A stretch of DNA of 64,000 nucleotides, from contig JABDFW010000008.1 of assembly GCA_013286305.1 (NCBI GenBank), positions 1,596 to 65,595 on the forward strand, in the 5' to 3' direction. Positions 1 to 64,000 of the stretch are shown here, piece by piece. Below the pieces are notes generated by a model, which ran no database searches, was not told where the DNA came from, and saw nothing but the letters and a program-made list of their open reading frames with translations. Both the position numbers and the translations under genes were made by a program. Position 1 is the stretch's first letter. Every line of letters begins with the position of its first letter. Origin of the DNA: Bacteroidota bacterium (GTDB lineage: Bacteria > Bacteroidota > Bacteroidia > Chitinophagales > Chitinophagaceae).

Positions 1-141
1 TATGGCTGTTACGCTGCTTGTTAACACAGGCGCCTTGCCATTGCCCCACATAGTTGTTGGCAGATCGGCCAGTTTGTTACAGTCGGTATATATAAAACCG
101 ATACTAACCATAACAAAAATGAGTTTTAAAATATGTTTCAT
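1..141 (-). CDS. SusE/SusF-like lipoprotein, N-terminal fragment running off the left edge
   Basis: ATG at 141..139. The translation MKHILKLIFVMVSIGFIYTDCNKLADLPTTMWGNGKAPVLTSSVTAI has a lipoprotein-type signal plus Cys, and its APVLTSSV segment parallels VPVLTASV in the adjacent SusE-like ORF. It is the last gene of the susC-susD-susE string. Confidence 0.4.
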   Translation of the reverse strand, partial: MKHILKLIFVMVSIGFIYTDCNKLADLPTTMWGNGKAPVLTSSVTAI

Positions 142-181
142 ACAATTAGTTTAAAATAATTTTTTTGTCAATTTTAATACC

Positions 182-1057
182 CTATTGTTTGGTAACGGTT
201 ATTATACCGGTTTGAAAATTTACATCAAATTTATAGGTGCCGGCTGCTATAGGGCCAGGGAAATTTGAACTTAAATCTAATCCAAACGTACCTCCCGAAA
301 ATGGCTGGCTTGCTGTATTGCTGCAAGCATATTTATGACTCCAGCTACCATTAACAGGTAATATAAGATATTGGTCACTTGCGTTGGAATTTGTTGGGTC
401 ACCGCCAGAAAGCGCTATGGTAAGCTGGTAATCAGTTGGGCTTACCTGTGTAAATTGCTGCGAACTTGGCACCGGGTTAGACCAACCGCCCATCAAGGGA
501 TCGCCGCCAACCAAAACCAATGTACCTGAAGCAGGTGGTTCAACAACAGGTGGGGGTGCATACGGCGTAACTTTATAATCAATCGCGCTAGACGCTAACG
601 GAGCTATGTTTGCAGAGCCGGAAGTATAAGGCGCCAACAATGCGACCACTCTAACCTCTAACGTATGCTGCTGCCCTAAAGAAAGCTGCAGGCCATTTGC
701 TATAAGGCTGTTCAATGCATCTACAGTAAATGAGGTGCCCAAAGCAGGGCTTATTTGTACGGTTTGCATGTGCGGGCTGCTAAAATTTGCCCCGGCTGTA
801 TCAAACTCCAGGTTGTAGGTAACATTGAGCGAGCTTATACCATCGCTAAACTTGTAGTTGGGATTTGTCCACGCAAACACTACCGCAGTATTGCCTTTAA
901 TGGAATTATCCAGCGGTATTGAGTCGCTTACTGAAGCAGTCAATACAGGTACAGTACCGCCACTGAAAGTAACATCTGTGCCTTCCTTCTTACATGCCTG
1001 CAAAAGAAGTATGCTGCATGTGGCGATAAGTAGTAATTTATTTAAAAACTTTTCCAT
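182..1057 (-). CDS. SusE/SusF-like outer-membrane lipoprotein
   Basis: 291-aa ORF with lipoprotein signal (LLLQAC), directly downstream of susD. The Gly/Thr/Ser-rich, all-beta composition is typical of SusE/F accessory proteins. Confidence 0.6.
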   Translation of the reverse strand: MEKFLNKLLLIATCSILLLQACKKEGTDVTFSGGTVPVLTASVSDSIPLDNSIKGNTAVVFAWTNPNYKFSDGISSLNVTYNLEFDTAGANFSSPHMQTVQISPALGTSFTVDALNSLIANGLQLSLGQQHTLEVRVVALLAPYTSGSANIAPLASSAIDYKVTPYAPPPVVEPPASGTLVLVGGDPLMGGWSNPVPSSQQFTQVSPTDYQLTIALSGGDPTNSNASDQYLILPVNGSWSHKYACSNTASQPFSGGTFGLDLSSNFPGPIAAGTYKFDVNFQTGIITVTKQ

Positions 1058-1082
1058 ATATTTTTAATTTTTCGCTTAAAAA

Positions 1083-2738
1083 TTAGTACCCCTTGTTTTG
1101 AGTTAAATTAGAATTTGCCTGCAGGTCGGTGATTGGTAGCGGGAAAATACTGTAGTGACTATCCACGCCGGTTCCGCTTGCAACACCACCTTTCCAGGGC
1201 CATAAATAACTGCCGCTCGTAAATTCGTTAAACCTCACAAGGTCAGTACGGCGAAAGCATTCCCAATATAATTCGCGCCCTCTCTCGTCCAGGATAAAAG
1301 GCAATGTAAGGTCAGCAGAAGAAATATTACCGGTGGTATTGCCATAAGCACGCGTTCTTAAAAGATTGATATAATTAAGTGCAGTTGCAGCATCCCCGCC
1401 TGCACCGCCACGCAACACAGCTTCGGCATATATAAGATATTGTTCACCCAGGCGAAATAACGGATAATCAGTAGAAACAAAAGTTCCTCCTGCATTGGGT
1501 TCTGCTTCAACACCGGCAGAAGTGATATTGGTATATTTTATCACGGGTAACCCCTGGTTGAATTGAGCTATATTAGAGATAGTTTTGGTTACCCCTGTAG
1601 TATTCAGGAATATAGCGCGTTTATCTACAGTAGTATCTGGTGTTGGAAAGAGGGCAGGAAGGTTGGCAGTGCTCCTGTTACCTCCCCATCCGCCGCTTGG
1701 CACGCCATAGTTGGCGGAACTCATTGCATAACCGGGGGCACCGGCAGTATAAGTAGAATTTACGCAGGCGCTGTTAACCAGGAAAGTTGTACCACCATAA
1801 GTTTGTGTGTTTATGCCGTCATACGGAATGGCTAAAATTACTTCCGGGTTGTTTAAATTATTATCGCCTTTAAAAAGGTTTGCATAACTCGGCATCAGGC
1901 TGTAGCCCGCATTAATAACCTTGCTTGCATAAGTGATCGCATCAGTATATCTTGGGGTACCTGTATAAACTTCTGCATTCAGGTATATACGGGCGAGTAA
2001 TGCCCATGCTGCGGCCTGGTCTGCACGGCCGTATTCATTTTGGTGCGGCGCAACCATGGCACTGTCGCATGAAAGCAATTCGGACTCTACGTATTTGAAC
2101 AGATCAGCACGCTGTATCTGTTTTGGAAAAGACAAAGGGCCTACGGGTGTGGTTTCTGTGCCAAATGCCGGATTGGCAAATGCATCCATCAAGGTTGCAT
2201 ATTGAAACGCACGTAAAAAACGGGCTTCTGCTTTGTAATAGGCTATATTGGCCGCATCTGCGCCGGTAATGTTGCGGCTTTGCAGGGCAGCGGCTGTACA
2301 ATGTGTAATAAAGTCATTGGCCAGTGTTACCTGGTAAAGGCTTCTTGCATACAAGCCTATCAGTATGGGGTCTGTTGCAGTCCAGTTCATATTATGAAAA
2401 TCGGGTACACCGGGGTCTCCCCATGCGCAAACAGCTTCATCAGTTGTCAACTCCTGCACATTCCATAAACACCTGATAAAATCCGAGGTGCCTGCATCAA
2501 CACCCTGTATATCTGAGCCACCGGGGCCTGAAACGCCTGTTAGAACATAACCGCCATAAACATTTGCAAGCTCCAGTTTATACCCTGCAGCGTTGCTGTA
2601 AACACTATCCGAAAAGACCGTATTCGCCGGTAAACGGTTCAGGTCTTTGTTACAGGAAACAAATGCTGCTGTAACAACGATAAAAGAAAGAGGTATTTTG
2701 AAAAGAATATTTTTCATATTTCTTATTTTTAAATTCAT
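1083..2738 (-). CDS. susD: RagB/SusD family nutrient-uptake outer-membrane lipoprotein
   Basis: 551 aa, lipoprotein box (AAFVSC), TPR-like SusD signatures (RAFQYATLMDAFANP, LIYAEA). Starts 5 nt after susC. An alternative start lies at M8 (2717). Confidence 0.9.
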   Translation of the reverse strand: MNLKIRNMKNILFKIPLSFIVVTAAFVSCNKDLNRLPANTVFSDSVYSNAAGYKLELANVYGGYVLTGVSGPGGSDIQGVDAGTSDFIRCLWNVQELTTDEAVCAWGDPGVPDFHNMNWTATDPILIGLYARSLYQVTLANDFITHCTAAALQSRNITGADAANIAYYKAEARFLRAFQYATLMDAFANPAFGTETTPVGPLSFPKQIQRADLFKYVESELLSCDSAMVAPHQNEYGRADQAAAWALLARIYLNAEVYTGTPRYTDAITYASKVINAGYSLMPSYANLFKGDNNLNNPEVILAIPYDGINTQTYGGTTFLVNSACVNSTYTAGAPGYAMSSANYGVPSGGWGGNRSTANLPALFPTPDTTVDKRAIFLNTTGVTKTISNIAQFNQGLPVIKYTNITSAGVEAEPNAGGTFVSTDYPLFRLGEQYLIYAEAVLRGGAGGDAATALNYINLLRTRAYGNTTGNISSADLTLPFILDERGRELYWECFRRTDLVRFNEFTSGSYLWPWKGGVASGTGVDSHYSIFPLPITDLQANSNLTQNKGY

Positions 2739-2742
2739 TCAA

Positions 2743-5721
2743 TTAAAACGACAGGCTTGCACCCGCTGTTATAGTTCTTGGCCGTGGATAAAGAACATTG
2801 TCTATCCCACTGTATATCTCAGGGTCTGAACCTGTGTACTTAGTGATAGTAAACACGTTTTGACAGTTTAGAGACAGCCTGAGGTTGTAATTATTTTTTG
2901 ACAGGAACCCGGCATTGTATGTAATACCCAGGTTATCCATTTTCAGGAACGAAGCATTTTCTACGTAATACGAAGAAAAGAACTGGTTATTGTAAAAGTT
3001 GGTTGTCAATACAGATGCCGGAGCATTCTGCAGGAATCCTGTCGGGTTCAATACATTTCTTGTTACAGCAAGGTTTGAGGCAGCGTTATTATACATGTAG
3101 TTACCAACACTTGCACGCAGTACTGTGCTGATGCTCCATTTTTTATACGTTACGCTTGTTGTAAAGCCGAATGTGAACGGTGCGAAAGGCGATTTGTAGT
3201 GTATCAGGTCTTTCTGATTAATTATCCCGTCCCTGTTCTGGTCTACATACAAACCTTCAATAGGCTTTCCATTTGCATTGTACACCTGCTGGTACACAAA
3301 GAAGGAATAAGGGGTATAGCCAACTGAATGCTCCTGTATGGTATTACCTGTACCGCCTGCAATGCCCCCAACAGCAAGGCTGCTGCTTGATTGGGCCAAT
3401 GAATCCTGTGATACAGACAGGTTGGTGATCTTAAATTGGTTGTAAGCAACATTAAACCCAACCTGCCATGCAAGGTCTCTGGTCTTTACTACGGTTGCAT
3501 CAATACTAAAGTCAACACCCTGGTCGGTCATATTGCCTACATTTCTTGTTAACTGGTTACCAAAGTCAGTAAGCGATGGCACAAATACATTTGCAAGCAA
3601 GTGGCTTGTTTTTTTATAATAATAATCTACGCTGCCGGTTATACGGTTATTTAAGAACCCAAAATCAAAGCCTGCATCCGAAGTGGCTGTTTGTTCCCAC
3701 TGAAGGTCTTTGGCATAAATAGCAGGGCTCCAGAAATTGTAATAGTTGCTTCCAAAATTGATCTTGGAAGTGTTTCCGCTTTGTGAATAATAATTAAGAT
3801 AGCTATAATAAGGTATGCCATCCTGTTGGCCAGTGATACCGTAACCTAAACGCAGCTTCAGATCGGATACAACTGTTGAATTCTTAAGAAAATCTTCCTG
3901 GTTGATCTTCCATGTAAAAGCCCCTGACGGGAAAACGCCCCAACGGTAACTTGGGCCAAAGCGTGAAGAACCATCGGTACGGATAGAACCCATAAGGATA
4001 TACTTATTATCGTAAGTATAGATCAAACGGCCATAATAAGAGATAAGTGTTACCTCGCTGTAGGATGTAGGGTAGGTAGGTGCAGTGCCCGGTAAAGTAT
4101 CATGAGCGGCACTGAACGACGGGTAATTGATATTATGGTAATAGTCATCATAGTAACCATAACCCGCTATAGCGTTAATATTACTTTTTATTGATTTGAT
4201 ATCTTTTACATAAGTCAAATAAAATTCGCCAACCTTATTTTGGTAATTATTATAATACTGGTTATCCTGCCCGCGTAAGGTTGGGATAGCATTATATGAT
4301 TGAGCCGCATACGAAGGTACCATCGTTGTTCCGTTATACTTGGCAATGTCATAACCTAAATTAAGGTTTGCATGCAGGTCTGGCAGAAAATGAAATTTGT
4401 AGTCAAATTGTATATTTCCAAAACTTCTTAATGCATGGTTCTCCGCATCATACTGCTGCAATAAGGCTACAGGGTTACGGTTTGATAAGGAGTTAGGCGT
4501 GGTGTCGTTGGTCTGCCACTCAAAATAACTTCCAAAGCTGCCTTTGTTGCTGAACACAGATTGTGTGGGATCGAAAGAAACCGCATTGCCAATTGCCCCT
4601 GTGTTCGCAGTGCGCGAATCGGTGCTTGAGCCATGGAGATTTATATCAATCTTCAGGTGCCTATCAAACAGGTAAGGTGTAAGGCTTACAGATACAGCTT
4701 CCCGTTTCAGGTTATCTGTTTTAAGAACACCGCTCTGGTTAAGGTATTCGGCCGAGATGCGGTATGGCAGGTTCTTTAAGCTACCGCTGATACTTAAATT
4801 GTTATCCGAAGTGATAGCCGTTTGGTACACCTGCTTCTGCCAGTCGGTATTTGAACTGCCCATCAATGCTTTTTGGGAAGTGGTACCAATAGAATCGATC
4901 AGGTTGCGGAACTGGGCCGCAGACATTACCGGGTACTCCTTTGGCACATAACCCGCAGAAAGCCCGGTGCTGAATGTTATTACAGGCTTCCCTCCTTTAC
5001 CATGTTTTGTAGTAATCATAATAACCCCGTTAGATGCTCTTGAGCCATAAATGGCAGTAGCCGAAGCATCTTTTAAAACAGAAAAACTTGCTATGTCATT
5101 AGGATTAATACCCTGTAAGTTAACAGAGCTGAGAGGCACACCATCAATAACAATAAGAGGGTCGCCGCTTGCATTTAAAGAAGCACCACCCCTTACACGT
5201 ATAGTGCTGCCAGCCCCTGGCTGGCCGCCGTTTGATGTAATAGTTACCCCAGCTACCTTACCTGCAATCAATTGTTCCGGCGAAGTAATAGAACCGGTTT
5301 GAAATTCTTTTTCACCAACGGTAGCAATTGAACCTGTAAGGTCTTTTCTCTTTACTGTTCCGTAACCAATAACTACAACATCATTCAATGAAGCGCTTAC
5401 CTGTATCATTGATACAGAAATAGTTCCTGAACCAATCGCTACCTCCTGCGTTGCATACCCTACTGAAGAAATAACCAATGTTTGGGCATTGGAAGGCACA
5501 GTTAGCCTGAATGCCCCGTTGTTAGCGGTCTGTGTTCCAATAGTCGTTCCTTTTGCAAGAACGGATGCCCCGGCAATTGGCGAGCCGGTGGAATCAGTAA
5601 CTTTTCCAGCTACCACTTTGTTTTGCGCAAGGGCTGGCAAGCTTATTATAAGCGCCGCTGGCAAAACAAGCATCATTAGCAGTCGTTTTAAATTCATAAT
5701 AGAAAGTTTTCTGGTTTTCAA
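2743..5721 (-). CDS. susC: SusC/RagA family TonB-linked outer-membrane transporter
   Basis: 992 aa. It has a signal peptide, a carboxypeptidase-regulatory-like N-domain (VAGKVTDSTGSPIAGASV), a plug (IRVRGGASL, VIDGVP) and a C-terminal barrel ending in F. Confidence 0.92.
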   Translation of the reverse strand: MKTRKLSIMNLKRLLMMLVLPAALIISLPALAQNKVVAGKVTDSTGSPIAGASVLAKGTTIGTQTANNGAFRLTVPSNAQTLVISSVGYATQEVAIGSGTISVSMIQVSASLNDVVVIGYGTVKRKDLTGSIATVGEKEFQTGSITSPEQLIAGKVAGVTITSNGGQPGAGSTIRVRGGASLNASGDPLIVIDGVPLSSVNLQGINPNDIASFSVLKDASATAIYGSRASNGVIMITTKHGKGGKPVITFSTGLSAGYVPKEYPVMSAAQFRNLIDSIGTTSQKALMGSSNTDWQKQVYQTAITSDNNLSISGSLKNLPYRISAEYLNQSGVLKTDNLKREAVSVSLTPYLFDRHLKIDINLHGSSTDSRTANTGAIGNAVSFDPTQSVFSNKGSFGSYFEWQTNDTTPNSLSNRNPVALLQQYDAENHALRSFGNIQFDYKFHFLPDLHANLNLGYDIAKYNGTTMVPSYAAQSYNAIPTLRGQDNQYYNNYQNKVGEFYLTYVKDIKSIKSNINAIAGYGYYDDYYHNINYPSFSAAHDTLPGTAPTYPTSYSEVTLISYYGRLIYTYDNKYILMGSIRTDGSSRFGPSYRWGVFPSGAFTWKINQEDFLKNSTVVSDLKLRLGYGITGQQDGIPYYSYLNYYSQSGNTSKINFGSNYYNFWSPAIYAKDLQWEQTATSDAGFDFGFLNNRITGSVDYYYKKTSHLLANVFVPSLTDFGNQLTRNVGNMTDQGVDFSIDATVVKTRDLAWQVGFNVAYNQFKITNLSVSQDSLAQSSSSLAVGGIAGGTGNTIQEHSVGYTPYSFFVYQQVYNANGKPIEGLYVDQNRDGIINQKDLIHYKSPFAPFTFGFTTSVTYKKWSISTVLRASVGNYMYNNAASNLAVTRNVLNPTGFLQNAPASVLTTNFYNNQFFSSYYVENASFLKMDNLGITYNAGFLSKNNYNLRLSLNCQNVFTITKYTGSDPEIYSGIDNVLYPRPRTITAGASLSF

Positions 5722-5908
5722 ATCAAAAAATTAGTGGTTGTTTATAGAAATTTGAATAGGCACAAGATCATTCACAGGCAAAAAAATTGCCTGTGGCATT
5801 ACAAAAAATCCAACATTATATACAGTAGGAAGCAAGCAGTCCACAGTTTTGGAAGATAATTTTGTTTGGTAAGGTTTCATTCTGACAGCAATTCGTTTTT
5901 GGCAATAA

Positions 5909-5952
5909 GTGTAAATTATACACAACCGTTTACAAATGTGTATAATTTACAC
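5909..5952. promoter_or_regulatory. Candidate operator: two 15-bp GTGTA-N5-TACAC boxes in inverted orientation, 14 bp apart
   Basis: GTGTAAATTATACAC (5909-5923) and its exact reverse complement GTGTATAATTTACAC (5938-5952). They lie about 190-230 nt upstream of susC and just downstream of the NUDIX regulator gene. Confidence 0.35.
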
Positions 5953-6097
5953 AACGTAAAAAAATTTTTTTTATGGATTTCGCCGATTTTTTAAAAAAAG
6001 CCAAAAAACCGCATGCAGCAGGAAATTCAGTTGCGGGGCTTTCATTAAATGCCTTGCTTAAAAAGTGCCGGGTTGAATAAAAAGGAACCCAGCAAGC

Positions 6098-6853
6098 TTA
6101 AAAATCAATACCCGTCCAACGACGCTTGTTCAATTCATATTTTTGAAAATTGAATTGGTAAAGCCTGCCCGGGCGGTGCGGAACATCGTCTTCATACTCG
6201 CCGGTATCAATCAAAAAATCCATAGAAAAGAATTTTTTCCTGAAATTCCTGCGGTCAAGCTTTACGTTTAAAATTGCTTCGTATAGGTTTTGGAGTTCAC
6301 GAAGGGAGAATTTTTCGGGCAGCAGGTTAAAGCCGAGGGGATGCTCCATAATACGTTTTTGCAGCCAGTTATAGCAATAATCCATTATTTCTTTATGGTC
6401 AAATGCCATTTCCTTAATATTCTGCACACTGTGCCAGTGCAACTCATTATCCATCTTCCCAAGCTTATGCTGCTCAATGTTTAATAATGAGCAATAAGCA
6501 ACCGTTAAAACACGCCCGCCGGGGTGCCTGCCCGGCTTACTAAAGGTGCGTACCTGTTCCAGGTAAACATCATCCATACCCGTTCTTTCACACAATACCC
6601 TGTAAGCGGCATCATCTAATTCTTCGTTATCTGCTGCAAAATCGCCCAGCAGCGACCACTGGCCTTTAAATATTTCAAGGTCGCTTCTTATTAAAAGTAT
6701 TTTTAATTCATTCTCATCAAAACCAAAGATCACGCAATCAACGGTAATAGGCACGCGCGGGTAGGAGGTAACGAGCTTTTCAGCACTTTTTATCAATCCG
6801 CCATTTTTGGTGCGCACAGGTTGTTGTATTACGGAGGAATCGTTATTCATCAT
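6098..6853 (-). CDS. NUDIX-domain transcriptional regulator (NrtR/AraR-like): NUDIX fold plus C-terminal winged helix
   Basis: 251 aa. A NUDIX-like core (WSLLGDFAADNEELDDAAYRVLCERTGM) is followed by a C-terminal segment (LRELQNLYEAILNVKLDRRNFRKK) typical of NrtR-family DNA-binding domains. Its position next to a PUL matches Bacteroidota sugar regulators. Confidence 0.7.
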   Translation of the reverse strand: MMNNDSSVIQQPVRTKNGGLIKSAEKLVTSYPRVPITVDCVIFGFDENELKILLIRSDLEIFKGQWSLLGDFAADNEELDDAAYRVLCERTGMDDVYLEQVRTFSKPGRHPGGRVLTVAYCSLLNIEQHKLGKMDNELHWHSVQNIKEMAFDHKEIMDYCYNWLQKRIMEHPLGFNLLPEKFSLRELQNLYEAILNVKLDRRNFRKKFFSMDFLIDTGEYEDDVPHRPGRLYQFNFQKYELNKRRWTGIDF

Positions 6854-6920
6854 GGCAATTAGTTAGTTGGCTAATGTTATTTTTAATGTATGGCAGCCCA
6901 AAAGTAATAAAATTTCTATT

Positions 6921-6935
6921 GTGTAAAATTAACAC
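6921..6935. promoter_or_regulatory. Third GTGTA-N5-AACAC box, upstream of the NUDIX regulator gene (possible autoregulation)
   Basis: GTGTAAAATTAACAC lies about 70 nt upstream of the regulator ATG and resembles the boxes at 5909-5952. Confidence 0.3.
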
Positions 6936-7095
6936 ATGTAAAACTAAAATTTCAAATATCTATTAAAAAGGCTAAAAAATTAGAAAAATAAAAAAATAAG
7001 CCGCCCATTTTAAATATTCACCCTGTTTTCTTTTACTTTATTAACTAATTACTTATTCATCTTTCCACCTTAATTTTATCGCCCAAACTTATTGT

Positions 7096-9276
7096 ATGTA
7101 TTCCGCAGAGCAAACAAAACATTTACAGCAGCAAACAAAAGCATTTATTGCCCATGCGCAGATAGATAAAAATGACGTTGAAGCTTTGCGCAATGTATTA
7201 CGGTTTCATGAATACAGGTATTACGTGTTAAATGACCCTCTTTTAGCCGACCCCGAATACGACCAGTTATTTAAACAACTTGAAAAGATTGAAGAAGGAA
7301 ACCCGGAATTGATCACCGGCGATTCCCCCACCCAAAGAGTTGGCAGCAGCCTTAACCAGTCGTTTCCTACAGTGCAGCACCTGGTTCCCATGCTAAGCTT
7401 AGACAATAGTTATGATGCCGATGACCTGCTTGATTTTGACAGGAAAGCGCGTGAATTGACAAGACTTGATGTGATTGAATATTGCATAGAGCCGAAGTTT
7501 GACGGAGCAAGTATTTCTTTAATATATGAGGATGATATGCTTGTTCGCGGTGCTACGCGGGGTGATGGTGTAGAGGGAGAAGATGTTACCACCAATATTA
7601 AACGCATACGCTCTATACCGTTGTCTGCGCCGTTTTCACAATACGGCATCCAGCAAATTGAAATACGCGGCGAAGTTTTAATGACAAAGGCTGCCTTTAA
7701 AAAATATAATGATGCACTTGCAGAACAGGGGCTTCCGCCATTGGCCAACCCGCGTAATGCAGCCAGTGGCAGCCTGCGTATTAAAGACCCCAAAATAGTT
7801 GGCAAAAGAAATCTTGAAGCGTTTTTGTATAATGTGAGCTATTATATTAGAGATGACAGATGGCAGATGACAGATGACAGGAAGAAGGAGGAAAAGGCTT
7901 CAGGCGCTTCTGTCAACTCTCATCTGTCATCTGTCAACCCTCTTTCCACCCACAGCGGTACACTGCAAATGTTATGGGAGTGTGGTTTTCGCTCTCCCCA
8001 AAAAGAAAAGATCGTTGTACAGGGCATTAATGAAGTAATTAAGCATGTACACGATTTTGAAGAAATGCGCGATACCCTGCCTTATGAAATTGACGGTATG
8101 GTAATAAAGGTAAATGAAATTGCGCTGCAGGATAAAATGGGCATGACCACCCACCACCCGCGCTGGGCAATTGCATTTAAATTTAAAGCAAGGCAGGCGA
8201 CAACTAAATTACGGGCGGTTGAATTTAATGTAGGCAGAACCGGCGCCGTTACCCCTGTTGCAAAACTTGACCCCGTGGCCGTTGGCGGCGTAACCGTTGG
8301 CAGTATATCTATGCACAACGAAGAATATATAAAAGAAAAAGACCTGATGATAGGCGATTCCGTTTTGATTGAAAGGGCCGGTGATGTAATACCACAAATT
8401 GTAAAATCTTTACCTGAATTAAGAACAGGCGATGAAAAACATATTCATTTCCCCAGGCATTGCCCTGTTTGCAAAAGTGAATTATACAAAACAGAGGATG
8501 AAGCTGTTTGGAGATGCATAAATATCGAGTGCCCCGCACAGGTGGTGGAACGCATCATTCATTTTGTAAGCAAAGATGCGATGGATATAAAAAGTTTTGG
8601 GGAAGCAAACGTGCGCAAGTTTTATGAATTGGGATTACTGAAAGATGTACCCGGCATTTATACGCTGGACTTTGATGCGATAAGCAAGCTTGAGGGGTTT
8701 GGTAAAAAATCAATTGATAATCTTCAAAGCGCCATTGAAGCATCTAAACAGCAGCCATTATACCGTTTAATATATGCGCTTGGCATTCGTTATGTAGGCG
8801 AAACAACTGCCAAAACAGTAGCCAATGCAATACACGATGTATTTGAATTGGAAAATATGAGCGATGTGCAATTGCAGCAAATGGAAGATGTTGGCGTTAA
8901 AGTAGCGCAAAGCATTTTTGCATTTTTTCAGAATAAAGAAAACATAAAAATACTTCACAAACTAAAAGAGCTTGGTTTGCAGATGTACAATATAAAGCGG
9001 TCTGCCCCAACAGAAAGCAATACCCTGCATGAACAAACATTTTTATTTACCGGAACGATGCTGAAACTTAAACGCAGCGAGGCTGAAGAAATGGTTGAAA
9101 AACACGGCGGCAAAATTGCAAGCGGCGTAAGCAGCAAATTAAATTACCTTGTAGTGGGTGAAGATGCAGGAAGCAAATTAGAAAAAGCAAAAAAAATAAA
9201 TACCATTAAGATCATCAGCGAAGATGAGTTTATAAAGTTGATTGGGGAAGAAGCCTCCTTAGCCCCCATCCCCTAA
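7096..9276 (+). CDS. ligA: NAD-dependent DNA ligase
   Basis: 726 aa. It has the KxDG adenylation motif (CIEPKFDGASISL), OB fold, Zn finger (CPVCKSEL...CINIECPAQ), HhH repeats and a C-terminal BRCT. Confidence 0.97.
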   Translation: MYSAEQTKHLQQQTKAFIAHAQIDKNDVEALRNVLRFHEYRYYVLNDPLLADPEYDQLFKQLEKIEEGNPELITGDSPTQRVGSSLNQSFPTVQHLVPMLSLDNSYDADDLLDFDRKARELTRLDVIEYCIEPKFDGASISLIYEDDMLVRGATRGDGVEGEDVTTNIKRIRSIPLSAPFSQYGIQQIEIRGEVLMTKAAFKKYNDALAEQGLPPLANPRNAASGSLRIKDPKIVGKRNLEAFLYNVSYYIRDDRWQMTDDRKKEEKASGASVNSHLSSVNPLSTHSGTLQMLWECGFRSPQKEKIVVQGINEVIKHVHDFEEMRDTLPYEIDGMVIKVNEIALQDKMGMTTHHPRWAIAFKFKARQATTKLRAVEFNVGRTGAVTPVAKLDPVAVGGVTVGSISMHNEEYIKEKDLMIGDSVLIERAGDVIPQIVKSLPELRTGDEKHIHFPRHCPVCKSELYKTEDEAVWRCINIECPAQVVERIIHFVSKDAMDIKSFGEANVRKFYELGLLKDVPGIYTLDFDAISKLEGFGKKSIDNLQSAIEASKQQPLYRLIYALGIRYVGETTAKTVANAIHDVFELENMSDVQLQQMEDVGVKVAQSIFAFFQNKENIKILHKLKELGLQMYNIKRSAPTESNTLHEQTFLFTGTMLKLKRSEAEEMVEKHGGKIASGVSSKLNYLVVGEDAGSKLEKAKKINTIKIISEDEFIKLIGEEASLAPIP
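7851..7936. repeat. Heptamer-word hairpin (GATGACA-type) inserted in frame within ligA
   Basis: The left arm AGATGACAGATGGCAGATGACAGATGACAGG (7851-7881) is imperfectly complementary to the right arm CTGTCAACTCTCATCTGTCATCTGTCA (7910-7936). It is translated as RDDRWQMTDDRKKEEKASGASVNSHLSSVN. Confidence 0.75.
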
Positions 9277-9402
9277 AGGGGGCTTTATAAACAGGTAATT
9301 TTTGATTAAACATACTGATAATTTATTAACACCAGAAGTTTGAGTAAAGTAGGTAACTATGATATTAACCCGGATAAACGCTCCTCTTTAGGGGATGGGG
9401 GC
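9262..9402. repeat. Pair of GC-rich hairpin repeats forming a perfect 17-bp inverted repeat across the ligA/HAD junction
   Basis: GCCCCCATCCCCTAAAG (9262-9278) and CTTTAGGGGATGGGGGC (9386-9402) are exact reverse complements. The ligA stop codon TAA lies in the CCCC-TAAA-GGGG loop. Confidence 0.7.
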
Positions 9403-10056
9403 ATTAAAGCAGTCATTTTTGATCTTGACGGAACTATTGCTGATACATTACCCCTGTGCATAAACGCCTTTAGAATAGCCATTGAGCCATTAGCCGGAAG
9501 AACATTAACTGATGAAGATATTATTGCAACATTCGGCCCTTCGGAGGAAGGGACCATTATGGCCCTGGTACCGGAATTTTATGATAAAGGGCTTGCGGAT
9601 TATTTAGTTTTTTACGAAGCATTGCACAACCATTGCCCCGCCCCTTTTGATGGTATTATTGAAATGCTTGAATTTTTACACAGCAGAGGGGTGCGTATAG
9701 CAATGGTTACAGGCAAAGGCCACAGCAGCACAGAAATATCTTTAAACCAATTTGGCATTAAGCACTACTTTTCGCAAATAGAAACAGGCTCGCCGCTTGG
9801 CCCAGTAAAAGCAGCTTGCATTGAAAAAGTATTGAATAACTGGAATGATCTTGATAAAAACGAAGTGGCATATATTGGCGATGCACCAAGCGATATAATA
9901 GCAAGCAGAAAAGCGGGCATCCCCGTAATTGGCGCTGCATGGGCTGAAACAACTGATGCCGAAAAATTAAAACTATTGCAGCCGGATCAAATTTTTTATA
10001 GCATCAACGACCTTGATAAATGGCTACAGGAAAACATTGCCAACGATCTCAATTAA
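9340..10056 (+). CDS. HAD-superfamily hydrolase (phosphoglycolate-phosphatase-like)
   Basis: HAD motif I (VIFDLDGTIADT), motif II (VTGK) and motif IV (YIGDAPSDI). The start is uncertain: a TTG at 9340, and the N-terminus overlaps a repeat copy. Confidence 0.8.
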   Translation: MSKVGNYDINPDKRSSLGDGGIKAVIFDLDGTIADTLPLCINAFRIAIEPLAGRTLTDEDIIATFGPSEEGTIMALVPEFYDKGLADYLVFYEALHNHCPAPFDGIIEMLEFLHSRGVRIAMVTGKGHSSTEISLNQFGIKHYFSQIETGSPLGPVKAACIEKVLNNWNDLDKNEVAYIGDAPSDIIASRKAGIPVIGAAWAETTDAEKLKLLQPDQIFYSINDLDKWLQENIANDLN

Positions 10057-10069
10057 AAAATTGTCTGTT

Positions 10070-11731
10070 ATGAAAAGATATTTATGGTTCTCTTTTTTAC
10101 TAACCAGCGCGGTTGCAACGTCCTGCTTTTTAAACAATAATGCGAATAAAGATGATGGCCTTGCTGCCTTTAGTGCAGACAGCCTTATTGAGCATATTAA
10201 AATACTTTCATCCGATTCGTTCCAGGGCCGCAAACCCTTTACAGCAGGCGAAACAAGAACAGTTGATTATCTACAAAAAGCTTTCGCTTCAGTTGGCCTG
10301 GAGCCTGGCAATGGCAACAGTTATTTACAGGATGTACCCATGGTAAATATCCTCTCACAACCTGCGCCATTTATGCAGGTACAATCTGCTAAAGGAAATT
10401 TCCAGTTAAAGGGCTTTGACGAATATATTCTTTCAACACCAAAAACCGATTCGCTTATCACCCTTAATAATGATCAATTGGTTTTTGCCGGCTATGGTGT
10501 AGTTGCGCCTGAGTATAACTGGAATGATTATGCAGGCCTTGATGTAAAAGGTAAAATTGTAATGGTGCTGGTAAATGACCCCAGTTTTAATAACAACGAT
10601 ACTACTTTATTTAAAGGCAAAACCATGACCTATTACGGCCGCTGGACCTACAAATTTGAGGAAGCAGCAAGACAGGGCGCGAAAGGATGTTTGGTTATAC
10701 ACAGCACCGCGGCGGCAAGCTACCCGTTCAGCGTTGTGCAAAACGGCTGGAACACTTCGGCACTGCATTTAAATAACGGTAACAAAAATGAAAATTTATT
10801 AGATGCGCAGGGATGGATAACGACCAAAGCAGCAAAGAAGCTGATCATAGCGGGCGGGCAGGACACCAGTATAATTGCCAAGGCAGATATAAGGGGTTTT
10901 AAAGCCGTACCCCTGGATGTAAAATTATCTACCACCATAAAGGCAACTGCAACGTATAACAAATCGCACAACGTAATTGGTAAAATAACCGGCAGTAAAT
11001 ACGCCGATGAATATATTATTTATACTGCACACTGGGATCATTTAGGTATTGGCAAACCCGATGCAAGAGGCGACTCTATTTACAATGGCGCACTTGATAA
11101 TGCCAGTGGCACCGCTTCACTGCTTGAATTTGCAAGGGCGTTCAAAAGCCTTAAAACGCCGCCTGAAAGAACTATTATTATTCTTGCCGTAACCGGTGAA
11201 GAACAAGGTTTGCTTGGCTCCGCCTATTATGCCCAACACCCTGTTTATCCTGCAGAAAAAACAGTAGCCAATATTAATGTTGACGAAGTGAACTACTATG
11301 GAAAAACAAAAGATATCATGGTTGTCGGGCAAGGACAAAATGAGCTTGAAGATATTTTGAAAGAAGAAGCAGAAAAACGTGGCCGCTATATTTCCTATGA
11401 CAATACACCGCAGGCCGGGCATTATTTCCGGTCAGACCATTTTAGTTTTGCCAAAGCGGGCATACCCGCTCTTGCCCAAAGTTTTGGTATTGATGTGATA
11501 GGCAAGGGCAAGCAATATGGCCAGCAAAAAGAAGAAGAATTTAATGAAAAGCATTACCACAGCCCGTCTGATGAATACAACACAAGCTGGGACATGAGTG
11601 GCGCAATAGACGACCTGCAACTGTTATTCCTTGTGGGCAAAAGGCTTGCTTTTGACCATACCTGGCCCGAATGGAAAGAGGGATCGGAGTTTAAGGCTAT
11701 AAGGGATAAAAGTAAGGGTGCAAGGGAGTGA
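10070..11731 (+). CDS. M28 family (aminopeptidase-like) metallopeptidase with PA domain
   Basis: Signal peptide MKRYLWFSFLLTSAVATSC from the ATG at 10070. M28 metal-binding motifs are present (HWDHLG, NGALDNASG, TGEEQGLLGS, HYHSPSD). Confidence 0.85.
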   Translation: MKRYLWFSFLLTSAVATSCFLNNNANKDDGLAAFSADSLIEHIKILSSDSFQGRKPFTAGETRTVDYLQKAFASVGLEPGNGNSYLQDVPMVNILSQPAPFMQVQSAKGNFQLKGFDEYILSTPKTDSLITLNNDQLVFAGYGVVAPEYNWNDYAGLDVKGKIVMVLVNDPSFNNNDTTLFKGKTMTYYGRWTYKFEEAARQGAKGCLVIHSTAAASYPFSVVQNGWNTSALHLNNGNKNENLLDAQGWITTKAAKKLIIAGGQDTSIIAKADIRGFKAVPLDVKLSTTIKATATYNKSHNVIGKITGSKYADEYIIYTAHWDHLGIGKPDARGDSIYNGALDNASGTASLLEFARAFKSLKTPPERTIIILAVTGEEQGLLGSAYYAQHPVYPAEKTVANINVDEVNYYGKTKDIMVVGQGQNELEDILKEEAEKRGRYISYDNTPQAGHYFRSDHFSFAKAGIPALAQSFGIDVIGKGKQYGQQKEEEFNEKHYHSPSDEYNTSWDMSGAIDDLQLLFLVGKRLAFDHTWPEWKEGSEFKAIRDKSKGARE

Positions 11732-11766
11732 GGAGACGGGGAAATTAATCATTACGACAAATCATT

Positions 11767-12816
11767 TTACGGTTCTTTAAAATGAAATTGAGGGATATTT
11801 TCACTTGCTTTTATGGATGTAACCATATAAGCAAATAAGTCTTGTAGTCCATCATCTTCATCAAAGATTTTTTCAATTCCAATTTTTATTTTTTCAATTT
11901 CTATATTCTTGCCGATAACGCTTCTTAATTGAATGGTAACTTGTTCTTCATTTAAATAATAGGGGCTTGCTAAATATAAGTTCGGTATAGACAAAGAATA
12001 ATATTTTGCATGTAACATAATAACACTAAGCATATCCTTTCTACAAAAAAGATCTAATTTAACTAATAGCTTTTTCCCAAAAAGGTTTAAAACAGTTATA
12101 CAACAGGTTTCGTCATCATTCACATGGACATGCGTAATAATAAAATGATCTAATTCAAAAATGTTCGGTAGCCCAACATAATCTTCTAAATCGTAATTGC
12201 CTGGATGTTCATCCCAAACATGGTTGGATTCCTTGTATTTTAAAAACTCTTTGTATTCGTTTAGAAATGGCAGGCCGACTTTCTGTAATCTTTCGAAGTT
12301 AATATTATCATTCAAAGCGTCATAAGTATGAGGAATCGTTGTTTCTGCTAATTCATCAAGTTTTTCGGCCGCCTTTAAAACAGCTAAAATTTCATCTTCA
12401 TTATAAATTCCCCGGAAAAATATTTCGTAATACAGAAATAAATTATAGCGCGTCGCGGTAATGCCAATTATAGGCAAAACTTCTACAGCATCTTGCAGCA
12501 TATTTCTTGCTTCTATCAAAATTGCTATATCTTTTTCAATGGGGGCAAGCAAGAATTTTTCAGCCTCATTTTTTAATTTTTCAAATAGTATGTCCGCCCT
12601 TTTTTTTACATTAATATTTGAAAACCCCTGTTCTTGGAGTATATCTGAATATTGCCATGCCATAAAGGGGAGTCCAAACTCGGTAAGGATTTCTTCTTCC
12701 AAAATTGCCATTGTTTGCCCTATTCCTTCGTCCAAAGAGCTTTCACCAGCTTCATGCCATTTGTAAGCAGCGTTTATATATTCAATAATTTTTTGCTTAA
12801 GCACTCCCTTTTCCAT
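11767..12816 (-). CDS. Hypothetical protein (349 aa), AT-rich island gene A
   Basis: Long uninterrupted ORF in a strongly AT-rich stretch. I recognise no family signature. It is co-directional with the next ORF, with a 31-nt gap. Confidence 0.65.
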   Translation of the reverse strand: MEKGVLKQKIIEYINAAYKWHEAGESSLDEGIGQTMAILEEEILTEFGLPFMAWQYSDILQEQGFSNINVKKRADILFEKLKNEAEKFLLAPIEKDIAILIEARNMLQDAVEVLPIIGITATRYNLFLYYEIFFRGIYNEDEILAVLKAAEKLDELAETTIPHTYDALNDNINFERLQKVGLPFLNEYKEFLKYKESNHVWDEHPGNYDLEDYVGLPNIFELDHFIITHVHVNDDETCCITVLNLFGKKLLVKLDLFCRKDMLSVIMLHAKYYSLSIPNLYLASPYYLNEEQVTIQLRSVIGKNIEIEKIKIGIEKIFDEDDGLQDLFAYMVTSIKASENIPQFHFKEP

Positions 12817-12847
12817 TAGTATTTCAGGTTAATCGGCTAAAAATAAG

Positions 12848-13510
12848 CTAACCTTTAACCCTGTCCGGGTTATTTAATATTTCAAACAATTTGGGACAAT
12901 TTCCTTTACTGATAGTCGCATTTCTCGCAACATTTAAAGTTATAAAGTTATCTACCAAATTGTCAACTAGTTCCAACCATAATTTTTTTGAGCGAGCAAC
13001 TATTATGATAGCCTTTCTTTCAAGGGCCTTTTTTACCAAATGCATCGTATAATCACGTGATGGCAAATTTTTTATGTGCCTAAATTCTTTGGAGCTATAT
13101 GGGTCATATTGTATAACAGAAACTATTTTAGAAACGCCCTCCCAATCTTTATAAAAAGGAAGTAGCTGTTTTAATTTGGGTTCCCAATAGCCTTTCCCGA
13201 CCTGAATATTGGGGTCAAGGCCAAAAAATGGAAAATGCTTACATTCATGTTTAAATACACTCATTAATTTTTCCTTATAGTGCTTATCTTCTTTCGCTTT
13301 AGTTCCTTTGTCATATTTTGGATTCGACATCAGGATTACAATTTCACTATTAAATACGTCGCCACTAAATGGAACGGGCATAACATCAAGCATTATTTCG
13401 TAATTCTTCCCTTTCCATTTTTCATTATGATTAAATATCGCTTTCTCGTCTTCAGGTAATACAAAAGGTTCATTTTGTGGTATATTATACCAGGGATTTA
13501 CAATTTTCAT
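12848..13510 (-). CDS. Hypothetical protein (220 aa), AT-rich island gene B
   Basis: Long ORF in the same AT-rich block. It contains PVPFSGDVFNSEIVILMSNP and IQYDPYSSKEF segments but no family I can name with confidence. Confidence 0.65.
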   Translation of the reverse strand: MKIVNPWYNIPQNEPFVLPEDEKAIFNHNEKWKGKNYEIMLDVMPVPFSGDVFNSEIVILMSNPKYDKGTKAKEDKHYKEKLMSVFKHECKHFPFFGLDPNIQVGKGYWEPKLKQLLPFYKDWEGVSKIVSVIQYDPYSSKEFRHIKNLPSRDYTMHLVKKALERKAIIIVARSKKLWLELVDNLVDNFITLNVARNATISKGNCPKLFEILNNPDRVKG

Positions 13511-13901
13511 AACCGGATTTTTTTATTTTATTTTAAACTTAGAAATGATAATTTTCACTACGAAGACCAATTCAGGATTAAATAATTTGTTCCAACAAGA
13601 TACCTATTTTATTTCGGGATTTCAAACATTTTGACGAGTTTTTTGCGAAAAATTTTAGCCTATTTTATAAGGATTAAATTCAAATTGATAGAAAGAAATG
13701 GTGTCAAAAAGTGATGCGGGTTTATACTTGTTCGTTCTAAAGCATTCCCCAAAACCCCGATAGCCCCTTTACGGTAAACCTAAAATCTTTTTTTTATTCC
13801 CTTCAAAACCTCTTCTCGCCCCCAAAATTTCTCATTTTTCCACTTCAAACAAACAACGTTTCTTTGCAGCAAAATTAGCCTGGGAGTTCAATAGCCGGCA
13901 A

Positions 13902-13961
13902 GTCAGAAAGATACCTATACCATTTCTTGCAGACTTTCTGTCTTCCGGACTTTCGGACTTT
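13902..13961. repeat. Short-word hairpin containing the dispersed 15-mer CTTCCGGACTTTCGG
   Basis: GTCAGAAAG...CTTTCTG complementarity, plus CTTCCGGACTTTCGG at 13942-13956. The same 15-mer occurs at 42631-42645, and inverted at 31155-31169. Confidence 0.6.
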
Positions 13962-13980
13962 TACCAACTACATACATTAA

Positions 13981-15285
<1,305 letters not shown>

Positions 15286-15390
15286 CTAACCTACCCTTCT
15301 CTATGGCTGGAGGGTGTGATGCAAATAGAATGGAGGAAAAAGCCGGAATTATAGGAAGAAGCACCTTGTGTTTAAATAATTTATTTTATT

Positions 15391-15437
15391 AATCGTTGGC
15401 TGATTTTGTACTTTTACATCAGCCAACGATTTTTTAT
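15391..15437 (+). terminator. Rho-independent terminator downstream of eno
   Basis: 14-bp stem AATCGTTGGCTGAT / ATCAGCCAACGATT with a 13-nt loop, followed by TTTTTATTT. Confidence 0.6.
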
Positions 15438-15439
15438 TT

Positions 15440-15754
15440 ATGAAAACGGCATCCGGGATATTCCATTTCATCAGCAATAAATACGTCATCGCTATTGTGG
15501 TATTTGCCGTGCTTATGCTGTTTGTTGACAGGAATGACATGTTTGTACAAAGACAGAGAACAAAGCAGTTAAACGACCTGCTGGCAAGCAAAAAATTCTA
15601 CCAGGACGAGATAGAAAAAACAAAAAAAACATTGTCAAACCTCCGTGATAACCCCGCCGCCCTGGAAAAATATGCCCGCGAAAATTACCTGATGAAAAAA
15701 GACAATGAAGACCTTTTTATTGTGGACAGTGCAGCGGATAACACAAAAAAATAA
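15440..15754 (+). CDS. Septum formation initiator (FtsB/DivIC-like) protein
   Basis: 104 aa with one N-terminal TM helix then a coiled coil (LLASKKFYQDEIEKTKKTLSNLRDNPAALEKYARENYLMKKDNEDLF). Located downstream of eno, as in many bacteria. Confidence 0.75.
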   Translation: MKTASGIFHFISNKYVIAIVVFAVLMLFVDRNDMFVQRQRTKQLNDLLASKKFYQDEIEKTKKTLSNLRDNPAALEKYARENYLMKKDNEDLFIVDSAADNTKK

Positions 15755-15870
15755 TTTATTTACAACAATATTCTTTTTACCTGCCCGTTTAAAGATAGGC
15801 TTGCAAGGCTATTATATAAGATCCAATAATACTGTGAGGTGATTTATTACTTCATTTTACAATTTTTGCT

Positions 15871-16110
15871 ATGCCGAATTTTACTACTGAAGACCTGCTA
15901 CTTTATATGTATAATGAAATGAGTAAACTGCAAAAAGCTGCCCTTGAAAAGGAGCTTAAAACTAACTGGGCGTTAAGGGAAAAATTACGTGTTTTAAGCG
16001 AATCTGAACAAAGGTTGCAAAAATTAAGCCTTCATTCCCCCCGAAAGCAAACTGTTGAAGCTATTATGGAATATGCCGCAAATTCATCGGAAGTTTCGTC
16101 GTCAAGGTAG
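15871..16110 (+). CDS. Small hypothetical protein (79 aa)
   Basis: ORF with a helical, non-repetitive sequence. Only the last few codons run into the TACGAAT repeat block. No recognisable family. Confidence 0.45.
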   Translation: MPNFTTEDLLLYMYNEMSKLQKAALEKELKTNWALREKLRVLSESEQRLQKLSLHSPRKQTVEAIMEYAANSSEVSSSR

Positions 16111-16348
16111 CTTTCCGTATCTACGAATACGAATCTATCAAGGTAGTTTCCCGTATCTACGAATACGAATAAATACGAATATACGAATTGGAGGCTACAT
16201 CCATCTACGAAATACGAATCAATACGAATATACAAATTGGAGGATATAAAGAAAGCGGGTTGAATTTGCAATGTACGAGATTCTTAATGCTAAGACACTT
16301 TAAACCCGTGTCGTTCTCTATTCGTAAATTCGTATTGATTCGTATTTC
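16103..16348. repeat. TACGAAT-word repeat block with an inverted distal arm
   Basis: Two tandem ~35-bp units (CAAGGTAG(C/T)TT(T/C)CCGTATCTACGAATACGAAT) and further (A)TACGAAT words at 16103-16240. The complementary words ATTCGTAAATTCGTATTGATTCGTATT sit at 16320-16347. Confidence 0.75.
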
Positions 16349-16386
16349 ATAGGACAACTCACTATTTGGCTTATTTTTGGCCTGCT

Positions 16387-17034
16387 ATGACGATTAAAGA
16401 ACGCTACAAAAGAGTGCTTGATTATTTGCAGGAACAAATACCCATACCAGAAACAGAATTGGTATATGATAGCCCTTACCAGCTTTTAGTATCCGTTATT
16501 TTATCTGCCCAGTGCACGGATAAACGGGTTAACATGACCACCCCGGCAATATTTCAAAAATACCCCACTGCCGAAGCGCTCTCCAAAGCCAGTTTTGATG
16601 AATTATTCCCTTATATCAAGAGTGTTTCGTATCCAAACAATAAAACCAAGCACCTCATCGGCATGGCAAAAATGTTGGTAGAAGATTTTGGCGGCAAAGT
16701 GCCTATGACGGTTGAAGAACTGATAAAATTACCCGGTGTGGGGCGAAAAACGGCAAATGTAATTACATCAGTTATAGATGAGCAACCTAACATGGCCGTT
16801 GATACCCATGTTTTCAGGGTATCAGCAAGGCTTGGCTTAACTAAACATGCCACTACTGCATTGGCTGCCGAAAAGCAGCTTGTACAACATATCCCAACAG
16901 AGCTTATCCATAAAGCCCATCACCTGCTTATATTATTTGGAAGGTACATGTGCACCGCCCGCAACCCTAAATGCCCGGAATGCGGGTTGAAGGATATTTG
17001 CTCTTATTATAAAAAGTTACCAAAAACAAAATAG
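16387..17034 (+). CDS. nth: Endonuclease III (DNA glycosylase/AP lyase)
   Basis: HhH-GPD motif (LPGVGRKTANVI) and a C-terminal 4Fe-4S cluster loop (CTARNPKCPECGLKDIC). ATG at 16387. Confidence 0.95.
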   Translation: MTIKERYKRVLDYLQEQIPIPETELVYDSPYQLLVSVILSAQCTDKRVNMTTPAIFQKYPTAEALSKASFDELFPYIKSVSYPNNKTKHLIGMAKMLVEDFGGKVPMTVEELIKLPGVGRKTANVITSVIDEQPNMAVDTHVFRVSARLGLTKHATTALAAEKQLVQHIPTELIHKAHHLLILFGRYMCTARNPKCPECGLKDICSYYKKLPKTK

Positions 17035-17155
17035 GGACAACAACCGCTCCGAAATTTGCTCAAAACCATTTGCAAAATTATTTTTAATCAAATGATTAAA
17101 AAATTTGTTTAATTCAAAAAGTTGCCTTTATCTTTGTACAGGATTTGAAATAAAT

Positions 17156-17788
17156 ATGAAAGCAGAGAAACAAAAAATACCAAAAGATGGTTCAACAGAG
17201 GAAAGGATAAAAGAAGCTGCAAAAAGGTTGTTCACGCAAAAAGGGTTTGCTGCTGTTAAAACAAGGGATATTGCCGAGGAGTCGGGGATAAACCTGGCAT
17301 TGCTTAATTATTACTTCCGCAGTAAACAAAGGCTGTTTGACATTATTATGATGGAGAATATGCAGCAGTTTATACAGGGTACCATCATGAAAATAAGCGA
17401 AAGCAATATCGGCATAGCGGAAAAAATAGAGACGGTTGTAATTGCATATATTGATATGATAACAGCCAACCCATACCTGCCAATATTTGTGATGAACCAG
17501 ATGCAAAATGTCCCTTCAAAGCTGGTTGAAAAGATGGAGCCTGTGATGAAGCCGATACGGGCCAATTTTATAAAACAGCTTGAAGAAGCGATGGAAAAAG
17601 GCGAGATAGCAAAAATTCATCCCTTCCATTTCATGGCTAACCTGGTGGGGTTAACAATATTTCCTTTTATTGGCAAACCCTTGTTGCAAAGGGTTAGCGG
17701 GGTTACCAATGAAGAGTTTGCTACGCTGATGCAGGAGCGGAAAAAGCTTGTGCCGAAATGGATAAATATGATACTTAACCCAGGATAA
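17156..17788 (+). CDS. TetR/AcrR family transcriptional regulator
   Basis: N-terminal HTH (RIKEAAKRLFTQKGFAAVKTRDIAEESGINLALLNYYFRSK). It precedes an efflux operon. Confidence 0.85.
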   Translation: MKAEKQKIPKDGSTEERIKEAAKRLFTQKGFAAVKTRDIAEESGINLALLNYYFRSKQRLFDIIMMENMQQFIQGTIMKISESNIGIAEKIETVVIAYIDMITANPYLPIFVMNQMQNVPSKLVEKMEPVMKPIRANFIKQLEEAMEKGEIAKIHPFHFMANLVGLTIFPFIGKPLLQRVSGVTNEEFATLMQERKKLVPKWINMILNPG

Positions 17789-17895
17789 AAATGAATGAGT
17801 AATAAAATATTCTTCTCACTCATTCGTCGGTTGGAATTAATGAATTTTTTTGATACCCGTTTAATCAAATGATTAAAATTAAATATTGAAATGGT

Positions 17896-19179
17896 ATGAC
17901 AAGGTTATCGTTAAATATGAACCGCTGCCTTCTTGCAGCAGGCTTATCGTTGGCTGCTCTTCTCGCTGGTGCACAAACTACCGCTCCGCTTACGATAGAA
18001 CAATGTTACACGCTTGGCAGGCAAAATTATCCTTTGGTAAAACAGCATGAACTAATAGAAAAAAGCAGGGATTATTCAGTCAGCAACGCGGCTAAGGGGT
18101 ACCTGCCTCAATTAACTATCAGCGGCCAGGCAACCTATCAATCAGATGTAACAAACATCCCTATAAAATTACCTGGCATCAACATTCCCACGGTTACCAA
18201 AGACCAGTATAAAATTTATGGCGAAGCAGATCAAACTATTTTTGACGGTGGCACTATAAAATACCAAAAACAATCGCAGGAAGCAACCGCATCTATAAAA
18301 GAACAAACACTTGAAGTAAACCTGTATGCATTAAAGGACAGGATAAACCAGCTTTTTTTCGGTATTTTATTAATAGATGAGCAATTAAAACAAAATGATA
18401 TTCAGCAAAAAGATGTGCAGAATGGTATAGATAAAACAAATGCATTAATAGCCAATGGCACTGCTTTTCGCAGCAGCCTTGACGAACTGAAAGCAGAGCT
18501 ACTGAAGGCAGACCAAAGCAGGATAGAACTTAACGCAAACAGGCAGGCCTATTTAAATATGCTGGGGTTATTCATTAACCAAACGCTGGATAATAATACA
18601 GTGCTTGAAAAGCCGCAGCCAAAAGTGCTTACAGATAATATTGCCAGGCCCGAAATATCATTATATGATTACCAGAAAAAAACTTACGATATACAAGATA
18701 GATTATCAAAGTCGAACACGCTTCCAAAACTGCAGTTCTTTGCCCAGGGTGGTTACGGCAAACCCGGCTTAAATTTATTAAAAACTGACTTTGCATTTTA
18801 TTATACAGGGGGGCTGCGTTTAAACTGGTCGTTAAGTAATTTATACACCTACAAAAACGATAAACTTATATCAACCATAAACAGGAACGACCTTGATGTT
18901 CAAAAGGAGACATTTTTATTCAACACACGAATAACACTAAAGCAACAAAGCGCGGATGTTGCCAAATATACCGCACTGTTGAGCGAAGACAATGATATAA
19001 TTGTTTTGCGGGCATCAGTAAAAAATGCCGCGGCCGCGCAACTTGCAAACGGCGTAATAACATCCCATGATTATATTACACAGCTTAATGCAGAAGACCA
19101 GGCAAGGCAAAGTTTTATTCTTCACGAAATACAATTACTGCAGGCTGAGTACAATTATCAAACAACATCAGGCAACTAA
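17896..19179 (+). CDS. TolC family outer-membrane efflux protein
   Basis: 427 aa with a signal peptide and two TolC-like repeat halves. First gene of the efflux operon. Confidence 0.85.
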   Translation: MTRLSLNMNRCLLAAGLSLAALLAGAQTTAPLTIEQCYTLGRQNYPLVKQHELIEKSRDYSVSNAAKGYLPQLTISGQATYQSDVTNIPIKLPGINIPTVTKDQYKIYGEADQTIFDGGTIKYQKQSQEATASIKEQTLEVNLYALKDRINQLFFGILLIDEQLKQNDIQQKDVQNGIDKTNALIANGTAFRSSLDELKAELLKADQSRIELNANRQAYLNMLGLFINQTLDNNTVLEKPQPKVLTDNIARPEISLYDYQKKTYDIQDRLSKSNTLPKLQFFAQGGYGKPGLNLLKTDFAFYYTGGLRLNWSLSNLYTYKNDKLISTINRNDLDVQKETFLFNTRITLKQQSADVAKYTALLSEDNDIIVLRASVKNAAAAQLANGVITSHDYITQLNAEDQARQSFILHEIQLLQAEYNYQTTSGN

Positions 19180-19206
19180 TTTAACACACAGACAAACTAA
19201 AAAAAT

Positions 19207-20163
19207 ATGAGATCATTTTCTTTCATACCAATTTTAACTGCAACGCTTTTTGCCGCCTGTACAGGCAGCGGCAATAAATTTGACGCCACCGGCAATTTTG
19301 AAGCAGATGAAGTAATTGTATCTGCACAGCAAAACGGCCAGCTACTCTCTTTTAATATAAATGAAGGCGATACGGTTAGCGCCGGAAAGCTTGTAGGCAT
19401 GATAGATGTAAAAAATGTGCAATTACAAAAAGAACAGGTAGAAGCGTCTATACAGGCGCTGAGTGAAAAGACCACTACACCGCAGCCGCAAATAGACCTG
19501 GTGAGAAAACAATTGGCTGTACAGGAAGCACAGTTAGCGCAGCAACTGAAGGAGAAGACAAGAACAGAAAACCTTATTAAAGCGGATGCAGCAACACAAA
19601 AGCAATTGGATGACATTAATGCTGCGATAGACCAGTTGCAAAAACAAATTGCCGCTACAAAGCAGGAGATTTCATTAGATGAGTCAAACGTTGAAACACA
19701 AAACCGAAACGTAATGAGTGAAAAAACGCCTTTGGAAAAATCGGCGGCGCAAATACAGGACCTTGTAAATAAAGGACAGGTGATTAACCCCATTAGCGGC
19801 ACGGTACTTACCAAATATGCACTGCAGGGTGAGATGACAACCGTTGGCAAAGCCCTTTATAAAATTGCAGACATTGATACCATTACCTTAAGGGCTTATA
19901 TAACAGGCAGCCAGTTAACAACGGTAAAGCTGGGGCAGCAGGTAAGGGTGTTTATTGATAACGGCACCAAAGATTACAGGCCATATACAGGCACGATTTC
20001 ATGGATATCGGACAAGTCGGAGTTTACACCAAAAACAATACAAACAAAAGATGAAAGGGCCGACCTCGTATATGCTATTAAGATAAGGGTTAAAAACGAT
20101 GGTTATATAAAAATTGGGATGTACGGCGAAGTAAAATTTTCAATGAATGATAACGCTAAGTAA
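19207..20163 (+). CDS. HlyD-family membrane-fusion (periplasmic adaptor) protein
   Basis: 318 aa with a lipoprotein-like N-terminus (LFAAC), a coiled-coil hairpin and a C-terminal barrel (YbhG-like). Confidence 0.85.
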   Translation: MRSFSFIPILTATLFAACTGSGNKFDATGNFEADEVIVSAQQNGQLLSFNINEGDTVSAGKLVGMIDVKNVQLQKEQVEASIQALSEKTTTPQPQIDLVRKQLAVQEAQLAQQLKEKTRTENLIKADAATQKQLDDINAAIDQLQKQIAATKQEISLDESNVETQNRNVMSEKTPLEKSAAQIQDLVNKGQVINPISGTVLTKYALQGEMTTVGKALYKIADIDTITLRAYITGSQLTTVKLGQQVRVFIDNGTKDYRPYTGTISWISDKSEFTPKTIQTKDERADLVYAIKIRVKNDGYIKIGMYGEVKFSMNDNAK

Positions 20164-21049
20164 CATAAAGAAAACATATAACAAAGGCGCAGTAACTGCG
20201 GTAAAGGATATTAATTTTTCTGTGAATAGGGGCGAAATATTTGGGCTGATCGGCCCTGATGGCGCGGGCAAAACAACGCTGTTCAGGATACTTACCACTT
20301 TGCTGCTGGCTGATGAAGGCACCGCTACCGTTAACAGTTTTGATGTGGTAAAAGATTACAGCAAAATACGGGATTGTGTTGGCTACATGCCGGGAAAATT
20401 CAGCCTCTACCAGGATTTGACTGTAGAGGAAAACCTTAATTTTTTCGCAACGGTTTTTGGCACAACTATCAAGGAAAACTATAACCTGATAAAAGACATT
20501 TATGTGCAGATAGAGCCTTTTAAAGACAGGAGGGCAGGCAAGCTATCCGGTGGCATGAAACAGAAGCTGGCTTTATGCTGTGCACTTATTCATAAGCCGG
20601 TAGTATTGTTTTTGGATGAGCCCACCACGGGCGTGGATGTGGTATCAAGAAAAGAATTTTGGGAGATGCTTAAGCGACTTAAAGCACAGGGAATAACCAT
20701 TTTAGTTTCCACAGCATATATGGATGAAGCCAAACTGTGCGACCGTATTGCGCTAATACAAAAAGGCGGGATACTCTCTATTGAAACGCCTGCAAAAATT
20801 GTTGAATCATTTCCTGGTAAGCTGTATGCATTGAAAGGAGGCAAAGCCTACCAGGTGTTGGAGGATATAAGAGCTTACAGTGGCACGGAAAGTTGCTTTG
20901 CATTTGGCGATGCATTGCATGTTACTTTTAAAAACGGGCAGGATAATGGTGCGCTGCAATACCTGCATGAGAAAGGCCATAATGATGTTAGCATGGAAGT
21001 AATACCACCCGGAATTGAAGACTGTTTTATACACCTGTTAAAAGGATAA
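20147..21049 (+). CDS. ABC transporter ATP-binding protein (YbhF N-half-like)
   Basis: Walker A GPDGAGKTT, signature LSGGMKQK, Walker B VLFLDEPT. Overlaps the HlyD-family gene's end by 17 nt. Confidence 0.9.
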   Translation: MITLSNIKKTYNKGAVTAVKDINFSVNRGEIFGLIGPDGAGKTTLFRILTTLLLADEGTATVNSFDVVKDYSKIRDCVGYMPGKFSLYQDLTVEENLNFFATVFGTTIKENYNLIKDIYVQIEPFKDRRAGKLSGGMKQKLALCCALIHKPVVLFLDEPTTGVDVVSRKEFWEMLKRLKAQGITILVSTAYMDEAKLCDRIALIQKGGILSIETPAKIVESFPGKLYALKGGKAYQVLEDIRAYSGTESCFAFGDALHVTFKNGQDNGALQYLHEKGHNDVSMEVIPPGIEDCFIHLLKG

Positions 21050-21055
21050 CAATAG

Positions 21056-21150
21056 AGTTTCCAGTTTATAGTTTACAGTTTCCAGTTGGTGAGGATGGTA
21101 ACAATTTTACAAACTGAAAACTATAAACTGGAAACCGAAAACTATAAACT
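21056..21150. repeat. Short-word hairpin (CCAGTTT/ATAGTTT words) between the two ABC ATPase genes
   Basis: AGTTTCCAGTTTATAGTTTACAGTTTCCAGTT (21056-21087) is complementary in word content to AAACTGAAAACTATAAACTGGAAACCGAAAACTATAAACT (21111-21150). Confidence 0.7.
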
Positions 21151-21156
21151 AAAATT

Positions 21157-21894
21157 ATGCCGCCTGTAATTATAACAGATAAATTAACCAAACGCTTTGG
21201 CGCTTTTGTTGCAGCCAGCGAGCTTACTTTCCAGGTGGAAAAGGGAGAGATATTTGGGTTTTTGGGCGCAAATGGTGCAGGTAAAACTACGGCTATGCGC
21301 ATGCTCTGCGGGCTGCTGAAACCTTCATCAGGCAAAGCAACCATTGCAGGGTTTGACGTCTATACCCAAACAGAAAAAATAAAACGCCGGATCGGTTATA
21401 TGAGCCAGAAGTTTTCCTTATATGACGACCTTACTGTTTCTGAGAATATACGTTTTTACGGGGGTATATATGGGATGAATACCAAACAAATAAAAGCTAA
21501 AACGCAGGACCTGCTTGCCGAGTTGCAATTGGAGAACGAAGCCAAAACACTGGTACGGGACCTTCCTTTAGGATGGAAACAGAAATTAGCTTTTTCTGTA
21601 TCATTGGTACACAGCCCCGATATTGTTTTTTTGGATGAGCCTACCGGGGGTGTTGATCCTGTTACGCGCCGGCAGTTTTGGGATTTGATCTATCATGCTG
21701 CCGATAAAGGTGTAACAGTTTTTGTTACCACACACTACATGGATGAGGCTGAGTACTGCAACCGCGTAAGCATAATGGTGGATGGAGTTATTGCGGCGCT
21801 GGACAGCCCCGCAAACCTGAAGCAAAAATATAATCATAGCAATATTGAAGATGTGTTTTACGAACTGGCAAGAAAGGCGAAGAGATCGGAATAA
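21157..21894 (+). CDS. ABC transporter ATP-binding protein (YbhF C-half-like)
   Basis: Walker A GANGAGKTT, signature LPLGWKQK, Walker B VFLDEPT. Confidence 0.9.
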   Translation: MPPVIITDKLTKRFGAFVAASELTFQVEKGEIFGFLGANGAGKTTAMRMLCGLLKPSSGKATIAGFDVYTQTEKIKRRIGYMSQKFSLYDDLTVSENIRFYGGIYGMNTKQIKAKTQDLLAELQLENEAKTLVRDLPLGWKQKLAFSVSLVHSPDIVFLDEPTGGVDPVTRRQFWDLIYHAADKGVTVFVTTHYMDEAEYCNRVSIMVDGVIAALDSPANLKQKYNHSNIEDVFYELARKAKRSE

Positions 21895-21945
21895 ATAAAA
21901 GTCATTGGGTCAGTAGGTCATTGGTCATTAAGTCATTAGGGCAAT

Positions 21946-22138
21946 ACCCTGAAGGGGTTAAATATGAATAGCCCCGCATGAAATACGGGGAACAAAACAT
22001 AGTGTGTTTATACAACCCTTAAGGGGTTGAATAAATACGGTTTTACAGGTTGAACCCCTGCAGGGTTCAGGGGAGCGGATAGTTGTTTTGTTCCCCGGGC
22101 TACGCCCGGAGTTATTCATATTCAATCCCTTCAGGATT
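21946..22138. repeat. ~190-bp composite structured repeat made of two inverted ~55-bp units plus internal GGGGTT/AACCCC hairpins
   Basis: The reverse complement of the unit at 21946-22000 (ACCCTGAAGGGGTTAAATATGAATAGCCCCGCATGAAATACGGGGAACAAAACAT) closely matches 22083-22138 (TTGTTTTGTTCCCCGGGCTACGCCCGGAGTTATTCATATTCAATCCCTTCAGGATT). The centre holds AACCCTTAAGGGGTT and GAACCCCTGCAGGGTTC hairpins. Confidence 0.7.
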
Positions 22139-22278
22139 GCATGGTATGTGTGAAAAAGTGATTTAAAAAAAAGGTTGATGGCGTAAGGTATAGGAAAGAA
22201 GATAAAAGGCAAACTGCTTATAGCATACAGCGTGAGGCTTATAGCGGATTTTCGGATTTCTAAATTAAAAACGAACAG

Positions 22279-23385
22279 ATGAAACAATTAGTGGTTTTTA
22301 TACGAAAAGAATTTTTGCAGGTGTTCCGCGACAGGAAAACATTGCTGATGCTGTTCGGGCTGCCTATTGCACAAATTGTGCTGTTTGGCTTTGCACTTTC
22401 CACCGAAATTAAGGACAGCAAAATAGTAATAGTTGATTATGCCAAAGATGAAGTAAGCACGCAGATAATAACCGAAATTGGCAGCAGTAAATATTTTGAC
22501 CTGCAGCAAAACCTGCAAAGCACCGGGCAATTGCAGGCTGCCTTTAAAAAAGGGATCATAAAAATGGCAGTCGTGTTCCCTGCAAACTTTAGTAAAGACC
22601 TGCTGCATACCGGCAAGGCTACCATACAGGTGATCGCCGATGCATCAGACCCTAATACTGCAACAACCATTACCAACTATGTTACCAACATAATTAATAC
22701 CTACAACACAAAGTTATCAAATGCTGCAGGGCAACCTTTACAGATAAATTCCGAAGTGCAAATGCTGTATAACCCTGAGCTTAAAGGGGCCCCCAATTTT
22801 GTGCCCGGCGTTATGGCGCTGGTACTGATGCTGGTATGCACCATGATGACGTCTGTAGCCATTGTAAAAGAAAAAGAGCTTGGCACAATGGAAATACTGC
22901 TGGTATCGCCGTTTAAGCCGATATACATTATTATTTCGAAGCTGGTACCCAACCTTATTATATCAATAGTAAACCTCTTTATTATACTTATACTAAGCGC
23001 AGTGTTTCTCGATCTGCAGGTAAAGGGCAGCCTATTGTTATTGGTATTTGCCAGTACGCTGTTTATTATCACATCGCTTTCTGTGGGGCTTTTGTTATCT
23101 ATCGGGGCCAGCACGCAACAAGGCGCGATGACGGGCTCGCTCATGGGCATGATGCTGCCTACCATGCTGCTTACAGGCTTTTTATTTCCTATTGAGAATA
23201 TGCCCTGGGTGCTGCAGGCACTGGCAAACCTTGTGCCGTCACGATGGTTTTTTATTATTGTAAAAAGGGTAATGCTCGAGGGGCTTGGCTTTACTGCTGT
23301 TTGGAAGGAAATGCTGATACTCCTGGCCATGTGCGTATTCCTGTTAACTATCAGCCTCAGAAATTTTAAAATAAGACTGCAATGA
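22279..23385 (+). CDS. ABC-2 type transporter permease (YbhS/YbhR-like)
   Basis: 368 aa. One N-terminal TM, a large periplasmic loop, then 5 C-terminal TM helices. Confidence 0.9.
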   Translation: MKQLVVFIRKEFLQVFRDRKTLLMLFGLPIAQIVLFGFALSTEIKDSKIVIVDYAKDEVSTQIITEIGSSKYFDLQQNLQSTGQLQAAFKKGIIKMAVVFPANFSKDLLHTGKATIQVIADASDPNTATTITNYVTNIINTYNTKLSNAAGQPLQINSEVQMLYNPELKGAPNFVPGVMALVLMLVCTMMTSVAIVKEKELGTMEILLVSPFKPIYIIISKLVPNLIISIVNLFIILILSAVFLDLQVKGSLLLLVFASTLFIITSLSVGLLLSIGASTQQGAMTGSLMGMMLPTMLLTGFLFPIENMPWVLQALANLVPSRWFFIIVKRVMLEGLGFTAVWKEMLILLAMCVFLLTISLRNFKIRLQ

Positions 23386-24497
23386 AAACACTGTTCTTTC
23401 TTCTTGAAAAGGAATTTAAGCAACTGATGCGCAACAAAGGTGTGCTGCGCACGCTGCTTATTGCACCTATGATACAGTTGATACTGCTTCCGCTTGCAGC
23501 CGACTATTCAGTAAAAAATATACACATTGCGGTAGTGGATAACGACCACTCAACCTTTTCACAAAAGCTCATAAACAAAATAGCTTCATCCGGGTATTTT
23601 ACACTTACCGGTTCCACGCCATCGTATAAACAGGCGCTGGTGATGGTAGAGCAGGATAAGGCCGACCTTGCCCTGCACATACCCGCAGGGTTTGAAAGGA
23701 ACCTGGTGCGTGAAAACAACCAAAAATTATATGTAGCCATCAATGCCATTTCAGGTACAAAGGCCAGCCTCGGCGGCACTTATCTTTCCAGTATAGTACA
23801 GGATTATAACAGCGATATACGATTGCAGTGGGAAAATGGCGCTGAAGACACCACCCCAAAAATAGGCGTGGCTTCATACTACTGGTATAACCCTTTTATG
23901 AATTACCATCTGTACATGGTACCGGCCATATTGGTTACCCTTGTAACTGCATTAGCGGCCATGCAGAGCGCCTTTAATATTGTTGCAGAAAAAGAAAGCG
24001 GCACCATTGAGCAAATAAATGTAACGCCCATAAAAAAACACATATTCATTATTGGCAAGCTGCTGCCTTTTTTAGTATTGGCCAGCGTTATTTTTACCAT
24101 CGGCTTAATACTTTCGTGGGTGCTGTATGGCATTGTACCTGTGGGCAACCTTGCGGTATTGTATGCTTCGCTTATTGTGTATCTTTTTGCGATGCTGGGC
24201 CTCGGGCTGCTTATTTCCACTTATTCAAACACTCAAATGCAGGCCATGTCGCTGGCATTCTTTTTCATCAATATATTTAACATGCTCAGCGGGGTATTCA
24301 CATCCATTGACAGTATGCCGGTGTGGGCACAAACTATTGTTGAAACTTTTCCGCCCAGCCATTTTATTAAAATCATGCGCATGGTGGTGCTTAAAGGCAG
24401 CGGGCTTGGCGATATAACCTATCATCTTGGGGCTATGTTTGTAATAGGCATCGTGTTTAATACCTGGGCAATTATTAATTATAGAAAGAGGGCGTAA
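23382..24497 (+). CDS. ABC-2 type transporter permease (YbhS/YbhR-like)
   Basis: 371-aa paralogue of the preceding permease, with a 4-nt overlap (ATGA). Confidence 0.9.
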   Translation: MKTLFFLLEKEFKQLMRNKGVLRTLLIAPMIQLILLPLAADYSVKNIHIAVVDNDHSTFSQKLINKIASSGYFTLTGSTPSYKQALVMVEQDKADLALHIPAGFERNLVRENNQKLYVAINAISGTKASLGGTYLSSIVQDYNSDIRLQWENGAEDTTPKIGVASYYWYNPFMNYHLYMVPAILVTLVTALAAMQSAFNIVAEKESGTIEQINVTPIKKHIFIIGKLLPFLVLASVIFTIGLILSWVLYGIVPVGNLAVLYASLIVYLFAMLGLGLLISTYSNTQMQAMSLAFFFINIFNMLSGVFTSIDSMPVWAQTIVETFPPSHFIKIMRMVVLKGSGLGDITYHLGAMFVIGIVFNTWAIINYRKRA

Positions 24498-24582
24498 TAA
24501 CGTTTGGGGACGGGCTGCAGTGCGGATGGCATCATGGGTTGTGTCACTCACTTCAGGGGTTGGTTTTTCAATGGAGCGAGGG

Positions 24583-24615
24583 AGATTTGACAACTTTTGA
24601 GAAGTTGTCAAATCT
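24583..24615 (+). terminator. 14-bp perfect hairpin downstream of the efflux operon (no U tract)
   Basis: AGATTTGACAACTT-ttgag-AAGTTGTCAAATCT. Confidence 0.35.
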
Positions 24616-24744
24616 GTATGTTCTAATCGCACAAACATCCCCTCATCCAAAAAATCCACCCAAATCACCGTTCAGAAACATTTTAAGTGTCAGTTTAACA
24701 ATTTCCATCATATATTAGCCTCTCGAAAATAAAATACTTGCTGT

Positions 24745-26067
24745 ATGAAACGGAGAGCATTTCTGCAATCGTCCTCAAAATATATTGCCGGGGCAGGTTT
24801 AGCTGCCATGTTGCCCGCGGATGTTTTTGCCGCAGGCAGGCGTATTGCCGCCAGCGATAAAATTAATGTAGCGGCCATTGGCATTAACGGCATGGGCTGG
24901 GCAGATATTACCGCCATTATGAAAAATCCCGAAGTTAACCTGGTTGCCTTATGCGACGTTGATAAGAATGTACTTGACCGCAGGGTTGCCGAACTGGATA
25001 AACAAAACATAAAAGTTGCCAACACTTACGGCGACTACCGCAAAATATTAGACGACAAAAATATTGACGCAGTTGTTATTGGTACGCCCGACCACTGGCA
25101 TTGCAAAATAATGGCAGATGCCTGCGCTGCGGGTAAAGATGTGTATGTGGAAAAACCCGCTGGTAATTCCATAGCAGAGTGCGATGCAATGATGGCAGCG
25201 CAAAAAAGGTATAACCGTGCTGTGCAGGTAGGGCAATGGCAGCGCAGTGAGAAACACTATGCTGATGCTGTTGCGTTTGTGCAGTCGGGCAAGCTTGGGC
25301 AAATAAGGCTTGTTAAGAGCTGGGCCTACCAGGGCTGGATGGCTTCAATACCAAAAAAACCTGACGGAACTCCGCCGCCCGGCGTTGATTATACTATGTG
25401 GCTGGGGCCTGCTCAAATGCGGCCTTTTAATCCCAACCGCTTTCATTTCAACTTTCGCTGGTTTTACGATTATGCCGGAGGTTTGATGACAGACTGGGGC
25501 GTACACATGATAGATTACGCATTGCTTGGCATGAATGCCTCTGTTCCAAAAAATGTAATGGCTTCCGGTGGCAAATTCGCTTATCCTGATGATGCGGAAG
25601 AATGGCCTGATACACTGCAAACCGTGTATGAATTTGACGGCTTTAATATGCTATGGGAACATGCGACCGGTATAAATGGCGGCCCATACAACCGCGACCA
25701 TGGCGTTGCTTTTATTGGCAATAATGGTACGCTTATAGTTGACCGCGGCGGCTGGGAGGTAGTGCCTGAAATAGACAACAAAAAACCGAGGATGGAAGCA
25801 GTTGCACGCCAGCAACGCGTAGATGATGGCCTTACACTACATGCAAAGAATTTTATAGAAGTAGTAAAGTCAAGAAAGCTTGAAGACCTGCATTGCCCTA
25901 TCCAGGCCGGGGCGCACGTGGCAACGGTTTGCCAAATGGGCAACATTGCCTGGCGCGTAGGGAAAAAAATATATTGGGATGCTGCCGCTAACAAGTTTAA
26001 GGAAGAGGAGGCCAATAAATACCTCGCAAAAGAATATCACAATGGATATACAATGCCTAAGGTGTAA
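24745..26067 (+). CDS. Gfo/Idh/MocA family oxidoreductase with Tat signal
   Basis: Twin-arginine-type N-terminus (MKRRAFLQSS...AAG), Rossmann motif (INVAAIGINGMG) and a GTPDHWH segment. Confidence 0.9.
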   Translation: MKRRAFLQSSSKYIAGAGLAAMLPADVFAAGRRIAASDKINVAAIGINGMGWADITAIMKNPEVNLVALCDVDKNVLDRRVAELDKQNIKVANTYGDYRKILDDKNIDAVVIGTPDHWHCKIMADACAAGKDVYVEKPAGNSIAECDAMMAAQKRYNRAVQVGQWQRSEKHYADAVAFVQSGKLGQIRLVKSWAYQGWMASIPKKPDGTPPPGVDYTMWLGPAQMRPFNPNRFHFNFRWFYDYAGGLMTDWGVHMIDYALLGMNASVPKNVMASGGKFAYPDDAEEWPDTLQTVYEFDGFNMLWEHATGINGGPYNRDHGVAFIGNNGTLIVDRGGWEVVPEIDNKKPRMEAVARQQRVDDGLTLHAKNFIEVVKSRKLEDLHCPIQAGAHVATVCQMGNIAWRVGKKIYWDAAANKFKEEEANKYLAKEYHNGYTMPKV

Positions 26068-26118
26068 AAACTATTCTGAAGAACATTTAACATCATTCAA
26101 TAATTTAATTTTTATAGT

Positions 26119-26898
26119 ATGCTAAAACATTTTTTTCTTGCAGGCGCCTCTTTGTTAACTGCTGTTGCAGTATTAGCACAGAATAATCAGAAAATGAAAC
26201 CCGAAGACACAGAAGTGTATCAGCCGGTACCGCCTGTTGTTACGCCGGGCAGCACCCCGCAGGATGCACCTTCTGATGCGGTTATTTTATTTGATGGTAA
26301 AAACCTTGATCAATGGAGAATGACCAATGATACCACGCAACCAGCCAACTGGACAGTGGCAGATGGCATACTTACCGTTAAGAAAAAAGGAAGCGGCAAC
26401 ATTGAAACAAAACAACGTTTTATGGATTACCAGTTGCATATTGAATGGCGCATTCCTTCTAACATACAAGGCACAGGCCAGGCTCGCGGCAACAGCGGTG
26501 TTTTTCTTGCTTCAACAGGCAAGGGCGACGGTGGATACGAAATGCAGGTACTGGATTGCTACAATAATACTACATACACAAACGGCCAAACAGCCGCCAT
26601 TTACAAACAATCTGTTCCCCTGGCAAATGCCTGCAAAAAACCCGGAGACTGGCAGACTTACGACATTGTATGGACAGCCCCGCGCTTTAATGATGACGGA
26701 AGTTTAAAATCTGCCGCACGTGTAACAGCTTTTCACAATGGCGTACTTGTGCAAAACAATTATGAATTAACCGGCCAAACCTTGTACATAGGCCATCCGT
26801 CTTATAAGGCACATGGCGCTTCGCCTATTAAATTGCAGGCCCATGGCGACAGCAGCGAACCCATAAGTTTTCGCAATATTTGGGTAAGGCCTTTATAG
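26119..26898 (+). CDS. DUF1080 (3-keto-disaccharide hydrolase-like) secreted protein
   Basis: Signal peptide. The W...DG(I/V)L...G.G...T...F.DY.L..EW and NSG(V/I)FL pattern and the C-terminal FRNIWVRPL are typical of DUF1080, which is commonly paired with Gfo/Idh/MocA enzymes. Confidence 0.85.
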   Translation: MLKHFFLAGASLLTAVAVLAQNNQKMKPEDTEVYQPVPPVVTPGSTPQDAPSDAVILFDGKNLDQWRMTNDTTQPANWTVADGILTVKKKGSGNIETKQRFMDYQLHIEWRIPSNIQGTGQARGNSGVFLASTGKGDGGYEMQVLDCYNNTTYTNGQTAAIYKQSVPLANACKKPGDWQTYDIVWTAPRFNDDGSLKSAARVTAFHNGVLVQNNYELTGQTLYIGHPSYKAHGASPIKLQAHGDSSEPISFRNIWVRPL

Positions 26899-26918
26899 AA
26901 GGTAAATAATATTATACG

Positions 26919-26960
26919 AAGCCCCTGCAGTGTTTGCAAACGCCGCAGGGGCATTTCTTT
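26919..26960 (+). terminator. Putative terminator after the DUF1080 gene
   Basis: GCCCCTGC (26921-26928) pairs with GCAGGGGC (26945-26952), followed by ATTTCTTT. Confidence 0.5.
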
Positions 26961-27029
26961 GCCGGTTTTATTGCAGCGGCCAAATGTTGAAGCAATTTTG
27001 CTACCTTCAACACAGTAAAACACATAACC

Positions 27030-28904
27030 GTGTTCCGTGATCCGTGTATAAAAAATTCTTTTGCAGGCAACACCTGTATAAGCAAAAGAGTATTTTGTAC
27101 ATCTTCCCCTGCTAAGCAAAATCACATACCGGTACCTAATTTTCTTATAAAATTTCTTTTAAGTTCTGTGCTTGCCATTGCATGTTGCCTGCAATCCGCC
27201 GCCGGAGTTTTCGATACGCTGCAAAAAGTTGCAAAGGCTGACAGGATTAAATACGCAGAAGATATTTATACAAAAAAATTACGCACTGCTGATTCCGCTT
27301 ATGCTATAGCCCAAATAAATGAACTTATTACGCTGTCGAATAAAATAAACGACCATTCGCTGGAGTGCGCAGGATGGTCGCTGCTTGCTGACCATTATGC
27401 CCGTATAAGAGGCTCAAATGCAACATCTGACAGCTTGCATGCCAAAGCAATTGACCTTTCAAAAAAATATCATCTGCCGCTAATGGAGGGCATTTGCAAT
27501 TATAAAATGGGGCGGTATTTTTATAGTTTTAAAAGATACCCGCCGGCGTTTGAATATTTGTTAAAAGCGAATGACATTTTTGATGATATTGGTTATACTA
27601 ACGTGCCCCTGGCAAGTAATTTTCTATATTATTTGGGCAGCATATATTACGAAACAGGCGATCTGGACAGGGCTGCAAATTTTTATCAGCAATCCCTTAA
27701 CCTCCCAACAACTGAAACATGGCAGGTTATCCAGGCCAATTATACCTTAGGTGTTATCGCTTTGAAAAAAAAGGACTATCCCCTGGCGCTTGCGTTTATG
27801 CAAAAAGTATTTGGCATTGTAGCAGCCAGTAAAGATTCAATATGGACGGGCATTTGTTCCGGCAGTATCGGGGATATATATTTTACTACGCAGAATTATA
27901 CAAAGGCAATTCCTTACTTACAAACAGGTTACCGGCTGAATGTAAAACATCGGGAGTGGAAAAACGCTATAGCCAATCTTACAGATCTTATTAAAATATA
28001 TCTCGCCAGGAACAATGAAACAATAGCCAAACAATTAATTGATGCTGAAGCAATTTTAATAAAGCACGATAATTCATTCAAAAGCCTCTCTAATTATTAC
28101 GAGGTGCTGGCTTTATACTACGAAAAAACAGGCAATACTGACGACGCGCTGACATATTGGAAAAAACAACAGGAAGCTTTGGACAGCATTAAACAACTTA
28201 CAGATGAAACTTTGTACGGAAATATTCAGCAGAAAGTTGAAACAGAAAAGCACATATCAGATCTTAAAAATATAGAAGCACGTACCCAAATGGCCCTGCT
28301 GAAACGAAACTTATTTATCATCATCCTGTTTTTATTGATGATTGTTTCGCTGCTGGTTTATAACAGGATGCGTGTTAAAAGAAAAGCGGAAAAAGAATTG
28401 TTTCTAAAACAGGAGGCATTGCTTACTTCGGAAAAATTAAGGGCTGAAGCAGAACGGTTGAGGGCGGAAGATGATCTGCAGAATGCAACAGCGCTTTTAA
28501 AAAAATATACCGACAACATACGTCAAAAAAATAAACTTATTGAACAGTTCCACAACGAAATTGAAAAGTTCCGGGCAGCCTTACCCGAACAACAGGAAAG
28601 CCAAAAATTAGACAATTTTGAGAAATTGATCCAATCGACCATATTAACAGATGCTGACTGGGACGATTTTAGAAACCTTTTCGAAAAAGTGCACAAAGGA
28701 TTTTTTTTCAACCTTAAACAAAACTTCCCGAATATTACTGTTACTGATACCCGATTACTGTCTCTCATTAAATTGCAACTGTCAAACCGCGAAATGGCCA
28801 ACATGCTGGGCATTAGCATTTATGCCATTAAAAAAGCAAAACAGCGCCTGAAGAAAAAAATAAATATAGAAAAGGAGCTGGAAGATATGCTCATATCTAT
28901 GTGA
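27030..28904 (+). CDS. TPR-repeat protein with one TM segment, a coiled coil and a C-terminal LuxR-type HTH
   Basis: TPR-like repeats (YYLGSIYYETGDLDRAANFYQQSL etc.), TM LFIIILFLLMIVSLLVY, and a C-terminal HTH (LSNREMANMLGISIYAIKKAKQRLKKK). The start codon is uncertain because there is no ATG near the N-terminus. Confidence 0.7.
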   Translation: MFRDPCIKNSFAGNTCISKRVFCTSSPAKQNHIPVPNFLIKFLLSSVLAIACCLQSAAGVFDTLQKVAKADRIKYAEDIYTKKLRTADSAYAIAQINELITLSNKINDHSLECAGWSLLADHYARIRGSNATSDSLHAKAIDLSKKYHLPLMEGICNYKMGRYFYSFKRYPPAFEYLLKANDIFDDIGYTNVPLASNFLYYLGSIYYETGDLDRAANFYQQSLNLPTTETWQVIQANYTLGVIALKKKDYPLALAFMQKVFGIVAASKDSIWTGICSGSIGDIYFTTQNYTKAIPYLQTGYRLNVKHREWKNAIANLTDLIKIYLARNNETIAKQLIDAEAILIKHDNSFKSLSNYYEVLALYYEKTGNTDDALTYWKKQQEALDSIKQLTDETLYGNIQQKVETEKHISDLKNIEARTQMALLKRNLFIIILFLLMIVSLLVYNRMRVKRKAEKELFLKQEALLTSEKLRAEAERLRAEDDLQNATALLKKYTDNIRQKNKLIEQFHNEIEKFRAALPEQQESQKLDNFEKLIQSTILTDADWDDFRNLFEKVHKGFFFNLKQNFPNITVTDTRLLSLIKLQLSNREMANMLGISIYAIKKAKQRLKKKINIEKELEDMLISM

Positions 28905-28985
28905 TTAACAGACAATTACATTTGTCTCCCATTTGTCCACCGCCAATGTGAATCCCTTAACAATATTCAGGGCAATTTTGCGCAA

Positions 28986-29135
28986 ATGAATGATATAAAG
29001 AAAGACCCACTAAGGAAAGTGGTGATTATTTACACAATTATTGTACTGATCTTTTTAATATTAATATTTTGCCTAGCGGTTTATTATACCAAACAAGCTT
29101 ATGAAATACACGATCAGCCGTCTTTGATAAAATAA
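28986..29135 (+). CDS. Possible small membrane protein (49 aa)
   Basis: ATG ORF MNDIKKDPLRKVVIIYTIIVLIFLILIFCLAVYYTKQAYEIHDQPSLIK with one clear TM helix. It is below the ORF-track cutoff and unsupported otherwise. Confidence 0.3.
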   Translation: MNDIKKDPLRKVVIIYTIIVLIFLILIFCLAVYYTKQAYEIHDQPSLIK

Positions 29136-29343
29136 TTTATCCCAGGATAAATTATTTAAAAAAAGCAGCATTAGCGTTTTTGAACAGGCAAATAAGCAGC
29201 CTGGAGTTTGTCTTTTCTTCTTTTGCAATTTACCTTTCAATATCAAAAACGCAGGGCACGGTGTCATTTTATTTTTACAAACCATTTGTTATTCATTATT
29301 TCATATCCACTGCTGGGTTTTTGATTTTATTTTTGTCTTCATT

Positions 29344-29955
29344 ATGCTGTTACATATACATCCTGACAATCCCAATCCGCGCCATATTAAAACTGTGGCA
29401 GAATGCCTGCTGGATGGGGGTGTTATAATTTACCCCACCGATACCATTTATGGTTTGGGCTGTGATATTTTTCAGCATAAGGCAGTAGAACGTGTTTGCC
29501 GCATTAAACAGGTTGATCCCCAAAAAGCGCAACTTAGTTTTGTTTGTTATGATCTCAGTGACCTGAGTAAATACACCAAGAGCATTTCTACCCCGTTATA
29601 CAGGCTATTAAAAAGTTACCTGCCCGGGCCTTATACTTTTATTTTGCCTGCCAGTAAAGAAGTGCCTAAAATTTTACAAAGCCGCAAAAGCACCATTGGG
29701 CTTCGTGTGCCGGACAATAATATTGCAAGGGCGATTGTGCATGAATTATCACATCCCATTCTTTCAGCTTCATTGCCCGGTGATATGGTAGAAGAATATA
29801 CCGACCCTGAGCTGATGTACGAAAATTTTGAGAATCTTGTTGATATTGTGATTGACGGAGGCCCTGGTGGTATGGTACCCAGTACAATAATTGATTGCAC
29901 TAAAGAGCAATATGAAATAATAAGGATAGGCGCAGGCGAATGGGTAGAAGAATAG
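29344..29955 (+). CDS. tsaC: L-threonylcarbamoyladenylate synthase (TsaC/YrdC/Sua5 family)
   Basis: 203 aa with YrdC-domain signatures (IIYPTDTIYGLGCD, PGPYTFILPA, IGLRVPD, SASL). Confidence 0.9.
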   Translation: MLLHIHPDNPNPRHIKTVAECLLDGGVIIYPTDTIYGLGCDIFQHKAVERVCRIKQVDPQKAQLSFVCYDLSDLSKYTKSISTPLYRLLKSYLPGPYTFILPASKEVPKILQSRKSTIGLRVPDNNIARAIVHELSHPILSASLPGDMVEEYTDPELMYENFENLVDIVIDGGPGGMVPSTIIDCTKEQYEIIRIGAGEWVEE

Positions 29956-29959
29956 GGGC

Positions 29960-31048
29960 TTAATTCCCCATCATCTTAAAAAAGTCGTCAAAAAGATAGC
30001 GGCTGTCAAACGGGCCTGGTGTTGATTCAGGATGGTATTGCACACTAAAAGCAGGCTTATCTTTCAGGCGGATACCCTCAATACTGTCATCATTCAGGTT
30101 AATGTGAGTAACCTCAACATTGGGGTGGTTACGAACAGCAACAGGGTCAACACCAAAGCCGTGGTTTTGCGTAGTTATTTCGCAGATATCGTCAATAATA
30201 TTTTTTACCGGATGGTTAAGCCCCCGGTGGCCATGGTGCATTTTAAAGGTAGGTATATCATTTGCAAGGGCCAGCAACTGGTGCCCCAGGCAAATACCGA
30301 ATACCGGCTTTTGTTCCTTTAGTATTTCCTTAAGCGTTTCTATTGCATAAGGCATAGCTGCGGGGTCGCCGGGGCCGTTTGAAATAAAATAACCATCGGG
30401 ATTAAATTCTTTCAATCTGCTAATGCTTGTTTTAGCAGGGTGCACCCTTATATATGCGCCACGGTCTGTAAGGCAGGTAAGTATATTGTGCTTTATGCCA
30501 TAATCAAGTACAGCCACTTTAAGCTTCGAATTAACATCGCCCAATTCGTATTCTTCCTTAGTGCTTACCGTGCTGGCAAGCTCAAGACCATCCATGTCAG
30601 GCACATTCGCCAAAATACCTTTCAACTCATCAATATCTAATATGTCGGAGGAGATAACACAGTTCATAGCGCCTTTGGTACGTATATGCGTAACCAATGC
30701 CCGGGTATCAATATCTTCAATAGCTACTATTTCATTGGCCTTTAAATATTCATCTAACGAGCCTGTTGCCTGGTAGCGTGAAAAACGGTCTTCCAGGTTC
30801 CTTCCTATCAGCCCGCGAATTTTAACGCTGTCACTTTCAAGGTCTTTTAAATTAACGCCGTAGTTGCCCACATGAACATTGTTCATTATAAGTACCTGAC
30901 CATAATAGCTGGGGTCGGTAAATACTTCCTGGTAGCCCGTCATCCCGGTATTAAAGCATATTTCACCGGTGGTTGTGCCTATCTTTCCAAAAGCTTTACC
31001 GTAAAAAACATGGCCATCCGCTAAAACCAATACTGCTGTGTGTGACAT
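29960..31048 (-). CDS. carA: Carbamoyl-phosphate synthase small (glutaminase) subunit
   Basis: The true start is MSHTAVLVLADGHVFYGKAFG (ATG 31048..31046). GATase triad motifs are present (GICLGHQLL, HGHRG). The 93 codons upstream in the ORF track are translated repeat DNA. Confidence 0.95.
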   Translation of the reverse strand: MSHTAVLVLADGHVFYGKAFGKIGTTTGEICFNTGMTGYQEVFTDPSYYGQVLIMNNVHVGNYGVNLKDLESDSVKIRGLIGRNLEDRFSRYQATGSLDEYLKANEIVAIEDIDTRALVTHIRTKGAMNCVISSDILDIDELKGILANVPDMDGLELASTVSTKEEYELGDVNSKLKVAVLDYGIKHNILTCLTDRGAYIRVHPAKTSISRLKEFNPDGYFISNGPGDPAAMPYAIETLKEILKEQKPVFGICLGHQLLALANDIPTFKMHHGHRGLNHPVKNIIDDICEITTQNHGFGVDPVAVRNHPNVEVTHINLNDDSIEGIRLKDKPAFSVQYHPESTPGPFDSRYLFDDFFKMMGN

Positions 31049-31127
31049 TGTATCCTTCTGATTTTTCGAGTGCAAAAAAAGAATATAATTTTTAAATAAC
31101 AGGTGAAAGTTTCGCACAAATCCAGTC

Positions 31128-31335
31128 TGGGGTAAGTCCGAAAGTCCGCCGAAGCCCGAAAGTCCGGAAGAATCAGCGGCAGAGTCCGAAAGTCCGCCGA
31201 AGTCCGAGAGTCCGGAAGAATTCACATTTACATTCTTGGGGCTTCGGTCTTTCCGACTTTCGGGCTTTCCGTCTTTCGGACTCCCGGTCTTTCCGTCTCC
31301 CGGTCTTCCCGACTTTCGGACTCCCACCGGACTTT
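31128..31335. repeat. ~200-bp imperfect palindrome built from GTCCGAAAG/CCGGAAG words
   Basis: The left arm holds repeated AGTCCGAAAGTCCGCCGAAG / AGTCCGGAAGAAT words and the right arm holds the complementary CTTTCGGAC / CTTCCCG / TCTTTCC words. The centre is near GAATTCACATTTACATTC (about 31218-31235). Confidence 0.75.
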
Positions 31336-31358
31336 CCGTCTTCCCGTCTTTCTCCTAA

Positions 31359-31395
31359 CAAAAAAGGCAAAACCGTTAAACGATCTTGCCTTTTA
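31359..31395 (-). terminator. Rho-independent terminator of rplQ
   Basis: The minus strand reads AAAAGGCAA-gatcgtttaacggtt-TTGCCTTTTTT. Confidence 0.65.
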
Positions 31396-31416
31396 TATTT
31401 TCTAAAAACCCTGTCA

Positions 31417-31962
31417 TTATTCTGCCGGTTTTTCGTCGTGTTTTGTTTCTTCAATAACTTCTGCTTCAGTAACAGCTTTTTCAGCCTTTGGTGCAGTGGG
31501 TGCGGCCTTCTTAGCAGCGCCTGTACTACGTCCGCGGCGGGTTTTCTTACCTGCTTCAGCAGCAGCCTGTGCGGTTTTGCTGTAAACTTCGTTAAAGTCA
31601 ACCAGCTCTATCATCGCCTTTTCGCCATTATCACCCGGGCGAATGCCCAATTTAATTATGCGGGTATAACCGCCGGGGCGGCTTGCTACTTTAGGGCCAA
31701 CTACAGTAAATAATTCCTTTACCGCAATTTTATCCTGCAAATAGCTGAATACAACGCGGTGCTGGTGGCTTATCTCTGTCTCGTTGCCGGTTTTCTTTGT
31801 TTTTGTAATCAGTGGCTCAACGTAAGTCCTCAAAGCCTTGGCTTTTGCCAAAGTGGTGGTTATACGTTTGTGCACTATAATTTGGCTGGCTAAATTTGCC
31901 AGTAACGCATCCCTGTGTGCCTTCTTACGGCCCAGGTTGTTTATTTTGTCTCCGTGACGCAT
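31417..31962 (-). CDS. rplQ: 50S ribosomal protein L17 with Lys/Ala-rich C-terminal extension
   Basis: N-terminus [25 protein letters not shown]...; 181 aa. Confidence 0.95.
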
Positions 31963-32094
31963 GGCTGTTTAATTTTAGAATGTTGCACCGTGCCAGGAAT
32001 TGCAACATTGGAGTTTAAAAAAAGTTCCAAAAGTTCCAATGTTCAAAGTTCCAGAGTTTAGAACCGTGAACTTGTGAACTATTGAACTCGTGAA

Positions 32095-33096
32095 CTATTT
32101 ATCTATATCATCCAAACCCAGCTTGCTAAGGTCCATACCAAAATGCAAACCGCGTTCTGTTAATACCTGCTCTATTTCGCTTAACGATTTCTGGCCAAAG
32201 TTCCTGAATTTCATCAGATCTTCCTGTTCGTATTGTACCAGTTCGCTTAAGCTGTTGATCTTTGCCGCTTTTAAGCAGTTGAAAGCGCGTACTGAAAGGT
32301 CGAGGTCTTCCAGCGGGGTCTTCAATACTTTTCTTAGCTGCAGCACTTGCTCATCCACTACATCTTCTTTCTTATCTTCCTTATTATCAAAAGTGATGTT
32401 TTCATCAGTGATGATCATAAGGTGCTGAATTAAAATGCGTGAAGCCTGTTTAACCGCTTCTTCAGGATGAATAGTACCATCGGTAGCTACATCAAGAACT
32501 AATTTTTCATAGTCAGTTCTCTGTTCTACACGATAGTTCTCAATGCTGTATTTTACATTCTTTATAGGAGTGTGGATAGAGTCAATGGGAATTGATCCAA
32601 AAGTTGCATCCTTCAGCTTGTTTTCTTCAGCGGGTATATAACCACGGCCCTTGGCAATGGTTAATTCAATATCCAGCCTGCCGGTAGGATCCATGGTGCA
32701 GATAACCAGTTCAGGGTTCATCACCTGGAAGTTCTGGCTTGCTTCGCCAATATTGGCTGCGATAAACTCTGATTTGCCTTTGATAGATAATGTTATCTTT
32801 TCGCTGGCTACATCATGTTCCACTGTTTTTTTGAAACGAACCTGTTTAAGGTTCAGTATTATTTCGGTTACGTCTTCTGTAAGCCCTTTAATGGTGGCAA
32901 ATTCATGATCCACACCTTCAATCTTAATACCATTAATAGCATAACCTTCTAAGCTGCTCAACAACACTCTGCGCAAAGCATTCCCGATGGTTAAGCCAAA
33001 ACCAGGCTCAAGCGGACGAAACTCAAATTGACCTTCGAAATCGTTTGCTTTCTGTAAAACGATCTTGTCAGGTTTCTGGAAGTTTAAAATGGCCAT
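32095..33096 (-). CDS. rpoA: DNA-directed RNA polymerase alpha subunit
   Basis: 333 aa, with NALRRVLLSSLEG near the N-terminus and a C-terminal domain (LDLSVRAFNCLKAAKINSLSELV). Confidence 0.98.
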   Translation of the reverse strand: MAILNFQKPDKIVLQKANDFEGQFEFRPLEPGFGLTIGNALRRVLLSSLEGYAINGIKIEGVDHEFATIKGLTEDVTEIILNLKQVRFKKTVEHDVASEKITLSIKGKSEFIAANIGEASQNFQVMNPELVICTMDPTGRLDIELTIAKGRGYIPAEENKLKDATFGSIPIDSIHTPIKNVKYSIENYRVEQRTDYEKLVLDVATDGTIHPEEAVKQASRILIQHLMIITDENITFDNKEDKKEDVVDEQVLQLRKVLKTPLEDLDLSVRAFNCLKAAKINSLSELVQYEQEDLMKFRNFGQKSLSEIEQVLTERGLHFGMDLSKLGLDDIDK

Positions 33097-33124
33097 TTTA
33101 TATTCCTTGTTTTGTGCTCTTAAT

Positions 33125-33162
33125 CCCCGTCCGACCGTGTCATCCCGGGCGGGCCTAAAGGG
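33125..33162. repeat. GC-rich hairpin repeat, long form (CCCCGTCCG-N-CGGGCGGGCCTAAAGGG)
   Basis: CCCCGTCCGACCGTGTCATCCCGGGCGGGCCTAAAGGG closely matches the copies at 56486-56529 and 48089-48133. A short-form copy, CCCCCTTTAGGGGCTGGGGGC, is at 33219-33239. Confidence 0.75.
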
Positions 33163-33238
33163 ACTTAAAGCGGTTTATATTTCTAATTTCTTACTGCGCC
33201 ATTGCAGTTCCCTTTCTTCCCCCTTTAGGGGCTGGGGG

Positions 33239-33844
33239 CTACTTACTGTACAACTCCACTATCAGCTGCTCCTTAATGTTCTCAGGAACACTTTCCCTTT
33301 CAGGATAAGCGATGAATGTACCTTTTTTCTCAGCATCATTCCAGTCAAGCCAGTTGAATTTTGCATTCTTGCCGCGAATCTGGCTTGTTAAAGAAGTATT
33401 GCCTTCGCTTTTTTCCTTGAAACCTACGCTGTCGCCTGGTTTTAACTGGAAAGAAGGAATGTTAACCACTTCACCATTTACAGTAACATGCTTATGGCTT
33501 ACCAATTGGCGTGCCGCAGGCCTTGAAGGTGCAATACCCAGGCGATAGACTGTATTATCCAAACGGGACTCAAGCAACCTGATGAGGTTTTCGCCGGTAA
33601 CGCCTTTTATGCGGGCTGCTTCTTCAAAAGTGTTGCGGAATTGTTTTTCCAGCACACCATACGTGTACTTGGCCTTTTGTTTTTCTTTTAACTGTGTTGC
33701 ATACTCACCCGGCGTTTTACGCTTTTTAGCAGCGCCATGCTGTCCCGGAGGGACACTGTTTTTTGTTAACCATTTACCATTGCCAAGAATGGGTTCGCCG
33801 AACCTTCGGCAAATCTTTGTTTTTGGTCCCGTGTAACGTGCCAT
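33239..33844 (-). CDS. rpsD: 30S ribosomal protein S4
   Basis: [19 protein letters not shown]...; 201 aa. Confidence 0.98.
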
Positions 33845-33927
33845 AATTTTTGTTGTTGATTTTTTGGTGACGATGTGTAATCATTAAAAATCTAAAATCA
33901 ATTACACACCCATTTATAAAAATTTTT

Positions 33928-33992
33928 GATCTTGAGATTTTGCGATTTTGTGATTTAAAAAGAAATCACAAAATCCCTCAATCCCGAAATCA
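33928..33992. repeat. Short-word hairpin (GATTTTG words) in the rpsK-rpsD spacer
   Basis: GATTTTGTGATTT (33944-33956) and AAATCACAAAATC (33964-33976) are exact complements. The flanking words are partly complementary. Confidence 0.65.
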
Positions 33993-34000
33993 GCAATTAC

Positions 34001-34408
34001 TTAAACTCTTCTCTTTTTAGGAGGGCGGCAACCATTGTGCGGCAAAGGAGTAACATCTTTTATCATAGATATTTCAATACCGCTTTGTGCCAGTGCGCGA
34101 ATAGCTCCTTCGCGTCCTGCGCCAGGGCCTTTTACATAAACATCAACTCTTTTCAAACCAGCTTCCATAGCAACCTTAGCAGCATCCTGCGATGCAGTTT
34201 GTGCGGCATGCGGTGTGTTCTTTTTGGAACCCTTAAAACCCATTTTACCGGCTGATGACCAACTGATAAGCTGTCCCTGCTTGTTGGTTAATGAAATGAT
34301 AACATTGTTGAAAGTGGCATTGATGTGGGCATCGCCATATGCATCCACTTTTACCACTCTTTTTTTGCTGGTTGTTTTTACATTACCAGCCTGTTGTGCT
34401 TTTGCCAT
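34001..34408 (-). CDS. rpsK: 30S ribosomal protein S11
   Basis: Start [22 protein letters not shown] at 34408..34406, ending with the ...[13 protein letters not shown] tail. Confidence 0.95.
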
Positions 34409-34457
34409 AATTGTTTTTGAGGTAGTCTTCTTAAATTGTGTCCCCTCCATTCTGCTA

Positions 34458-34569
34458 AATGCAAAATATCCGGCGGATTATATAAATGTGAAAATCCCAG
34501 GTATAAAGTACCAAATTCCAAACGCAACTTTACAGTGGAATTTGGAATTTGGCTTTTGGGATTTTGCAT
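34458..34569. repeat. ~110-bp nested word hairpin filling the rpsM-rpsK spacer
   Basis: There are three nested complementary word pairs: TGCAAAAT/ATTTTGCA, AAAATCCCA/TGGGATTTT and CCAAATTCCA/TGGAATTTGG. Confidence 0.75.
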
Positions 34570-34570
34570 C

Positions 34571-34951
34571 TTATTTCTTAGGTGCCTTCTTTTTACCGGC
34601 AACTGTTTTACGCTTGCCTTTCCTGGTACGGCTGTTGGTACGGGTACGCTGGCCGCGAACCGGCAAACCTTTACGGTGGCGCAAGCCACGGTAACAGGCA
34701 ATATCAAGCAAACGCTTAATACTCATCTGTACTTCACTGCGCAAAGCGCCTTCTACCTTAAACTCATTGTTAATGATGTTACGGATAGCACCCTGCTCCT
34801 CATCATTCCACTGGCTTACCTTTTTGTCCCAGTCAATACCTGCTTTGGATAATATATACTGGGCGGTTGAACGGCCTATACCAAATATATAGGTTAAGCC
34901 TATTTCGCCTCTTTTGTTCTTTGGTAAGTCTATACCGGCAATACGAGCCAT
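34571..34951 (-). CDS. rpsM: 30S ribosomal protein S13
   Basis: [26 protein letters not shown]...; 126 aa. Confidence 0.98.
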
Positions 34952-35059
34952 ACTTTAATTTACGATTTTTTGATTTTTGATTTTGGGATTGAAATGGGAG
35001 AGCAAATCTGCCACAAAGTGACCCATTCGGGCAATCGCCACCGCCAATCCGCAATTGTC

Positions 35060-35176
35060 TTATCCCTGGCGCTGTTTAAAGCGGGGATTCTTTTTGTTAA
35101 TAATATACAGCTTGCCCTTTCTGCGAACGATCTTGCAGTCAACGCTACGCTTTTTTACTGATGCTCTAACTTTCAT
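35060..35176 (-). CDS. rpmJ: 50S ribosomal protein L36
   Basis: This 38-aa ORF is not in the track. Its translation is [38 protein letters not shown], and it lies between infA and rpsM as expected. Confidence 0.9.
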
Positions 35177-35195
35177 GACTTTATAATTTTTCAGC

Positions 35196-35414
35196 CTATT
35201 TATACCTGAAAATGATCCTTCCCCTTGACAGATCGTAAGGGCTCATTTCAACCCCAACCTTATCTCCCGGTAAAATTCTAATGTAATTCATCCGCATTTT
35301 TCCTGAAATGGTTGCCAGTATTTCATGACCGTTTTCGAGTTTAACCCTGAACATTGCGTTGCTCAGAGCCTCCAGGATAACACCATCTTGTTTAATGAGC
35401 GGCTGTTTCGACAT
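35196..35414 (-). CDS. infA: Translation initiation factor IF-1
   Basis: 72 aa: [41 protein letters not shown]... Confidence 0.98.
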
Positions 35415-35519
35415 AATTTTTGGGAGCGCAAAGATAATGCAATGAGGTGGAATAAGAAAAATTTATCAAATAAATTTCCACATTTAAATGAATTTCAGGG
35501 CAAAAAACGCCTTTATTGG

Positions 35520-38354
35520 CTAATTTAATATTATAATGGGCGCAATTATCTCTAATATATTACCTCCGCCGTTTAATAAATGGCTGTAACGCATCCCTAT
35601 TGTAACAGGCTGCTCATTCCAAATTTTGGCATCAAGCAAAACCTCTGTACCAAAACTGTTAAAATTTGTTATAGTTTGATATCTAAGGCTTTTGACGGCA
35701 AAATAATCAAAGAATATATTTGCCCGTACCCGATGGATAAAGGCGAGGTTAGCAAAACCCCAATCCGGGTAAGCTAATGGAAAATGATAATTAAACCCGG
35801 CTTTCCACATACGGGGGTAATCCGGTAGATTGCGATAACCCCGGGCGGTAGGGAAATCATTGGTATAATAACGGGGGCCTATGCCCAAAGTATCCCTGGC
35901 TTGGTAAGCCGAGTTTATTACAAGATTGTGGGTACTAAACAAACCCGGAAGGTAAAAGGAACTGTTTGCCAAAAACTGGTACGCGGTCCTGTTTTCTGCA
36001 CTGCTTTTTAATTGAAGCGTAACCACCTGCGCCCAGTGAGGGTATATCTGCTTTACCCCCTGCTGAATTTGGCTAACAAAAATTATACGGTATTGCAGGT
36101 ATCTCAAATCATCATTCGAAAAAAATTGCTTTGCCACCCCTTTATAATTAATAGAGCTGTAATTATAAGTAGCAGATAAAGTAAGCGTACGGTATTGCCT
36201 GCCTTCAGAAAAATTAAATGGCAATTGTAATCCCCCTGAAACATTAAATTCATTCCATTTAAAAGTAGTGTCCGCGTTATAAAAAACGCTTCGGTTATAT
36301 GTTTTATTTATATCAAACACAGGTTCTACATAGGTACCCCCATAAATGCCGGAAAACCCAAATTGATTATATCTTTCATTATGGTTATGTGTATAATATA
36401 GCTGGGTTTGCAACGTATAAAGCACATCCTGCCCATATAAAATAATTGAGGTGTTGGGATAATCATAAAGAGGCCGGTAGCTGTGCAGGTTTATTAAATG
36501 TGTGGTCTTTGGATATATTTTTACAGGATAGACACTGTCCTTAATGGATACCAGCAGGTTATTATCAACAGCATTAAAAGGCGTTCTTACATATAGGTTT
36601 TTTAGCGTATCGCCCGGCTGTGCTGCCTGCCAGGAGGTATTAAATATAGCCAACCTGTAGCCATCGGCTGTAAAAGCAGAGGCAACAAGCTGCCTGTCTT
36701 TATTAAAGACGGCCTGGTAAAGCCCTGTGGCATAGCGCGCGAGCCTAAAATCCTGGTGCTTTGATTCAACATACGCCCATATTTCGTCATAACCATTGTT
36801 TGAGCAGGTATATAACAATGTATCGCCCTGCACAACGGGATAACCTAATATACGGTTCCTGAAATTAAGCACAACAGTAACACTGTCGTCGGAGATGTTT
36901 CTTTTCTCAATCCCCATATCGCCCCTGTTATCTCTTGTTATTTCATAAATGAATTTATCGTCAGAAGAAAATTTTGGATATGAGTAGATGATCGCATTTT
37001 TGTTGCTCCACTCTTTTAATATTTTTCCATCTGCTGCATTAAGCAAAACAAGGGTAGCACGCAGCCCGGGTTCAATTTTAACAGTTACGATCAATTTGCC
37101 GTCATGAGATATATCGGGTGAAAAATATTTTGTGCTGTGCTGAATAGTTTTGGTCGCTCCTGCACGGGCAGTAAACCCCGGGCCTGAAATAACAGTTACA
37201 ATTTCCGGTTTTTCAATATCCACTACTTTTATTATACTGTAATCCCTGTTGCCCCAGCGTGAATCAGCTTTAAAAGCCGCATAAACGATCTTACCGTTGT
37301 TATAAGAAAAATAATCATCATAGGCAATATCCCTCACAACAATATTCTCCTCCGTGCCATCGGGGTGTTTTATGATAAAATGCGGAATTTCTTTATAACT
37401 GTTTTTCAAAACTAATAAACTCCCATCGGGCAACAGGTAAGGGTATTTATAATCAGTTACATTGTTTTTTTCTATAGATGTTATCCAGTTAACCTGTGCA
37501 AGCGTATCGTTTTTCCATTGGTCATGGTAAAAGTCAAATGCCTCGTTTACAAATTGCGTGAACGAAATACCGGAATACTTTTTAACCGCGTGCTGAAATG
37601 GATAAAAAAGCGGATGGAAAGCAGATGCGTCTTCCGTTACCTTTCTCCAAAAATCAAGGCCGTATTTATCCCTTCCATACGCCACCAGCATATAGCCGAT
37701 GGGGTAATGATCGGGTATATAGTGTTGGTACGACCCATTGCGCAACTGCATATAGGTATAATGCTTGCCAAGGCCAAAGATACTCCGGTACCCGGCAAAA
37801 AAAGCGGGCAGGCGGCCCCTTCCCTGGTGGCTTAACAATGTTTCATTGTAAACGGCATCCCCTTCAAAAAACCAGTTTGGTATTGAGGCTGCATTACCAA
37901 GGTCCTGGCCCTGCTCACCAAAAAGAAAGGAAAGCCCTTTAGACAACCCGCGGTCAAAATTGCTGTATTGCTGCACGTGCCTGAATTCGTGGATAGACAG
38001 GTTATCTCCCCAGTTTTGGGCGCCTAATTCAAACGCATTTTGCGGCGGGGTTAAATAAAACTCGCTGCGGTAGGGCGCCAACGCTACATAACCATTTGTA
38101 ATGGATGAGTTGCTTTGCAGGATGATATTAACCTTTCTTAATTTGCTTCCAATGGTGGCGCTATAATTTTTTTGAAGCGTATGAGTGATAGAAGCTATTC
38201 GCTGCGCTATTGAGTCAAGCCCTTTAGGATAAATAACCCGCACAACATCTGTATTTACCTGCCGCCATTCAATGGATGAGGGGTTGCCGCCAAACTGTTG
38301 TGCGTAAGCAAGGTGGCAAGCAAAAAGTGAAATTACAAAAATGGCTTTCTTCAT
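35520..38354 (-). CDS. Large secreted protein (944 aa) with an HExxH motif; central beta-propeller-like region inferred
   Basis: Signal peptide MKKAIFVISLFACHLAYAQ, HExxH at SIHEFRHVQQ, and a Tyr/Asn-rich C-terminal third suggestive of a beta-rich or barrel domain. The function is not established. Confidence 0.6.
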   Translation of the reverse strand: MKKAIFVISLFACHLAYAQQFGGNPSSIEWRQVNTDVVRVIYPKGLDSIAQRIASITHTLQKNYSATIGSKLRKVNIILQSNSSITNGYVALAPYRSEFYLTPPQNAFELGAQNWGDNLSIHEFRHVQQYSNFDRGLSKGLSFLFGEQGQDLGNAASIPNWFFEGDAVYNETLLSHQGRGRLPAFFAGYRSIFGLGKHYTYMQLRNGSYQHYIPDHYPIGYMLVAYGRDKYGLDFWRKVTEDASAFHPLFYPFQHAVKKYSGISFTQFVNEAFDFYHDQWKNDTLAQVNWITSIEKNNVTDYKYPYLLPDGSLLVLKNSYKEIPHFIIKHPDGTEENIVVRDIAYDDYFSYNNGKIVYAAFKADSRWGNRDYSIIKVVDIEKPEIVTVISGPGFTARAGATKTIQHSTKYFSPDISHDGKLIVTVKIEPGLRATLVLLNAADGKILKEWSNKNAIIYSYPKFSSDDKFIYEITRDNRGDMGIEKRNISDDSVTVVLNFRNRILGYPVVQGDTLLYTCSNNGYDEIWAYVESKHQDFRLARYATGLYQAVFNKDRQLVASAFTADGYRLAIFNTSWQAAQPGDTLKNLYVRTPFNAVDNNLLVSIKDSVYPVKIYPKTTHLINLHSYRPLYDYPNTSIILYGQDVLYTLQTQLYYTHNHNERYNQFGFSGIYGGTYVEPVFDINKTYNRSVFYNADTTFKWNEFNVSGGLQLPFNFSEGRQYRTLTLSATYNYSSINYKGVAKQFFSNDDLRYLQYRIIFVSQIQQGVKQIYPHWAQVVTLQLKSSAENRTAYQFLANSSFYLPGLFSTHNLVINSAYQARDTLGIGPRYYTNDFPTARGYRNLPDYPRMWKAGFNYHFPLAYPDWGFANLAFIHRVRANIFFDYFAVKSLRYQTITNFNSFGTEVLLDAKIWNEQPVTIGMRYSHLLNGGGNILEIIAPIIILN

Positions 38355-38472
38355 TCTTATAGGTGAGCTTTTACAGCAAATAATAAAACCACCTGTTTAG
38401 GCAGATGGTTTTGTATTAATATTATGATAAATAGCTGTTCGTTATTAAACTTACGATATAAAGATAGCTTAT

Positions 38473-38880
38473 TTATACCATTACTTCGGTGGTGAGATGA
38501 ATTTTGGTCATTTGCAGGTAGTGGTTTTGCAACTGGTGTATATAATGCACATCCGGGTGATGCCTTTTATCTTCCCGGTACCACATTTCCAGGGAAGAAA
38601 AATCGCCTTCTTTCGGGATCATTATCCTGAACGACCCTTTTTTGTATTTTACCGAACCATCACTCATCAATTCCTTTGAAAAATTAAGGTTACCCAGGCT
38701 TTCATCTGTGATAGGAATGGGATACAGGTGTTCCGGTTCAAACCAAAATTCCTGCACTTCTGTTTGAACGCAAACCTGTTTTTCATCCCCGTTAAGGGCT
38801 ATTACTTCCCCATCCCACTTTTGCCCTTCATATTCGCCCATAACGTAATCGCCAATTTTAACTTCATTAAATTTTATCAT
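38473..38880 (-). CDS. Hypothetical protein (135 aa)
   Basis: Clean ATG ORF with a globular-looking sequence. No family recognised. Confidence 0.55.
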   Translation of the reverse strand: MIKFNEVKIGDYVMGEYEGQKWDGEVIALNGDEKQVCVQTEVQEFWFEPEHLYPIPITDESLGNLNFSKELMSDGSVKYKKGSFRIMIPKEGDFSSLEMWYREDKRHHPDVHYIHQLQNHYLQMTKIHLTTEVMV

Positions 38881-39095
38881 ACGGCTGTATTTTTTAGAGT
38901 TTTAATTTACAACAGTTATTGTAACTGCAAAAAAAAGTTTTTGTAACCAGAGGAAAAAGATTGAAAGATTAATTGAAAATAGTGTCGCACTTTTCGGGCA
39001 AATCCAACTATTTTTTGTAAATTACATACAATGTTTCAACACAAAAATATAGGTTATTTTTTAGGCGAAGTTTTGGCAAAAAACGGCCCGTCAAA

Positions 39096-39279
39096 GCTAT
39101 TTTTAAGGAACCATCTGGACAAAAACGATGTCATTGGTGTATAAGTGTAAGATTGAATAACGGATAACAAGTAAGGAATTTTAAATCAATGAAGTGAAGA
39201 AAAGAATACATAAATCAGAAAAAGCTATTTTTTCAAAGAACCATTCGTACAAAAACGATGTCATTGGTGTATAAGTGTA
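39096..39279. repeat. Intergenic direct repeat (two ~55-bp units, 31-bp exact core, 130-bp period)
   Basis: ACAAAAACGATGTCATTGGTGTATAAGTGTA occurs at 39119-39149 and 39249-39279, with similar upstream flanks (GCTATTTTTAAGGAACCAT / GCTATTTTTTCAAAGAACCAT). Confidence 0.8.
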
Positions 39280-39524
39280 CGGATGATTTAATGTGGAGAC
39301 TTATTTTGTCAGTTTGTAGATTCGGAGGATAAAAAGTTGTTTAAAAAATCACGCCAAGGCGCAAAGCCGCAAAGAGAGTAGTAATAAATACATTTTTTTC
39401 TTTGCGTCTTTGCGAGTGGTTGGTAATAACAATCAAACCCCTTTAGTGAACTACTGAAACTTGGGAACCCGTGAACTCATTGAACATTCAAACCCTCAAA
39501 CTTTCAAACAATCAAACAAACGAA

Positions 39525-40394
39525 TTACGACCCGTGAACTTCGCCGTATTTAATAAGGTCGTTCACTATCTTTTTTATAGTATTCACCGGTATGGCATAG
39601 GAATAACCCGCATAAGCTCCGGTAGGGGAAGCAAGCGCTGTATTAATGCCAATTAACTCGCCGCTGGTGTTTATAAGCGCGCCGCCGCTGTTGCCCAGAT
39701 TAACGGCAGCATCGGTTTGTATGAATTCTTCAACGGGATGGTCAGGTTTGTCAATACCGAGCGATCTTGTTTTAGCGCTGATGATGCCTGCGGTAACCGT
39801 AATATCAAGGTTCCAGGGGTATCCAATGGCAAGCACCCACTGGCCGGTTTGCAAATTGTCGCTGTTGCCATATACAAGAAAAGGCAGGTGTGCCGCTTCA
39901 ATTTTTAATACGGCAATATCAGTTTTGGCATCAGTGCCCACCAGCCTTGCTTTATAGGTTTTGTGGTTAATAAGCGTAACGGTAATATTATCTGCATCCT
40001 CAATTACATGGTTATTGGTAACTATATACCCGTCATCACTTAAAATAACGCCGCTGCCACTGCCAAGCTGTTCAGGAATGGTGCGTGGCTGGCCAAAAAA
40101 ATTGGAAAAGGGGTTATCGTCATCCTCTTGCTTATTGCTTACCTGTCTTTGGCTTATATGCGTTTTTATATGAACTACTGACGGCGTGGATGAGGATGCT
40201 GCGGTAGTAAAATCAGTTGCGGCTGTATTATTATTATTATTCCCGTCAAAAAAATGGGTGTATTTAACGGGCAATTTTTCAGCCAACTGCATATCGCCGC
40301 CATTTTTAGATATAAGCTTGCCATATACAAAAACACTCAAAACAGAGGTTACTACACTAATCGCAACAGCGGAAAAAAAGATCCTGAGTTTCAT
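39525..40394 (-). CDS. Trypsin-like serine protease (S1C, HtrA/DegP-like, no PDZ domain seen)
   Basis: N-terminal TM or signal segment, catalytic His region (IVTNNHVIEDA), Asp (TDIAVLKI) and Ser (GNSGGALIN). Confidence 0.85.
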   Translation of the reverse strand: MKLRIFFSAVAISVVTSVLSVFVYGKLISKNGGDMQLAEKLPVKYTHFFDGNNNNNTAATDFTTAASSSTPSVVHIKTHISQRQVSNKQEDDDNPFSNFFGQPRTIPEQLGSGSGVILSDDGYIVTNNHVIEDADNITVTLINHKTYKARLVGTDAKTDIAVLKIEAAHLPFLVYGNSDNLQTGQWVLAIGYPWNLDITVTAGIISAKTRSLGIDKPDHPVEEFIQTDAAVNLGNSGGALINTSGELIGINTALASPTGAYAGYSYAIPVNTIKKIVNDLIKYGEVHGS

Positions 40395-40501
40395 TGTTAC
40401 CGGTTTTACTTAACAAAGAAACGATGGTTATGCACGTATAAGTTCGTACCTCCGGCTTTTAACAAAAAATTGACGAAGGATGTCGTAGATGGATGTTCTC
40501 C

Positions 40502-40539
40502 TAACGGATGACATCTTTTTGGAAAGATGTCATCCGTTA
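40502..40539. terminator. 17-bp perfect hairpin between hmgA and the protease gene
   Basis: TAACGGATGACATCTTT-ttgg-AAAGATGTCATCCGTTA. The plus strand has CCCCTTTTTTT 10 nt downstream. Confidence 0.45.
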
Positions 40540-40574
40540 AACCGTGCCCCTTTTTTTAATGACGGGCTGCATAA

Positions 40575-40692
40575 ATGATTTATTGACTAATGACCCCAAT
40601 GACTTGCCTTTTCCAATGACTTATTGACCAATGACCCAATGACTTTCCTTCTCCCCCAATGACTTACTGACTCAATGACCCAATGACTTTTT
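40575..40692. repeat. CCAATGAC-word repeat block
   Basis: At least 7 copies of (C)CAATGAC(T/C) within 120 bp, directly after the hmgA stop. The complementary GTCATTGG words occur at 21901-21940, 39130-39137/39260-39267 and 45675-45682. Confidence 0.75.
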
Positions 40693-40694
40693 TC

Positions 40695-41852
40695 TCATTC
40701 ACTCCAGCTCATAATATAATGCGGGTTTTCAATTTCCAGCGCATCTATAGTTAACTGCAACGGATGAAAAGTATCAACCATCACGGCCAGCTCTTTGGTT
40801 TCTTTAGCGCCGATGCTTTTTTCAACAGCGCCAGGGTGTGGCCCGTGAGGTATGCCGCCCGGGTGAAGCGTTATCATGCCCCTGGTAACATTTTTCCGGC
40901 TCATAAAATCTCCGTCAACATAATAGATCAGTTCATCACTGTCAATATTGCTATGGTTATAAGGAGCTGGAATGGATTGGGGGTGATAATCAAAAAGCCG
41001 TGGCACAAAGCTGCATACCACAAAGTTATTTGCCTCAAAAGTTTGGTGCACAGGCGGTGGCTGGTGTACGCGACCGGTAATAGGCTCAAAGTCGTGAATG
41101 CTAAAGGCAAATGGATAGCAACACCCATCCCAGCCAATTACATCAAACGGGTGAAACCCATAATGTATATGGTACATACGCCCGCTCTTTTTTGTGTGTA
41201 TCACAAAATCACCCGGCTCGTCTGTGGTGGATATATTTTTTGGCGTGCGTATATCTCTTTCGCAATACGGCGAGTGTTCCATTAACTGCCCCCATTTGCT
41301 TACATATTTTTTTGGGTAACGAATGGGGCTAAAACTTTCTACAATAAACAGCCTGTTATCGGTGCTATCAAAGTGTATTTGATAGATGGTACCCCGTGGT
41401 ATCACCAAATAATCGCCATACCCAAATACCAGTTCCCCATATTGTGTCAATAATTTGCCGCTGCCCGTATGTACAAATATCATCTCATCCGCATCTGCAT
41501 TTTTGTAGAAATAATCTTTCATGCTTTCCTGCGGCGCAGCCAAAACAATATGGCAATCATTGTTCACTAACACAGGTTTCTTGCTTTGTAAAAAATCCGC
41601 TTCCGGTTTTACATTAAACCCCTCAAAGCTGCGGTGCTTAAGCATTTTCTCCTCGGCGATACGTGGCTTTACATCATACGGCTCTTCGGTATGAATGATA
41701 ACGGTTGGGGGGTGGCAATGGTACAGCAAGGAATAGTCGCTGCTAAAACCTTCTGTGCTAAATAATTGTTCAGCATATAAAGAGCCATCCGGCTTGCGAA
41801 ACTGTGTATGGCGTTTATGAGGCAGTTGCCCCGATTGAATATAGTGTGACAT
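40695..41852 (-). CDS. hmgA: Homogentisate 1,2-dioxygenase
   Basis: 385 aa with an HGD-like sequence throughout (MSHYIQSGQLPHKRHTQFRKPDGSLYAEQLFSTEGFSSDYSLLYH..., HPGGIPHGPHPG). Confidence 0.93.
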   Translation of the reverse strand: MSHYIQSGQLPHKRHTQFRKPDGSLYAEQLFSTEGFSSDYSLLYHCHPPTVIIHTEEPYDVKPRIAEEKMLKHRSFEGFNVKPEADFLQSKKPVLVNNDCHIVLAAPQESMKDYFYKNADADEMIFVHTGSGKLLTQYGELVFGYGDYLVIPRGTIYQIHFDSTDNRLFIVESFSPIRYPKKYVSKWGQLMEHSPYCERDIRTPKNISTTDEPGDFVIHTKKSGRMYHIHYGFHPFDVIGWDGCCYPFAFSIHDFEPITGRVHQPPPVHQTFEANNFVVCSFVPRLFDYHPQSIPAPYNHSNIDSDELIYYVDGDFMSRKNVTRGMITLHPGGIPHGPHPGAVEKSIGAKETKELAVMVDTFHPLQLTIDALEIENPHYIMSWSE

Positions 41853-42128
41853 GGCAATTTGAGAATTTGGAAATTTGAAGATTTGAAAATGACTGCACGA
41901 GTATTCCTAAAATTGTTAATTAATTAGTGAAAGCAATTATGTAGCAAGCTGTGGTACAACATTAAACATTAGTGGCGTCGCACACTGCAACATTTGAAAT
42001 ACTAATCAGCAATGCGCATAGATAATTCGAGCGTGGTCAGCAGGAAAACATATTTCCATTTACGTTTATCTATCCAATAGGTAAAGTTTCTGTGGAATGG
42101 CATAGTATAAAGATAACAAAATTAAACC

Positions 42129-42518
42129 CTAAAGGTTATCTAATATCTTTTGCTGCACTGCCTTTAGCTCTTCCGGTGACAATTTTAATTTTCCATGCGT
42201 AAAATTCAGGTCATTGGCGGAGTTAATAGGGGCAAGATGTAAATGAGCATGAGGCACTTCCAGCCCTATTACTGCCATCCCGCAACGGTTGCAGTCAAAC
42301 GCCTTTTCAATGGCCTTTGCAATGGGTTTGGAAAATAATAGCATTTCAGATAAATAATCATCCGGCAGATCGAACAAATTATCAACCTCAACTTTAGGAA
42401 CAACAAGCACATGCCCCTCAACAAGCGGAAATATATCGAGAAAGGCAAAGAACTTTTCATTCTCTGCAATTTTATATGAGGGGATCTGGCCGGCTATGAT
42501 CTTTGAAAAAATGGTCAT
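42129..42518 (-). CDS. HIT (histidine triad) family protein
   Basis: 129 aa with the HVLVVPK and histidine triad motif VPHAHLHL. Confidence 0.92.
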   Translation of the reverse strand: MTIFSKIIAGQIPSYKIAENEKFFAFLDIFPLVEGHVLVVPKVEVDNLFDLPDDYLSEMLLFSKPIAKAIEKAFDCNRCGMAVIGLEVPHAHLHLAPINSANDLNFTHGKLKLSPEELKAVQQKILDNL

Positions 42519-42674
42519 ACAATAGTTATTACTTATTGTGAAAAAGCAAAAGTAAAAGTTATTATTAGAAAGCGAAGTATCTTAATATGATAGCAGTGCG
42601 TTATCTGCCAAGGTGCTAATGATGCTGACTCTTCCGGACTTTCGGGCTTGCTGACTTCCGCTCTCCTGCTTCAA

Positions 42675-42711
42675 ACAAAAAAGCTATCCGCAATTGAACG
42701 GATAGCCTTTT
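42675..42711 (-). terminator. Rho-independent terminator of greA
   Basis: The minus strand reads AAAAGGCTATCCG-ttcaattg-CGGATAGCTTTTTTGTTT. Confidence 0.7.
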
Positions 42712-42731
42712 AAGTTTTCAGTAACCCGGTA

Positions 42732-43211
42732 TTAAACCGTAATTTCTTCAATTTTAAATTTAATAAGGCCGGTTGGCGCTTTAACCTCTGCAACCTCTCC
42801 CTTTAGCCTGCCCATCAAGCCTTTACCAATCGGCGAGCCTGCAGAAATTTTTCCTGCTTTAAGATCAGCCTCTTTTTCTCCCACAATCTGGTAGGTAAAA
42901 GTTTTTTTTGTTGCCATATTGGTTATGGTAACCCTTGTAAATATAGAAACCTTGCTGGTATCTATATTGTTAGTATCCACAATACGGGCAATAGCGATCT
43001 GGCCTTCCAGTTGCGACATTTTAGCTTCCAACATCCCCTGCGCCTCTTTAGCCGCATCGTATTCGGCATTTTCTTTCAGGTCACCCTTTTCACGTGCTTC
43101 GGCAATAGCCCGCGAGGCCGCAGGTCGGTCAATAGCCTTCATCCGGTGAAGCTCTTCTTTCATTTTATCAAAAGCCTCTTTTGATACGTACATTACATCA
43201 CTCATGGTCAT
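42732..43211 (-). CDS. greA: Transcription elongation factor GreA
   Basis: 159 aa: coiled-coil N-domain (RPAASRAIAEAREKGDLKENAEYDAAKEAQ) plus the C-terminal FKBP-like domain. Confidence 0.95.
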   Translation of the reverse strand: MTMSDVMYVSKEAFDKMKEELHRMKAIDRPAASRAIAEAREKGDLKENAEYDAAKEAQGMLEAKMSQLEGQIAIARIVDTNNIDTSKVSIFTRVTITNMATKKTFTYQIVGEKEADLKAGKISAGSPIGKGLMGRLKGEVAEVKAPTGLIKFKIEEITV

Positions 43212-43391
43212 TCCGGTTTAAATAGAGATAAAAAAAATACAACGCCACATAGTGAGTGCAGCGTTGCAATACACAAATATAAAAAAAATCATTTAAAAAA
43301 ATATCAAATTAATAACATAGTTTTTTTGGCTTGGATATAAAGAGTATTTTTAACTGCATGTTAACCAATTATTTATACGCAGGCGACTACT

Positions 43392-44813
43392 TTACATGTC
43401 AAATATTTTACCGGCGTTTAAAATATTATTCGGGTCAAAAACCTTTTTTATGTGCCGCATAAGCCGCAGGTTTGTCTCCTCAAAAATAATGTCCATAAAG
43501 CCTTTTTGTACAAGCCCAATGCCATGTTCGCCACTAATGGTACCCCCAAGTTCTTTAACTATAATGAACAATTTCCTCAATATAACATTCATTTCCTCAT
43601 TGCCAAAACTATTGCTGATCCCTTCTTTTTTAATGCGGATGTGCAGGTTGCCGTCTCCCGCATGGCCATAAAATACGGCGTGAAAACTGTATTCTTTCCC
43701 CAGCGTTTTCACACGCCTTATCAATTCAGGCAGCTCCGCCCGTGGCACTACCGTATCTTCCTCAATAGTATAACCCTTTATTTTCACCGCTTCTGCAGTT
43801 CTGCGGCGCAATTTCCATAACTCAGCTTTCTGCTGGGCATCATCTGCAAAAAATATTTCACCTGCTTCATATTGCTCCAGTATGCCGGCAATGGCTTCCA
43901 TATCTGCCATTAATACATCCATGTTATTGCCATCCACTTCAATTATAAGATGTGCGGCAATATCATCTGTAACAGGTACGGCAAAACTATCAACCATTGT
44001 GCTAACAATTTTAAGCGCATCTATTTCCACTAACTCCATTGCGCTGGGTGTAATACCCGCGCGAAATATAGCACTTACCGCCTCGCTTGCTTTTTCAAGT
44101 GAGCGAAAAGGTGCCAGCATCAGCAGGTCATATTTAGGCAGTGGTATTAGTTTCAACACAATTTTTGTTACAATACCCAGGGTGCCTTCACTGCCTACCA
44201 TAAGCTGGGTAAGGTTATAACCCGTAGAGTTTTTCAAAACATTAGCACCCGTCCAAATAATTTCTCCCGTTGGCAACACTACTTCAAGATTCAATACATA
44301 ATCTTTTACTACGCCGTATTTTACCGCTTTGGGGCCACCGCTGTTTTCTGCTATATTGCCGCCAATAAAACATGACCCCCGGCTGCTTGGATCAGGTGGA
44401 TAAAACAACCCCTTTTCTTTCACTGCATTTTGAAGCACCTCGGTTATTACGCCCGGTTCAGTAATAACCTGCCCGTTACGTTCATCAATTTGAAGGATAG
44501 TATTAAACCGCTCCATCGAAAGAAGTACCCCGCCCAAATGGGGCAATGCCCCACCGCTTAAACCGGTTCCGGCCCCGCGTGGCGTAACTGCTACGCGGTA
44601 TTCGTTGCATATATGCATTATCGCGCTCACCTCTGTGGTAGTCCGCGGCTTTATTACAATCTCGGGCAAGTACAATAAATGTTCTGTTTCGTCGTGGCCA
44701 TAATGCTTCCTGTTCTCGTCATCTGCAAGTACATAGGCCTGCCCTACAATACCTTCAAACCGGCTTATAAGTTCTTCGGTAACTAAGCCTAACGGTAATA
44801 CATCATCCTGCAT
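43392..44813 (-). CDS. FAD-binding oxidoreductase (GlcD / D-lactate dehydrogenase-like, FAD_binding_4 plus FAD-oxidase_C)
   Basis: 473 aa with PRGAGTGLSGGALP, GEHGIG and a C-terminal DPNNILNAGKIF. Confidence 0.9.
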   Translation of the reverse strand: MQDDVLPLGLVTEELISRFEGIVGQAYVLADDENRKHYGHDETEHLLYLPEIVIKPRTTTEVSAIMHICNEYRVAVTPRGAGTGLSGGALPHLGGVLLSMERFNTILQIDERNGQVITEPGVITEVLQNAVKEKGLFYPPDPSSRGSCFIGGNIAENSGGPKAVKYGVVKDYVLNLEVVLPTGEIIWTGANVLKNSTGYNLTQLMVGSEGTLGIVTKIVLKLIPLPKYDLLMLAPFRSLEKASEAVSAIFRAGITPSAMELVEIDALKIVSTMVDSFAVPVTDDIAAHLIIEVDGNNMDVLMADMEAIAGILEQYEAGEIFFADDAQQKAELWKLRRRTAEAVKIKGYTIEEDTVVPRAELPELIRRVKTLGKEYSFHAVFYGHAGDGNLHIRIKKEGISNSFGNEEMNVILRKLFIIVKELGGTISGEHGIGLVQKGFMDIIFEETNLRLMRHIKKVFDPNNILNAGKIFDM

Positions 44814-44935
44814 GAAAAAGTTTTCTCAAAATTACAAGGGTACAGTGATAAACAGGCAAAATAAAACCGCAGGAAGTATAATTTGGAATCATTATTGTCA
44901 ACCTTCTTCAAAGCATCGCATATTAATTTTACAAA

Positions 44936-45658
44936 ATGAAAACAGCATTAATAACAGGAGCAAATAAGGGGATAGGCTTTGAAACCGCAAAACAATTATT
45001 ACAAAAAGGCTATCATGTTTTTATTACCGCACGGGATGAGGCAAAAGGCGAACAAGCTTTAGAGCAACTGAAGCGGCGGGGATTTTTGAATATTAGTTTT
45101 GTGCAAATGGACGTCGCTTCTCCTTCATCCAATTTACAGGCGAAAGAAAATATTGCGGCACAAATAAAAAGCCTTGATGTGCTTGTTAACAACGCAGGCA
45201 TACGGGGCAATGGCCCGCAAGCCCCTTCAGTTATTGCCATTGAAGATGTTCGCCGGGTTTTTGAAACCAATTTTTTTGGCGTAATACAGGTAACCCAGGC
45301 CTTTATGCCCTTACTAAAGTTATCGGCTGAACCAAGAATTGTAAATGTTACAAGTGACCTTGCTTCGCTTACATTGCATAATGATCCTTCCTGGAGATAT
45401 TATGCTTTTAAAGGAGCAGCCTACGGGCCTTCCAAAACTGCGTTGAATGCCTATACGGTATCGCTGGCTTATGAATTGCGGGATACCCCGTTTAAAGTTA
45501 ATGCCGTTAACCCCGGTTATACAAAAACAGATTTTAATGAGAATAGGGGAACTAAAACAGCTGAAGATGCCGCACAAATAATCGTGCAATATGCTACGCT
45601 TGGTAACGATGGCCCTACTGGAAAGTTTATCAGCGATTATGGTGAATCGCCGTGGTAA
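44936..45658 (+). CDS. Short-chain dehydrogenase/reductase (SDR)
   Basis: TGANKGIG cofactor motif, NNAG, and catalytic YGPSK. Confidence 0.9.
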   Translation: MKTALITGANKGIGFETAKQLLQKGYHVFITARDEAKGEQALEQLKRRGFLNISFVQMDVASPSSNLQAKENIAAQIKSLDVLVNNAGIRGNGPQAPSVIAIEDVRRVFETNFFGVIQVTQAFMPLLKLSAEPRIVNVTSDLASLTLHNDPSWRYYAFKGAAYGPSKTALNAYTVSLAYELRDTPFKVNAVNPGYTKTDFNENRGTKTAEDAAQIIVQYATLGNDGPTGKFISDYGESPW

Positions 45659-45719
45659 AAAATATGGTCAGTGAGTCATTGGTCAATAAGTCATTAAGTT
45701 AAACAATCTGTAGTCTTGC

Positions 45720-47084
45720 TCAGCCCCGGCCGATCAACCACTCTTTCAACGATTCAAAATTTGCATCCACTAAAATACTTTTCTTTTCCCTGGCAGCAAG
45801 GTATTGTACGCTTTCCGGGAAAGGGATTTTGGTTCCGGTTGCCTGCTCTACTACTTCCGGGAATTTAACGGGATGAGCTGTTTCAAGAAAAATGCCCTTA
45901 CCATTCGGATGGGTTTTCAAATACTCACTTAAGGCATAGTATCCCACTGCGCCATGGGGGTCAAGCATATAGCCGCATTTTGTATATACTTCTTTTATTG
46001 TTTGAGCGGTAGTTGCATCGTCAACACTATAGCTGCTTAACATTGATTTGAGGTTACCGGTGTTTTGGTCAAACATCTCCATGATACGGACAAAATTGCT
46101 GGGGTTGCCCACATCCATTGCATTTGAAATGGTTGCCACCGCTGGTTTCGGAGTATAATTGCCACTTTCCAGAAACTGCGGCACTACATCATTTGCATTG
46201 CAGGCTGCAATAAAATGTTGCACCGGCAAACCTGATCTATACGCTAACATACCTGCACAAATATTGCCGAAGTTGCCACTCGGTACTGATATAACAGGCG
46301 GCTGCCCGTCAGCCCATTGCTGGTATGCGAAGAAATAATATAACTGCTGCGGCAACCAGCGTGCCACATTGATAGAGTTGGCAGAAGTAAGCTGTAATTT
46401 TTGACTGAGATCGTTATCCATGAAAGCCTGCTTTACCATAGCCTGGCAATCATCAAAGGTTCCGGTTACTTCCAGTGCGGCAATGTTTTGCCCAAGGGTG
46501 GTTAACTGAAGTTCCTGTATAGGGCTTACCTTACCCGAGGGATATAATATCACAACATCAACCCCTTCCACACCGAGAAAACCATTGGCAACTGCACCGC
46601 CCGTATCGCCGGAAGTTGCTACAAGCACTGTTGTATGATGGTTGCTGTTGCGGTTAAAATAACCAAGACAACGGCTCATAAATCTTGCGCCCACATCTTT
46701 AAATGCTAAAGTAGGGCCGTGAAACAGTTCAAGCGAATAAACAGCATCATTTAGTTTAACCAATGGAAACTCAAAGTTGATCGTTTCACTGATGATATGC
46801 TGCAATACATTTCCAGGGATGCTATCACCCACGTAAGGCTGCATAACTGTAACGCCTATTTCTTCTTTTGAATAGTCCCCGATATTCTCAATAAAACCTT
46901 TCGGTAACAAAGGAATAAGCTGAGGGAAATATAAACCTTTATCAGGCGCCTGCCCCTTTACCGTGGCTTCTGCGAATGTTACCGCCGGGGATTGATGGTT
47001 GAGAGAATAGTAAGCCCCTACTCGTGCCCCCGCCCCCTGAAGGGGGGAAAGCAAAAACCGTTTATTAAAATTTATACTTACCAT
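45720..47084 (-). CDS. thrC: Threonine synthase
   Basis: The conserved N-terminus YYSLNHQSPAVTFAEATVKGQAPDKGLYFP and the PLP Lys region (HGPTLAFKDVG) are present. The annotated ATG puts a GC-rich repeat copy (SPLQGAGARVG) into the N-terminus, so the true start is uncertain. Confidence 0.92.
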   Translation of the reverse strand: MVSINFNKRFLLSPLQGAGARVGAYYSLNHQSPAVTFAEATVKGQAPDKGLYFPQLIPLLPKGFIENIGDYSKEEIGVTVMQPYVGDSIPGNVLQHIISETINFEFPLVKLNDAVYSLELFHGPTLAFKDVGARFMSRCLGYFNRNSNHHTTVLVATSGDTGGAVANGFLGVEGVDVVILYPSGKVSPIQELQLTTLGQNIAALEVTGTFDDCQAMVKQAFMDNDLSQKLQLTSANSINVARWLPQQLYYFFAYQQWADGQPPVISVPSGNFGNICAGMLAYRSGLPVQHFIAACNANDVVPQFLESGNYTPKPAVATISNAMDVGNPSNFVRIMEMFDQNTGNLKSMLSSYSVDDATTAQTIKEVYTKCGYMLDPHGAVGYYALSEYLKTHPNGKGIFLETAHPVKFPEVVEQATGTKIPFPESVQYLAAREKKSILVDANFESLKEWLIGRG

Positions 47085-47133
47085 TTATTGAGATAATGTT
47101 GAGTTATATTAAACAACCCTTGGATTTGCTTCT

Positions 47134-48147
47134 TCACTCCCCTTTAGGCCCGCCCGTGCCGGTACGGACGGGGGCAGGGGGTACAACCTTCACGCCTTCC
47201 ATATTTATTGTTGTTACATGCGTTTGATACGCCACTCCTATTCTTTCATATACTTCTTTCATTACGACTTCAACAACCCTTGCCGTTTCCGCATCCCTAC
47301 TCAGCATAAAAATAGAAGGACCGGAACCTGAGATGCCACCACCCAATGCGCCTGCTTCTTTACAATTTTTCTTTACCTCGTCAAAACCGGGGATGAGGAT
47401 GCTTCGAATAGGTTCTATAATAACATCTTCAAGCGAGCGGCCAATAAGATCATAATCGCCTTTTATAAAACCTGCTACAAGGCCCGCAATATTGCCCCAT
47501 TGCTTAATAGCATCTTTTAATAATACCTGCTGTTTAAGTATTTGCCTCGCGTCAGAGGTACGCACTTCTATCTGCGGGTGAACAACGGTTACATGCAGCG
47601 GCGGCGCATCAATTTGCACTATATCCAGCGGGTGAATAGAACGAATTAATGTGACACCACCGTAGATACAGGGTGCAATATTATCGGCGTGCTTAACCCC
47701 GCTGGCAACCTTTTCGCCAAACATTGCAAAGCGCACAAGGTCTTCCTTACTAAAACGGTTACCAAGTAAATGATTTGCTGCAACAACTGAACCTGCGGCG
47801 CTTGCGGCACTTGAACCAATACCGCTGCCCGGCTTGATGTGTTTTTTGCTGTATAATGTAAAGCCTTTTACGTCGGGGGTTTCCTCAAGCAGGGCAAGCA
47901 AGGCAGCACCGCTGACATTTTTTTCTGCCACGGTAGGCAAATCGAACTCGTCCTGGTTGATGATGTGCACGCCCGGCTCATCACTTAACTGCAAAGTGAT
48001 CTCATCATTCGGGCCGTTCAGTGCAAAGCCGAGTATATCAAACCCGCAGACAACGTTTGCAACGGTCGCGGGAGAGAGAATGGAGATGCCCCCTACCCCC
48101 GTCCGTACCGGCACGGGCGGGCCTAAAGGGGGGTTGTGTAACTGCAT
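47134..48147 (-). CDS. thrB: Homoserine kinase (candidate start at the internal ATG 48147; the ORF is open up to 48561)
   Basis: GHMP kinase motifs (SPATVANVVCGFDILGFAL, KPGSGIGSSAASAAG). The only ATG between the DUF559 part and the kinase core gives MQLHNPPLGPPVPVRTGVGGISILSPATV. Confidence 0.85.
   Translation of the reverse strand: MQLHNPPLGPPVPVRTGVGGISILSPATVANVVCGFDILGFALNGPNDEITLQLSDEPGVHIINQDEFDLPTVAEKNVSGAALLALLEETPDVKGFTLYSKKHIKPGSGIGSSAASAAGSVVAANHLLGNRFSKEDLVRFAMFGEKVASGVKHADNIAPCIYGGVTLIRSIHPLDIVQIDAPPLHVTVVHPQIEVRTSDARQILKQQVLLKDAIKQWGNIAGLVAGFIKGDYDLIGRSLEDVIIEPIRSILIPGFDEVKKNCKEAGALGGGISGSGPSIFMLSRDAETARVVEVVMKEVYERIGVAYQTHVTTINMEGVKVVPPAPVRTGTGGPKGE
47139..47181. repeat. GC-rich hairpin repeat, long form, at the thrB 3' end
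   Basis: CCCCTTTAGGCCCGCCCGTGCCGGTACGGACGGGGGCAGGGGG is the reverse complement (42/43) of the copy at 48089-48133. It is translated as the thrB C-terminal tail PPAPVRTGTGGPKGE. Confidence 0.85.
48089..48133. repeat. GC-rich hairpin repeat, long form, between the DUF559 and thrB portions
   Basis: CCCCCTACCCCCGTCCGTACCGGCACGGGCGGGCCTAAAGGGGGG is the inverted partner of 47139-47181. It is translated in frame as PPLGPPVPVRTGVGG. Confidence 0.85.
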
Positions 48148-48561
48148 AAGTTTCTTTTGAATAGTTGAAAGAACAGTTTCCAATTTTCCTATTATTTCTT
48201 CATTTTTAAATCGAATAACAGTTAGACCGAAATCCCGCAAATCATCTTCACGTTGTATATCATTGCTTTTTACATCTTCACGTTCGTGAATATTCCCGTC
48301 AATTTCGATTACCAATTTAAGTTTGTGACAGTAAAAATCCGCAACATATAAAGAAATCGGATGTTGTCTTCTAAATTTGAATCCCCAATCATTCGTCTTT
48401 AAATAATTCCATATCAATTCTTCTGCAAAAGTCATCCTGTTTCTTAATTGTTCTGCTTTTTTAAATATCAGAGGATGCGCTCCATAATGCATATCCCAAT
48501 TCTTTTGGGAATTATCTTCGCCAGGATGATATTGAACTATATTATCGAAATTTAATCTCAC
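48148..48561 (-). CDS. DUF559 (Vsr-like/PD-(D/E)XK) endonuclease-domain ORF without its own stop codon, reading in frame into thrB
   Basis: MRLNFDNIVQYHPGEDNSQKNWDMHYGAHPLIFKKAEQLRNRMTFAEELIWNYLK...FKFRRQHPISLYVADFYCHKLKLVIEIDGNIHE...DFGLTVIRFKNEEI matches the DUF559 pattern (FRRQ..., DF.C..., IE.DG..H, RF.N.E.). Confidence 0.8.
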
Positions 48562-48594
48562 CGCTGTTTAATTTACTTAACAAGTTGACTTTTT

Positions 48595-48702
48595 CTCTCC
48601 TCTCCCTTTAGGGTTGGGGCTTTGGCTTTTCTCTCCTCTCCCTTTAGGGTTGGGGCTTTGGCTTTTCTCCCTTCTCCCTTTAGGGCCGGGGCTTCGGCTT
48701 TT
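48595..48702. repeat. Three tandem 36-bp GC-rich repeat units abutting the thrA stop codon
   Basis: CTCTCCTCTCCCTTTAGGGTTGGGGCTTTGGCTTTT appears twice exactly (48595-48630, 48631-48666), followed by the diverged third copy CTCCCTTCTCCCTTTAGGGCCGGGGCTTCGGCTTTT (48667-48702). Confidence 0.9.
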
Positions 48703-51190
48703 ATACCGTTGCCACCCTTATTATATCTGCAAATACACCGCTTGCTGTAACATCTGCACCCGCGCCCGCTCCCTTTACCACCAGTGGCTGTTCAGGATAA
48801 CGCTGTGTGTAAAAGAGCACGATATTATCCTTACCATAAAGATGATAAAAATCGCTGTTTGCCGGAACATGCTGCAACCCAACCTGTGCTTTACCATCTG
48901 CATAACTGGCAACAAATTTAAGCTTACAATTTTCCGCACCGGCAGACTTATATAGCGCTTTAAAATGATCTTCGTGCTTTGCCATTTCTTTATAAAAATC
49001 GGCTACATCACCTTCAAAGCAACTGGCAGGCAAAAAACTATTGTTGGCAATATCATTCATTTCAATCTTTTCACCGGCCTCACGCGCGAGTATCATTATT
49101 TTACGCATTACATCGGTGCCGCCAAGATCGAGGCGCGGGTCTGGTTCTGTGTAACCTTCATCCTGGGCTTGTTTTACAACTTCTGCAAAAGGCCTGGTGC
49201 CATCATAATTATTAAAAACAAAATTAAGCGTGCCGGATAAAACGGCTTGTATCTTATTTACCTTATCACCACTTCTTCTAAGATCATTTAAAGTACCTAT
49301 TACAGGTAACCCTGCCCCAACATTTGTTTCAAACAGGAAGAGTGCATTGTACTCATTTGCCAGCGCCTTTAAATGGTTATAGTTTTGGTAAGAAGATGAG
49401 GCAGCTATTTTATTGCACGCCACTACTGAAACAGCTTTTGACAATAACCTGTCATATACAGTAGCAACTTCTGCGTTGGCTGTTACATCTACAAAAACTG
49501 AGTTACGCAGGTTTTTATTTATCACCGTTTCAACAAATTCGTCAAGGTTATTGTCCTGTGCATTTAGCAACAGTTCCTTCCAGTTGGCAAGATCTATCGC
49601 ATTACCATTACCAACAAACAACATTTTTTTGCTGTTAGATATGCCGGTTACCCGCACCTGCAGGTTAAGGTGTTCCAATAAAAATTGCTGTTGCTGTTTT
49701 AGCTGCCCGAGCAATTTGCTGCCCACATTGCCTGCGCCTACAATAAATATATTTAGCTGTTTATACGCTGTTTCAAAAAATGCTTCGTGCAAAACGTTTA
49801 CACCTTTCTTTACATCGTTTGCAGAGATAACAGCAGAGATATTTCTTTCAGATGATCCCTGTGCTATAGCCCGCACATTAATGCCATTTCTTCCCAAAGC
49901 ATCAAACATTCTTCCACTTATACCCGGGTGGCTTTTCATTTTATCACCAACAAGCGCAATGATGGAAAGGCCCTGTTCTATTTTTAAAGGCTCTACCCGG
50001 CCTTGCGCTATTTCTATTTCAAATGTTTTGTCAACTGATTCTGTTGCCCGTGCAACATCGGCGCTATTTACGCCTACGCAAATAGAATGCTCTGAGGAAC
50101 TTTGTGTTATCAGTATTACATTAATGTTTTCATGCGCCAATGCTTCAAATAATCTTTTTGAAAAGCCCGGGATACCTACCATACCGCTACCCTCAAGGCT
50201 TAGCAATGCAATGTTATTGATACTGGATATGCCCGTGATGATACCTGAGCCCCCATCCCCCCGAACTGAATTCGGGGCAGGCTCTAAAGGAGTGTGAAGT
50301 ATAATGTTTTCACCCATTACCGTACCGGCTTCATTTGGCGCAAATGTGTTTTTTATCCAGGTGGGTATCTGTTTTCGCATTACCGGCTGAATGGTTGGGG
50401 GATAAATCACTTTAGCGCCAAAATGCGATAATTCCATTGCCTCCTGGTAAGAAATTTGGCTAATGGTTTTTGCGTTGGGTACCCAGCGCGGGTCTGCTGT
50501 CATCATACCTGTAACATCTGTCCATATTTCAAGGCACGATGCATTTACAGCCGCCGCAAAAATAGCAGCCGTATAATCAGAGCCGCCCCGGCCCAACGTG
50601 GTTATGTGGCCATGATCATCACTGGCGATAAAACCGGGGGCCAAAAAAATACCTTTTCCGGATGACGTTATCCTGTAAGAAATAAGATCGTTGGTAATAC
50701 TGAAATTAACAGCGGCAAATCCGTAATGGCTGTTGGTTTTTATAACAGCCCTTGAATCAATCCAATCGTGATCCACACCGGCAGACAGCATATAAGCTGA
50801 AATAATTTTAGACGACAGCAATTCCCCAAAACTTACAATGCGGTCTATAATGCGGGACGACAGTTCTTCCAGGTAAAATATGCTGTTGCATATTTCTTCC
50901 AGTTCGTTGCAGTGTTTTTTTATCATGCTTAAACAACTGCTTTGGTGTGTTACCGGCAATAAGGCCCTGGCGGTATCAAGATGCTTTTTTTCTAATTGCT
51001 GCAATACTTCTTTATATACTTCATCATTTTTCTCTGCTAAACTGCCGGCTTTAAGCAGTTGGTCTGTTACGCCGCCTAAAGCAGATACAACAACTACACT
51101 GGGTTCAGTATTGGTTTTAATTATACTAACTACCTTTTGAATATTTTCAGCATTTGCTACCGAAGAACCGCCAAATTTTAAAACTTTCAT
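48701..51190 (-). CDS. thrA: Bifunctional aspartokinase / homoserine dehydrogenase
   Basis: 829 aa: N-terminal MKVLKFGGSSVANAENI, aspartokinase, ACT domains, and homoserine dehydrogenase (FIVGAGNVGSKLL... through the C-terminus). Confidence 0.95.
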   Translation of the reverse strand: MKVLKFGGSSVANAENIQKVVSIIKTNTEPSVVVVSALGGVTDQLLKAGSLAEKNDEVYKEVLQQLEKKHLDTARALLPVTHQSSCLSMIKKHCNELEEICNSIFYLEELSSRIIDRIVSFGELLSSKIISAYMLSAGVDHDWIDSRAVIKTNSHYGFAAVNFSITNDLISYRITSSGKGIFLAPGFIASDDHGHITTLGRGGSDYTAAIFAAAVNASCLEIWTDVTGMMTADPRWVPNAKTISQISYQEAMELSHFGAKVIYPPTIQPVMRKQIPTWIKNTFAPNEAGTVMGENIILHTPLEPAPNSVRGDGGSGIITGISSINNIALLSLEGSGMVGIPGFSKRLFEALAHENINVILITQSSSEHSICVGVNSADVARATESVDKTFEIEIAQGRVEPLKIEQGLSIIALVGDKMKSHPGISGRMFDALGRNGINVRAIAQGSSERNISAVISANDVKKGVNVLHEAFFETAYKQLNIFIVGAGNVGSKLLGQLKQQQQFLLEHLNLQVRVTGISNSKKMLFVGNGNAIDLANWKELLLNAQDNNLDEFVETVINKNLRNSVFVDVTANAEVATVYDRLLSKAVSVVACNKIAASSSYQNYNHLKALANEYNALFLFETNVGAGLPVIGTLNDLRRSGDKVNKIQAVLSGTLNFVFNNYDGTRPFAEVVKQAQDEGYTEPDPRLDLGGTDVMRKIMILAREAGEKIEMNDIANNSFLPASCFEGDVADFYKEMAKHEDHFKALYKSAGAENCKLKFVASYADGKAQVGLQHVPANSDFYHLYGKDNIVLFYTQRYPEQPLVVKGAGAGADVTASGVFADIIRVATV
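50247..50294. repeat. GC-rich hairpin repeat inserted in frame inside thrA
   Basis: GAGCCCCCATCCCCCCGAACTGAATTCGGGGCAGGCTCTAAAGGAGTG is translated (minus strand) as HTPLEPAPNSVRGDGGSG, in the linker before the ACT region (GISSINNIALLSLEG). Confidence 0.7.
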
Positions 51191-51346
51191 AGTATGCTTT
51201 TCCTTAGAGGAAATATTTATATAATAATGTATGGGTTACTAACTTTTGTTTCTCCTGGTATCTTTAGGAATGGGAATAAAATATTCTTTTTTTGTTTTCA
51301 CTCCTGAAAAAGGAGGCCAGGTGGCGATATGATACTGTTTAACCCT

Positions 51347-51430
51347 TTACAGGGTTGTTGTAATAGTAGTAGTGGCGGGTGTCCCGGGAGTAGAGGAAGA
51401 AGAAATGATATGTTGATATAAGCTTACCAT
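51347..51430 (-). promoter_or_regulatory. thrL: Candidate thr operon leader peptide (27 codons, Thr-rich)
   Basis: The minus-strand ORF MVSLYQHIISSSSTPGTPATTTITTTL-stop lies 156 nt upstream of the thrA ATG. Eight of 27 codons are Thr, including TTTITTT. The stop codon sits inside the AACCCT-gtaa-AGGGTT hairpin. Confidence 0.6.
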
Positions 51431-51508
51431 TTGTAACTGAACCCGAAGATACGTTAAGATACTTTATAACAAGTGTTAGTTTATTAAGAAATTTTTATTG
51501 CTACCTCA

Positions 51509-52765
51509 TTACACCAAATACCCAAACAACGTATCATCTTTATTTAGCTCCGTAAAGTCAATATTATACTGCCGCATTTTTTCAACCAGGTCGTCGTAAT
51601 CATGCCTTGATTGCAATTCTATCCCCACCAATGCAGGCCCTGATTCTTTATTTGTTTTTTGTATATACTCAAAACGGGTAATATCGTCTTTGGGGCCAAG
51701 CACAAGGTTTAAAAATTCCCGCAAGGCACCGGGCCGTTGTGCAAAGTTCACCAGGAAATAATGCTTCAATCCCTCATACTGCAGGGAACGCTCTTTTATT
51801 TCAGGCATACGGTCAATATCATTGTTGCTTCCGCTTACAATGCAAACCACTGTTTTACCTTTTATCAATTCTGCATAATCATCAAGCGCAGCGATAGATA
51901 ATGCGCCGGCAGGCTCAACCACTATTGCATCTTCATTGTATAATTTCAAAATGGTGGAACATACTTTCCCTTCGGGTACAAGGCGCACGTCGTCTAACAC
52001 TTCTTTGCAAATAGCAAATGTAATGTCACCTGTACGTTTTACTGCGGCACCATCAACAAACCTGTCTATACTATTCAATGTTACCGGGTAGCCCGCTTTG
52101 AATGCTTCCAGCATACTTGGAGCGCCTTCAGGTTCAAGCCCAATTATTTTTGTTGAAGAAGAAACGGTTTTAAAATAAGTGCCAACACCTGATGCCAGGC
52201 CACCGCCACCGATGGGTACAAATACGTAGTCAATGTTGGTTAAATCCTCAAGTATCTCTACGGCAACCGTTCCCTGCCCTTCAATGATCCGGTAATCATC
52301 AAATGGCGGAATAAAGGCCATGTTGTGTTCTTCCGTATATTTTTTTGCAGCAACAGCGCAATCATCAAAGGTGTCGCCAATCAATACTATTTCAATACTA
52401 TCTTCTCCAAACATCATAGTTTGCCTAACCTTTTGTTTGGGGGTAATAATAGGCATGAAAATAACGCCTTTAATACCCAGCTTCCTGCAACTATAGGCGA
52501 AGCCCTGGGCATGATTGCCCGCACTGGCGGTAGTTACGCCATTCTTCAATTTTTCTGGTGGCAATGTACTTATCATATTATAAGCGCCGCGTAATTTGTA
52601 GGAGCGTACAACCTGCAGGTCTTCCCTTTTCAAATAAATATTTGCGCTATACCTCCGTGAAAGATTATGATTAAGCTGAAGCGGTGTTCAGTTAACTATA
52701 TCCTTTAGACGGTTGTGTGCGGCTATAAAATCCAAATGATATGTTGTGTCGGTAATTTTATTCAT
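51509..52765 (-). CDS. ilvA: Threonine ammonia-lyase (biosynthetic threonine dehydratase) interrupted by an in-frame TGA at codon 26; possible pseudogene or sequencing error
   Basis: The ATG at 52765 gives [62 protein letters not shown]..., where TGA is the plus-strand TCA at 52688-52690. The ORF-track version (51509..52633, TTG start) lacks the conserved TPLQ N-terminus. Confidence 0.85.
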
Positions 52766-52866
52766 AAAACCAGGCAGAGAAAAATATTTTATCTATAAAG
52801 TGTTTTACAAAGTCAGCAGGTTAATAAACAATGAGTTTAGGTATCACAGATTTTATAAATGCCTTA

Positions 52867-53127
52867 TCAGCATTTATTTTTAAAGCCATACTTAGGCCTT
52901 CTTTCTTCGTGATATTCTTTTTTGAAATCAAAATCATCAGTAAAGGTTAATTCAGGTTTTGGCATGCTGTCAAGTATATCAAGCAGAGATTGTTCTTCCT
53001 TATTTCTTGTGAGTATCCTGAAATGATCTTCCACTAATTCAGATAAGCTTAACCCTTTTTTTGCAGCATACATTTTTGCCTTTTTTAGCAATGTTGCTTC
53101 AATGGTAATATACAATATCGCTTTCAT
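52867..53127 (-). CDS. DUF6364-like small protein (antitoxin-like, RHH-type N-terminus), orphan
   Basis: The 86-aa MKAILYITIEATLLKKAKMYAAKKGLSLSELVEDHFRILT pattern matches the Bacteroidota DUF6364 family. No adjacent toxin ORF. Confidence 0.65.
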   Translation of the reverse strand: MKAILYITIEATLLKKAKMYAAKKGLSLSELVEDHFRILTRNKEEQSLLDILDSMPKPELTFTDDFDFKKEYHEERRPKYGFKNKC

Positions 53128-53164
53128 TTCTAAAATTCGTTGAGTTACACACTTATCTTAATTA

Positions 53165-53407
53165 TTAACCAAATAAATCTTTTAACACCTGCTCTTTTGA
53201 TATAGCAAAATGTACTGATACCAGCGTTATTATTCCATTGAGTGTGCCTATTTTAATTGGATCGTGGTTAGGTATTGCTAAATGATGTTCTCCTTCCCGT
53301 TGAGTTGTAACCATTATATGACTTCCATTTTGACGGATTACCTGATAGCCATATACCTTCAGGGCTTTAATTACATCCTTTCCGGATATATCCCGTGGCA
53401 TTTTCAT
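53165..53407 (-). CDS. hicA: HicA-family (YcfA-like) mRNA interferase toxin
   Basis: 80 aa: MPRDISGKDVIKALKVYGYQVIRQNGSHIMV matches the HicA signature (..GKE.IK.L...G....RQ.GSH). It overlaps the upstream hicB by 4 nt. Confidence 0.85.
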   Translation of the reverse strand: MKMPRDISGKDVIKALKVYGYQVIRQNGSHIMVTTQREGEHHLAIPNHDPIKIGTLNGIITLVSVHFAISKEQVLKDLFG

Positions 53408-53613
53408 AAGGCCATAATTTCATCCCGCACAAAGTGCAAATGCGCAAATATTGGTGTATTTTCGGCCTTATTAAAATAACAATCTATCCCCCCCTTTATA
53501 TTTTCTTTTAACTCCTCTATTGTTTCCCCTTCAGCAAAAATTCCTAACCCTGCGGCCTGTGCATAATAGCCCCCTTCATCTGCTTCATGTACTAAAAAAG
53601 TAATTTCTTTCAT
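53404..53613 (-). CDS. hicB: HicB-family antitoxin (UPF0150-like domain only)
   Basis: 69 aa: FLVHEADEGGYYAQAAGLGIFAEGETIEELKENIKGGIDCYF matches the HicB N-terminal fold pattern. Translationally coupled to hicA. Confidence 0.8.
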   Translation of the reverse strand: MKEITFLVHEADEGGYYAQAAGLGIFAEGETIEELKENIKGGIDCYFNKAENTPIFAHLHFVRDEIMAL

Positions 53614-53657
53614 ACCCTAAAGTTAATTTATTTTCAGCAACTCCTGTTTTCCGCATA

Positions 53658-54362
53658 TCAATATTCTGCCAGCTTATCGATTGCCCTCTTATATAAATTT
53701 AAAAGATTAGGCACCCTTTCAACGGTCCAGGCATAAAAGGCATCATGCACAAGAATTAAGGTTATTTTCAAATTCTCTGGCCTACGGGATTCGTACGAAA
53801 GCAAAATTTTTCCGATTTCGGGTTCTAAGTTGGCAAAACGCGCCTGATTATCATAAATGTCTGTTAGCAGGCTATATGTACGAAGATCAATTTTAGCAAC
53901 AATATTATTTTGCTTGGCAGCCTGCCATGCTACGTCATTAATATCGTGCAACATAATGCCATGTGGTGGTGGTGTTATTGCTGATAAATTTATTGCCCCA
54001 TTGTTTAAGAATTTTTGAGCAATGGCAGGGTATTGTTCTGCGGAGTCTATTTTCTTAAATACTTCAAGGTGATAAGCATATTGCGACTTCACGGATTCGC
54101 TATTTGTAATCAATTCCTCCTTAAGCTGGTGTAATATTTCTCTTGTTTGCTGCTTTTCATGAAGGCTGTTAAAGAACTCTGTAAGTATCAATGCAAGCAA
54201 TACGCTGAATATAATAAGCGTGGATTCACCTACATATTCCTTCCAGTTGCGCACGGCTATCACCTCGGGCAATTCTTTCTTTTCTTTTTTCCCCAGGGCA
54301 ACCTGCAGTGCTTTTTCCGGCGGCTGTTGCGGCAATGATTCTTCCGGTAATGTTTCTTCCAT
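53658..54362 (-). CDS. Hypothetical single-pass membrane protein (234 aa)
   Basis: Acidic/Pro-rich N-terminus, TM STLIIFSVLLALILTEFF, and a ~150-aa C-terminal domain. No family recognised. It lies between ilvC and hicB. Confidence 0.55.
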   Translation of the reverse strand: MEETLPEESLPQQPPEKALQVALGKKEKKELPEVIAVRNWKEYVGESTLIIFSVLLALILTEFFNSLHEKQQTREILHQLKEELITNSESVKSQYAYHLEVFKKIDSAEQYPAIAQKFLNNGAINLSAITPPPHGIMLHDINDVAWQAAKQNNIVAKIDLRTYSLLTDIYDNQARFANLEPEIGKILLSYESRRPENLKITLILVHDAFYAWTVERVPNLLNLYKRAIDKLAEY

Positions 54363-54513
54363 TAAATTTATTTTACTTTAAAACAAATGCTAAGGAAACA
54401 AAGGGATGGCAACTTTTAAAAACTGCCATCCCTTGTATAATAAAAAAGTATCCTATTCTCATAGCCTCCACTCTTTTACTCACTACTACTCCCTTCAGGG
54501 CCGGGGCATCCTC

Positions 54514-55560
54514 TTATTGGTTCTCAGGCCTTAAGCTTCTTACCGTTTTACCTGCACGCCACATTTCGCTTTCCCTCAGTTCTTTTAATTCTTCATTCAG
54601 TTTTTCACGATAGTCAGGCTGGCTGTTGCTGTCAATACTGCGCTGGCTTTCTTTGCCTGCAGCAACGCTTTCATACAATTCTTTAAATACAGGCGCCGTT
54701 GCATCACGAAACCTTTTCCACCAATCCAATGCGCCACGCTGCGCTGTAGTGCTGCAATTGGCATACATCCAGTCCATACCATTTTCTGCAACCAAAGGCA
54801 TTAATGATTGCGTTAGTTCTTCTACTGTTTCGTTAAATGCTTCTGAGGGGGTATGGCCTTTATCACGCAGCACCTGGTACTGTGCAGCAAAAATTCCCTG
54901 AATAGCACCCATTAAAGTTCCGCGCTCACCGGTAAGATCGCTATATACTTCTTTCTTAAAGTTGGTTTCAAAAAGGTAGCCGCTGCCCACCGCAATGCCA
55001 AGTGCAATAACTCTGTCTTTTGCTTTGCCTGTTGCATCCTGAAAAATAGCATAGCTGCTGTTCAATCCACGCCCCTGCAAAAACATCCTCCGCAAAGATG
55101 TTCCCGAGCCTTTAGGAGCAACCAAAAATACATCTACATCAGCGGGAGGAATAATGCCTGTTTGTTCGTTAAACGTAATACCAAACCCATGTGAAAAATA
55201 TAAAGCTTTGCCGGCAGTTAAATGTTTTTTAACCGTAGGCCATAATTCAATTTGCGCTGCGTCGCTGAGCAGGTAACAAATAATGGTACCACGTTCTAAG
55301 GCTTCTTCAATGTCAAATAAAGTTTCGCCGGGCACAAAGCCATCAGCTACTGCTTTATCCCATGTTTTGGAGCTTTTGCGTTGCCCAACAATTACATTAA
55401 TACCATTGTCGCGCTGGTTCAATGCCTGGCCGGGGCCCTGCACGCCGTAACCTATTACTGCTATGGTTTCATTTTTTAAAACTTCCTGTGCTTTGCTTAA
55501 CGGAAACTCGTCGCGGGTAACTACATTTTCTTCTACCCCGCCGAAATTTAATTTTGCCAT
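54514..55560 (-). CDS. ilvC: Ketol-acid reductoisomerase (class I)
   Basis: 348 aa with VIGYGVQGPGQALNQRDNG and LSDAAQ motifs. Confidence 0.97.
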   Translation of the reverse strand: MAKLNFGGVEENVVTRDEFPLSKAQEVLKNETIAVIGYGVQGPGQALNQRDNGINVIVGQRKSSKTWDKAVADGFVPGETLFDIEEALERGTIICYLLSDAAQIELWPTVKKHLTAGKALYFSHGFGITFNEQTGIIPPADVDVFLVAPKGSGTSLRRMFLQGRGLNSSYAIFQDATGKAKDRVIALGIAVGSGYLFETNFKKEVYSDLTGERGTLMGAIQGIFAAQYQVLRDKGHTPSEAFNETVEELTQSLMPLVAENGMDWMYANCSTTAQRGALDWWKRFRDATAPVFKELYESVAAGKESQRSIDSNSQPDYREKLNEELKELRESEMWRAGKTVRSLRPENQ

Positions 55561-55790
55561 GTTTGTTGTTTTGTACGCCCCACCCTAAAGGAAGTTCCGG
55601 GGCTGGTTTTTAAATATTACTTGTTGTTGGTTATAGAAATTTTTTGTTTGCCTGCTGTATATCCTTATGCTGCTTTACTTGTGTCACACTCTTGTACGTT
55701 CTTTTTTTTATTGAGCATTGAACATTGAGTATTGAATATTTCAACATTGATTATTTCGATATTACTTTTTTTGTACAATCATCTATTATA

Positions 55791-56477
55791 TCATTTAATT
55801 GTATCAAGGTTCTGCTTAATAATATCTGTTATCAGTTCCAGCCGTTCCTGTTGAATTTCCTTTCTTGCGTCTATTACCTTATCAACAATTTCTTTCTCCG
55901 CTGTTTTGGGTGAGCCCGCATTAAATGGTGGTGACGGGTTATATTCCATCATCAACTGAATTTCCTTAGCTGCATTTTCGCCTGCCAATTCAGCAACTAC
56001 AAATAAACCAAAATCTATTCCGGCGGTTACACCTCCTCCTGTTATCCTGTTCCTGTCCATCACTACCCTTTCTTCCAACACCTCCACATCAAACAGGCTC
56101 AGCAGGCCTAACGACAGCCAATGTGTTGTGGCTTTATACCCATTCAACAAACCTGCTGCAGCCAACACTAAAGCGCCTGTGCAAACAGATGTAACATATT
56201 TTGCATGCACTGCCTGTTGCTGTAAATAATGCAACAACTTTTTATTTTGCATTGCGCCAAACACTCCTTTACCACCGGGAACAAATAATATATCAACCTG
56301 CGGCGAATCGTCAAATGTTATATCAGGTGTAAGTACCAGTCCTGCATCACTTGTGACCGGTGCTAAACTTTCAGCCACCAAAAGAATTTGTACACCTGGC
56401 AATCTACCAAATACATCATAAGGGCCCGTAAGGTCCAGTTGAGTTAATTCCGGAAAAATCACCATACCTATTGTCAT
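55791..56477 (-). CDS. DJ-1/PfpI family protein (class-I glutamine amidotransferase-like fold)
   Basis: Start MTIGMVIFPELTQLDLTGP at 56477, with a nucleophile-elbow Cys (VTSVCTGALVLA). Upstream codons in the ORF track are a translated GC-rich repeat. Confidence 0.85.
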   Translation of the reverse strand: MTIGMVIFPELTQLDLTGPYDVFGRLPGVQILLVAESLAPVTSDAGLVLTPDITFDDSPQVDILFVPGGKGVFGAMQNKKLLHYLQQQAVHAKYVTSVCTGALVLAAAGLLNGYKATTHWLSLGLLSLFDVEVLEERVVMDRNRITGGGVTAGIDFGLFVVAELAGENAAKEIQLMMEYNPSPPFNAGSPKTAEKEIVDKVIDARKEIQQERLELITDIIKQNLDTIK

Positions 56478-56485
56478 AGACCATG

Positions 56486-56529
56486 CCCCTATCCCCGTCC
56501 GGCCAGTCATCCGGGCGGGCCTAAAGGGG
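56486..56529. repeat. GC-rich hairpin repeat, long form (ilvN / DJ-1 junction)
   Basis: CCCCTATCCCCGTCCGGCCAGTCATCCGGGCGGGCCTAAAGGGG. Confidence 0.8.
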
Positions 56530-56598
56530 TATTTTAATTTATTACAACTGTTCTCAACTATCACAATCAGACGGAGACCGTCAGATCGTATCGAGAGT

Positions 56599-57186
56599 TT
56601 ACATACTAAATACTTCTTCCTGCTTATTCAAAAATTCGTTCTCCACCACTTCTTCGCCCGGTTCCCCCTGTTCAAATTCTTTTAATTTTTCATGAAACCC
56701 ATTACTTGTTTTTATAATAGCCACTCTCGCACTGCGTACAAACTCTATTAAACCATAAGGCTCCAGTGCTTTGATCAAACCTTCTGTTTCTTCGCGGTGG
56801 CCTGATGTTTCAAACACCGTATAATCCTTGCGGATCAATACTGCTCTTGCCCCAAACTGGCGCAGCAATCTTTCTACTTTTACTTTTTCTGCAATTACAT
56901 CGGTAGGCACTTTATACAGAGCAAGTTCCTGCCAAACAATTTCTTCGTTGGTATTATAATAAGCTTTTAAAACTTCAACCTGCTTTTCAATTTGGCGGCA
57001 AAGCTTACGCACAACCTCTTCTGTTTCGTTTATTACAATAGTAAAACGGTGAACGCTTTCAATTTCCGAAGGTGATGTATTTAAACTTTCTATATTGATC
57101 TTACGCCGCGAAAAAATGATCGCGATACGGTTTAGCAAACCAACCTGGTTTTCTGTATAAACTGTAACAGTATATTCTTGTTTCAT
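56599..57186 (-). CDS. ilvN: Acetolactate synthase small (regulatory) subunit
   Basis: 195 aa with an ACT domain (TVTVYTENQVGLLNRIAIIFSRRKINIESL) plus the ALS_ss_C region. Confidence 0.93.
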   Translation of the reverse strand: MKQEYTVTVYTENQVGLLNRIAIIFSRRKINIESLNTSPSEIESVHRFTIVINETEEVVRKLCRQIEKQVEVLKAYYNTNEEIVWQELALYKVPTDVIAEKVKVERLLRQFGARAVLIRKDYTVFETSGHREETEGLIKALEPYGLIEFVRSARVAIIKTSNGFHEKLKEFEQGEPGEEVVENEFLNKQEEVFSM

Positions 57187-57276
57187 AATCCCTATCCCCT
57201 AAAGCGGGGCTTTTTAAACCACCCTATCTTAACGGGGAGTTGTTTGTTAATAAATTTTATAATAATGCCTCTTCTT

Positions 57277-57313
57277 CCCCTTTAGGGCCGCCTGTGCCGG
57301 TACGGACGGGGGC
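57277..57313. repeat. GC-rich hairpin repeat, long form (ilvB / ilvN junction)
   Basis: CCCCTTTAGGGCCGCCTGTGCCGGTACGGACGGGGGC matches the copy at 47139-47175 at 35/37 positions. A short-form copy, CCCTATCCCCTAAAGCGGGGC, is at 57190-57210. Confidence 0.85.
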
Positions 57314-57323
57314 ATCTGTTCTC

Positions 57324-59066
57324 CTACTTCAATCTTATCTCTCCTACACCACAACCCTGCGGCACCATCGGGAACACATTATTCTCTTTACCCACCATTA
57401 CTTCCAGCAGGTAAGAGCCCTCATGTTCAAGCATTTCCTTTAATGTTGATCTCAAATCTTTTCTGTCGCTGATAGATTTGCCTGCAATACCATACGCTTT
57501 AGCGATCATTACAAAATCGGGGCTTTGAATATCTACAAAAGAATATCTCCGGGAATTAAACAGTTCCTGCCATTGGCGCACCATGCCCAAAAACCTGTTA
57601 TTCAGAATAATGATCTTAACGTCAGCACCAAACTGCATAATAGTGCCAAGTTCCTGCAAGGTCATTTGAAAACCACCATCGCCAATAATAGCAACCACCG
57701 TTCTTTCCGGCGCTCCATATTTTGCCCCTATTGCTGCAGGCAATGCAAAACCCATGGTGCCTAAGCCCCCGGAAGTAACATTACTTTTTGACTGTGTAAA
57801 TTTTGCATAACGGCAGGCTACCATCTGGTGCTGGCCTACATCTGTTACAATAACAGCATCACCTTTGGTAAATTCGTTCAAGGCATCTATTACTTCGCCC
57901 ATGCTCATCTCTTGCTTAGAAGGATGAAGTTCATCATAGATCACTATTTCATTTTCTTTTACCGTTGCTTCATGAAAACGCTGTAGCCATGCGGTATGTT
58001 CTTTCTTTTCAATCAGTTCAGTTAACAGGGGCAATGTTTCCTTGCAATCGCCCCATACAGGCGCTAATGCCTTTACATTTTTATCAATCTCAGCAGGGTC
58101 AATATCCAGGTGAATAACTTTTGCCTGCTTTGCATATTTATCCAAACGGCCTGTAACACGGTCGTCAAAACGCATACCCACCGCTATCAATACATCACAT
58201 TCATTGGTAAGCACATTTGGGCCATAATTGCCGTGCATGCCAAGCATACCCACATTTAGAGGATGGCCGGTTTCTAATGCACTTAAGCCAAGAATAGTCC
58301 ATGCGGCCGGTAAACCGCCTTTTTCAATAAATGCCTTTAATTCATTTTCTGCTTCGCCGAGAATCACACCCTGGCCAAATATTACAAAAGGCCTTTCCGC
58401 TTCATTAATAAGCTTTGCTGCCTGGGCAATATATTCTTTACGCACGATTGGCTTGGGGCGGTAGCTGCGTACTTTTTTACATTTAGTGTAGCCTTCATAA
58501 TCAAATTTTTGCACTTGCGCATTTTTGGTAATATCAATCAGCACCGGGCCGGGGCGGCCGCTCTTGGCAATATAGAATGCCTTTGCAAGTGCAGCAGGTA
58601 TTTCTGTAGCGTCTGTTACCTGGTAATTCCATTTGGTAACGGGTGTAGTTATATTTATAACATCAGTTTCCTGGAAAGCATCTGTACCCAGCAGGTGCGC
58701 AAACACCTGGCCTGTTATACATACCAGCGGAGTACTGTCAATTTGTGCATCAGCCAAACCCGTAACTAAATTTGTTGCACCGGGGCCGCTGGTTGCAAAT
58801 ACAACACCCACTTTACCGGATGTTCGCGCAAAACCCTGCGCGGCATGTATGGCGCCCTGCTCGTGGCGTACCAATATATGTTCCAGTTTATCCTGGTAAT
58901 CGTACAATGCATCATAAATAGGCATAATGGCGCCGCCGGGATAACCGAAAATAGTTTTTACACCTTCTGCTATCATGGCTTCCAGTACTGCCTCGCTCCC
59001 GGTAATGCTAACTGTTTTTTTTGCAGGTACCGAAATTCTTTCTTCTATTATTTCAAGGATTTCCAT
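57324..59066 (-). CDS. ilvB: Acetolactate synthase large (catalytic) subunit
   Basis: 580 aa with ThDP motifs (IFGYPGGAIMPIYDAL, GLGTMGFALPAAIGA, IIGDGGFQM). Confidence 0.97.
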   Translation of the reverse strand: MEILEIIEERISVPAKKTVSITGSEAVLEAMIAEGVKTIFGYPGGAIMPIYDALYDYQDKLEHILVRHEQGAIHAAQGFARTSGKVGVVFATSGPGATNLVTGLADAQIDSTPLVCITGQVFAHLLGTDAFQETDVINITTPVTKWNYQVTDATEIPAALAKAFYIAKSGRPGPVLIDITKNAQVQKFDYEGYTKCKKVRSYRPKPIVRKEYIAQAAKLINEAERPFVIFGQGVILGEAENELKAFIEKGGLPAAWTILGLSALETGHPLNVGMLGMHGNYGPNVLTNECDVLIAVGMRFDDRVTGRLDKYAKQAKVIHLDIDPAEIDKNVKALAPVWGDCKETLPLLTELIEKKEHTAWLQRFHEATVKENEIVIYDELHPSKQEMSMGEVIDALNEFTKGDAVIVTDVGQHQMVACRYAKFTQSKSNVTSGGLGTMGFALPAAIGAKYGAPERTVVAIIGDGGFQMTLQELGTIMQFGADVKIIILNNRFLGMVRQWQELFNSRRYSFVDIQSPDFVMIAKAYGIAGKSISDRKDLRSTLKEMLEHEGSYLLEVMVGKENNVFPMVPQGCGVGEIRLK

Positions 59067-59120
59067 AATCCAATTTTTATTTTTTAACGATCAATATTCA
59101 GCTTGAATGTTAATTGCAGT

Positions 59121-60809
59121 TCAACCCATTTCATCCGTCACACAACCTTCAGCGGCATTCTTAACATTCTTTGCATATTTATATAAAACCCCATTTGTTG
59201 CTTTTAATGCAGGCTGTTTCCAGGCTGCCTTCCGCTTAGCTATTTCCTCATCACTCACTTTAAGCGTCATCTTTTTGTGTACTACATCAATTTCAATTAC
59301 ATCATCATCTTTTACCAGGGCTATCAATCCTCCCTCAAACGCTTCCGGAGTGATGTGCCCGACGACAAACCCATGCGTACCACCACTAAACCTTCCATCC
59401 GTTATTAGTGCTACCGATTTACCAAGCCCCGCGCCTATAATAGCTCCGGTAGGCTTTAGCATTTCGGGCATACCAGGTGCTCCTTTAGGGCCGATGTGCC
59501 TTATTACCACCACGTCACCCGCATGAACACGTCCGCTCTGAATACCTTTTATAAGATCGTGCTCGCCGTCAAACACTCTTGCAGAGCCTTCAAAACGTTC
59601 GCCTTCTTTTCCGCTTATTTTCGCAACACTGCCGCCTTCTGCAAGGTTGCCATACAATATTTGCAAATGGCCTGTTTTTTTCAGCGGGTTCTCCAGCGGA
59701 TGTATAATATCCTGTGTGTTAAAATCAAGGTCAGGTGCATCGGCCAGGTTTTCTGCAACGGTCTTACCCGTCGCTGTCAAACATTCGCCGTGCAAAAGCC
59801 CGTTGTTTAATAAATATTTCATAACGGCAGGCAACCCTCCTTTTGCATGCAGGTCTTGCATCAAATATTTGCCGCTTGGTTTAAAATCTGCAAGTACCGG
59901 TATTCTGTCGCTGATGACCTGGAAATCATCCTGCGACAATGGCACTCCTACACTTTTTGCCATTGCAATTAAATGCAATACGGCATTGGTACTGCCGCCA
60001 AGAACCATTACAACTGTAATTGCATTTTCAAATGCTTTACGTGTCATAATGTCCCTGGGCTTAATATCTTTTTCCAATAACAATTTTATTGCCTTGCCAA
60101 TCGCAGCACATTCTTTTTGTTTGTCTTCGCTCAATGCCGGGTTAGATGATGAATTAGGCAGGCTCATACCAAGCGCTTCAATGGCACTGGCCATCGTATT
60201 TGCCGTGTACATGCCTCCACAGGCGCCAGCACCGGGACAAGAGTGGCGAACAATATTTTTAAAATCAGCTTCATCCAGGTTACCTGCGATCTTCTGGCCA
60301 AGCGCTTCAAAAGCCGAGACAATATTCAGGTCCTGGCCGTTGTAATGCCCGGGGGCTATGGTACCGCCATATAACATAATAGAAGGGCGGTTAAGCCTGC
60401 CCATAGCCATAATAGAGCCGGGCATATTTTTATCACAGCCGGGTATTGTAATTAAGGCATCATAATATTGGCCACCGGCGTTTGTTTCAATACTGTCAGC
60501 GATCAGGTCGCGGCTAACCAGGCTAAAACGCATACCGTCAGTACCCATGCTTATACCATCACTTACACCGATGGTATAAAAACGCAAACCAAGCAAACCT
60601 TCTGTTGCATTAACGCTTTTTTTCACATCTGTCGCAAGATCGTTCAGGTGCATATTACAGGGGTTGCCATCCCAGCCCATACTTGCAATGCCCACTTGTG
60701 CTTTATTAAAATCTTCTTCAGTAAAGCCTATAGCATAATACATTGCCTGCGCCGCAGGTTGCGTTGGATCCTGTGTTAACGTTTTACTGTACTTGTTAAG
60801 TTCCGCCAT
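59121..60809 (-). CDS. ilvD: Dihydroxy-acid dehydratase
   Basis: The true start is [29 protein letters not shown] (ATG 60809..60807), with the CDKNMPG and [15 protein letters not shown] motifs. The 40 upstream codons include a translated repeat. Confidence 0.95.
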
Positions 60810-60951
60810 ACCCCTATCCCCTGAAGGGGGATTTGAAACTTGATTACTGCCATTTTGCTGGTTCATGATTAAATCTTTGTGTTTATTATTCCGGCTTTTG
60901 TTCTTTACTAAAAATTTGTTGCGTCGCACACTTCAACAGATTGTTTATTAT

Positions 60952-61365
60952 TCAACTTTTATTTATCAACTCGTATGATTGTTTCATCCATTTCTTTAAC
61001 TGTTCATCTATATCTTTCTCACCGTCAACCTTTACAATATGCACCACCCTGTGTTTGGATGTTTGTAAAAATTTTGCAACAGGCGGCACATCTTCCAGGT
61101 GATCTAAAAAAAACTCAATCTCCAGGTGGCTCTTCTTAACCTTTACTGCCAGGAAGGTACTTTTTGTTTTAAAAAAAATCACATCCGGCGCAACTGCTTC
61201 TTCCCTGTACCTGCCAAAAGTTTTGACTATTGCCTCTATTTCCTCAAATAATCCTTTCAATAATGGCGGCCGCTTTATAAAAAAGCTTTCCTTATCAACA
61301 AGCTTACATCCGTGTATTTGCTCAGCTTTTTTAAAGCTACGTCCGCATTTTGGGCATATCCACAT
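60952..61365 (-). CDS. Small Zn-ribbon plus DUF5655-like protein
   Basis: 137 aa: MWICPKCGRSFKKAEQIHGC, followed by a domain resembling DUF5655/DUF4287-type proteins. It starts 18 nt after the attenuator terminator. Confidence 0.6.
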   Translation of the reverse strand: MWICPKCGRSFKKAEQIHGCKLVDKESFFIKRPPLLKGLFEEIEAIVKTFGRYREEAVAPDVIFFKTKSTFLAVKVKKSHLEIEFFLDHLEDVPPVAKFLQTSKHRVVHIVKVDGEKDIDEQLKKWMKQSYELINKS

Positions 61366-61382
61366 AATAAATGAGTAATAAA

Positions 61383-61410
61383 AAACCCGCCTCTCTGTGG
61401 AGGCGGGTTT
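61383..61410 (-). terminator. Attenuator terminator of the ilv leader
   Basis: The minus strand reads AAACCCGCCTC-cacaga-GAGGCGGGTTTTTTATT: an 11-bp GC-rich stem plus a U tract, 25 nt after the leader stop codon. Confidence 0.8.
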
Positions 61411-61434
61411 GCTATAATTTGTTTATTGTTATAA

Positions 61435-61533
61435 CTAACTTATACCTCCATGCAGGGCAGGAATAATAATGACAACGACTACCACAACTATTGTGATATT
61501 GTTTACAATATTATTTATCCTGTTTCTAAGCAT
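61435..61533 (-). promoter_or_regulatory. ilvL: ilv operon leader peptide (32 codons, Val/Ile-rich)
   Basis: The minus-strand ORF is MLRNRINNIVNNITIVVVVVVIIIPALHGGIS-stop. It has a run of 6 Val and 3 Ile, plus more Ile and Val upstream, and is followed by a canonical terminator. Confidence 0.8.
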
Positions 61534-61550
61534 AGCGGCTTTATATACTA

Positions 61551-61581
61551 CGAATATATGAAAGCCTGTTCAAACTGCAAA
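61551..61581 (-). promoter_or_regulatory. Possible Bacteroidota-type promoter (-33 TTTG / -7 TATATTCG) for the ilv leader
   Basis: The minus strand reads cTTTGcagtttgaacaggctttcaTATATTCG, with a 19-nt spacer. The -7 box has one mismatch to TAnnTTTG. About 18 nt upstream of the leader ATG. Confidence 0.3.
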
Positions 61582-61586
61582 GATCT

Positions 61587-62092
61587 GACCACGATTTTGA
61601 CCTGATTTTTCTGATTGCCCTGACGGGCCTTTTACTTATAATCAGGCTAAGCCCCCGGCAACGGCTTATACTTTTTATTAAATAACCTTTTCCACTCAAG
61701 GCTGCCCGCACCAAAATTTATTAACATACCTACCTCAAAATTATAAGCCTCCAAATAATTAAGCCCCTGGTTGAGGTGGCTATTTTCTAACTTACTTAAA
61801 GCCTTTATTTCAACTGTTATTTTTCCTTCAACTAAAAAATCAACCCTTCGGTCACCAATTAATTTATCGCGATAATAGATTTGCACACTGGCTTCCTTTT
61901 TAAAATCAATCCCCATCAATTCAAACTCTATTGCCAAAGCTCTCTGACAAATAATTTCCTGGAAGCCATTACCCAATGCACCATGTACTGTCATGCATGC
62001 TTTAATTATTTTCTCCGTTATTTCACTATACTTGTACTCCATATTCAATAAGCGTTCAGGGCAATCAGAAAAATCAGGTCAAAATCGTGGTC
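61587..62092. mobile_element. 506-bp cassette: GxxExxY gene bounded by perfect 37-bp terminal inverted repeats
   Basis: GACCACGATTTTGACCTGATTTTTCTGATTGCCCTGA (61587-61623) is the exact reverse complement of TCAGGGCAATCAGAAAAATCAGGTCAAAATCGTGGTC (62056-62092). Confidence 0.7.
61647..62048 (-). CDS. GxxExxY family protein (PD-(D/E)XK nuclease-like)
   Basis: 133 aa: ...HGALGNGFQEIICQRALAIEFELMGIDF...RVDFLVEGKITVEIKAL... The G-x-x-E-x-x-(Y/C) and D...E.K pattern is typical of the GxxExxY family. Confidence 0.85.
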   Translation of the reverse strand: MNMEYKYSEITEKIIKACMTVHGALGNGFQEIICQRALAIEFELMGIDFKKEASVQIYYRDKLIGDRRVDFLVEGKITVEIKALSKLENSHLNQGLNYLEAYNFEVGMLINFGAGSLEWKRLFNKKYKPLPGA

Positions 62093-63206
62093 ATATGATC
62101 GTCGATTTTCTCAACTCTATATTTCCCTTATTCACTTCGCCGGTTATTTTGTTGCTTACAAAATCTGCTATCAGCTCCCCGATAGTGGAAGTGAAATAAA
62201 AATTTATGCTGTCAATATCTTTTGTTACAAAACTGTTCTGCAAGGTCCAGTTAACACCATCACGCACGTGTGCAGCTTCGTTCGGCATTCCTAAATAATC
62301 GAGCATCATGGCTGTAGATAAAATGGAGCCCAACGGATTGGCAATGTCCTTGCCTGCTGCCTGCGGGTATGAGCCATGAATGGGCTCAAACAATGCAGTT
62401 CCGGTTCCTATAGAAGCAGATGGCAATAATCCCAGCGAACCACTTAATACACTTGCCTCGTCACTGATAATATCACCAAACATATTTTCCGTAAGTATTA
62501 CGTCAAACTGTTTAGGGTTAAGTATAATCTGCATGGCGGCATTATCAACAAACATGTAGTCAACTAATACATCGTTATATTGCCCCGCTATTTCCTGAAC
62601 TACTTTTCGCCATAAGCGCGATGTTTCCAATACATTGGCTTTATCAACCAATGTCAATTTCCTTTTTCTCTGTTGTGCATATTTAAAAGCAAGGTGTGCT
62701 ATTCTTTCAATTTCGGGACGGGTATAAACGCAATCGTCACTTGCCCGGGTTTTGTCCTCACTCAACTCCTTCTTACCAAAATAAATTCCACCTGTCAGCT
62801 CGCGAAATATAATAAAATCAACCCCTTCCATTTGTTTCGCTTTAAGCGGCGATAAATGCTGCAACGATGGGTATGTAGTTATCGGGCGTATATTGGCAAA
62901 CAACTGCAGGCTTTTACGCAATTTAAGCAGCCCTTGCTCGGGCCTTACTTTCGCTGTAGGGTCATTATCATATTTGGGATGCCCTATTGCGCCAAACAAT
63001 ACCGCATCGCTATTTAAACAACTCTCAATTGTTTCATCAGGCAAGGGGTTGCCGGTTTTGTCAATGGCATCTGCCCCCATCAGGCAATAGGTATAATTAA
63101 ATGTATGGCCATATTGATGCCCCACTGCCTCTAATACTTTAATTGACTGGCGTGTAACTTCAGGCCCTATGCCATCGCCCAATATTACCGTTATATTCTT
63201 TTCCAT
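62091..63206 (-). CDS. leuB: 3-isopropylmalate dehydrogenase
   Basis: 371 aa with ITVILGDGIGPEV, NMFGDIISDEASVLSGSLGLLPSAS and EPIHGSYPQAAGKDIANP. The stop codon lies at the edge of the cassette TIR. Confidence 0.97.
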   Translation of the reverse strand: MEKNITVILGDGIGPEVTRQSIKVLEAVGHQYGHTFNYTYCLMGADAIDKTGNPLPDETIESCLNSDAVLFGAIGHPKYDNDPTAKVRPEQGLLKLRKSLQLFANIRPITTYPSLQHLSPLKAKQMEGVDFIIFRELTGGIYFGKKELSEDKTRASDDCVYTRPEIERIAHLAFKYAQQRKRKLTLVDKANVLETSRLWRKVVQEIAGQYNDVLVDYMFVDNAAMQIILNPKQFDVILTENMFGDIISDEASVLSGSLGLLPSASIGTGTALFEPIHGSYPQAAGKDIANPLGSILSTAMMLDYLGMPNEAAHVRDGVNWTLQNSFVTKDIDSINFYFTSTIGELIADFVSNKITGEVNKGNIELRKSTII

Positions 63207-63250
63207 AACACCTCTATCCTTTTAAGAATAGTTTGTTTTTTTAAGGTTCG

Positions 63251-63970
63251 CTAAGCAGCTATCACTGCTTTACTAACTGCACTTATTTGGTAACCATCCA
63301 CCAGCAATTCCAAAACATTTGTAATACATTTTGGTATTTCCTGTTCATAATGGCTAACATATATCAATGTCTTATTCAATCTTGTACACAATACATCGGT
63401 TAAGGCAACAAAATTTTGCACCTGTTCTTCATCAAGGCCCTGGCAGGGCTCATCAAAAACAAGCAATGGCGGATTTTTTACTAAAGCTCTTGCCAGCAAA
63501 ATCAAACGCTGTTGGCTCGTCGAAATTGTCGCAAGGGGCTTTTGTTGCACATGAGATAATCGCAAAAAACCCAACCATTGCCGTAATATGTTGTCCTGTT
63601 CCGGGGTTAATTTTTTATATAACCCGATTGTATCAAAAAAACCAGATGCTATAGTATTATAGCATGTAATATTTGTATCAAAATACCAATGCAATTCAGG
63701 TGACACATACCCTATCTTTCGTTTAATATCCCAAATACTTTCGCCTGTGCCCCTTTTCCTGTCAAATAAAACTATTTTATTAGCGTATGCTTGCGGGTGG
63801 TCACCTGTAACCAGGCTTAACAGCGTTGATTTACCCGCACCATTCGCGCCCCTTAACAGCCATTTTTCGCCACTGTTGACCTGCCAGTTCATATTTTCAA
63901 TGATCACTTTTTGTTGGTAGGCAACCCGAACATTTTCCATTTTTACAGCGATATCAAAATCGCTGTTCAT
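63251..63970 (-). CDS. ABC transporter ATP-binding protein (ModF-like single cassette)
   Basis: Walker A GANGAGKST, signature-like ISTSQQR, Walker B LLVFDEPCQGLD. Confidence 0.85.
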   Translation of the reverse strand: MNSDFDIAVKMENVRVAYQQKVIIENMNWQVNSGEKWLLRGANGAGKSTLLSLVTGDHPQAYANKIVLFDRKRGTGESIWDIKRKIGYVSPELHWYFDTNITCYNTIASGFFDTIGLYKKLTPEQDNILRQWLGFLRLSHVQQKPLATISTSQQRLILLARALVKNPPLLVFDEPCQGLDEEQVQNFVALTDVLCTRLNKTLIYVSHYEQEIPKCITNVLELLVDGYQISAVSKAVIAA

Positions 63971-64000
63971 CTGCCGGAATGGTATGTCGCCGCCAAATGA

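What the first reader, a model, noticed from the sequence alone, without database searches (positions are those of the whole stretch)
61383..61581. Unannotated Val/Ile-rich leader peptide plus terminator: a classical ribosome-mediated attenuator in front of the ilv genes
The minus strand carries a 32-codon ORF (61533..61435): MLRNRINNIVNNITIVVVVVVIIIPALHGGIS. Its VVVVVVIII run is the hallmark of branched-chain amino-acid attenuation leaders, as in the enterobacterial ilvGMEDA leader. A textbook terminator follows 25 nt after the stop codon (AAACCCGCCTC-cacaga-GAGGCGGGTTTTTT, 61410..61383). The leader's last codons contain TGGAGG, which can pair with CCTCCA in the terminator's left arm and loop. 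This gives a simple antiterminator/terminator switch: a ribosome stalled at the Val/Ile codons leaves TGGAGG free, whereas a ribosome reaching the stop codon masks it. Leader-peptide attenuation is best known from Proteobacteria, so a clean example in a Bacteroidota-like genome is worth documenting. It is below the ORF-track size cutoff.
Basis: partly seen in the sequence, partly recalled or inferred. Interest (0 to 1): 0.75.

Follow-up and report, generated by a model that had tools for sequence, protein, structure and literature searches.

The report
Ile/Val leader-peptide attenuator before ilv genes
A tiny unannotated gene packed with isoleucine and valine codons, followed by a transcription stop signal, most likely lets this Chitinophagaceae-like bacterium switch on its branched-chain amino-acid genes when Ile/Val run short; it is real and conserved, but it is a textbook mechanism already reported in the same phylum.

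Summary
The minus strand carries the ORF MLRNRINNIVNNITIVVVVVVIIIPALHGGIS (61533..61435). A strong hairpin plus T6 tract (61410..61380) follows 24 nt after the stop codon.

The same element is present in 61 of 80 related Chitinophagaceae-like genomes, upstream of ilvE-ilvD or ilvD. Each copy has a conserved Bacteroidota-type promoter, an ORF of about 32 codons with an I/V run, and a terminator with strong covariation. Each also has a Gly-Gly tail encoded as GGAGG that is complementary to the terminator's 5' arm and loop (CCUCC).

Spacing is tightly conserved. In constrained folding, the antiterminator forms when a ribosome is stalled in the I/V run (53-57 of 57) and never when a ribosome sits on the stop codon (0 of 57). 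A covariance model built without the window hits it once, at 98 bits.

No protector (1:2) hairpin is supported.

An Ile-rich ilvE leader with a mapped transcription start was already described in Flavobacterium psychrophilum (PMC9723704). I therefore rate this a new member of a known kind, absent from Rfam, Pfam, NCBIfam and gene calls. Regulation itself is inferred, not shown.

The parts
61578..61581 (-). Promoter -33 element, TTTG (within GATCTTTG)
   Evidence: Sequence. Aligned to the conserved GTTCTTTG block in 57 leaders. The strict motif TTTG-N18-20-TAnnTT[TC][GA] is present in 38 of 57 leaders against 0.4% of random 75-nt windows. The Bacteroidota promoter consensus is from established knowledge.
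61551..61558 (-). Promoter -7 element, TATATTCG (consensus TAnnTTTG), 19 nt after the -33 element and 17 nt before the ATG. The predicted transcription start is near 61545, giving a 5' UTR of about 10-12 nt.
   Evidence: T46, A47 and T50 are invariant in alignment A1; motif statistics. The F. psychrophilum ilvE leader has a mapped TSS 9 nt before its ATG. The TSS in this window is inferred.
61435..61533 (-). Leader ORF of 32 codons plus stop: MLRNRINNIVNNITIVVVVVVIIIPALHGGIS
   Evidence: An ORF in the same frame is present in 61 of 80 relatives. Entropy follows a period-3 pattern (position 2 0.20, position 1 0.72, position 3 1.26 bits), and ORF gaps are multiples of 3.
61462..61491 (-). Regulatory codon run, codons 15-24: I V V V V V V I I I (proposed stall sites for uncharged tRNA-Ile and tRNA-Val)
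   Evidence: Family averages are 7.8 Ile, 5.0 Val and 2.0 Leu per leader. Val codons vary among synonyms: GTG 113, GTC 88, GTA 48, GTT 38.
61444..61450 (-). Antiterminator 5' strand, UGGAGGU (last base of the His codon plus the Gly-Gly codons)
   Evidence: Duplex with the terminator arm is -14.3 kcal/mol against -7.1 +/- 2.2 for shuffled arms. The first Gly codon is GGA in 51 of 54 leaders, although GGA is the rarest Gly codon in the window's ilv and leu genes, 22 of 188. The GGAGG:CCUCC core is about 95% paired.
61398..61404 (-). Antiterminator 3' strand, GCCUCCA (distal 5' arm plus the first loop bases of the terminator)
   Evidence: The CC at alignment columns 238-239 is unpaired in the terminator in 42 of 57 leaders, yet C is kept in 56 and 48 of 57.
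61380..61410 (-). Intrinsic terminator: AAACCCGCCTC / cacaga / GAGGCGGGTTT, with the T run extending to 61380
   Evidence: Across the family 88% of cells are paired, 6 pairs have changes on both sides (40 cells), and 0 of 500 shuffles reach the covariation score. It is the RNAalifold consensus structure.
60952..61365 (-). DUF5655 gene, the first gene after the terminator (starts 15 nt after the T-tract). It is specific to this lineage: in most relatives ilvE occupies this place.
   Evidence: Pfam PF18899, E = 6.8e-21. In 44 of 56 relatives the next ORF is about 300 aa, and it is Aminotran_4 in all 5 tested.
54514..60929 (-). Presumed regulated operon. ilvD: ORF 60929..59121, with the likely true start at the ATG near 60809. 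ilvB: 59066..57324. ilvN: 57186..56599. DJ-1/PfpI gene: 56564..55791. ilvC: 55560..54514.
   Evidence: Pfam assignments and the ilvD N-terminus. Co-transcription is inferred from shared strand and short gaps, not shown.

Best explanation
This is a ribosome-mediated (leader-peptide) transcription attenuator that senses charged tRNA-Ile and tRNA-Val. A Bacteroidota-type promoter starts a transcript about 10-12 nt before the leader AUG. If Ile and Val are plentiful, the ribosome runs through the I/V codons to the stop codon. There its footprint covers the GGAGG element, which starts 12 nt upstream of the stop. The terminator's 5' arm then has no competitor, the hairpin plus U-tract forms, and transcription ends near 61380. 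If Ile or Val is scarce, the ribosome stalls in codons 15-24. GGAGG begins 12 nt beyond the last Ile codon and stays exposed. As soon as the terminator's 5' arm and loop (GCCUCCA) emerge, they pair with UGGAGGU, the terminator cannot fold, and RNA polymerase reads on into DUF5655, ilvD, ilvB, ilvN and ilvC. Shown here: sequence anatomy, conservation, covariation of the terminator, complementarity and geometry of the antiterminator, and codon-level constraints. Inferred: the transcription start, ribosome stalling, termination and readthrough in vivo, and the extent of the operon.
For: ORF and hairpin are present and unique in the window. The element is conserved in 61 of 80 Chitinophagaceae-like genomes, always upstream of ilvE-ilvD or ilvD. 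Evidence of translation: period-3 entropy, gaps in multiples of 3, freely varying synonymous Val codons, and enrichment restricted to Ile and Val. Terminator covariation reaches 0 of 500 shuffles. Antiterminator: 83% paired in register against 46-64% when slid; duplex energies of about -14 to -20 against -7 to -11 kcal/mol for shuffled arms; GGA codon bias of 51/54 against 12% background; own tail-arm pairs are more stable than swapped pairs, with 0 of 5000 permutations as low, and L056, L015 and L061 are compensatory cases. Geometry: I/V run to anti-strand 11 nt (IQR 10-12), anti-strand to stop 14 nt (13-17), stop to terminator 25 nt (21-27). In nascent-RNA folding the antiterminator forms in 53-57 of 57 leaders with a stalled ribosome and 0 of 57 with a ribosome at the stop codon. 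A conserved promoter lies directly upstream. A model built without the window scores it at 98.1 bits, E = 5e-17. F. psychrophilum has an analogous ilvE leader with a mapped TSS and a 5' transcribed region.
Against: There are no experimental data for this organism or family, so termination, readthrough and the response to Ile/Val are all inferred. The GGAGG:CCUCC core is almost invariant, so column-wise covariation of the antiterminator is weak (15 of 500 shuffles). The register-free test does not correct for phylogeny. No protector or pause hairpin is supported, and folding predicts the antiterminator also forms on untranslated RNA (52 of 57). That differs from textbook attenuators and leaves the behaviour without translation unclear. 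About 15 related species lack the element and have leuB running straight into ilvE or ilvD, so it is dispensable. The first gene downstream here is not an ilv gene.
Confidence: 0.85

Rival explanations
1. The small ORF encodes a functional hydrophobic micro-protein (a single-pass membrane peptide or type I toxin-like peptide) with its own promoter and terminator, and its position next to the ilv genes is incidental.
For: The peptide has a hydrophobic core of about 14 residues and is conserved at the amino-acid level, with the consensus ...IIIVVVIIIPA..GGG. It has its own promoter and terminator.
Against: The hydrophobic core is built almost entirely of Ile and Val, with a mean of 2.0 Leu and essentially no Phe, Ala or Trp, unlike ordinary transmembrane segments. 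The position is always immediately upstream of ilvE or ilvD on the same strand, with the next gene starting 15-100 nt or so after the terminator and no room for another promoter. The GGA codon bias and the complementarity to the terminator arm are RNA-level constraints that a protein function would not impose.
Confidence: 0.04
2. The hairpin is simply the terminator of the upstream leuB and PD-(D/E)XK genes, and the ORF is a chance or non-functional reading frame.
For: The hairpin lies downstream of two genes on the same strand, and intrinsic terminators are common in intergenic DNA.
Against: A run of 10 I/V codons is expected about 1.6e-4 times per window. The ORF, its frame and its start codon are conserved in 61 genomes with codon-type substitution patterns. 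A conserved promoter sits between the upstream gene and the ORF. The element travels with ilvE/ilvD, not with any particular upstream gene.
Confidence: 0.02
3. The leader ORF does regulate the ilv genes, but not through the proposed RNA antiterminator. Possible routes are Rho-dependent polarity, direct occlusion of the terminator by a ribosome closely following the polymerase (pyrBI-like), or a second partner for GGAGG such as the 16S anti-Shine-Dalgarno sequence.
For: GGAGG is a perfect Shine-Dalgarno sequence and is nearly invariant, so its conservation alone does not prove pairing with CCUCC. No protector helix is supported.
Against: The stop codon lies a median of 25 nt before the hairpin, too far for a terminating ribosome to occlude it. 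Where the terminator arm differs, the tail changes to match: L056 has GAAGGUGG with CCGCCUUC, L015 has GUGGGUU with GACCCGC, and L061 has U-A in place of U-G. Own pairs beat swapped pairs. The loop bases CC, not needed for the terminator stem, are conserved.
Confidence: 0.07

Closest known systems
Flavobacterium psychrophilum ilvE leader (Guerin et al. 2021, ISME Commun, PMC9723704, supplementary D9 and Table S7)
   Same: It is in the same phylum and the same operon type (ilvE-ilvD-...-ilvC-ilvA). It has a short Ile-rich leader, MRKFNIIPSIIIAIVIITTAKGML, a 9-nt 5' UTR after a mapped SigA-type TSS, and an A-rich spacer of 21 nt. Its terminator is AAAGCCTTCC...GGAGGCTTTTTTT, and a GGA Gly codon near the ORF's end can pair with the terminator's 5' arm (-8.7 against -4.4 +/- 2.0 kcal/mol).
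   Different: It is only marginally alignable to the window's family: nhmmer gives 8.3 bits, confined to the Ile codons. It is shorter, Ile-dominated with few Val, lacks the P-A-L-H-G-G tail, and its terminator sequence differs. Whether the two are homologous or convergent is open.
Enterobacterial ilvGMEDA leader (ilvL) attenuator
   Same: It is a leader of about 32 codons with a V/I run followed by Pro, placed in front of BCAA biosynthesis genes, with an intrinsic terminator and a mutually exclusive antiterminator. It senses several BCAA tRNAs (mechanism and the E. coli peptide are from established knowledge). The NCBIfam ilvL model gives a weak hit through the I/V run.
   Different: It is not a sequence relative: 8.9 and 17.1 bits against a cut-off of 59, and no Pfam hit. 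The E. coli attenuator has a protector (1:2) hairpin and Leu codons as well. Here only a two-helix switch is supported, and Leu codons are not enriched. Promoter type and the Shine-Dalgarno-less short 5' UTR also differ.
Bacteroid-trp RNA motif (Rfam RF01692; Weinberg et al. 2010, PMC2864571)
   Same: It is a cis-regulatory leader element of an amino-acid biosynthesis operon in Bacteroidota, mapped as a Trp leader upstream of trpE in F. psychrophilum.
   Different: It concerns a different amino acid and operon. There is no match to it in the window, even at E <= 10 over the region.
[quoted passage not shown]
   Same: These are BCAA-rich upstream ORFs in front of ilv genes, proposed or shown to work by attenuation in other phyla.
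   Different: They come from different phyla, precede a different first gene (ilvB), and have different RNA structures. No Rfam model reaches its threshold on the window.

Membership tests
Leader-peptide (ribosome-mediated) transcription attenuators | Short translated ORF with tandem codons for the end-product amino acids of the downstream pathway | tested here: met
   There are 10 consecutive I/V codons in a 32-codon ORF. The ORF is conserved with codon-type substitution patterns in 57 aligned leaders. The downstream genes are ilvD/B/N/C, and ilvE-ilvD in relatives.
Leader-peptide (ribosome-mediated) transcription attenuators | Intrinsic terminator between the leader ORF and the first structural gene | tested here: met
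   An 11-bp G+C-rich stem plus T6. Family-wide covariation: 0 of 500 shuffles reach the observed score.
Leader-peptide (ribosome-mediated) transcription attenuators | Antiterminator helix that is mutually exclusive with the terminator, with its 5' strand masked by a ribosome at the stop codon and free when the ribosome stalls at the regulatory codons | tested here: met
   Conserved complementarity, GGA codon bias, register-free covariation, and conserved spacing with constrained folding giving 53-57 of 57 against 0 of 57. This evidence is computational only.
Leader-peptide (ribosome-mediated) transcription attenuators | Protector/pause hairpin (1:2) that sequesters the antiterminator strand when the leader is not translated | tested here: not met
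   The start-region:tail helix is 73% paired with no covariation (211 of 500 shuffles reach it). The ORF-internal Asn:Ile codon helix is 89% paired, but a slide of 3 columns gives 69%, and it does not involve GGAGG. On free RNA the antiterminator is still predicted in 52 of 57 leaders. This feature is typical of enterobacterial attenuators but is not essential to the mechanism.
Leader-peptide (ribosome-mediated) transcription attenuators | Readthrough increases when the cognate amino acid or charged tRNA is limiting | not testable with these tools
   This needs Term-seq, reporter assays or in vitro coupled transcription-translation.
Enterobacterial ilv operon leader peptide (NCBIfam NF007744; Pfam ilv leader families) | Sequence match above the curated cut-off | tested here: not met
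   NF007744 gives 8.9 bits for the window peptide and 17.1 bits for a relative, against a cut-off of 59. There is no Pfam ilv leader hit.
Rfam leader families (Thr, Phe, Trp and Leu leaders) and Arrc14 | Covariance-model score at or above the gathering threshold | tested here: not met
   The best scores are Arrc14 34.4 against 99, Phe_leader 30.3 against 55, Thr_leader 25.4 against 55, Trp_leader 22.1 against 41 and Leu_leader 20.3 against 50. The hits rest largely on the terminator and A/U-rich sequence.
Chitinophagaceae ilv leader family (defined here) | Full-length match to a covariance model built from 56 relatives with the window excluded | tested here: met
   98.1 bits, E = 5.1e-17, model positions 1-121, window 61494..61375 on the minus strand, the single hit in 64 kb. 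The same model recovers L006, L042, L059 and L064 at 79-108 bits.
Flavobacterium psychrophilum ilvE leader element (PMC9723704) | Sequence-level relatedness, beyond shared architecture | tested here: inconclusive
   The architecture is the same, but an nhmmer profile of A1 gives only 8.3 bits over the Ile codon run.

The most novel reading that the evidence does not exclude
The near-invariant GGAGG may do two jobs. It is the antiterminator strand, and it may also be a deliberate Shine-Dalgarno-like site 7-24 nt before the stop codon. Such a site could engage the 16S anti-SD of the terminating ribosome and hold it over the antiterminator long enough to guarantee termination. This would be in a phylum that otherwise avoids SD sequences for initiation. 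Together with the absence of a protector helix, which predicts readthrough whenever the leader is untranslated, this would make the element a distinct, minimal Bacteroidota design rather than a copy of the enterobacterial one.
Probability: 0.1. Interest if true: 0.55.

Novelty: new member of a known kind. Interest (0 to 1): 0.3.

Why it matters
It explains how a large group of soil and freshwater Chitinophagaceae probably control Ile/Val biosynthesis. It also gives annotators a concrete model for an element that is missing from Rfam, Pfam, NCBIfam and every gene call checked. That model comprises promoter, 32-codon ORF, GGAGG:CCUCC switch and terminator, available here as covariance model R1 and alignment A1.

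The element adds comparative depth to the single transcriptome-based report from Flavobacterium. It shows that leader-peptide attenuation, and so transcription-translation coupling, is probably routine in a phylum whose translation initiation differs from E. coli. The two-helix layout with tight spacing is a compact design that could serve as an amino-acid-responsive part in Bacteroidota. None of this overturns existing understanding.

Tried and rejected
- **Rfam:** searched at E <= 1 over 12 kb and at E <= 10 over the locus. Only sub-threshold hits to leader families and Arrc14.
- **Pfam and NCBIfam on the peptide:** no membership.
- **RNAalifold on the full alignment:** returns only the terminator, as expected for mutually exclusive structures.
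- **Start-region:tail helix (CCUUCAUG:CAUGGAGG; in the window CCGCUAUGC:GCAUGGAGG, 8 of 9) as a protector:** 73% paired in register, but no covariation, and the antiterminator out-competes it in partition-function folding. Rejected as unsupported.
- **ORF-internal hairpin (Asn AAUAAU with Ile AUUAUU, plus CAGGA:UCCUG) as a pause hairpin:** high pairing, but codon periodicity gives 69% at a 3-column slide, and the outer helix is only 57% paired. Left as possible.
- **pyrBI-like direct occlusion of the terminator by the ribosome:** rejected on spacing, since the stop codon lies a median of 25 nt before the hairpin.
- **Second leader in front of thrA:** a Thr/Ile-rich ORF exists, but no convincing terminator or stable fold (z = -1.3). 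Not pursued.
- **Vitreschak et al. 2004 and Lopatovskaya et al. 2010:** these comparative-genomics surveys of attenuators may already list Bacteroidota ilv leaders, but they are not held in the library and could not be read.
- **One literature search:** wasted on too broad a term.

Full report
**Observation**

The minus strand of the window reads ATG CTT AGA ... GGA GGT ATA AGT TAG from 61533 to 61435. This encodes MLRNRINNIVNNITIVVVVVVIIIPALHGGIS. Twenty-four nucleotides after the stop codon lies AAACCCGCCTC-cacaga-GAGGCGGGTTT followed by more T's (61410..61380). The pattern scan reports 11 pairs, 7 of them G-C, the hairpin folds at about -19 kcal/mol, and it appears in the minimum-free-energy and centroid folds of the region (z = -4.97 for 235 nt).

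This is not chance. The 10-codon I/V run is the longest in any of the six frames, and the next longest is 7. One hundred shuffled windows give a mean of 5.5 and a maximum of 7. The analytic expectation for a run of 10 or more in 64 kb on both strands is about 1.6e-4. In a whole-window scan it is the only small ORF that combines an amino-acid run with a hairpin plus T-tract.

**Context**

The order on the minus strand is as follows:

| Feature | Coordinates |
|---|---|
| ABC ATPase | 63970..63251 |
| leuB | 63206..62091 |
| PD-(D/E)XK (PDDEXK_3) gene | 62048..61647 |
| Leader and terminator | 61533..61380 |
| DUF5655 gene | 61365..60952 |
| ilvD | ORF from 60929; true start probably the ATG near 60809 |
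| ilvB | 59066..57324 |
| ilvN | 57186..56599 |
| DJ-1/PfpI gene | 56564..55791 |
| ilvC | 55560..54514 |

ilvA and thrA, thrB and thrC follow. So the first gene after the terminator is DUF5655, not an ilv gene. It starts 15 nt after the T-tract and would be under the same control.

**Relatives**

A scan of one genome per species with the ilvD protein returned 80 loci, all Chitinophagaceae-like, at 74-88% ilvD identity.

- In 57 loci a simple search found an ORF of 23-35 codons upstream of ilvD on the same strand. It has an I/V run and a tail of the type ...P-A-L-H-G-G-G, followed by a CCCGCCTCC...GGCGGG hairpin and a T-tract.
- Four more have the element with an ambiguous or TTG start: L006, L042, L059 and L064. 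A covariance model confirms them at 79-108 bits.
- Four loci have too little upstream DNA to assess.
- In about 15 loci, leuB and other leu genes run straight into ilvE or ilvD with no leader within 4 kb.

In 44 of 56 leader-bearing relatives the gene after the terminator is an ORF of about 300 aa, which is a class IV aminotransferase (ilvE) in all five tested. In 12 it is ilvD directly. The ancestral unit is therefore leader, ilvE, ilvD and the rest, and the DUF5655 gene in this window is a lineage-specific replacement or insertion.

**Evidence that the ORF is translated**

- In the 57-sequence alignment A1, the ATG is at least 90% conserved.
- Gaps inside the ORF have lengths 3, 6, 9 or 12. 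The only exceptions are two leaders with a much shorter N-terminus.
- The I/V run shows a period-3 pattern of entropy: 0.72 bits at codon position 1, 0.20 at position 2 and 1.26 at position 3.
- Val codons vary freely among synonyms: GTG 113, GTC 88, GTA 48, GTT 38.
- The enrichment is specific to Ile (mean 7.8) and Val (5.0), not Leu (2.0).

**Promoter**

A1 shows a conserved GTTCTTTG-N19-TAtaTTcG block ending a median of 17 nt before the ATG. The strict motif is present in 38 of 57 leaders against 0.4% of random 75-nt windows, and the remaining leaders carry close variants. This matches the Bacteroidota -33 TTTG / -7 TAnnTTTG promoter consensus (established knowledge). In the window the two elements are at 61581..61578 and 61558..61551. 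The transcription start is inferred, not mapped.

**Terminator**

The 11-pair helix is 88% paired across the family. Six pairs show changes on both sides (40 cells), and none of 500 shuffles reach the observed covariation. It is the only helix in the RNAalifold consensus.

**Antiterminator**

The Gly-Gly codons are GGAGGNGG, complementary to the CCGCCUCC of the terminator's 5' arm and loop.

- In fixed register the helix is 83% paired, against 46-64% when slid. The GGAGG:CCUCC core is about 95% paired but nearly invariant, so column-wise covariation is weak (15 of 500 shuffles).
- Tail:arm duplex energies are typically -14 to -20 kcal/mol, against -7 to -11 for shuffled arms.
- The first Gly codon is GGA in 51 of 54 leaders, although GGA is the rarest Gly codon in the window's own ilv and leu genes, 22 of 188.
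- The two C's at alignment columns 238-239 are unpaired in the terminator in 42 of 57 leaders, yet C is kept in 56 and 48 of 57.
- A register-free test shows each tail pairs better with its own arm (-15.67 kcal/mol) than with the arms of other leaders (-14.81), and 0 of 5000 permutations are as low. The compensatory cases are L056 (GAAGGUGG with CCGCCUUC), L015 (GUGGGUU with GACCCGC) and L061 (U-A in place of U-G). This test does not correct for phylogeny.

**Mechanism**

Spacing is tightly conserved:

| Distance | Median | IQR |
|---|---|---|
| End of I/V run to antiterminator strand | 11 nt | 10-12 |
| Antiterminator strand to stop codon | 14 nt | 13-17 |
| Stop codon to terminator | 25 nt | 21-27 |

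I folded the nascent transcript, with the 3' arm not yet made, under a masked 28-nt ribosome footprint. The tail:arm helix forms in 53 of 57 leaders with the ribosome in mid-run and in 57 of 57 with it on the last I/V codon. It forms in 0 of 57 with the ribosome on the stop codon.

Two candidate additional helices are not supported:

- A start-region:tail pairing (consensus CCUUCAUG:CAUGGAGG) is 73% paired with no covariation.
- An ORF-internal Asn:Ile codon hairpin is 89% paired, but still 69% after a 3-column slide.

Because the antiterminator is also predicted on ribosome-free RNA (52 of 57), the element looks like a two-helix attenuator without a protector. Untranslated leaders would read through. 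That is a prediction, not a result.

**Membership**

- A covariance model built from the 56 relatives with the window left out hits the window once, over its full length, at 61494..61375 on the minus strand: 98.1 bits, E = 5e-17. The next hit, 18.5 bits, is the reverse strand of the same hairpin.
- No Rfam family reaches its threshold. The best are Arrc14 at 34 against 99, and the Phe, Thr, Trp and Leu leaders at 20-30 against 41-55.
- The peptide does not match Pfam, and it scores 8.9 bits against the NCBIfam enterobacterial ilv leader model, whose cut-off is 59.
- Ten exact leader peptides, including those from RefSeq isolates, are absent from a 15-billion-protein collection.
- On the JGI metagenome contig that carries this locus, no gene is called in the 281 nt between the PD-(D/E)XK and DUF5655 genes.

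**Prior knowledge**

Leader-peptide attenuation of BCAA operons is textbook in Proteobacteria. It has been extended to Actinobacteria, Firmicutes and other phyla (PMC10272879, PMC5794164, PMC1262725).

Within Bacteroidota, Guerin et al. 2021 (PMC9723704) mapped a TSS and a structured 5' region in front of ilvE-ilvD-...-ilvA in Flavobacterium psychrophilum. They annotated a 25-aa Ile-rich 'leader peptide attenuation element', along with Trp, Phe and His leaders. The Bacteroid-trp motif dates from 2010.

The published F. psychrophilum sequence has the same layout as the window's element: a 9-nt 5' UTR, an Ile run, a GGA codon near the ORF's end, a 21-nt spacer, and a terminator arm that can pair with the tail. 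Its sequence similarity to the window's family is marginal, at 8.3 bits. Two older comparative surveys, Vitreschak 2004 and Lopatovskaya 2010, could not be read.

**Verdict**

The element is a previously uncurated family-level instance of a known regulatory kind in a phylum where that kind is already reported. Interest is modest. The points worth recording are the family definition, the GGAGG:CCUCC two-helix design with fixed spacing, the apparent lack of a protector helix, and the element's absence from current annotation resources.

Noticed in passing
window 51347..51430 (minus strand): A second leader-like ORF, MVSLYQHIISSSSTPGTPATTTITTTL, has a Thr/Ile run reminiscent of thr operon leaders. 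It lies about 155 nt upstream of thrA (51190..48701), which is followed by thrB and thrC. No convincing intrinsic terminator follows it, and the region does not fold unusually well (z = -1.3).
   Followed up: partly
window 52688..52690 (minus strand), within ilvA (ATG at 52765; ORF continues to 51509): There is an in-frame TGA at codon 26 of ilvA: [50 protein letters not shown].... The conserved PALP N-terminus continues after the stop. This could be a nonsense mutation or pseudogene, a sequencing error, or readthrough.
   Followed up: partly
window 62048..61647, 61365..60952, 56564..55791, 53613..52867, 48561..47134: The leu-ilv-thr cluster is peppered with small accessory genes on the same strand. 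These are PDDEXK_3, DUF5655, DJ-1/PfpI, a HicA toxin with a weak UPF0150/HicB-like partner, DUF6364, and a DUF559 endonuclease-like domain fused in one ORF with thrB.
   Followed up: partly
alignment A1 columns about 52-57 (promoter spacer); corresponds to window about 61566..61561: Most relatives have a conserved GGCGG(G) between the -33 and -7 promoter elements. It is identical to the terminator's 3' arm. The window and its closest relative L001 lack it and have AGGCTTT instead. It could be a protein-binding site, or relevant to read-in transcripts from leuB. It is unexplained.
   Followed up: no
L011, L017, L024, L033, L037, L038, L050, L058, L063, L066, L068, L074 and others: In about 15 related species, including Segetibacter koreensis, the leader and its promoter are absent, and leuB (371 aa) is followed directly by ilvE or ilvD. 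This suggests a fused leu-ilv operon controlled from further upstream.
   Followed up: partly
window 61530..61538 with 61445..61453; A1 columns 84-91 with 176-183: The start-codon region (consensus CCUUCAUG; window CCGCUAUGC) is complementary to the His-Gly-Gly codons (CAUGGAGG; window GCAUGGAGG, 8 of 9 pairs). This may explain the conserved His codon. It is 73% paired in register against 40-59% when slid, but shows no covariation.
   Followed up: yes
window 61505..61520 with 61462..61475 (leader ORF interior): The conserved Asn-Asn codons (AAUAAU) early in the ORF are complementary to the Ile codons (AUUAUU) of the run and form a long hairpin within the ORF in the MFE fold. This may be a pause hairpin, but codon periodicity makes the statistics ambiguous.
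   Followed up: yes
L081 (JGI metagenome 3300082510, contig Ga0672845_0125796): A 2.2-kb metagenome contig carries the identical DUF5655 protein in the same order: leuB, PDDEXK_3, a gap, DUF5655, ilvD. It is the only place in the gene-position index where this exact protein is recorded.
   Followed up: no

Follow-up and report, generated by a model that had tools for sequence, protein, structure and literature searches.

A candidate gene-and-repeat element: GxxExxY nuclease genes enclosed by unit-array inverted repeats in the leuB-ilv region and in other operons across bacterial phyla

Described repeat systems and the cassette compared with them

Short palindromic repeats that lie between co-transcribed genes and form RNA hairpins within operons are familiar from the Correia/NEMIS, ERIC and Rickettsia palindromic element (RPE) families, of which the Correia elements duplicate a TA target. 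To our knowledge these families do not carry a gene themselves, for most of them no cognate enzyme is known, and none has arms built from arrays of short units. RPEs can sit in frame within genes, as one palindromic unit appears to do within ligA in the DNA studied here, a stretch of 64,000 nt from a Bacteroidota contig that we refer to as the window. An end that combines a short conserved terminus with several repeated binding motifs, which is how the inverted ends of Tn7, Mu and the plant CACTA/En-Spm transposons are organized, resembles the arms of the cassette described below. These transposons, unlike the cassette, use DDE transposases (with TnsA serving as a PD-(D/E)XK helper in Tn7), and they make target duplications and are ten to a hundred times larger than the cassette.

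The cassette shares with REPIN-RAYT systems a gene placed between inverted copies of a repeat, and the occurrence of the same repeat in the same genome without the gene as inverted doublets, singlets and clusters. The repeats of both are found at gene ends and inside operons with no target duplication seen, and the gene-bearing copy of both keeps its position in relatives and evolves under purifying selection. The differences concern the enzyme and the structure of the repeat. RAYT proteins are HUH/Y1 (IS200/IS605-like) transposases and REPs are short imperfect palindromes with a GTAG or CGTC head, whereas here the gene encodes a 131-aa PD-(D/E)XK nuclease, each repeat combines a TCTGAAC tip with a direct array of 8-9-nt units, and at most loci the gene sits inside the hairpin loop. 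Judged by analogy, the cassette system would work most like REPIN-RAYT but does not match it in the HUH enzyme or the REP structure, and functionally it may be the PD-(D/E)XK counterpart of REPIN-RAYT or of a MITE-transposase pair.

The other close likeness is to the ORF-bearing intervening sequences (IVS) of 23S rRNA, which have long been suspected of being mobile elements; that of Coxiella is 428-444 nt long, has a 28-bp stem of terminal repeats, contains a small ORF and is cut by RNase III (PMC4990558). Like the IVS of Coxiella and Leptospira (S23p), the cassette has a length of roughly 0.45-0.5 kb and a long terminal-repeat stem around a small ORF, and it lies within a transcribed essential unit. 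It is found, however, between leuB and the ilv leader and not in helix 9, 25 or 45 of 23S rRNA, its ORF encodes a nuclease where that of the IVS encodes a four-helix bundle, and the comparative data presented here favour conservation of motifs, not of pairing. In the open-access literature we found GxxExxY, PDDEXK_3, PF13366 and TIGR04256 only listed as 'unknown', and no prior description of a system that joins a GxxExxY gene to a repeat. The pairing of this gene with its repeat in at least seven phyla suggests an undescribed mobile or self-maintaining element that resides between the genes of essential operons.

The leuB-ilv cassette and its nuclease

On the minus strand of the window the gene order is ABC ATPase, leuB, cassette, leader ORF, attenuator, DUF5655, ilvD and ilvB. 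The downstream arm of the cassette (61583..61623, minus strand) is the reverse complement of the upstream arm (62056..62096, minus strand), with 98% complementarity over 41 nt (40/41) and 432 nt between the two; the exact 37-nt part spans 61587-61623 in the former and 62056-62092 in the latter. This 37-mer, GACCACGATTTTGACCTGATTTTTCTGATTGCCCTGA, occurs in the window only at those two places, on the plus strand in the downstream arm and on the minus strand in the upstream arm, and it had no match in 100 shuffles with three mismatches allowed. Between the ends of the exact repeats the cassette measures 506 bp, or 514 bp with the extended arms.

Within the cassette, a 13-nt linker (62043..62055, minus strand) leads from the inner end of the upstream arm to the ATG of the GxxExxY / PDDEXK_3 gene (61647..62042, minus strand; 131 aa plus stop), which was assigned by profile matches, and a 23-nt linker (61624..61646, minus strand) joins its stop codon to the downstream arm. 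The ORF extends to 402 nt if read from a TTG (62048..61647, minus strand); translation more likely begins at the ATG at 62042, giving the protein of 131 aa. With only 13 nt between arm and ATG there is no room for a separate promoter in front of the gene. The original prediction, made from the letters of the DNA, had described exact 37-bp inverted repeats around a 402-bp ORF, and both coordinates and sequence agree with our data. It had also pointed to a further GATC outside each arm; in the window the word flanks both arms, but an orthologous cassette in a related genome (L004) lacks it, so it is not a conserved feature.

Read on the minus strand, the upstream arm consists of ATA-TGA-CC ACGATTTTGAC CTGATTTTT CTGATTGCC CTGA, in which a tip precedes GATT-cored units at spacings of 11, 9 and 9 nt. 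Also found in the window were other iteron palindromes, which have different units and no visible cognate gene, and these could mean that the link between repeat and nuclease is looser than we propose.

Immediately upstream is leuB, encoding 3-isopropylmalate dehydrogenase (62091..63206, minus strand; TIGR00169, 444 bits), whose TGA stop codon (62091..62093, minus strand) lies inside the tip of the upstream arm, overlapping it at the outer edge as had been claimed. Downstream are a Val/Ile-rich ORF for the ilv leader peptide (61533..61435, minus strand; MLRNRINNIVNNITIVVVVVVIIIPALHGGIS), the ilv attenuator hairpin (61427-61366, minus strand) and a DUF5655 gene (61365..60952, minus strand), which is followed by ilvD. 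The reading of the cassette as a distinct insert that separates leuB from the ilv leader is supported. Rfam matched no family, rRNA included, whether the query was the cassette, 19 related loci or the whole window, and the sub-threshold leader-like matches fell only over the ilv leader.

The window protein matches TIGR04256 (GxxExxY) with 122.3 bits against a cut-off of 35 and PF13366 (PDDEXK_3) with 118 bits against a cut-off of 22, and these were its sole matches in Pfam and NCBIfam, with no HUH transposase. All of the motif residues, E29, D68, E78, K80, Q92 and Y96, are present; in a set of 43 relatives five of them (D68, E78, K80, Q92 and Y96) never vary and E29 hardly does, and these residues make up the motif set of RecB/Cas4. 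The signature itself reads G26-F-Q-E29-I-I-C32 in the window copy, i.e. GxxExxC, with cysteine in place of the tyrosine that at least 90% of the 43 relatives keep. Membership of the family by profile is unaffected by Cys32, and the activity of the window copy may be impaired. An AF2 model of the protein (pLDDT 93.4) had Cas4 SSO0001 as its top Foldseek match (E = 6e-5), and the further top structures included the LHK and lambda exonucleases, MGME1 and the AdnAB nuclease domains, at TM scores of only 0.45-0.52. The predicted fold is that of a minimal RecB/Cas4-like PD-(D/E)XK nuclease. A sequence search of the PDB found no relative of the window protein, and a look-up of the exact protein returned the same DNA from two assemblies only and nothing independent.

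The family to which the protein belongs is large, with 10,396 clusters at 50% identity (E <= 1e-3). Among cassette genes dN/dS is about 0.1, and the arms are 87-92% identical between genomes in which the synonymous sites of leuB are saturated, which indicates that both protein and arms are under purifying selection. A role in phage or defence biology found no support: PHROGs gave no match, and PADLOC gave only a weak match to a type II REase. The idea of a phage-borne family was likewise dropped, the family having a single match among viral contigs.

Arms, gene-less copies and turnover in other genomes

The comparison was based on 65 loci from representative genomes; having been picked by similarity to the window protein, they cover a limited part of a family that exceeds 10,000 clusters. 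The loci come from Bacteroidota, Verrucomicrobiota, Ignavibacteriota, Chloroflexota, Fibrobacterota, Melainabacteria, CPR phyla and Gammaproteobacteria. An inverted repeat with an ungapped score of at least 28 was found around 77% of the 65 GxxExxY genes and around 0 of 378 control intervals (median scores of 38 and 17, respectively); the controls were of the same size and from the same loci as the genes, and the arm search was anchored on the tblastn match. That other GxxExxY genes are flanked by such repeats, and that the terminal repeats are specific to the family, supports the original prediction. The closest homologues, which are 74-78% identical, lie in cassettes with homologous arms, some of them at the leuB-ilvD locus (L004, L007) and one behind trpF in a trp operon (L003), its tip likewise containing the stop codon of trpF.

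Homologous cassettes occupy about 35 different contexts. Among the insertion sites are nuoF|nuoG (20 Verrucomicrobia loci) and trpG|trpD (7 loci), as well as trpF|trpB, leuB|ilv, metH|metF, pheS|pheT, mutS|tadA and ispG|ech, and no transposase was seen beside the cassettes at about 35 distinct sites. The upstream neighbour is co-directional with the cassette gene at 58 of 62 loci, and the downstream neighbour at 55 of 62. At least 12 loci besides the window have an upstream stop codon that overlaps the tip. In loci of the Bacteroidota type this stop is a TGA or TAA within the tip, and the downstream start codon often lies 1-7 nt past the other tip. Verrucomicrobia arms contain an ATG that can be mistaken for a gene start.

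Each arm is composed of a conserved outer tip and three to five units in tandem, repeated every 8-9 nt. Bacteroidota and several other phyla share the tip (G)TCTGAAC. The best-fitting unit period was 9 nt for 21 loci and 8 nt for another 17, and control segments had no preferred period. The units are N5-GATT in Chitinophagaceae, CAGGAAAG in Verrucomicrobia and CGCGAATT in Chloroflexota, with CACGGAGG, CACATAG and CAGAATT found elsewhere; a TAC(G/A)AAT unit is common to Gammaproteobacteria and the CPR phylum Magasanikiibacteriota, and a CGCAGAT unit to Melainabacteria and the CPR Peribacteria. Unit sequence tracks the protein clade and not the host phylum, and it partly parallels host relatedness. 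Units that follow protein clades across phyla are the expectation for a cognate pair of protein and site that is transferred as a unit.

The arms of 54 loci differed, on the sense strand, by 51 G-U mismatches, 70 A-C mismatches and 167 transversions, with no excess of G-U. Mismatches were less frequent at positions repeated between units (7.5%) than elsewhere (22.7%; Fisher p = 5e-18). Covariation was assessed in 12 Verrucomicrobia nuoF|nuoG loci whose arms could be anchored, and none was detected between the arms of a locus (271 with its own right arm vs 273.4 ± 2.4 with the right arm of another locus). With no wobble excess, mismatches distributed by unit and no covariation, the arms appear to be maintained as arrays of motifs and not as a stem. 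Conservation of this kind is the signature of protein binding sites, which are putative here.

Gene-less copies were sought by scanning a degenerate arm pattern against metagenome contigs, and as this was an exact-pattern scan the counts give minimum numbers of copies. In the source assembly, Ga0206915, the pattern matched the window's own locus (L080) and two further contigs. One of these (L075) has the dapD stop codon in a tip, followed by six tandem arms with a 59-nt period and, after a spacer, a single arm in the opposite orientation; no ORF is present. The other (L074) carries a tRNA gene cluster with gene-less hairpins at 4960-5072 and about 5190-5298, plus a solo arm. Both contigs come from the window's genome, as judged by the shared assembly and by a tetranucleotide composition that is as close to that of the window as L080 is (r = 0.98). 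A second organism (FTJK01) had one gene-bearing and three gene-less matches, one of the latter in a tRNA cluster, and each of the two assemblies has one gene-bearing match to at least three gene-less ones. The original prediction had looked to further copies as a sign of a mobile unit, and the same arm is indeed repeated in the source genome, behind dapD and between tRNA genes. The two window arms are identical, and their counterparts in L074 and L075 deviate from them at one or two positions, a similarity that suggests recent copying or conversion. In the wider set of loci, gene-less units adjoin the gene in tandem in L021 and L032 and are dispersed in L024, L025 and L027, as well as in a CPR locus (L071), and the ORF lies outside the hairpins in L021, L032 and L089.

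The ilv leader and attenuator region is kept in L004, L007 and L086-L089, and the occupancy of the leuB-ilv region varies among these relatives, an outcome that favours the insertion first proposed. Of the outcomes named beforehand as counting against the original prediction, none was observed. The relative with the most similar leuB (L086; 94% identical) has arms of a different unit type around the whole leader and attenuator, with the left one placed at the leuB stop and the right one immediately ahead of DUF5655. At 92% identity (L087), a gene-less hairpin (arm, 19 nt, arm) occupies exactly the window's site. In L007 (91%) the leuB stop has no arm, and a gene-bearing cassette lies between the attenuator and DUF5655; in L088 (90%) the leuB stop is occupied by a cassette with the gene, and the second site by a gene-less hairpin. 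L004 (89%) is in the same state as the window, and L089 (88%) has a hairpin, then an ORF, then a further arm. Such patchy occupancy shows gain, loss and decay of the units. A gene-bearing copy is syntenic at leuB in several genera, L004, L088 and L089 among them.

Native leuB ends in ATATGA even at the empty site. The synonymous sites of leuB are saturated among the compared genomes (pS 0.68-0.79), and at this divergence no filled site could be paired base for base with an empty one in identical flanks. No target-site duplication was visible at the leuB, DUF5655, dapD and trp junctions, although the flanks of filled and empty sites have diverged too far for a clean comparison.

Competing readings and a proposed mechanism

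On these comparisons, we consider it probable that the cassette is the gene-bearing member of a palindromic repeat family with a cognate RecB/Cas4-like GxxExxY nuclease. An unlikely alternative in our judgement is a module of the IVS type that acts at the RNA level, in which the arms would pair in the leuB-ilv transcript and RNase III or the encoded nuclease would excise or process the ORF loop; alternatively, the stem could hold the upstream stop and the downstream start together and so preserve translational coupling. The window copy is predicted to fold into a perfect 37-bp stem (MFE -167 kcal/mol, z = -7.95), its size and layout match the Coxiella IVS (PMC4990558), and the ORF is co-directional with its neighbours at 58 of 62 loci. 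Stop and start codons also lie at the base of the would-be stem, and gene-less units are found between tRNA genes, which come from common precursors by processing. These points are set against a sense strand that is not enriched in G-U (51 vs 70), arm mismatches that are mostly transversions and fall between units, arms that do not covary within a locus, and solo arms and one-sided tandem arrays that cannot pair, and the self-processing transcript of the original prediction finds no support in them. The ORFs outside hairpins at three loci, the activity on DNA of the nuclease's closest structural relatives and the lack of an Rfam match weigh in the same direction. It is quite unlikely, we believe, that the cassette is an ordinary MITE with a passenger gene, its arms being the terminal inverted repeats of a transposase encoded elsewhere and GxxExxY a cargo or addiction-type hitch-hiker. 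Gene-less copies do outnumber gene-bearing ones, and the other iteron palindromes of the window have no adjacent gene, but a passenger would not be expected to recur with arms of clade-specific units in at least seven phyla or to be under strong purifying selection, and neither a target duplication nor, at about 35 distinct sites, a neighbouring transposase was seen.

A domesticated host function, in which GxxExxY would bind arrays at operon junctions and regulate or insulate the neighbouring genes, or act on DNA topology or repair, with mobility only historical, would account for the synteny of the gene-bearing copy at leuB, for the nuoF|nuoG position conserved in 20 Verrucomicrobia loci and for purifying selection on both arms and protein. 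We think it very unlikely in view of the patchy occupancy among close relatives, the recent copying suggested by arms that are identical in the window and near-identical elsewhere in the genome, the tandem amplification of arms and the mutually unrelated neighbouring operons. A small nuclease gene at a precise intergenic position, with the same site occupied in several relatives, is also what a free-standing homing endonuclease gene would look like, its product cutting the empty leuB-ilv site and repair copying the cassette in. Against this, the same arms recur without shared flanks elsewhere, dapD and tRNA clusters included, homologous cassettes lie in trp, nuo, met and phe operons, and homing neither needs nor explains terminal arrays of units. 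Classical homing, as in the 'homing-type unit' originally envisaged, thus fits poorly with identical arms at unrelated loci and seems to us highly improbable.

The tips share an AAC...GTT with attC core sites. An integron cassette with attC nevertheless seems improbable, the arms lying on both sides of the ORF in the common layout and being built as arrays of units. Resolution of a cruciform by an Hjc-like enzyme was judged unlikely given the 430-nt spacer and structural neighbours that are Cas4 and lambda exonuclease, not resolvases.

For the repeat family with its cognate nuclease, we propose the following mechanism. The nuclease would recognise the units, as suggested by their co-occurrence and by the co-variation of units with protein clade; it would bind those of both arms as an oligomer and cut at the tips. 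Cutting would copy or move the element, and gene-less copies would be mobilised in trans. The target would be a tip-like sequence, T[C/A]TGA, and the insertions spared by selection would mainly be those at stop codons. Double tips, such as those in L016 and L019, and tandem arrays would arise when an element inserts next to a tip already in place. The RNA stem of the window copy would be a by-product of having two identical arms, and its cleavage by RNase III, over 37 bp, is plausible by analogy. In this scheme the 'non-autonomous unit' of the original prediction changes place: the window copy, which has the gene, looks like an autonomous or master copy, and the gene-less hairpins would be the non-autonomous ones.

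We see a substantial chance that the chemistry behind the system is novel. A bolder reading, which we regard as possible though on balance doubtful, is that GxxExxY proteins are the enzymes of an unrecognised, multi-phylum class of elements in which a hydrolytic nuclease copies or moves unit-array palindromes without a DDE, HUH, serine or tyrosine recombinase. Such elements would be adapted to the gaps between stop and start codons in essential operons and to the gaps between tRNA genes, and they might provide an origin for the ORF-bearing IVS of rRNA.

These findings offer a testable role for the very large and uncharacterised GxxExxY family, in which each protein comes with putative binding units and a putative cleavage tip in its own arms. 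The units can interrupt operons, introduce stems into mRNAs, mislead gene callers and fragment assemblies. An element of this kind would account for small 'hypothetical' genes and odd palindromes in trp, leu/ilv, nuo, met, phe and ribosomal-protein operons, and it would explain the odd positions of such genes in Bacteroidota, Verrucomicrobiota, CPR and others. More broadly, the GxxExxY system points to a second, independent instance of the lifestyle in which a repeat is accompanied by its cognate enzyme, so far known mainly from REPIN-RAYT.

Gene-less unit arrays in the window

The ribosomal-protein operon of the window carries two iteron palindromes (each a pair of inverted arrays of a short unit) that enclose no gene, both on the minus strand. 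One, built from the unit GGAATTT, occupies 34491-34565, between the stop of rpsM (S13) at 34571 and the start of rpsK (S11) at 34450, and the other, built from GGGATTT/GTGATTT with a loop of 6 nt, lies at 33921-33998, in the gap from the stop of rpsK (34001) to the start of rpsD (S4; 33844). The units of both palindromes differ from those of the GxxExxY nuclease cassette. A large inverted array of about 12 + 8 units of CGGAAAGTC/CCGAAAGAC was found on the minus strand in the gap between rplQ (L17) and carA, at approximately 31120-31340.

Other unit arrays were found elsewhere in the window. An iteron palindrome of the unit (C/A)AGTTT(A/C), at 21057-21150, fills the space that separates two ABC ATPase genes (stop at 21049, start at 21157). 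The stretch at 16120-16352, upstream of nth, contains a tandem of three left arms and a single right arm; their unit is TACGAAT, which also flanks GxxExxY genes in loci of CPR and Gammaproteobacteria (L063-L073).

The window has two further inverted repeats. The first, at 47136-47181 / 48089-48134, is GC-rich, 46 nt long and 96% complementary, with 907 nt between its arms, and its sequence is unrelated to that of the cassette arms; it overlaps an ORF at 47134-48561, with one arm at the low-coordinate end and the other internal. The second, at 21948-21999 / 22084-22135, is 52 nt long and 79% complementary, with 84 nt between its arms, and is without unit structure.

A palindrome within ligA

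Palindromic elements of Rickettsia are inserted in genes, and an iteron palindrome of the window, at 7849-7941 with the unit CAGATGA, resembles them in lying within a gene, the ligA ORF at 7096-9276. The palindrome seems to keep the reading frame and would correspond to about aa 252-283. Pfam matches the adenylation domain of ligA as two stretches.

GxxExxY genes and arms in other genomes

In one other genome (locus L003), the same trp operon contains two GxxExxY genes (26-448; 3001-3414), of which one precedes trpD and the other follows trpF. Some family members, P0254, P0259 and P0274 among them, have tandem double GxxExxY domains and are 250-270 aa long. A solo arm differing by one base from the window arm was found just upstream of a nuoI-like gene in L084 (5402-5439) and L077 (6264-6301), and a GxxExxY gene, 37% identical, is located 1.2 kb upstream.

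The ilv leader in the window and its relatives

L086, the locus nearest to the window by leuB identity (94%), has at 1947-2310 a pair of matching arms that surrounds the entire ilv leader and attenuator and encloses no nuclease gene. The unit of this pair, GGATT, is of a type other than the window's. The arrangement could represent two elements that have decayed, or cargo that was captured.

An AT-rich hairpin, GGCTTT(T/C)ATATATTCG..ATATATAAAGCC, at 61534-61582 on the minus strand of the window, immediately precedes the ATG of the leader peptide. This hairpin is conserved at that position in all relatives (L004, L007, L086-L089), and may serve the ilv leader as an operator or as a 5' structure.
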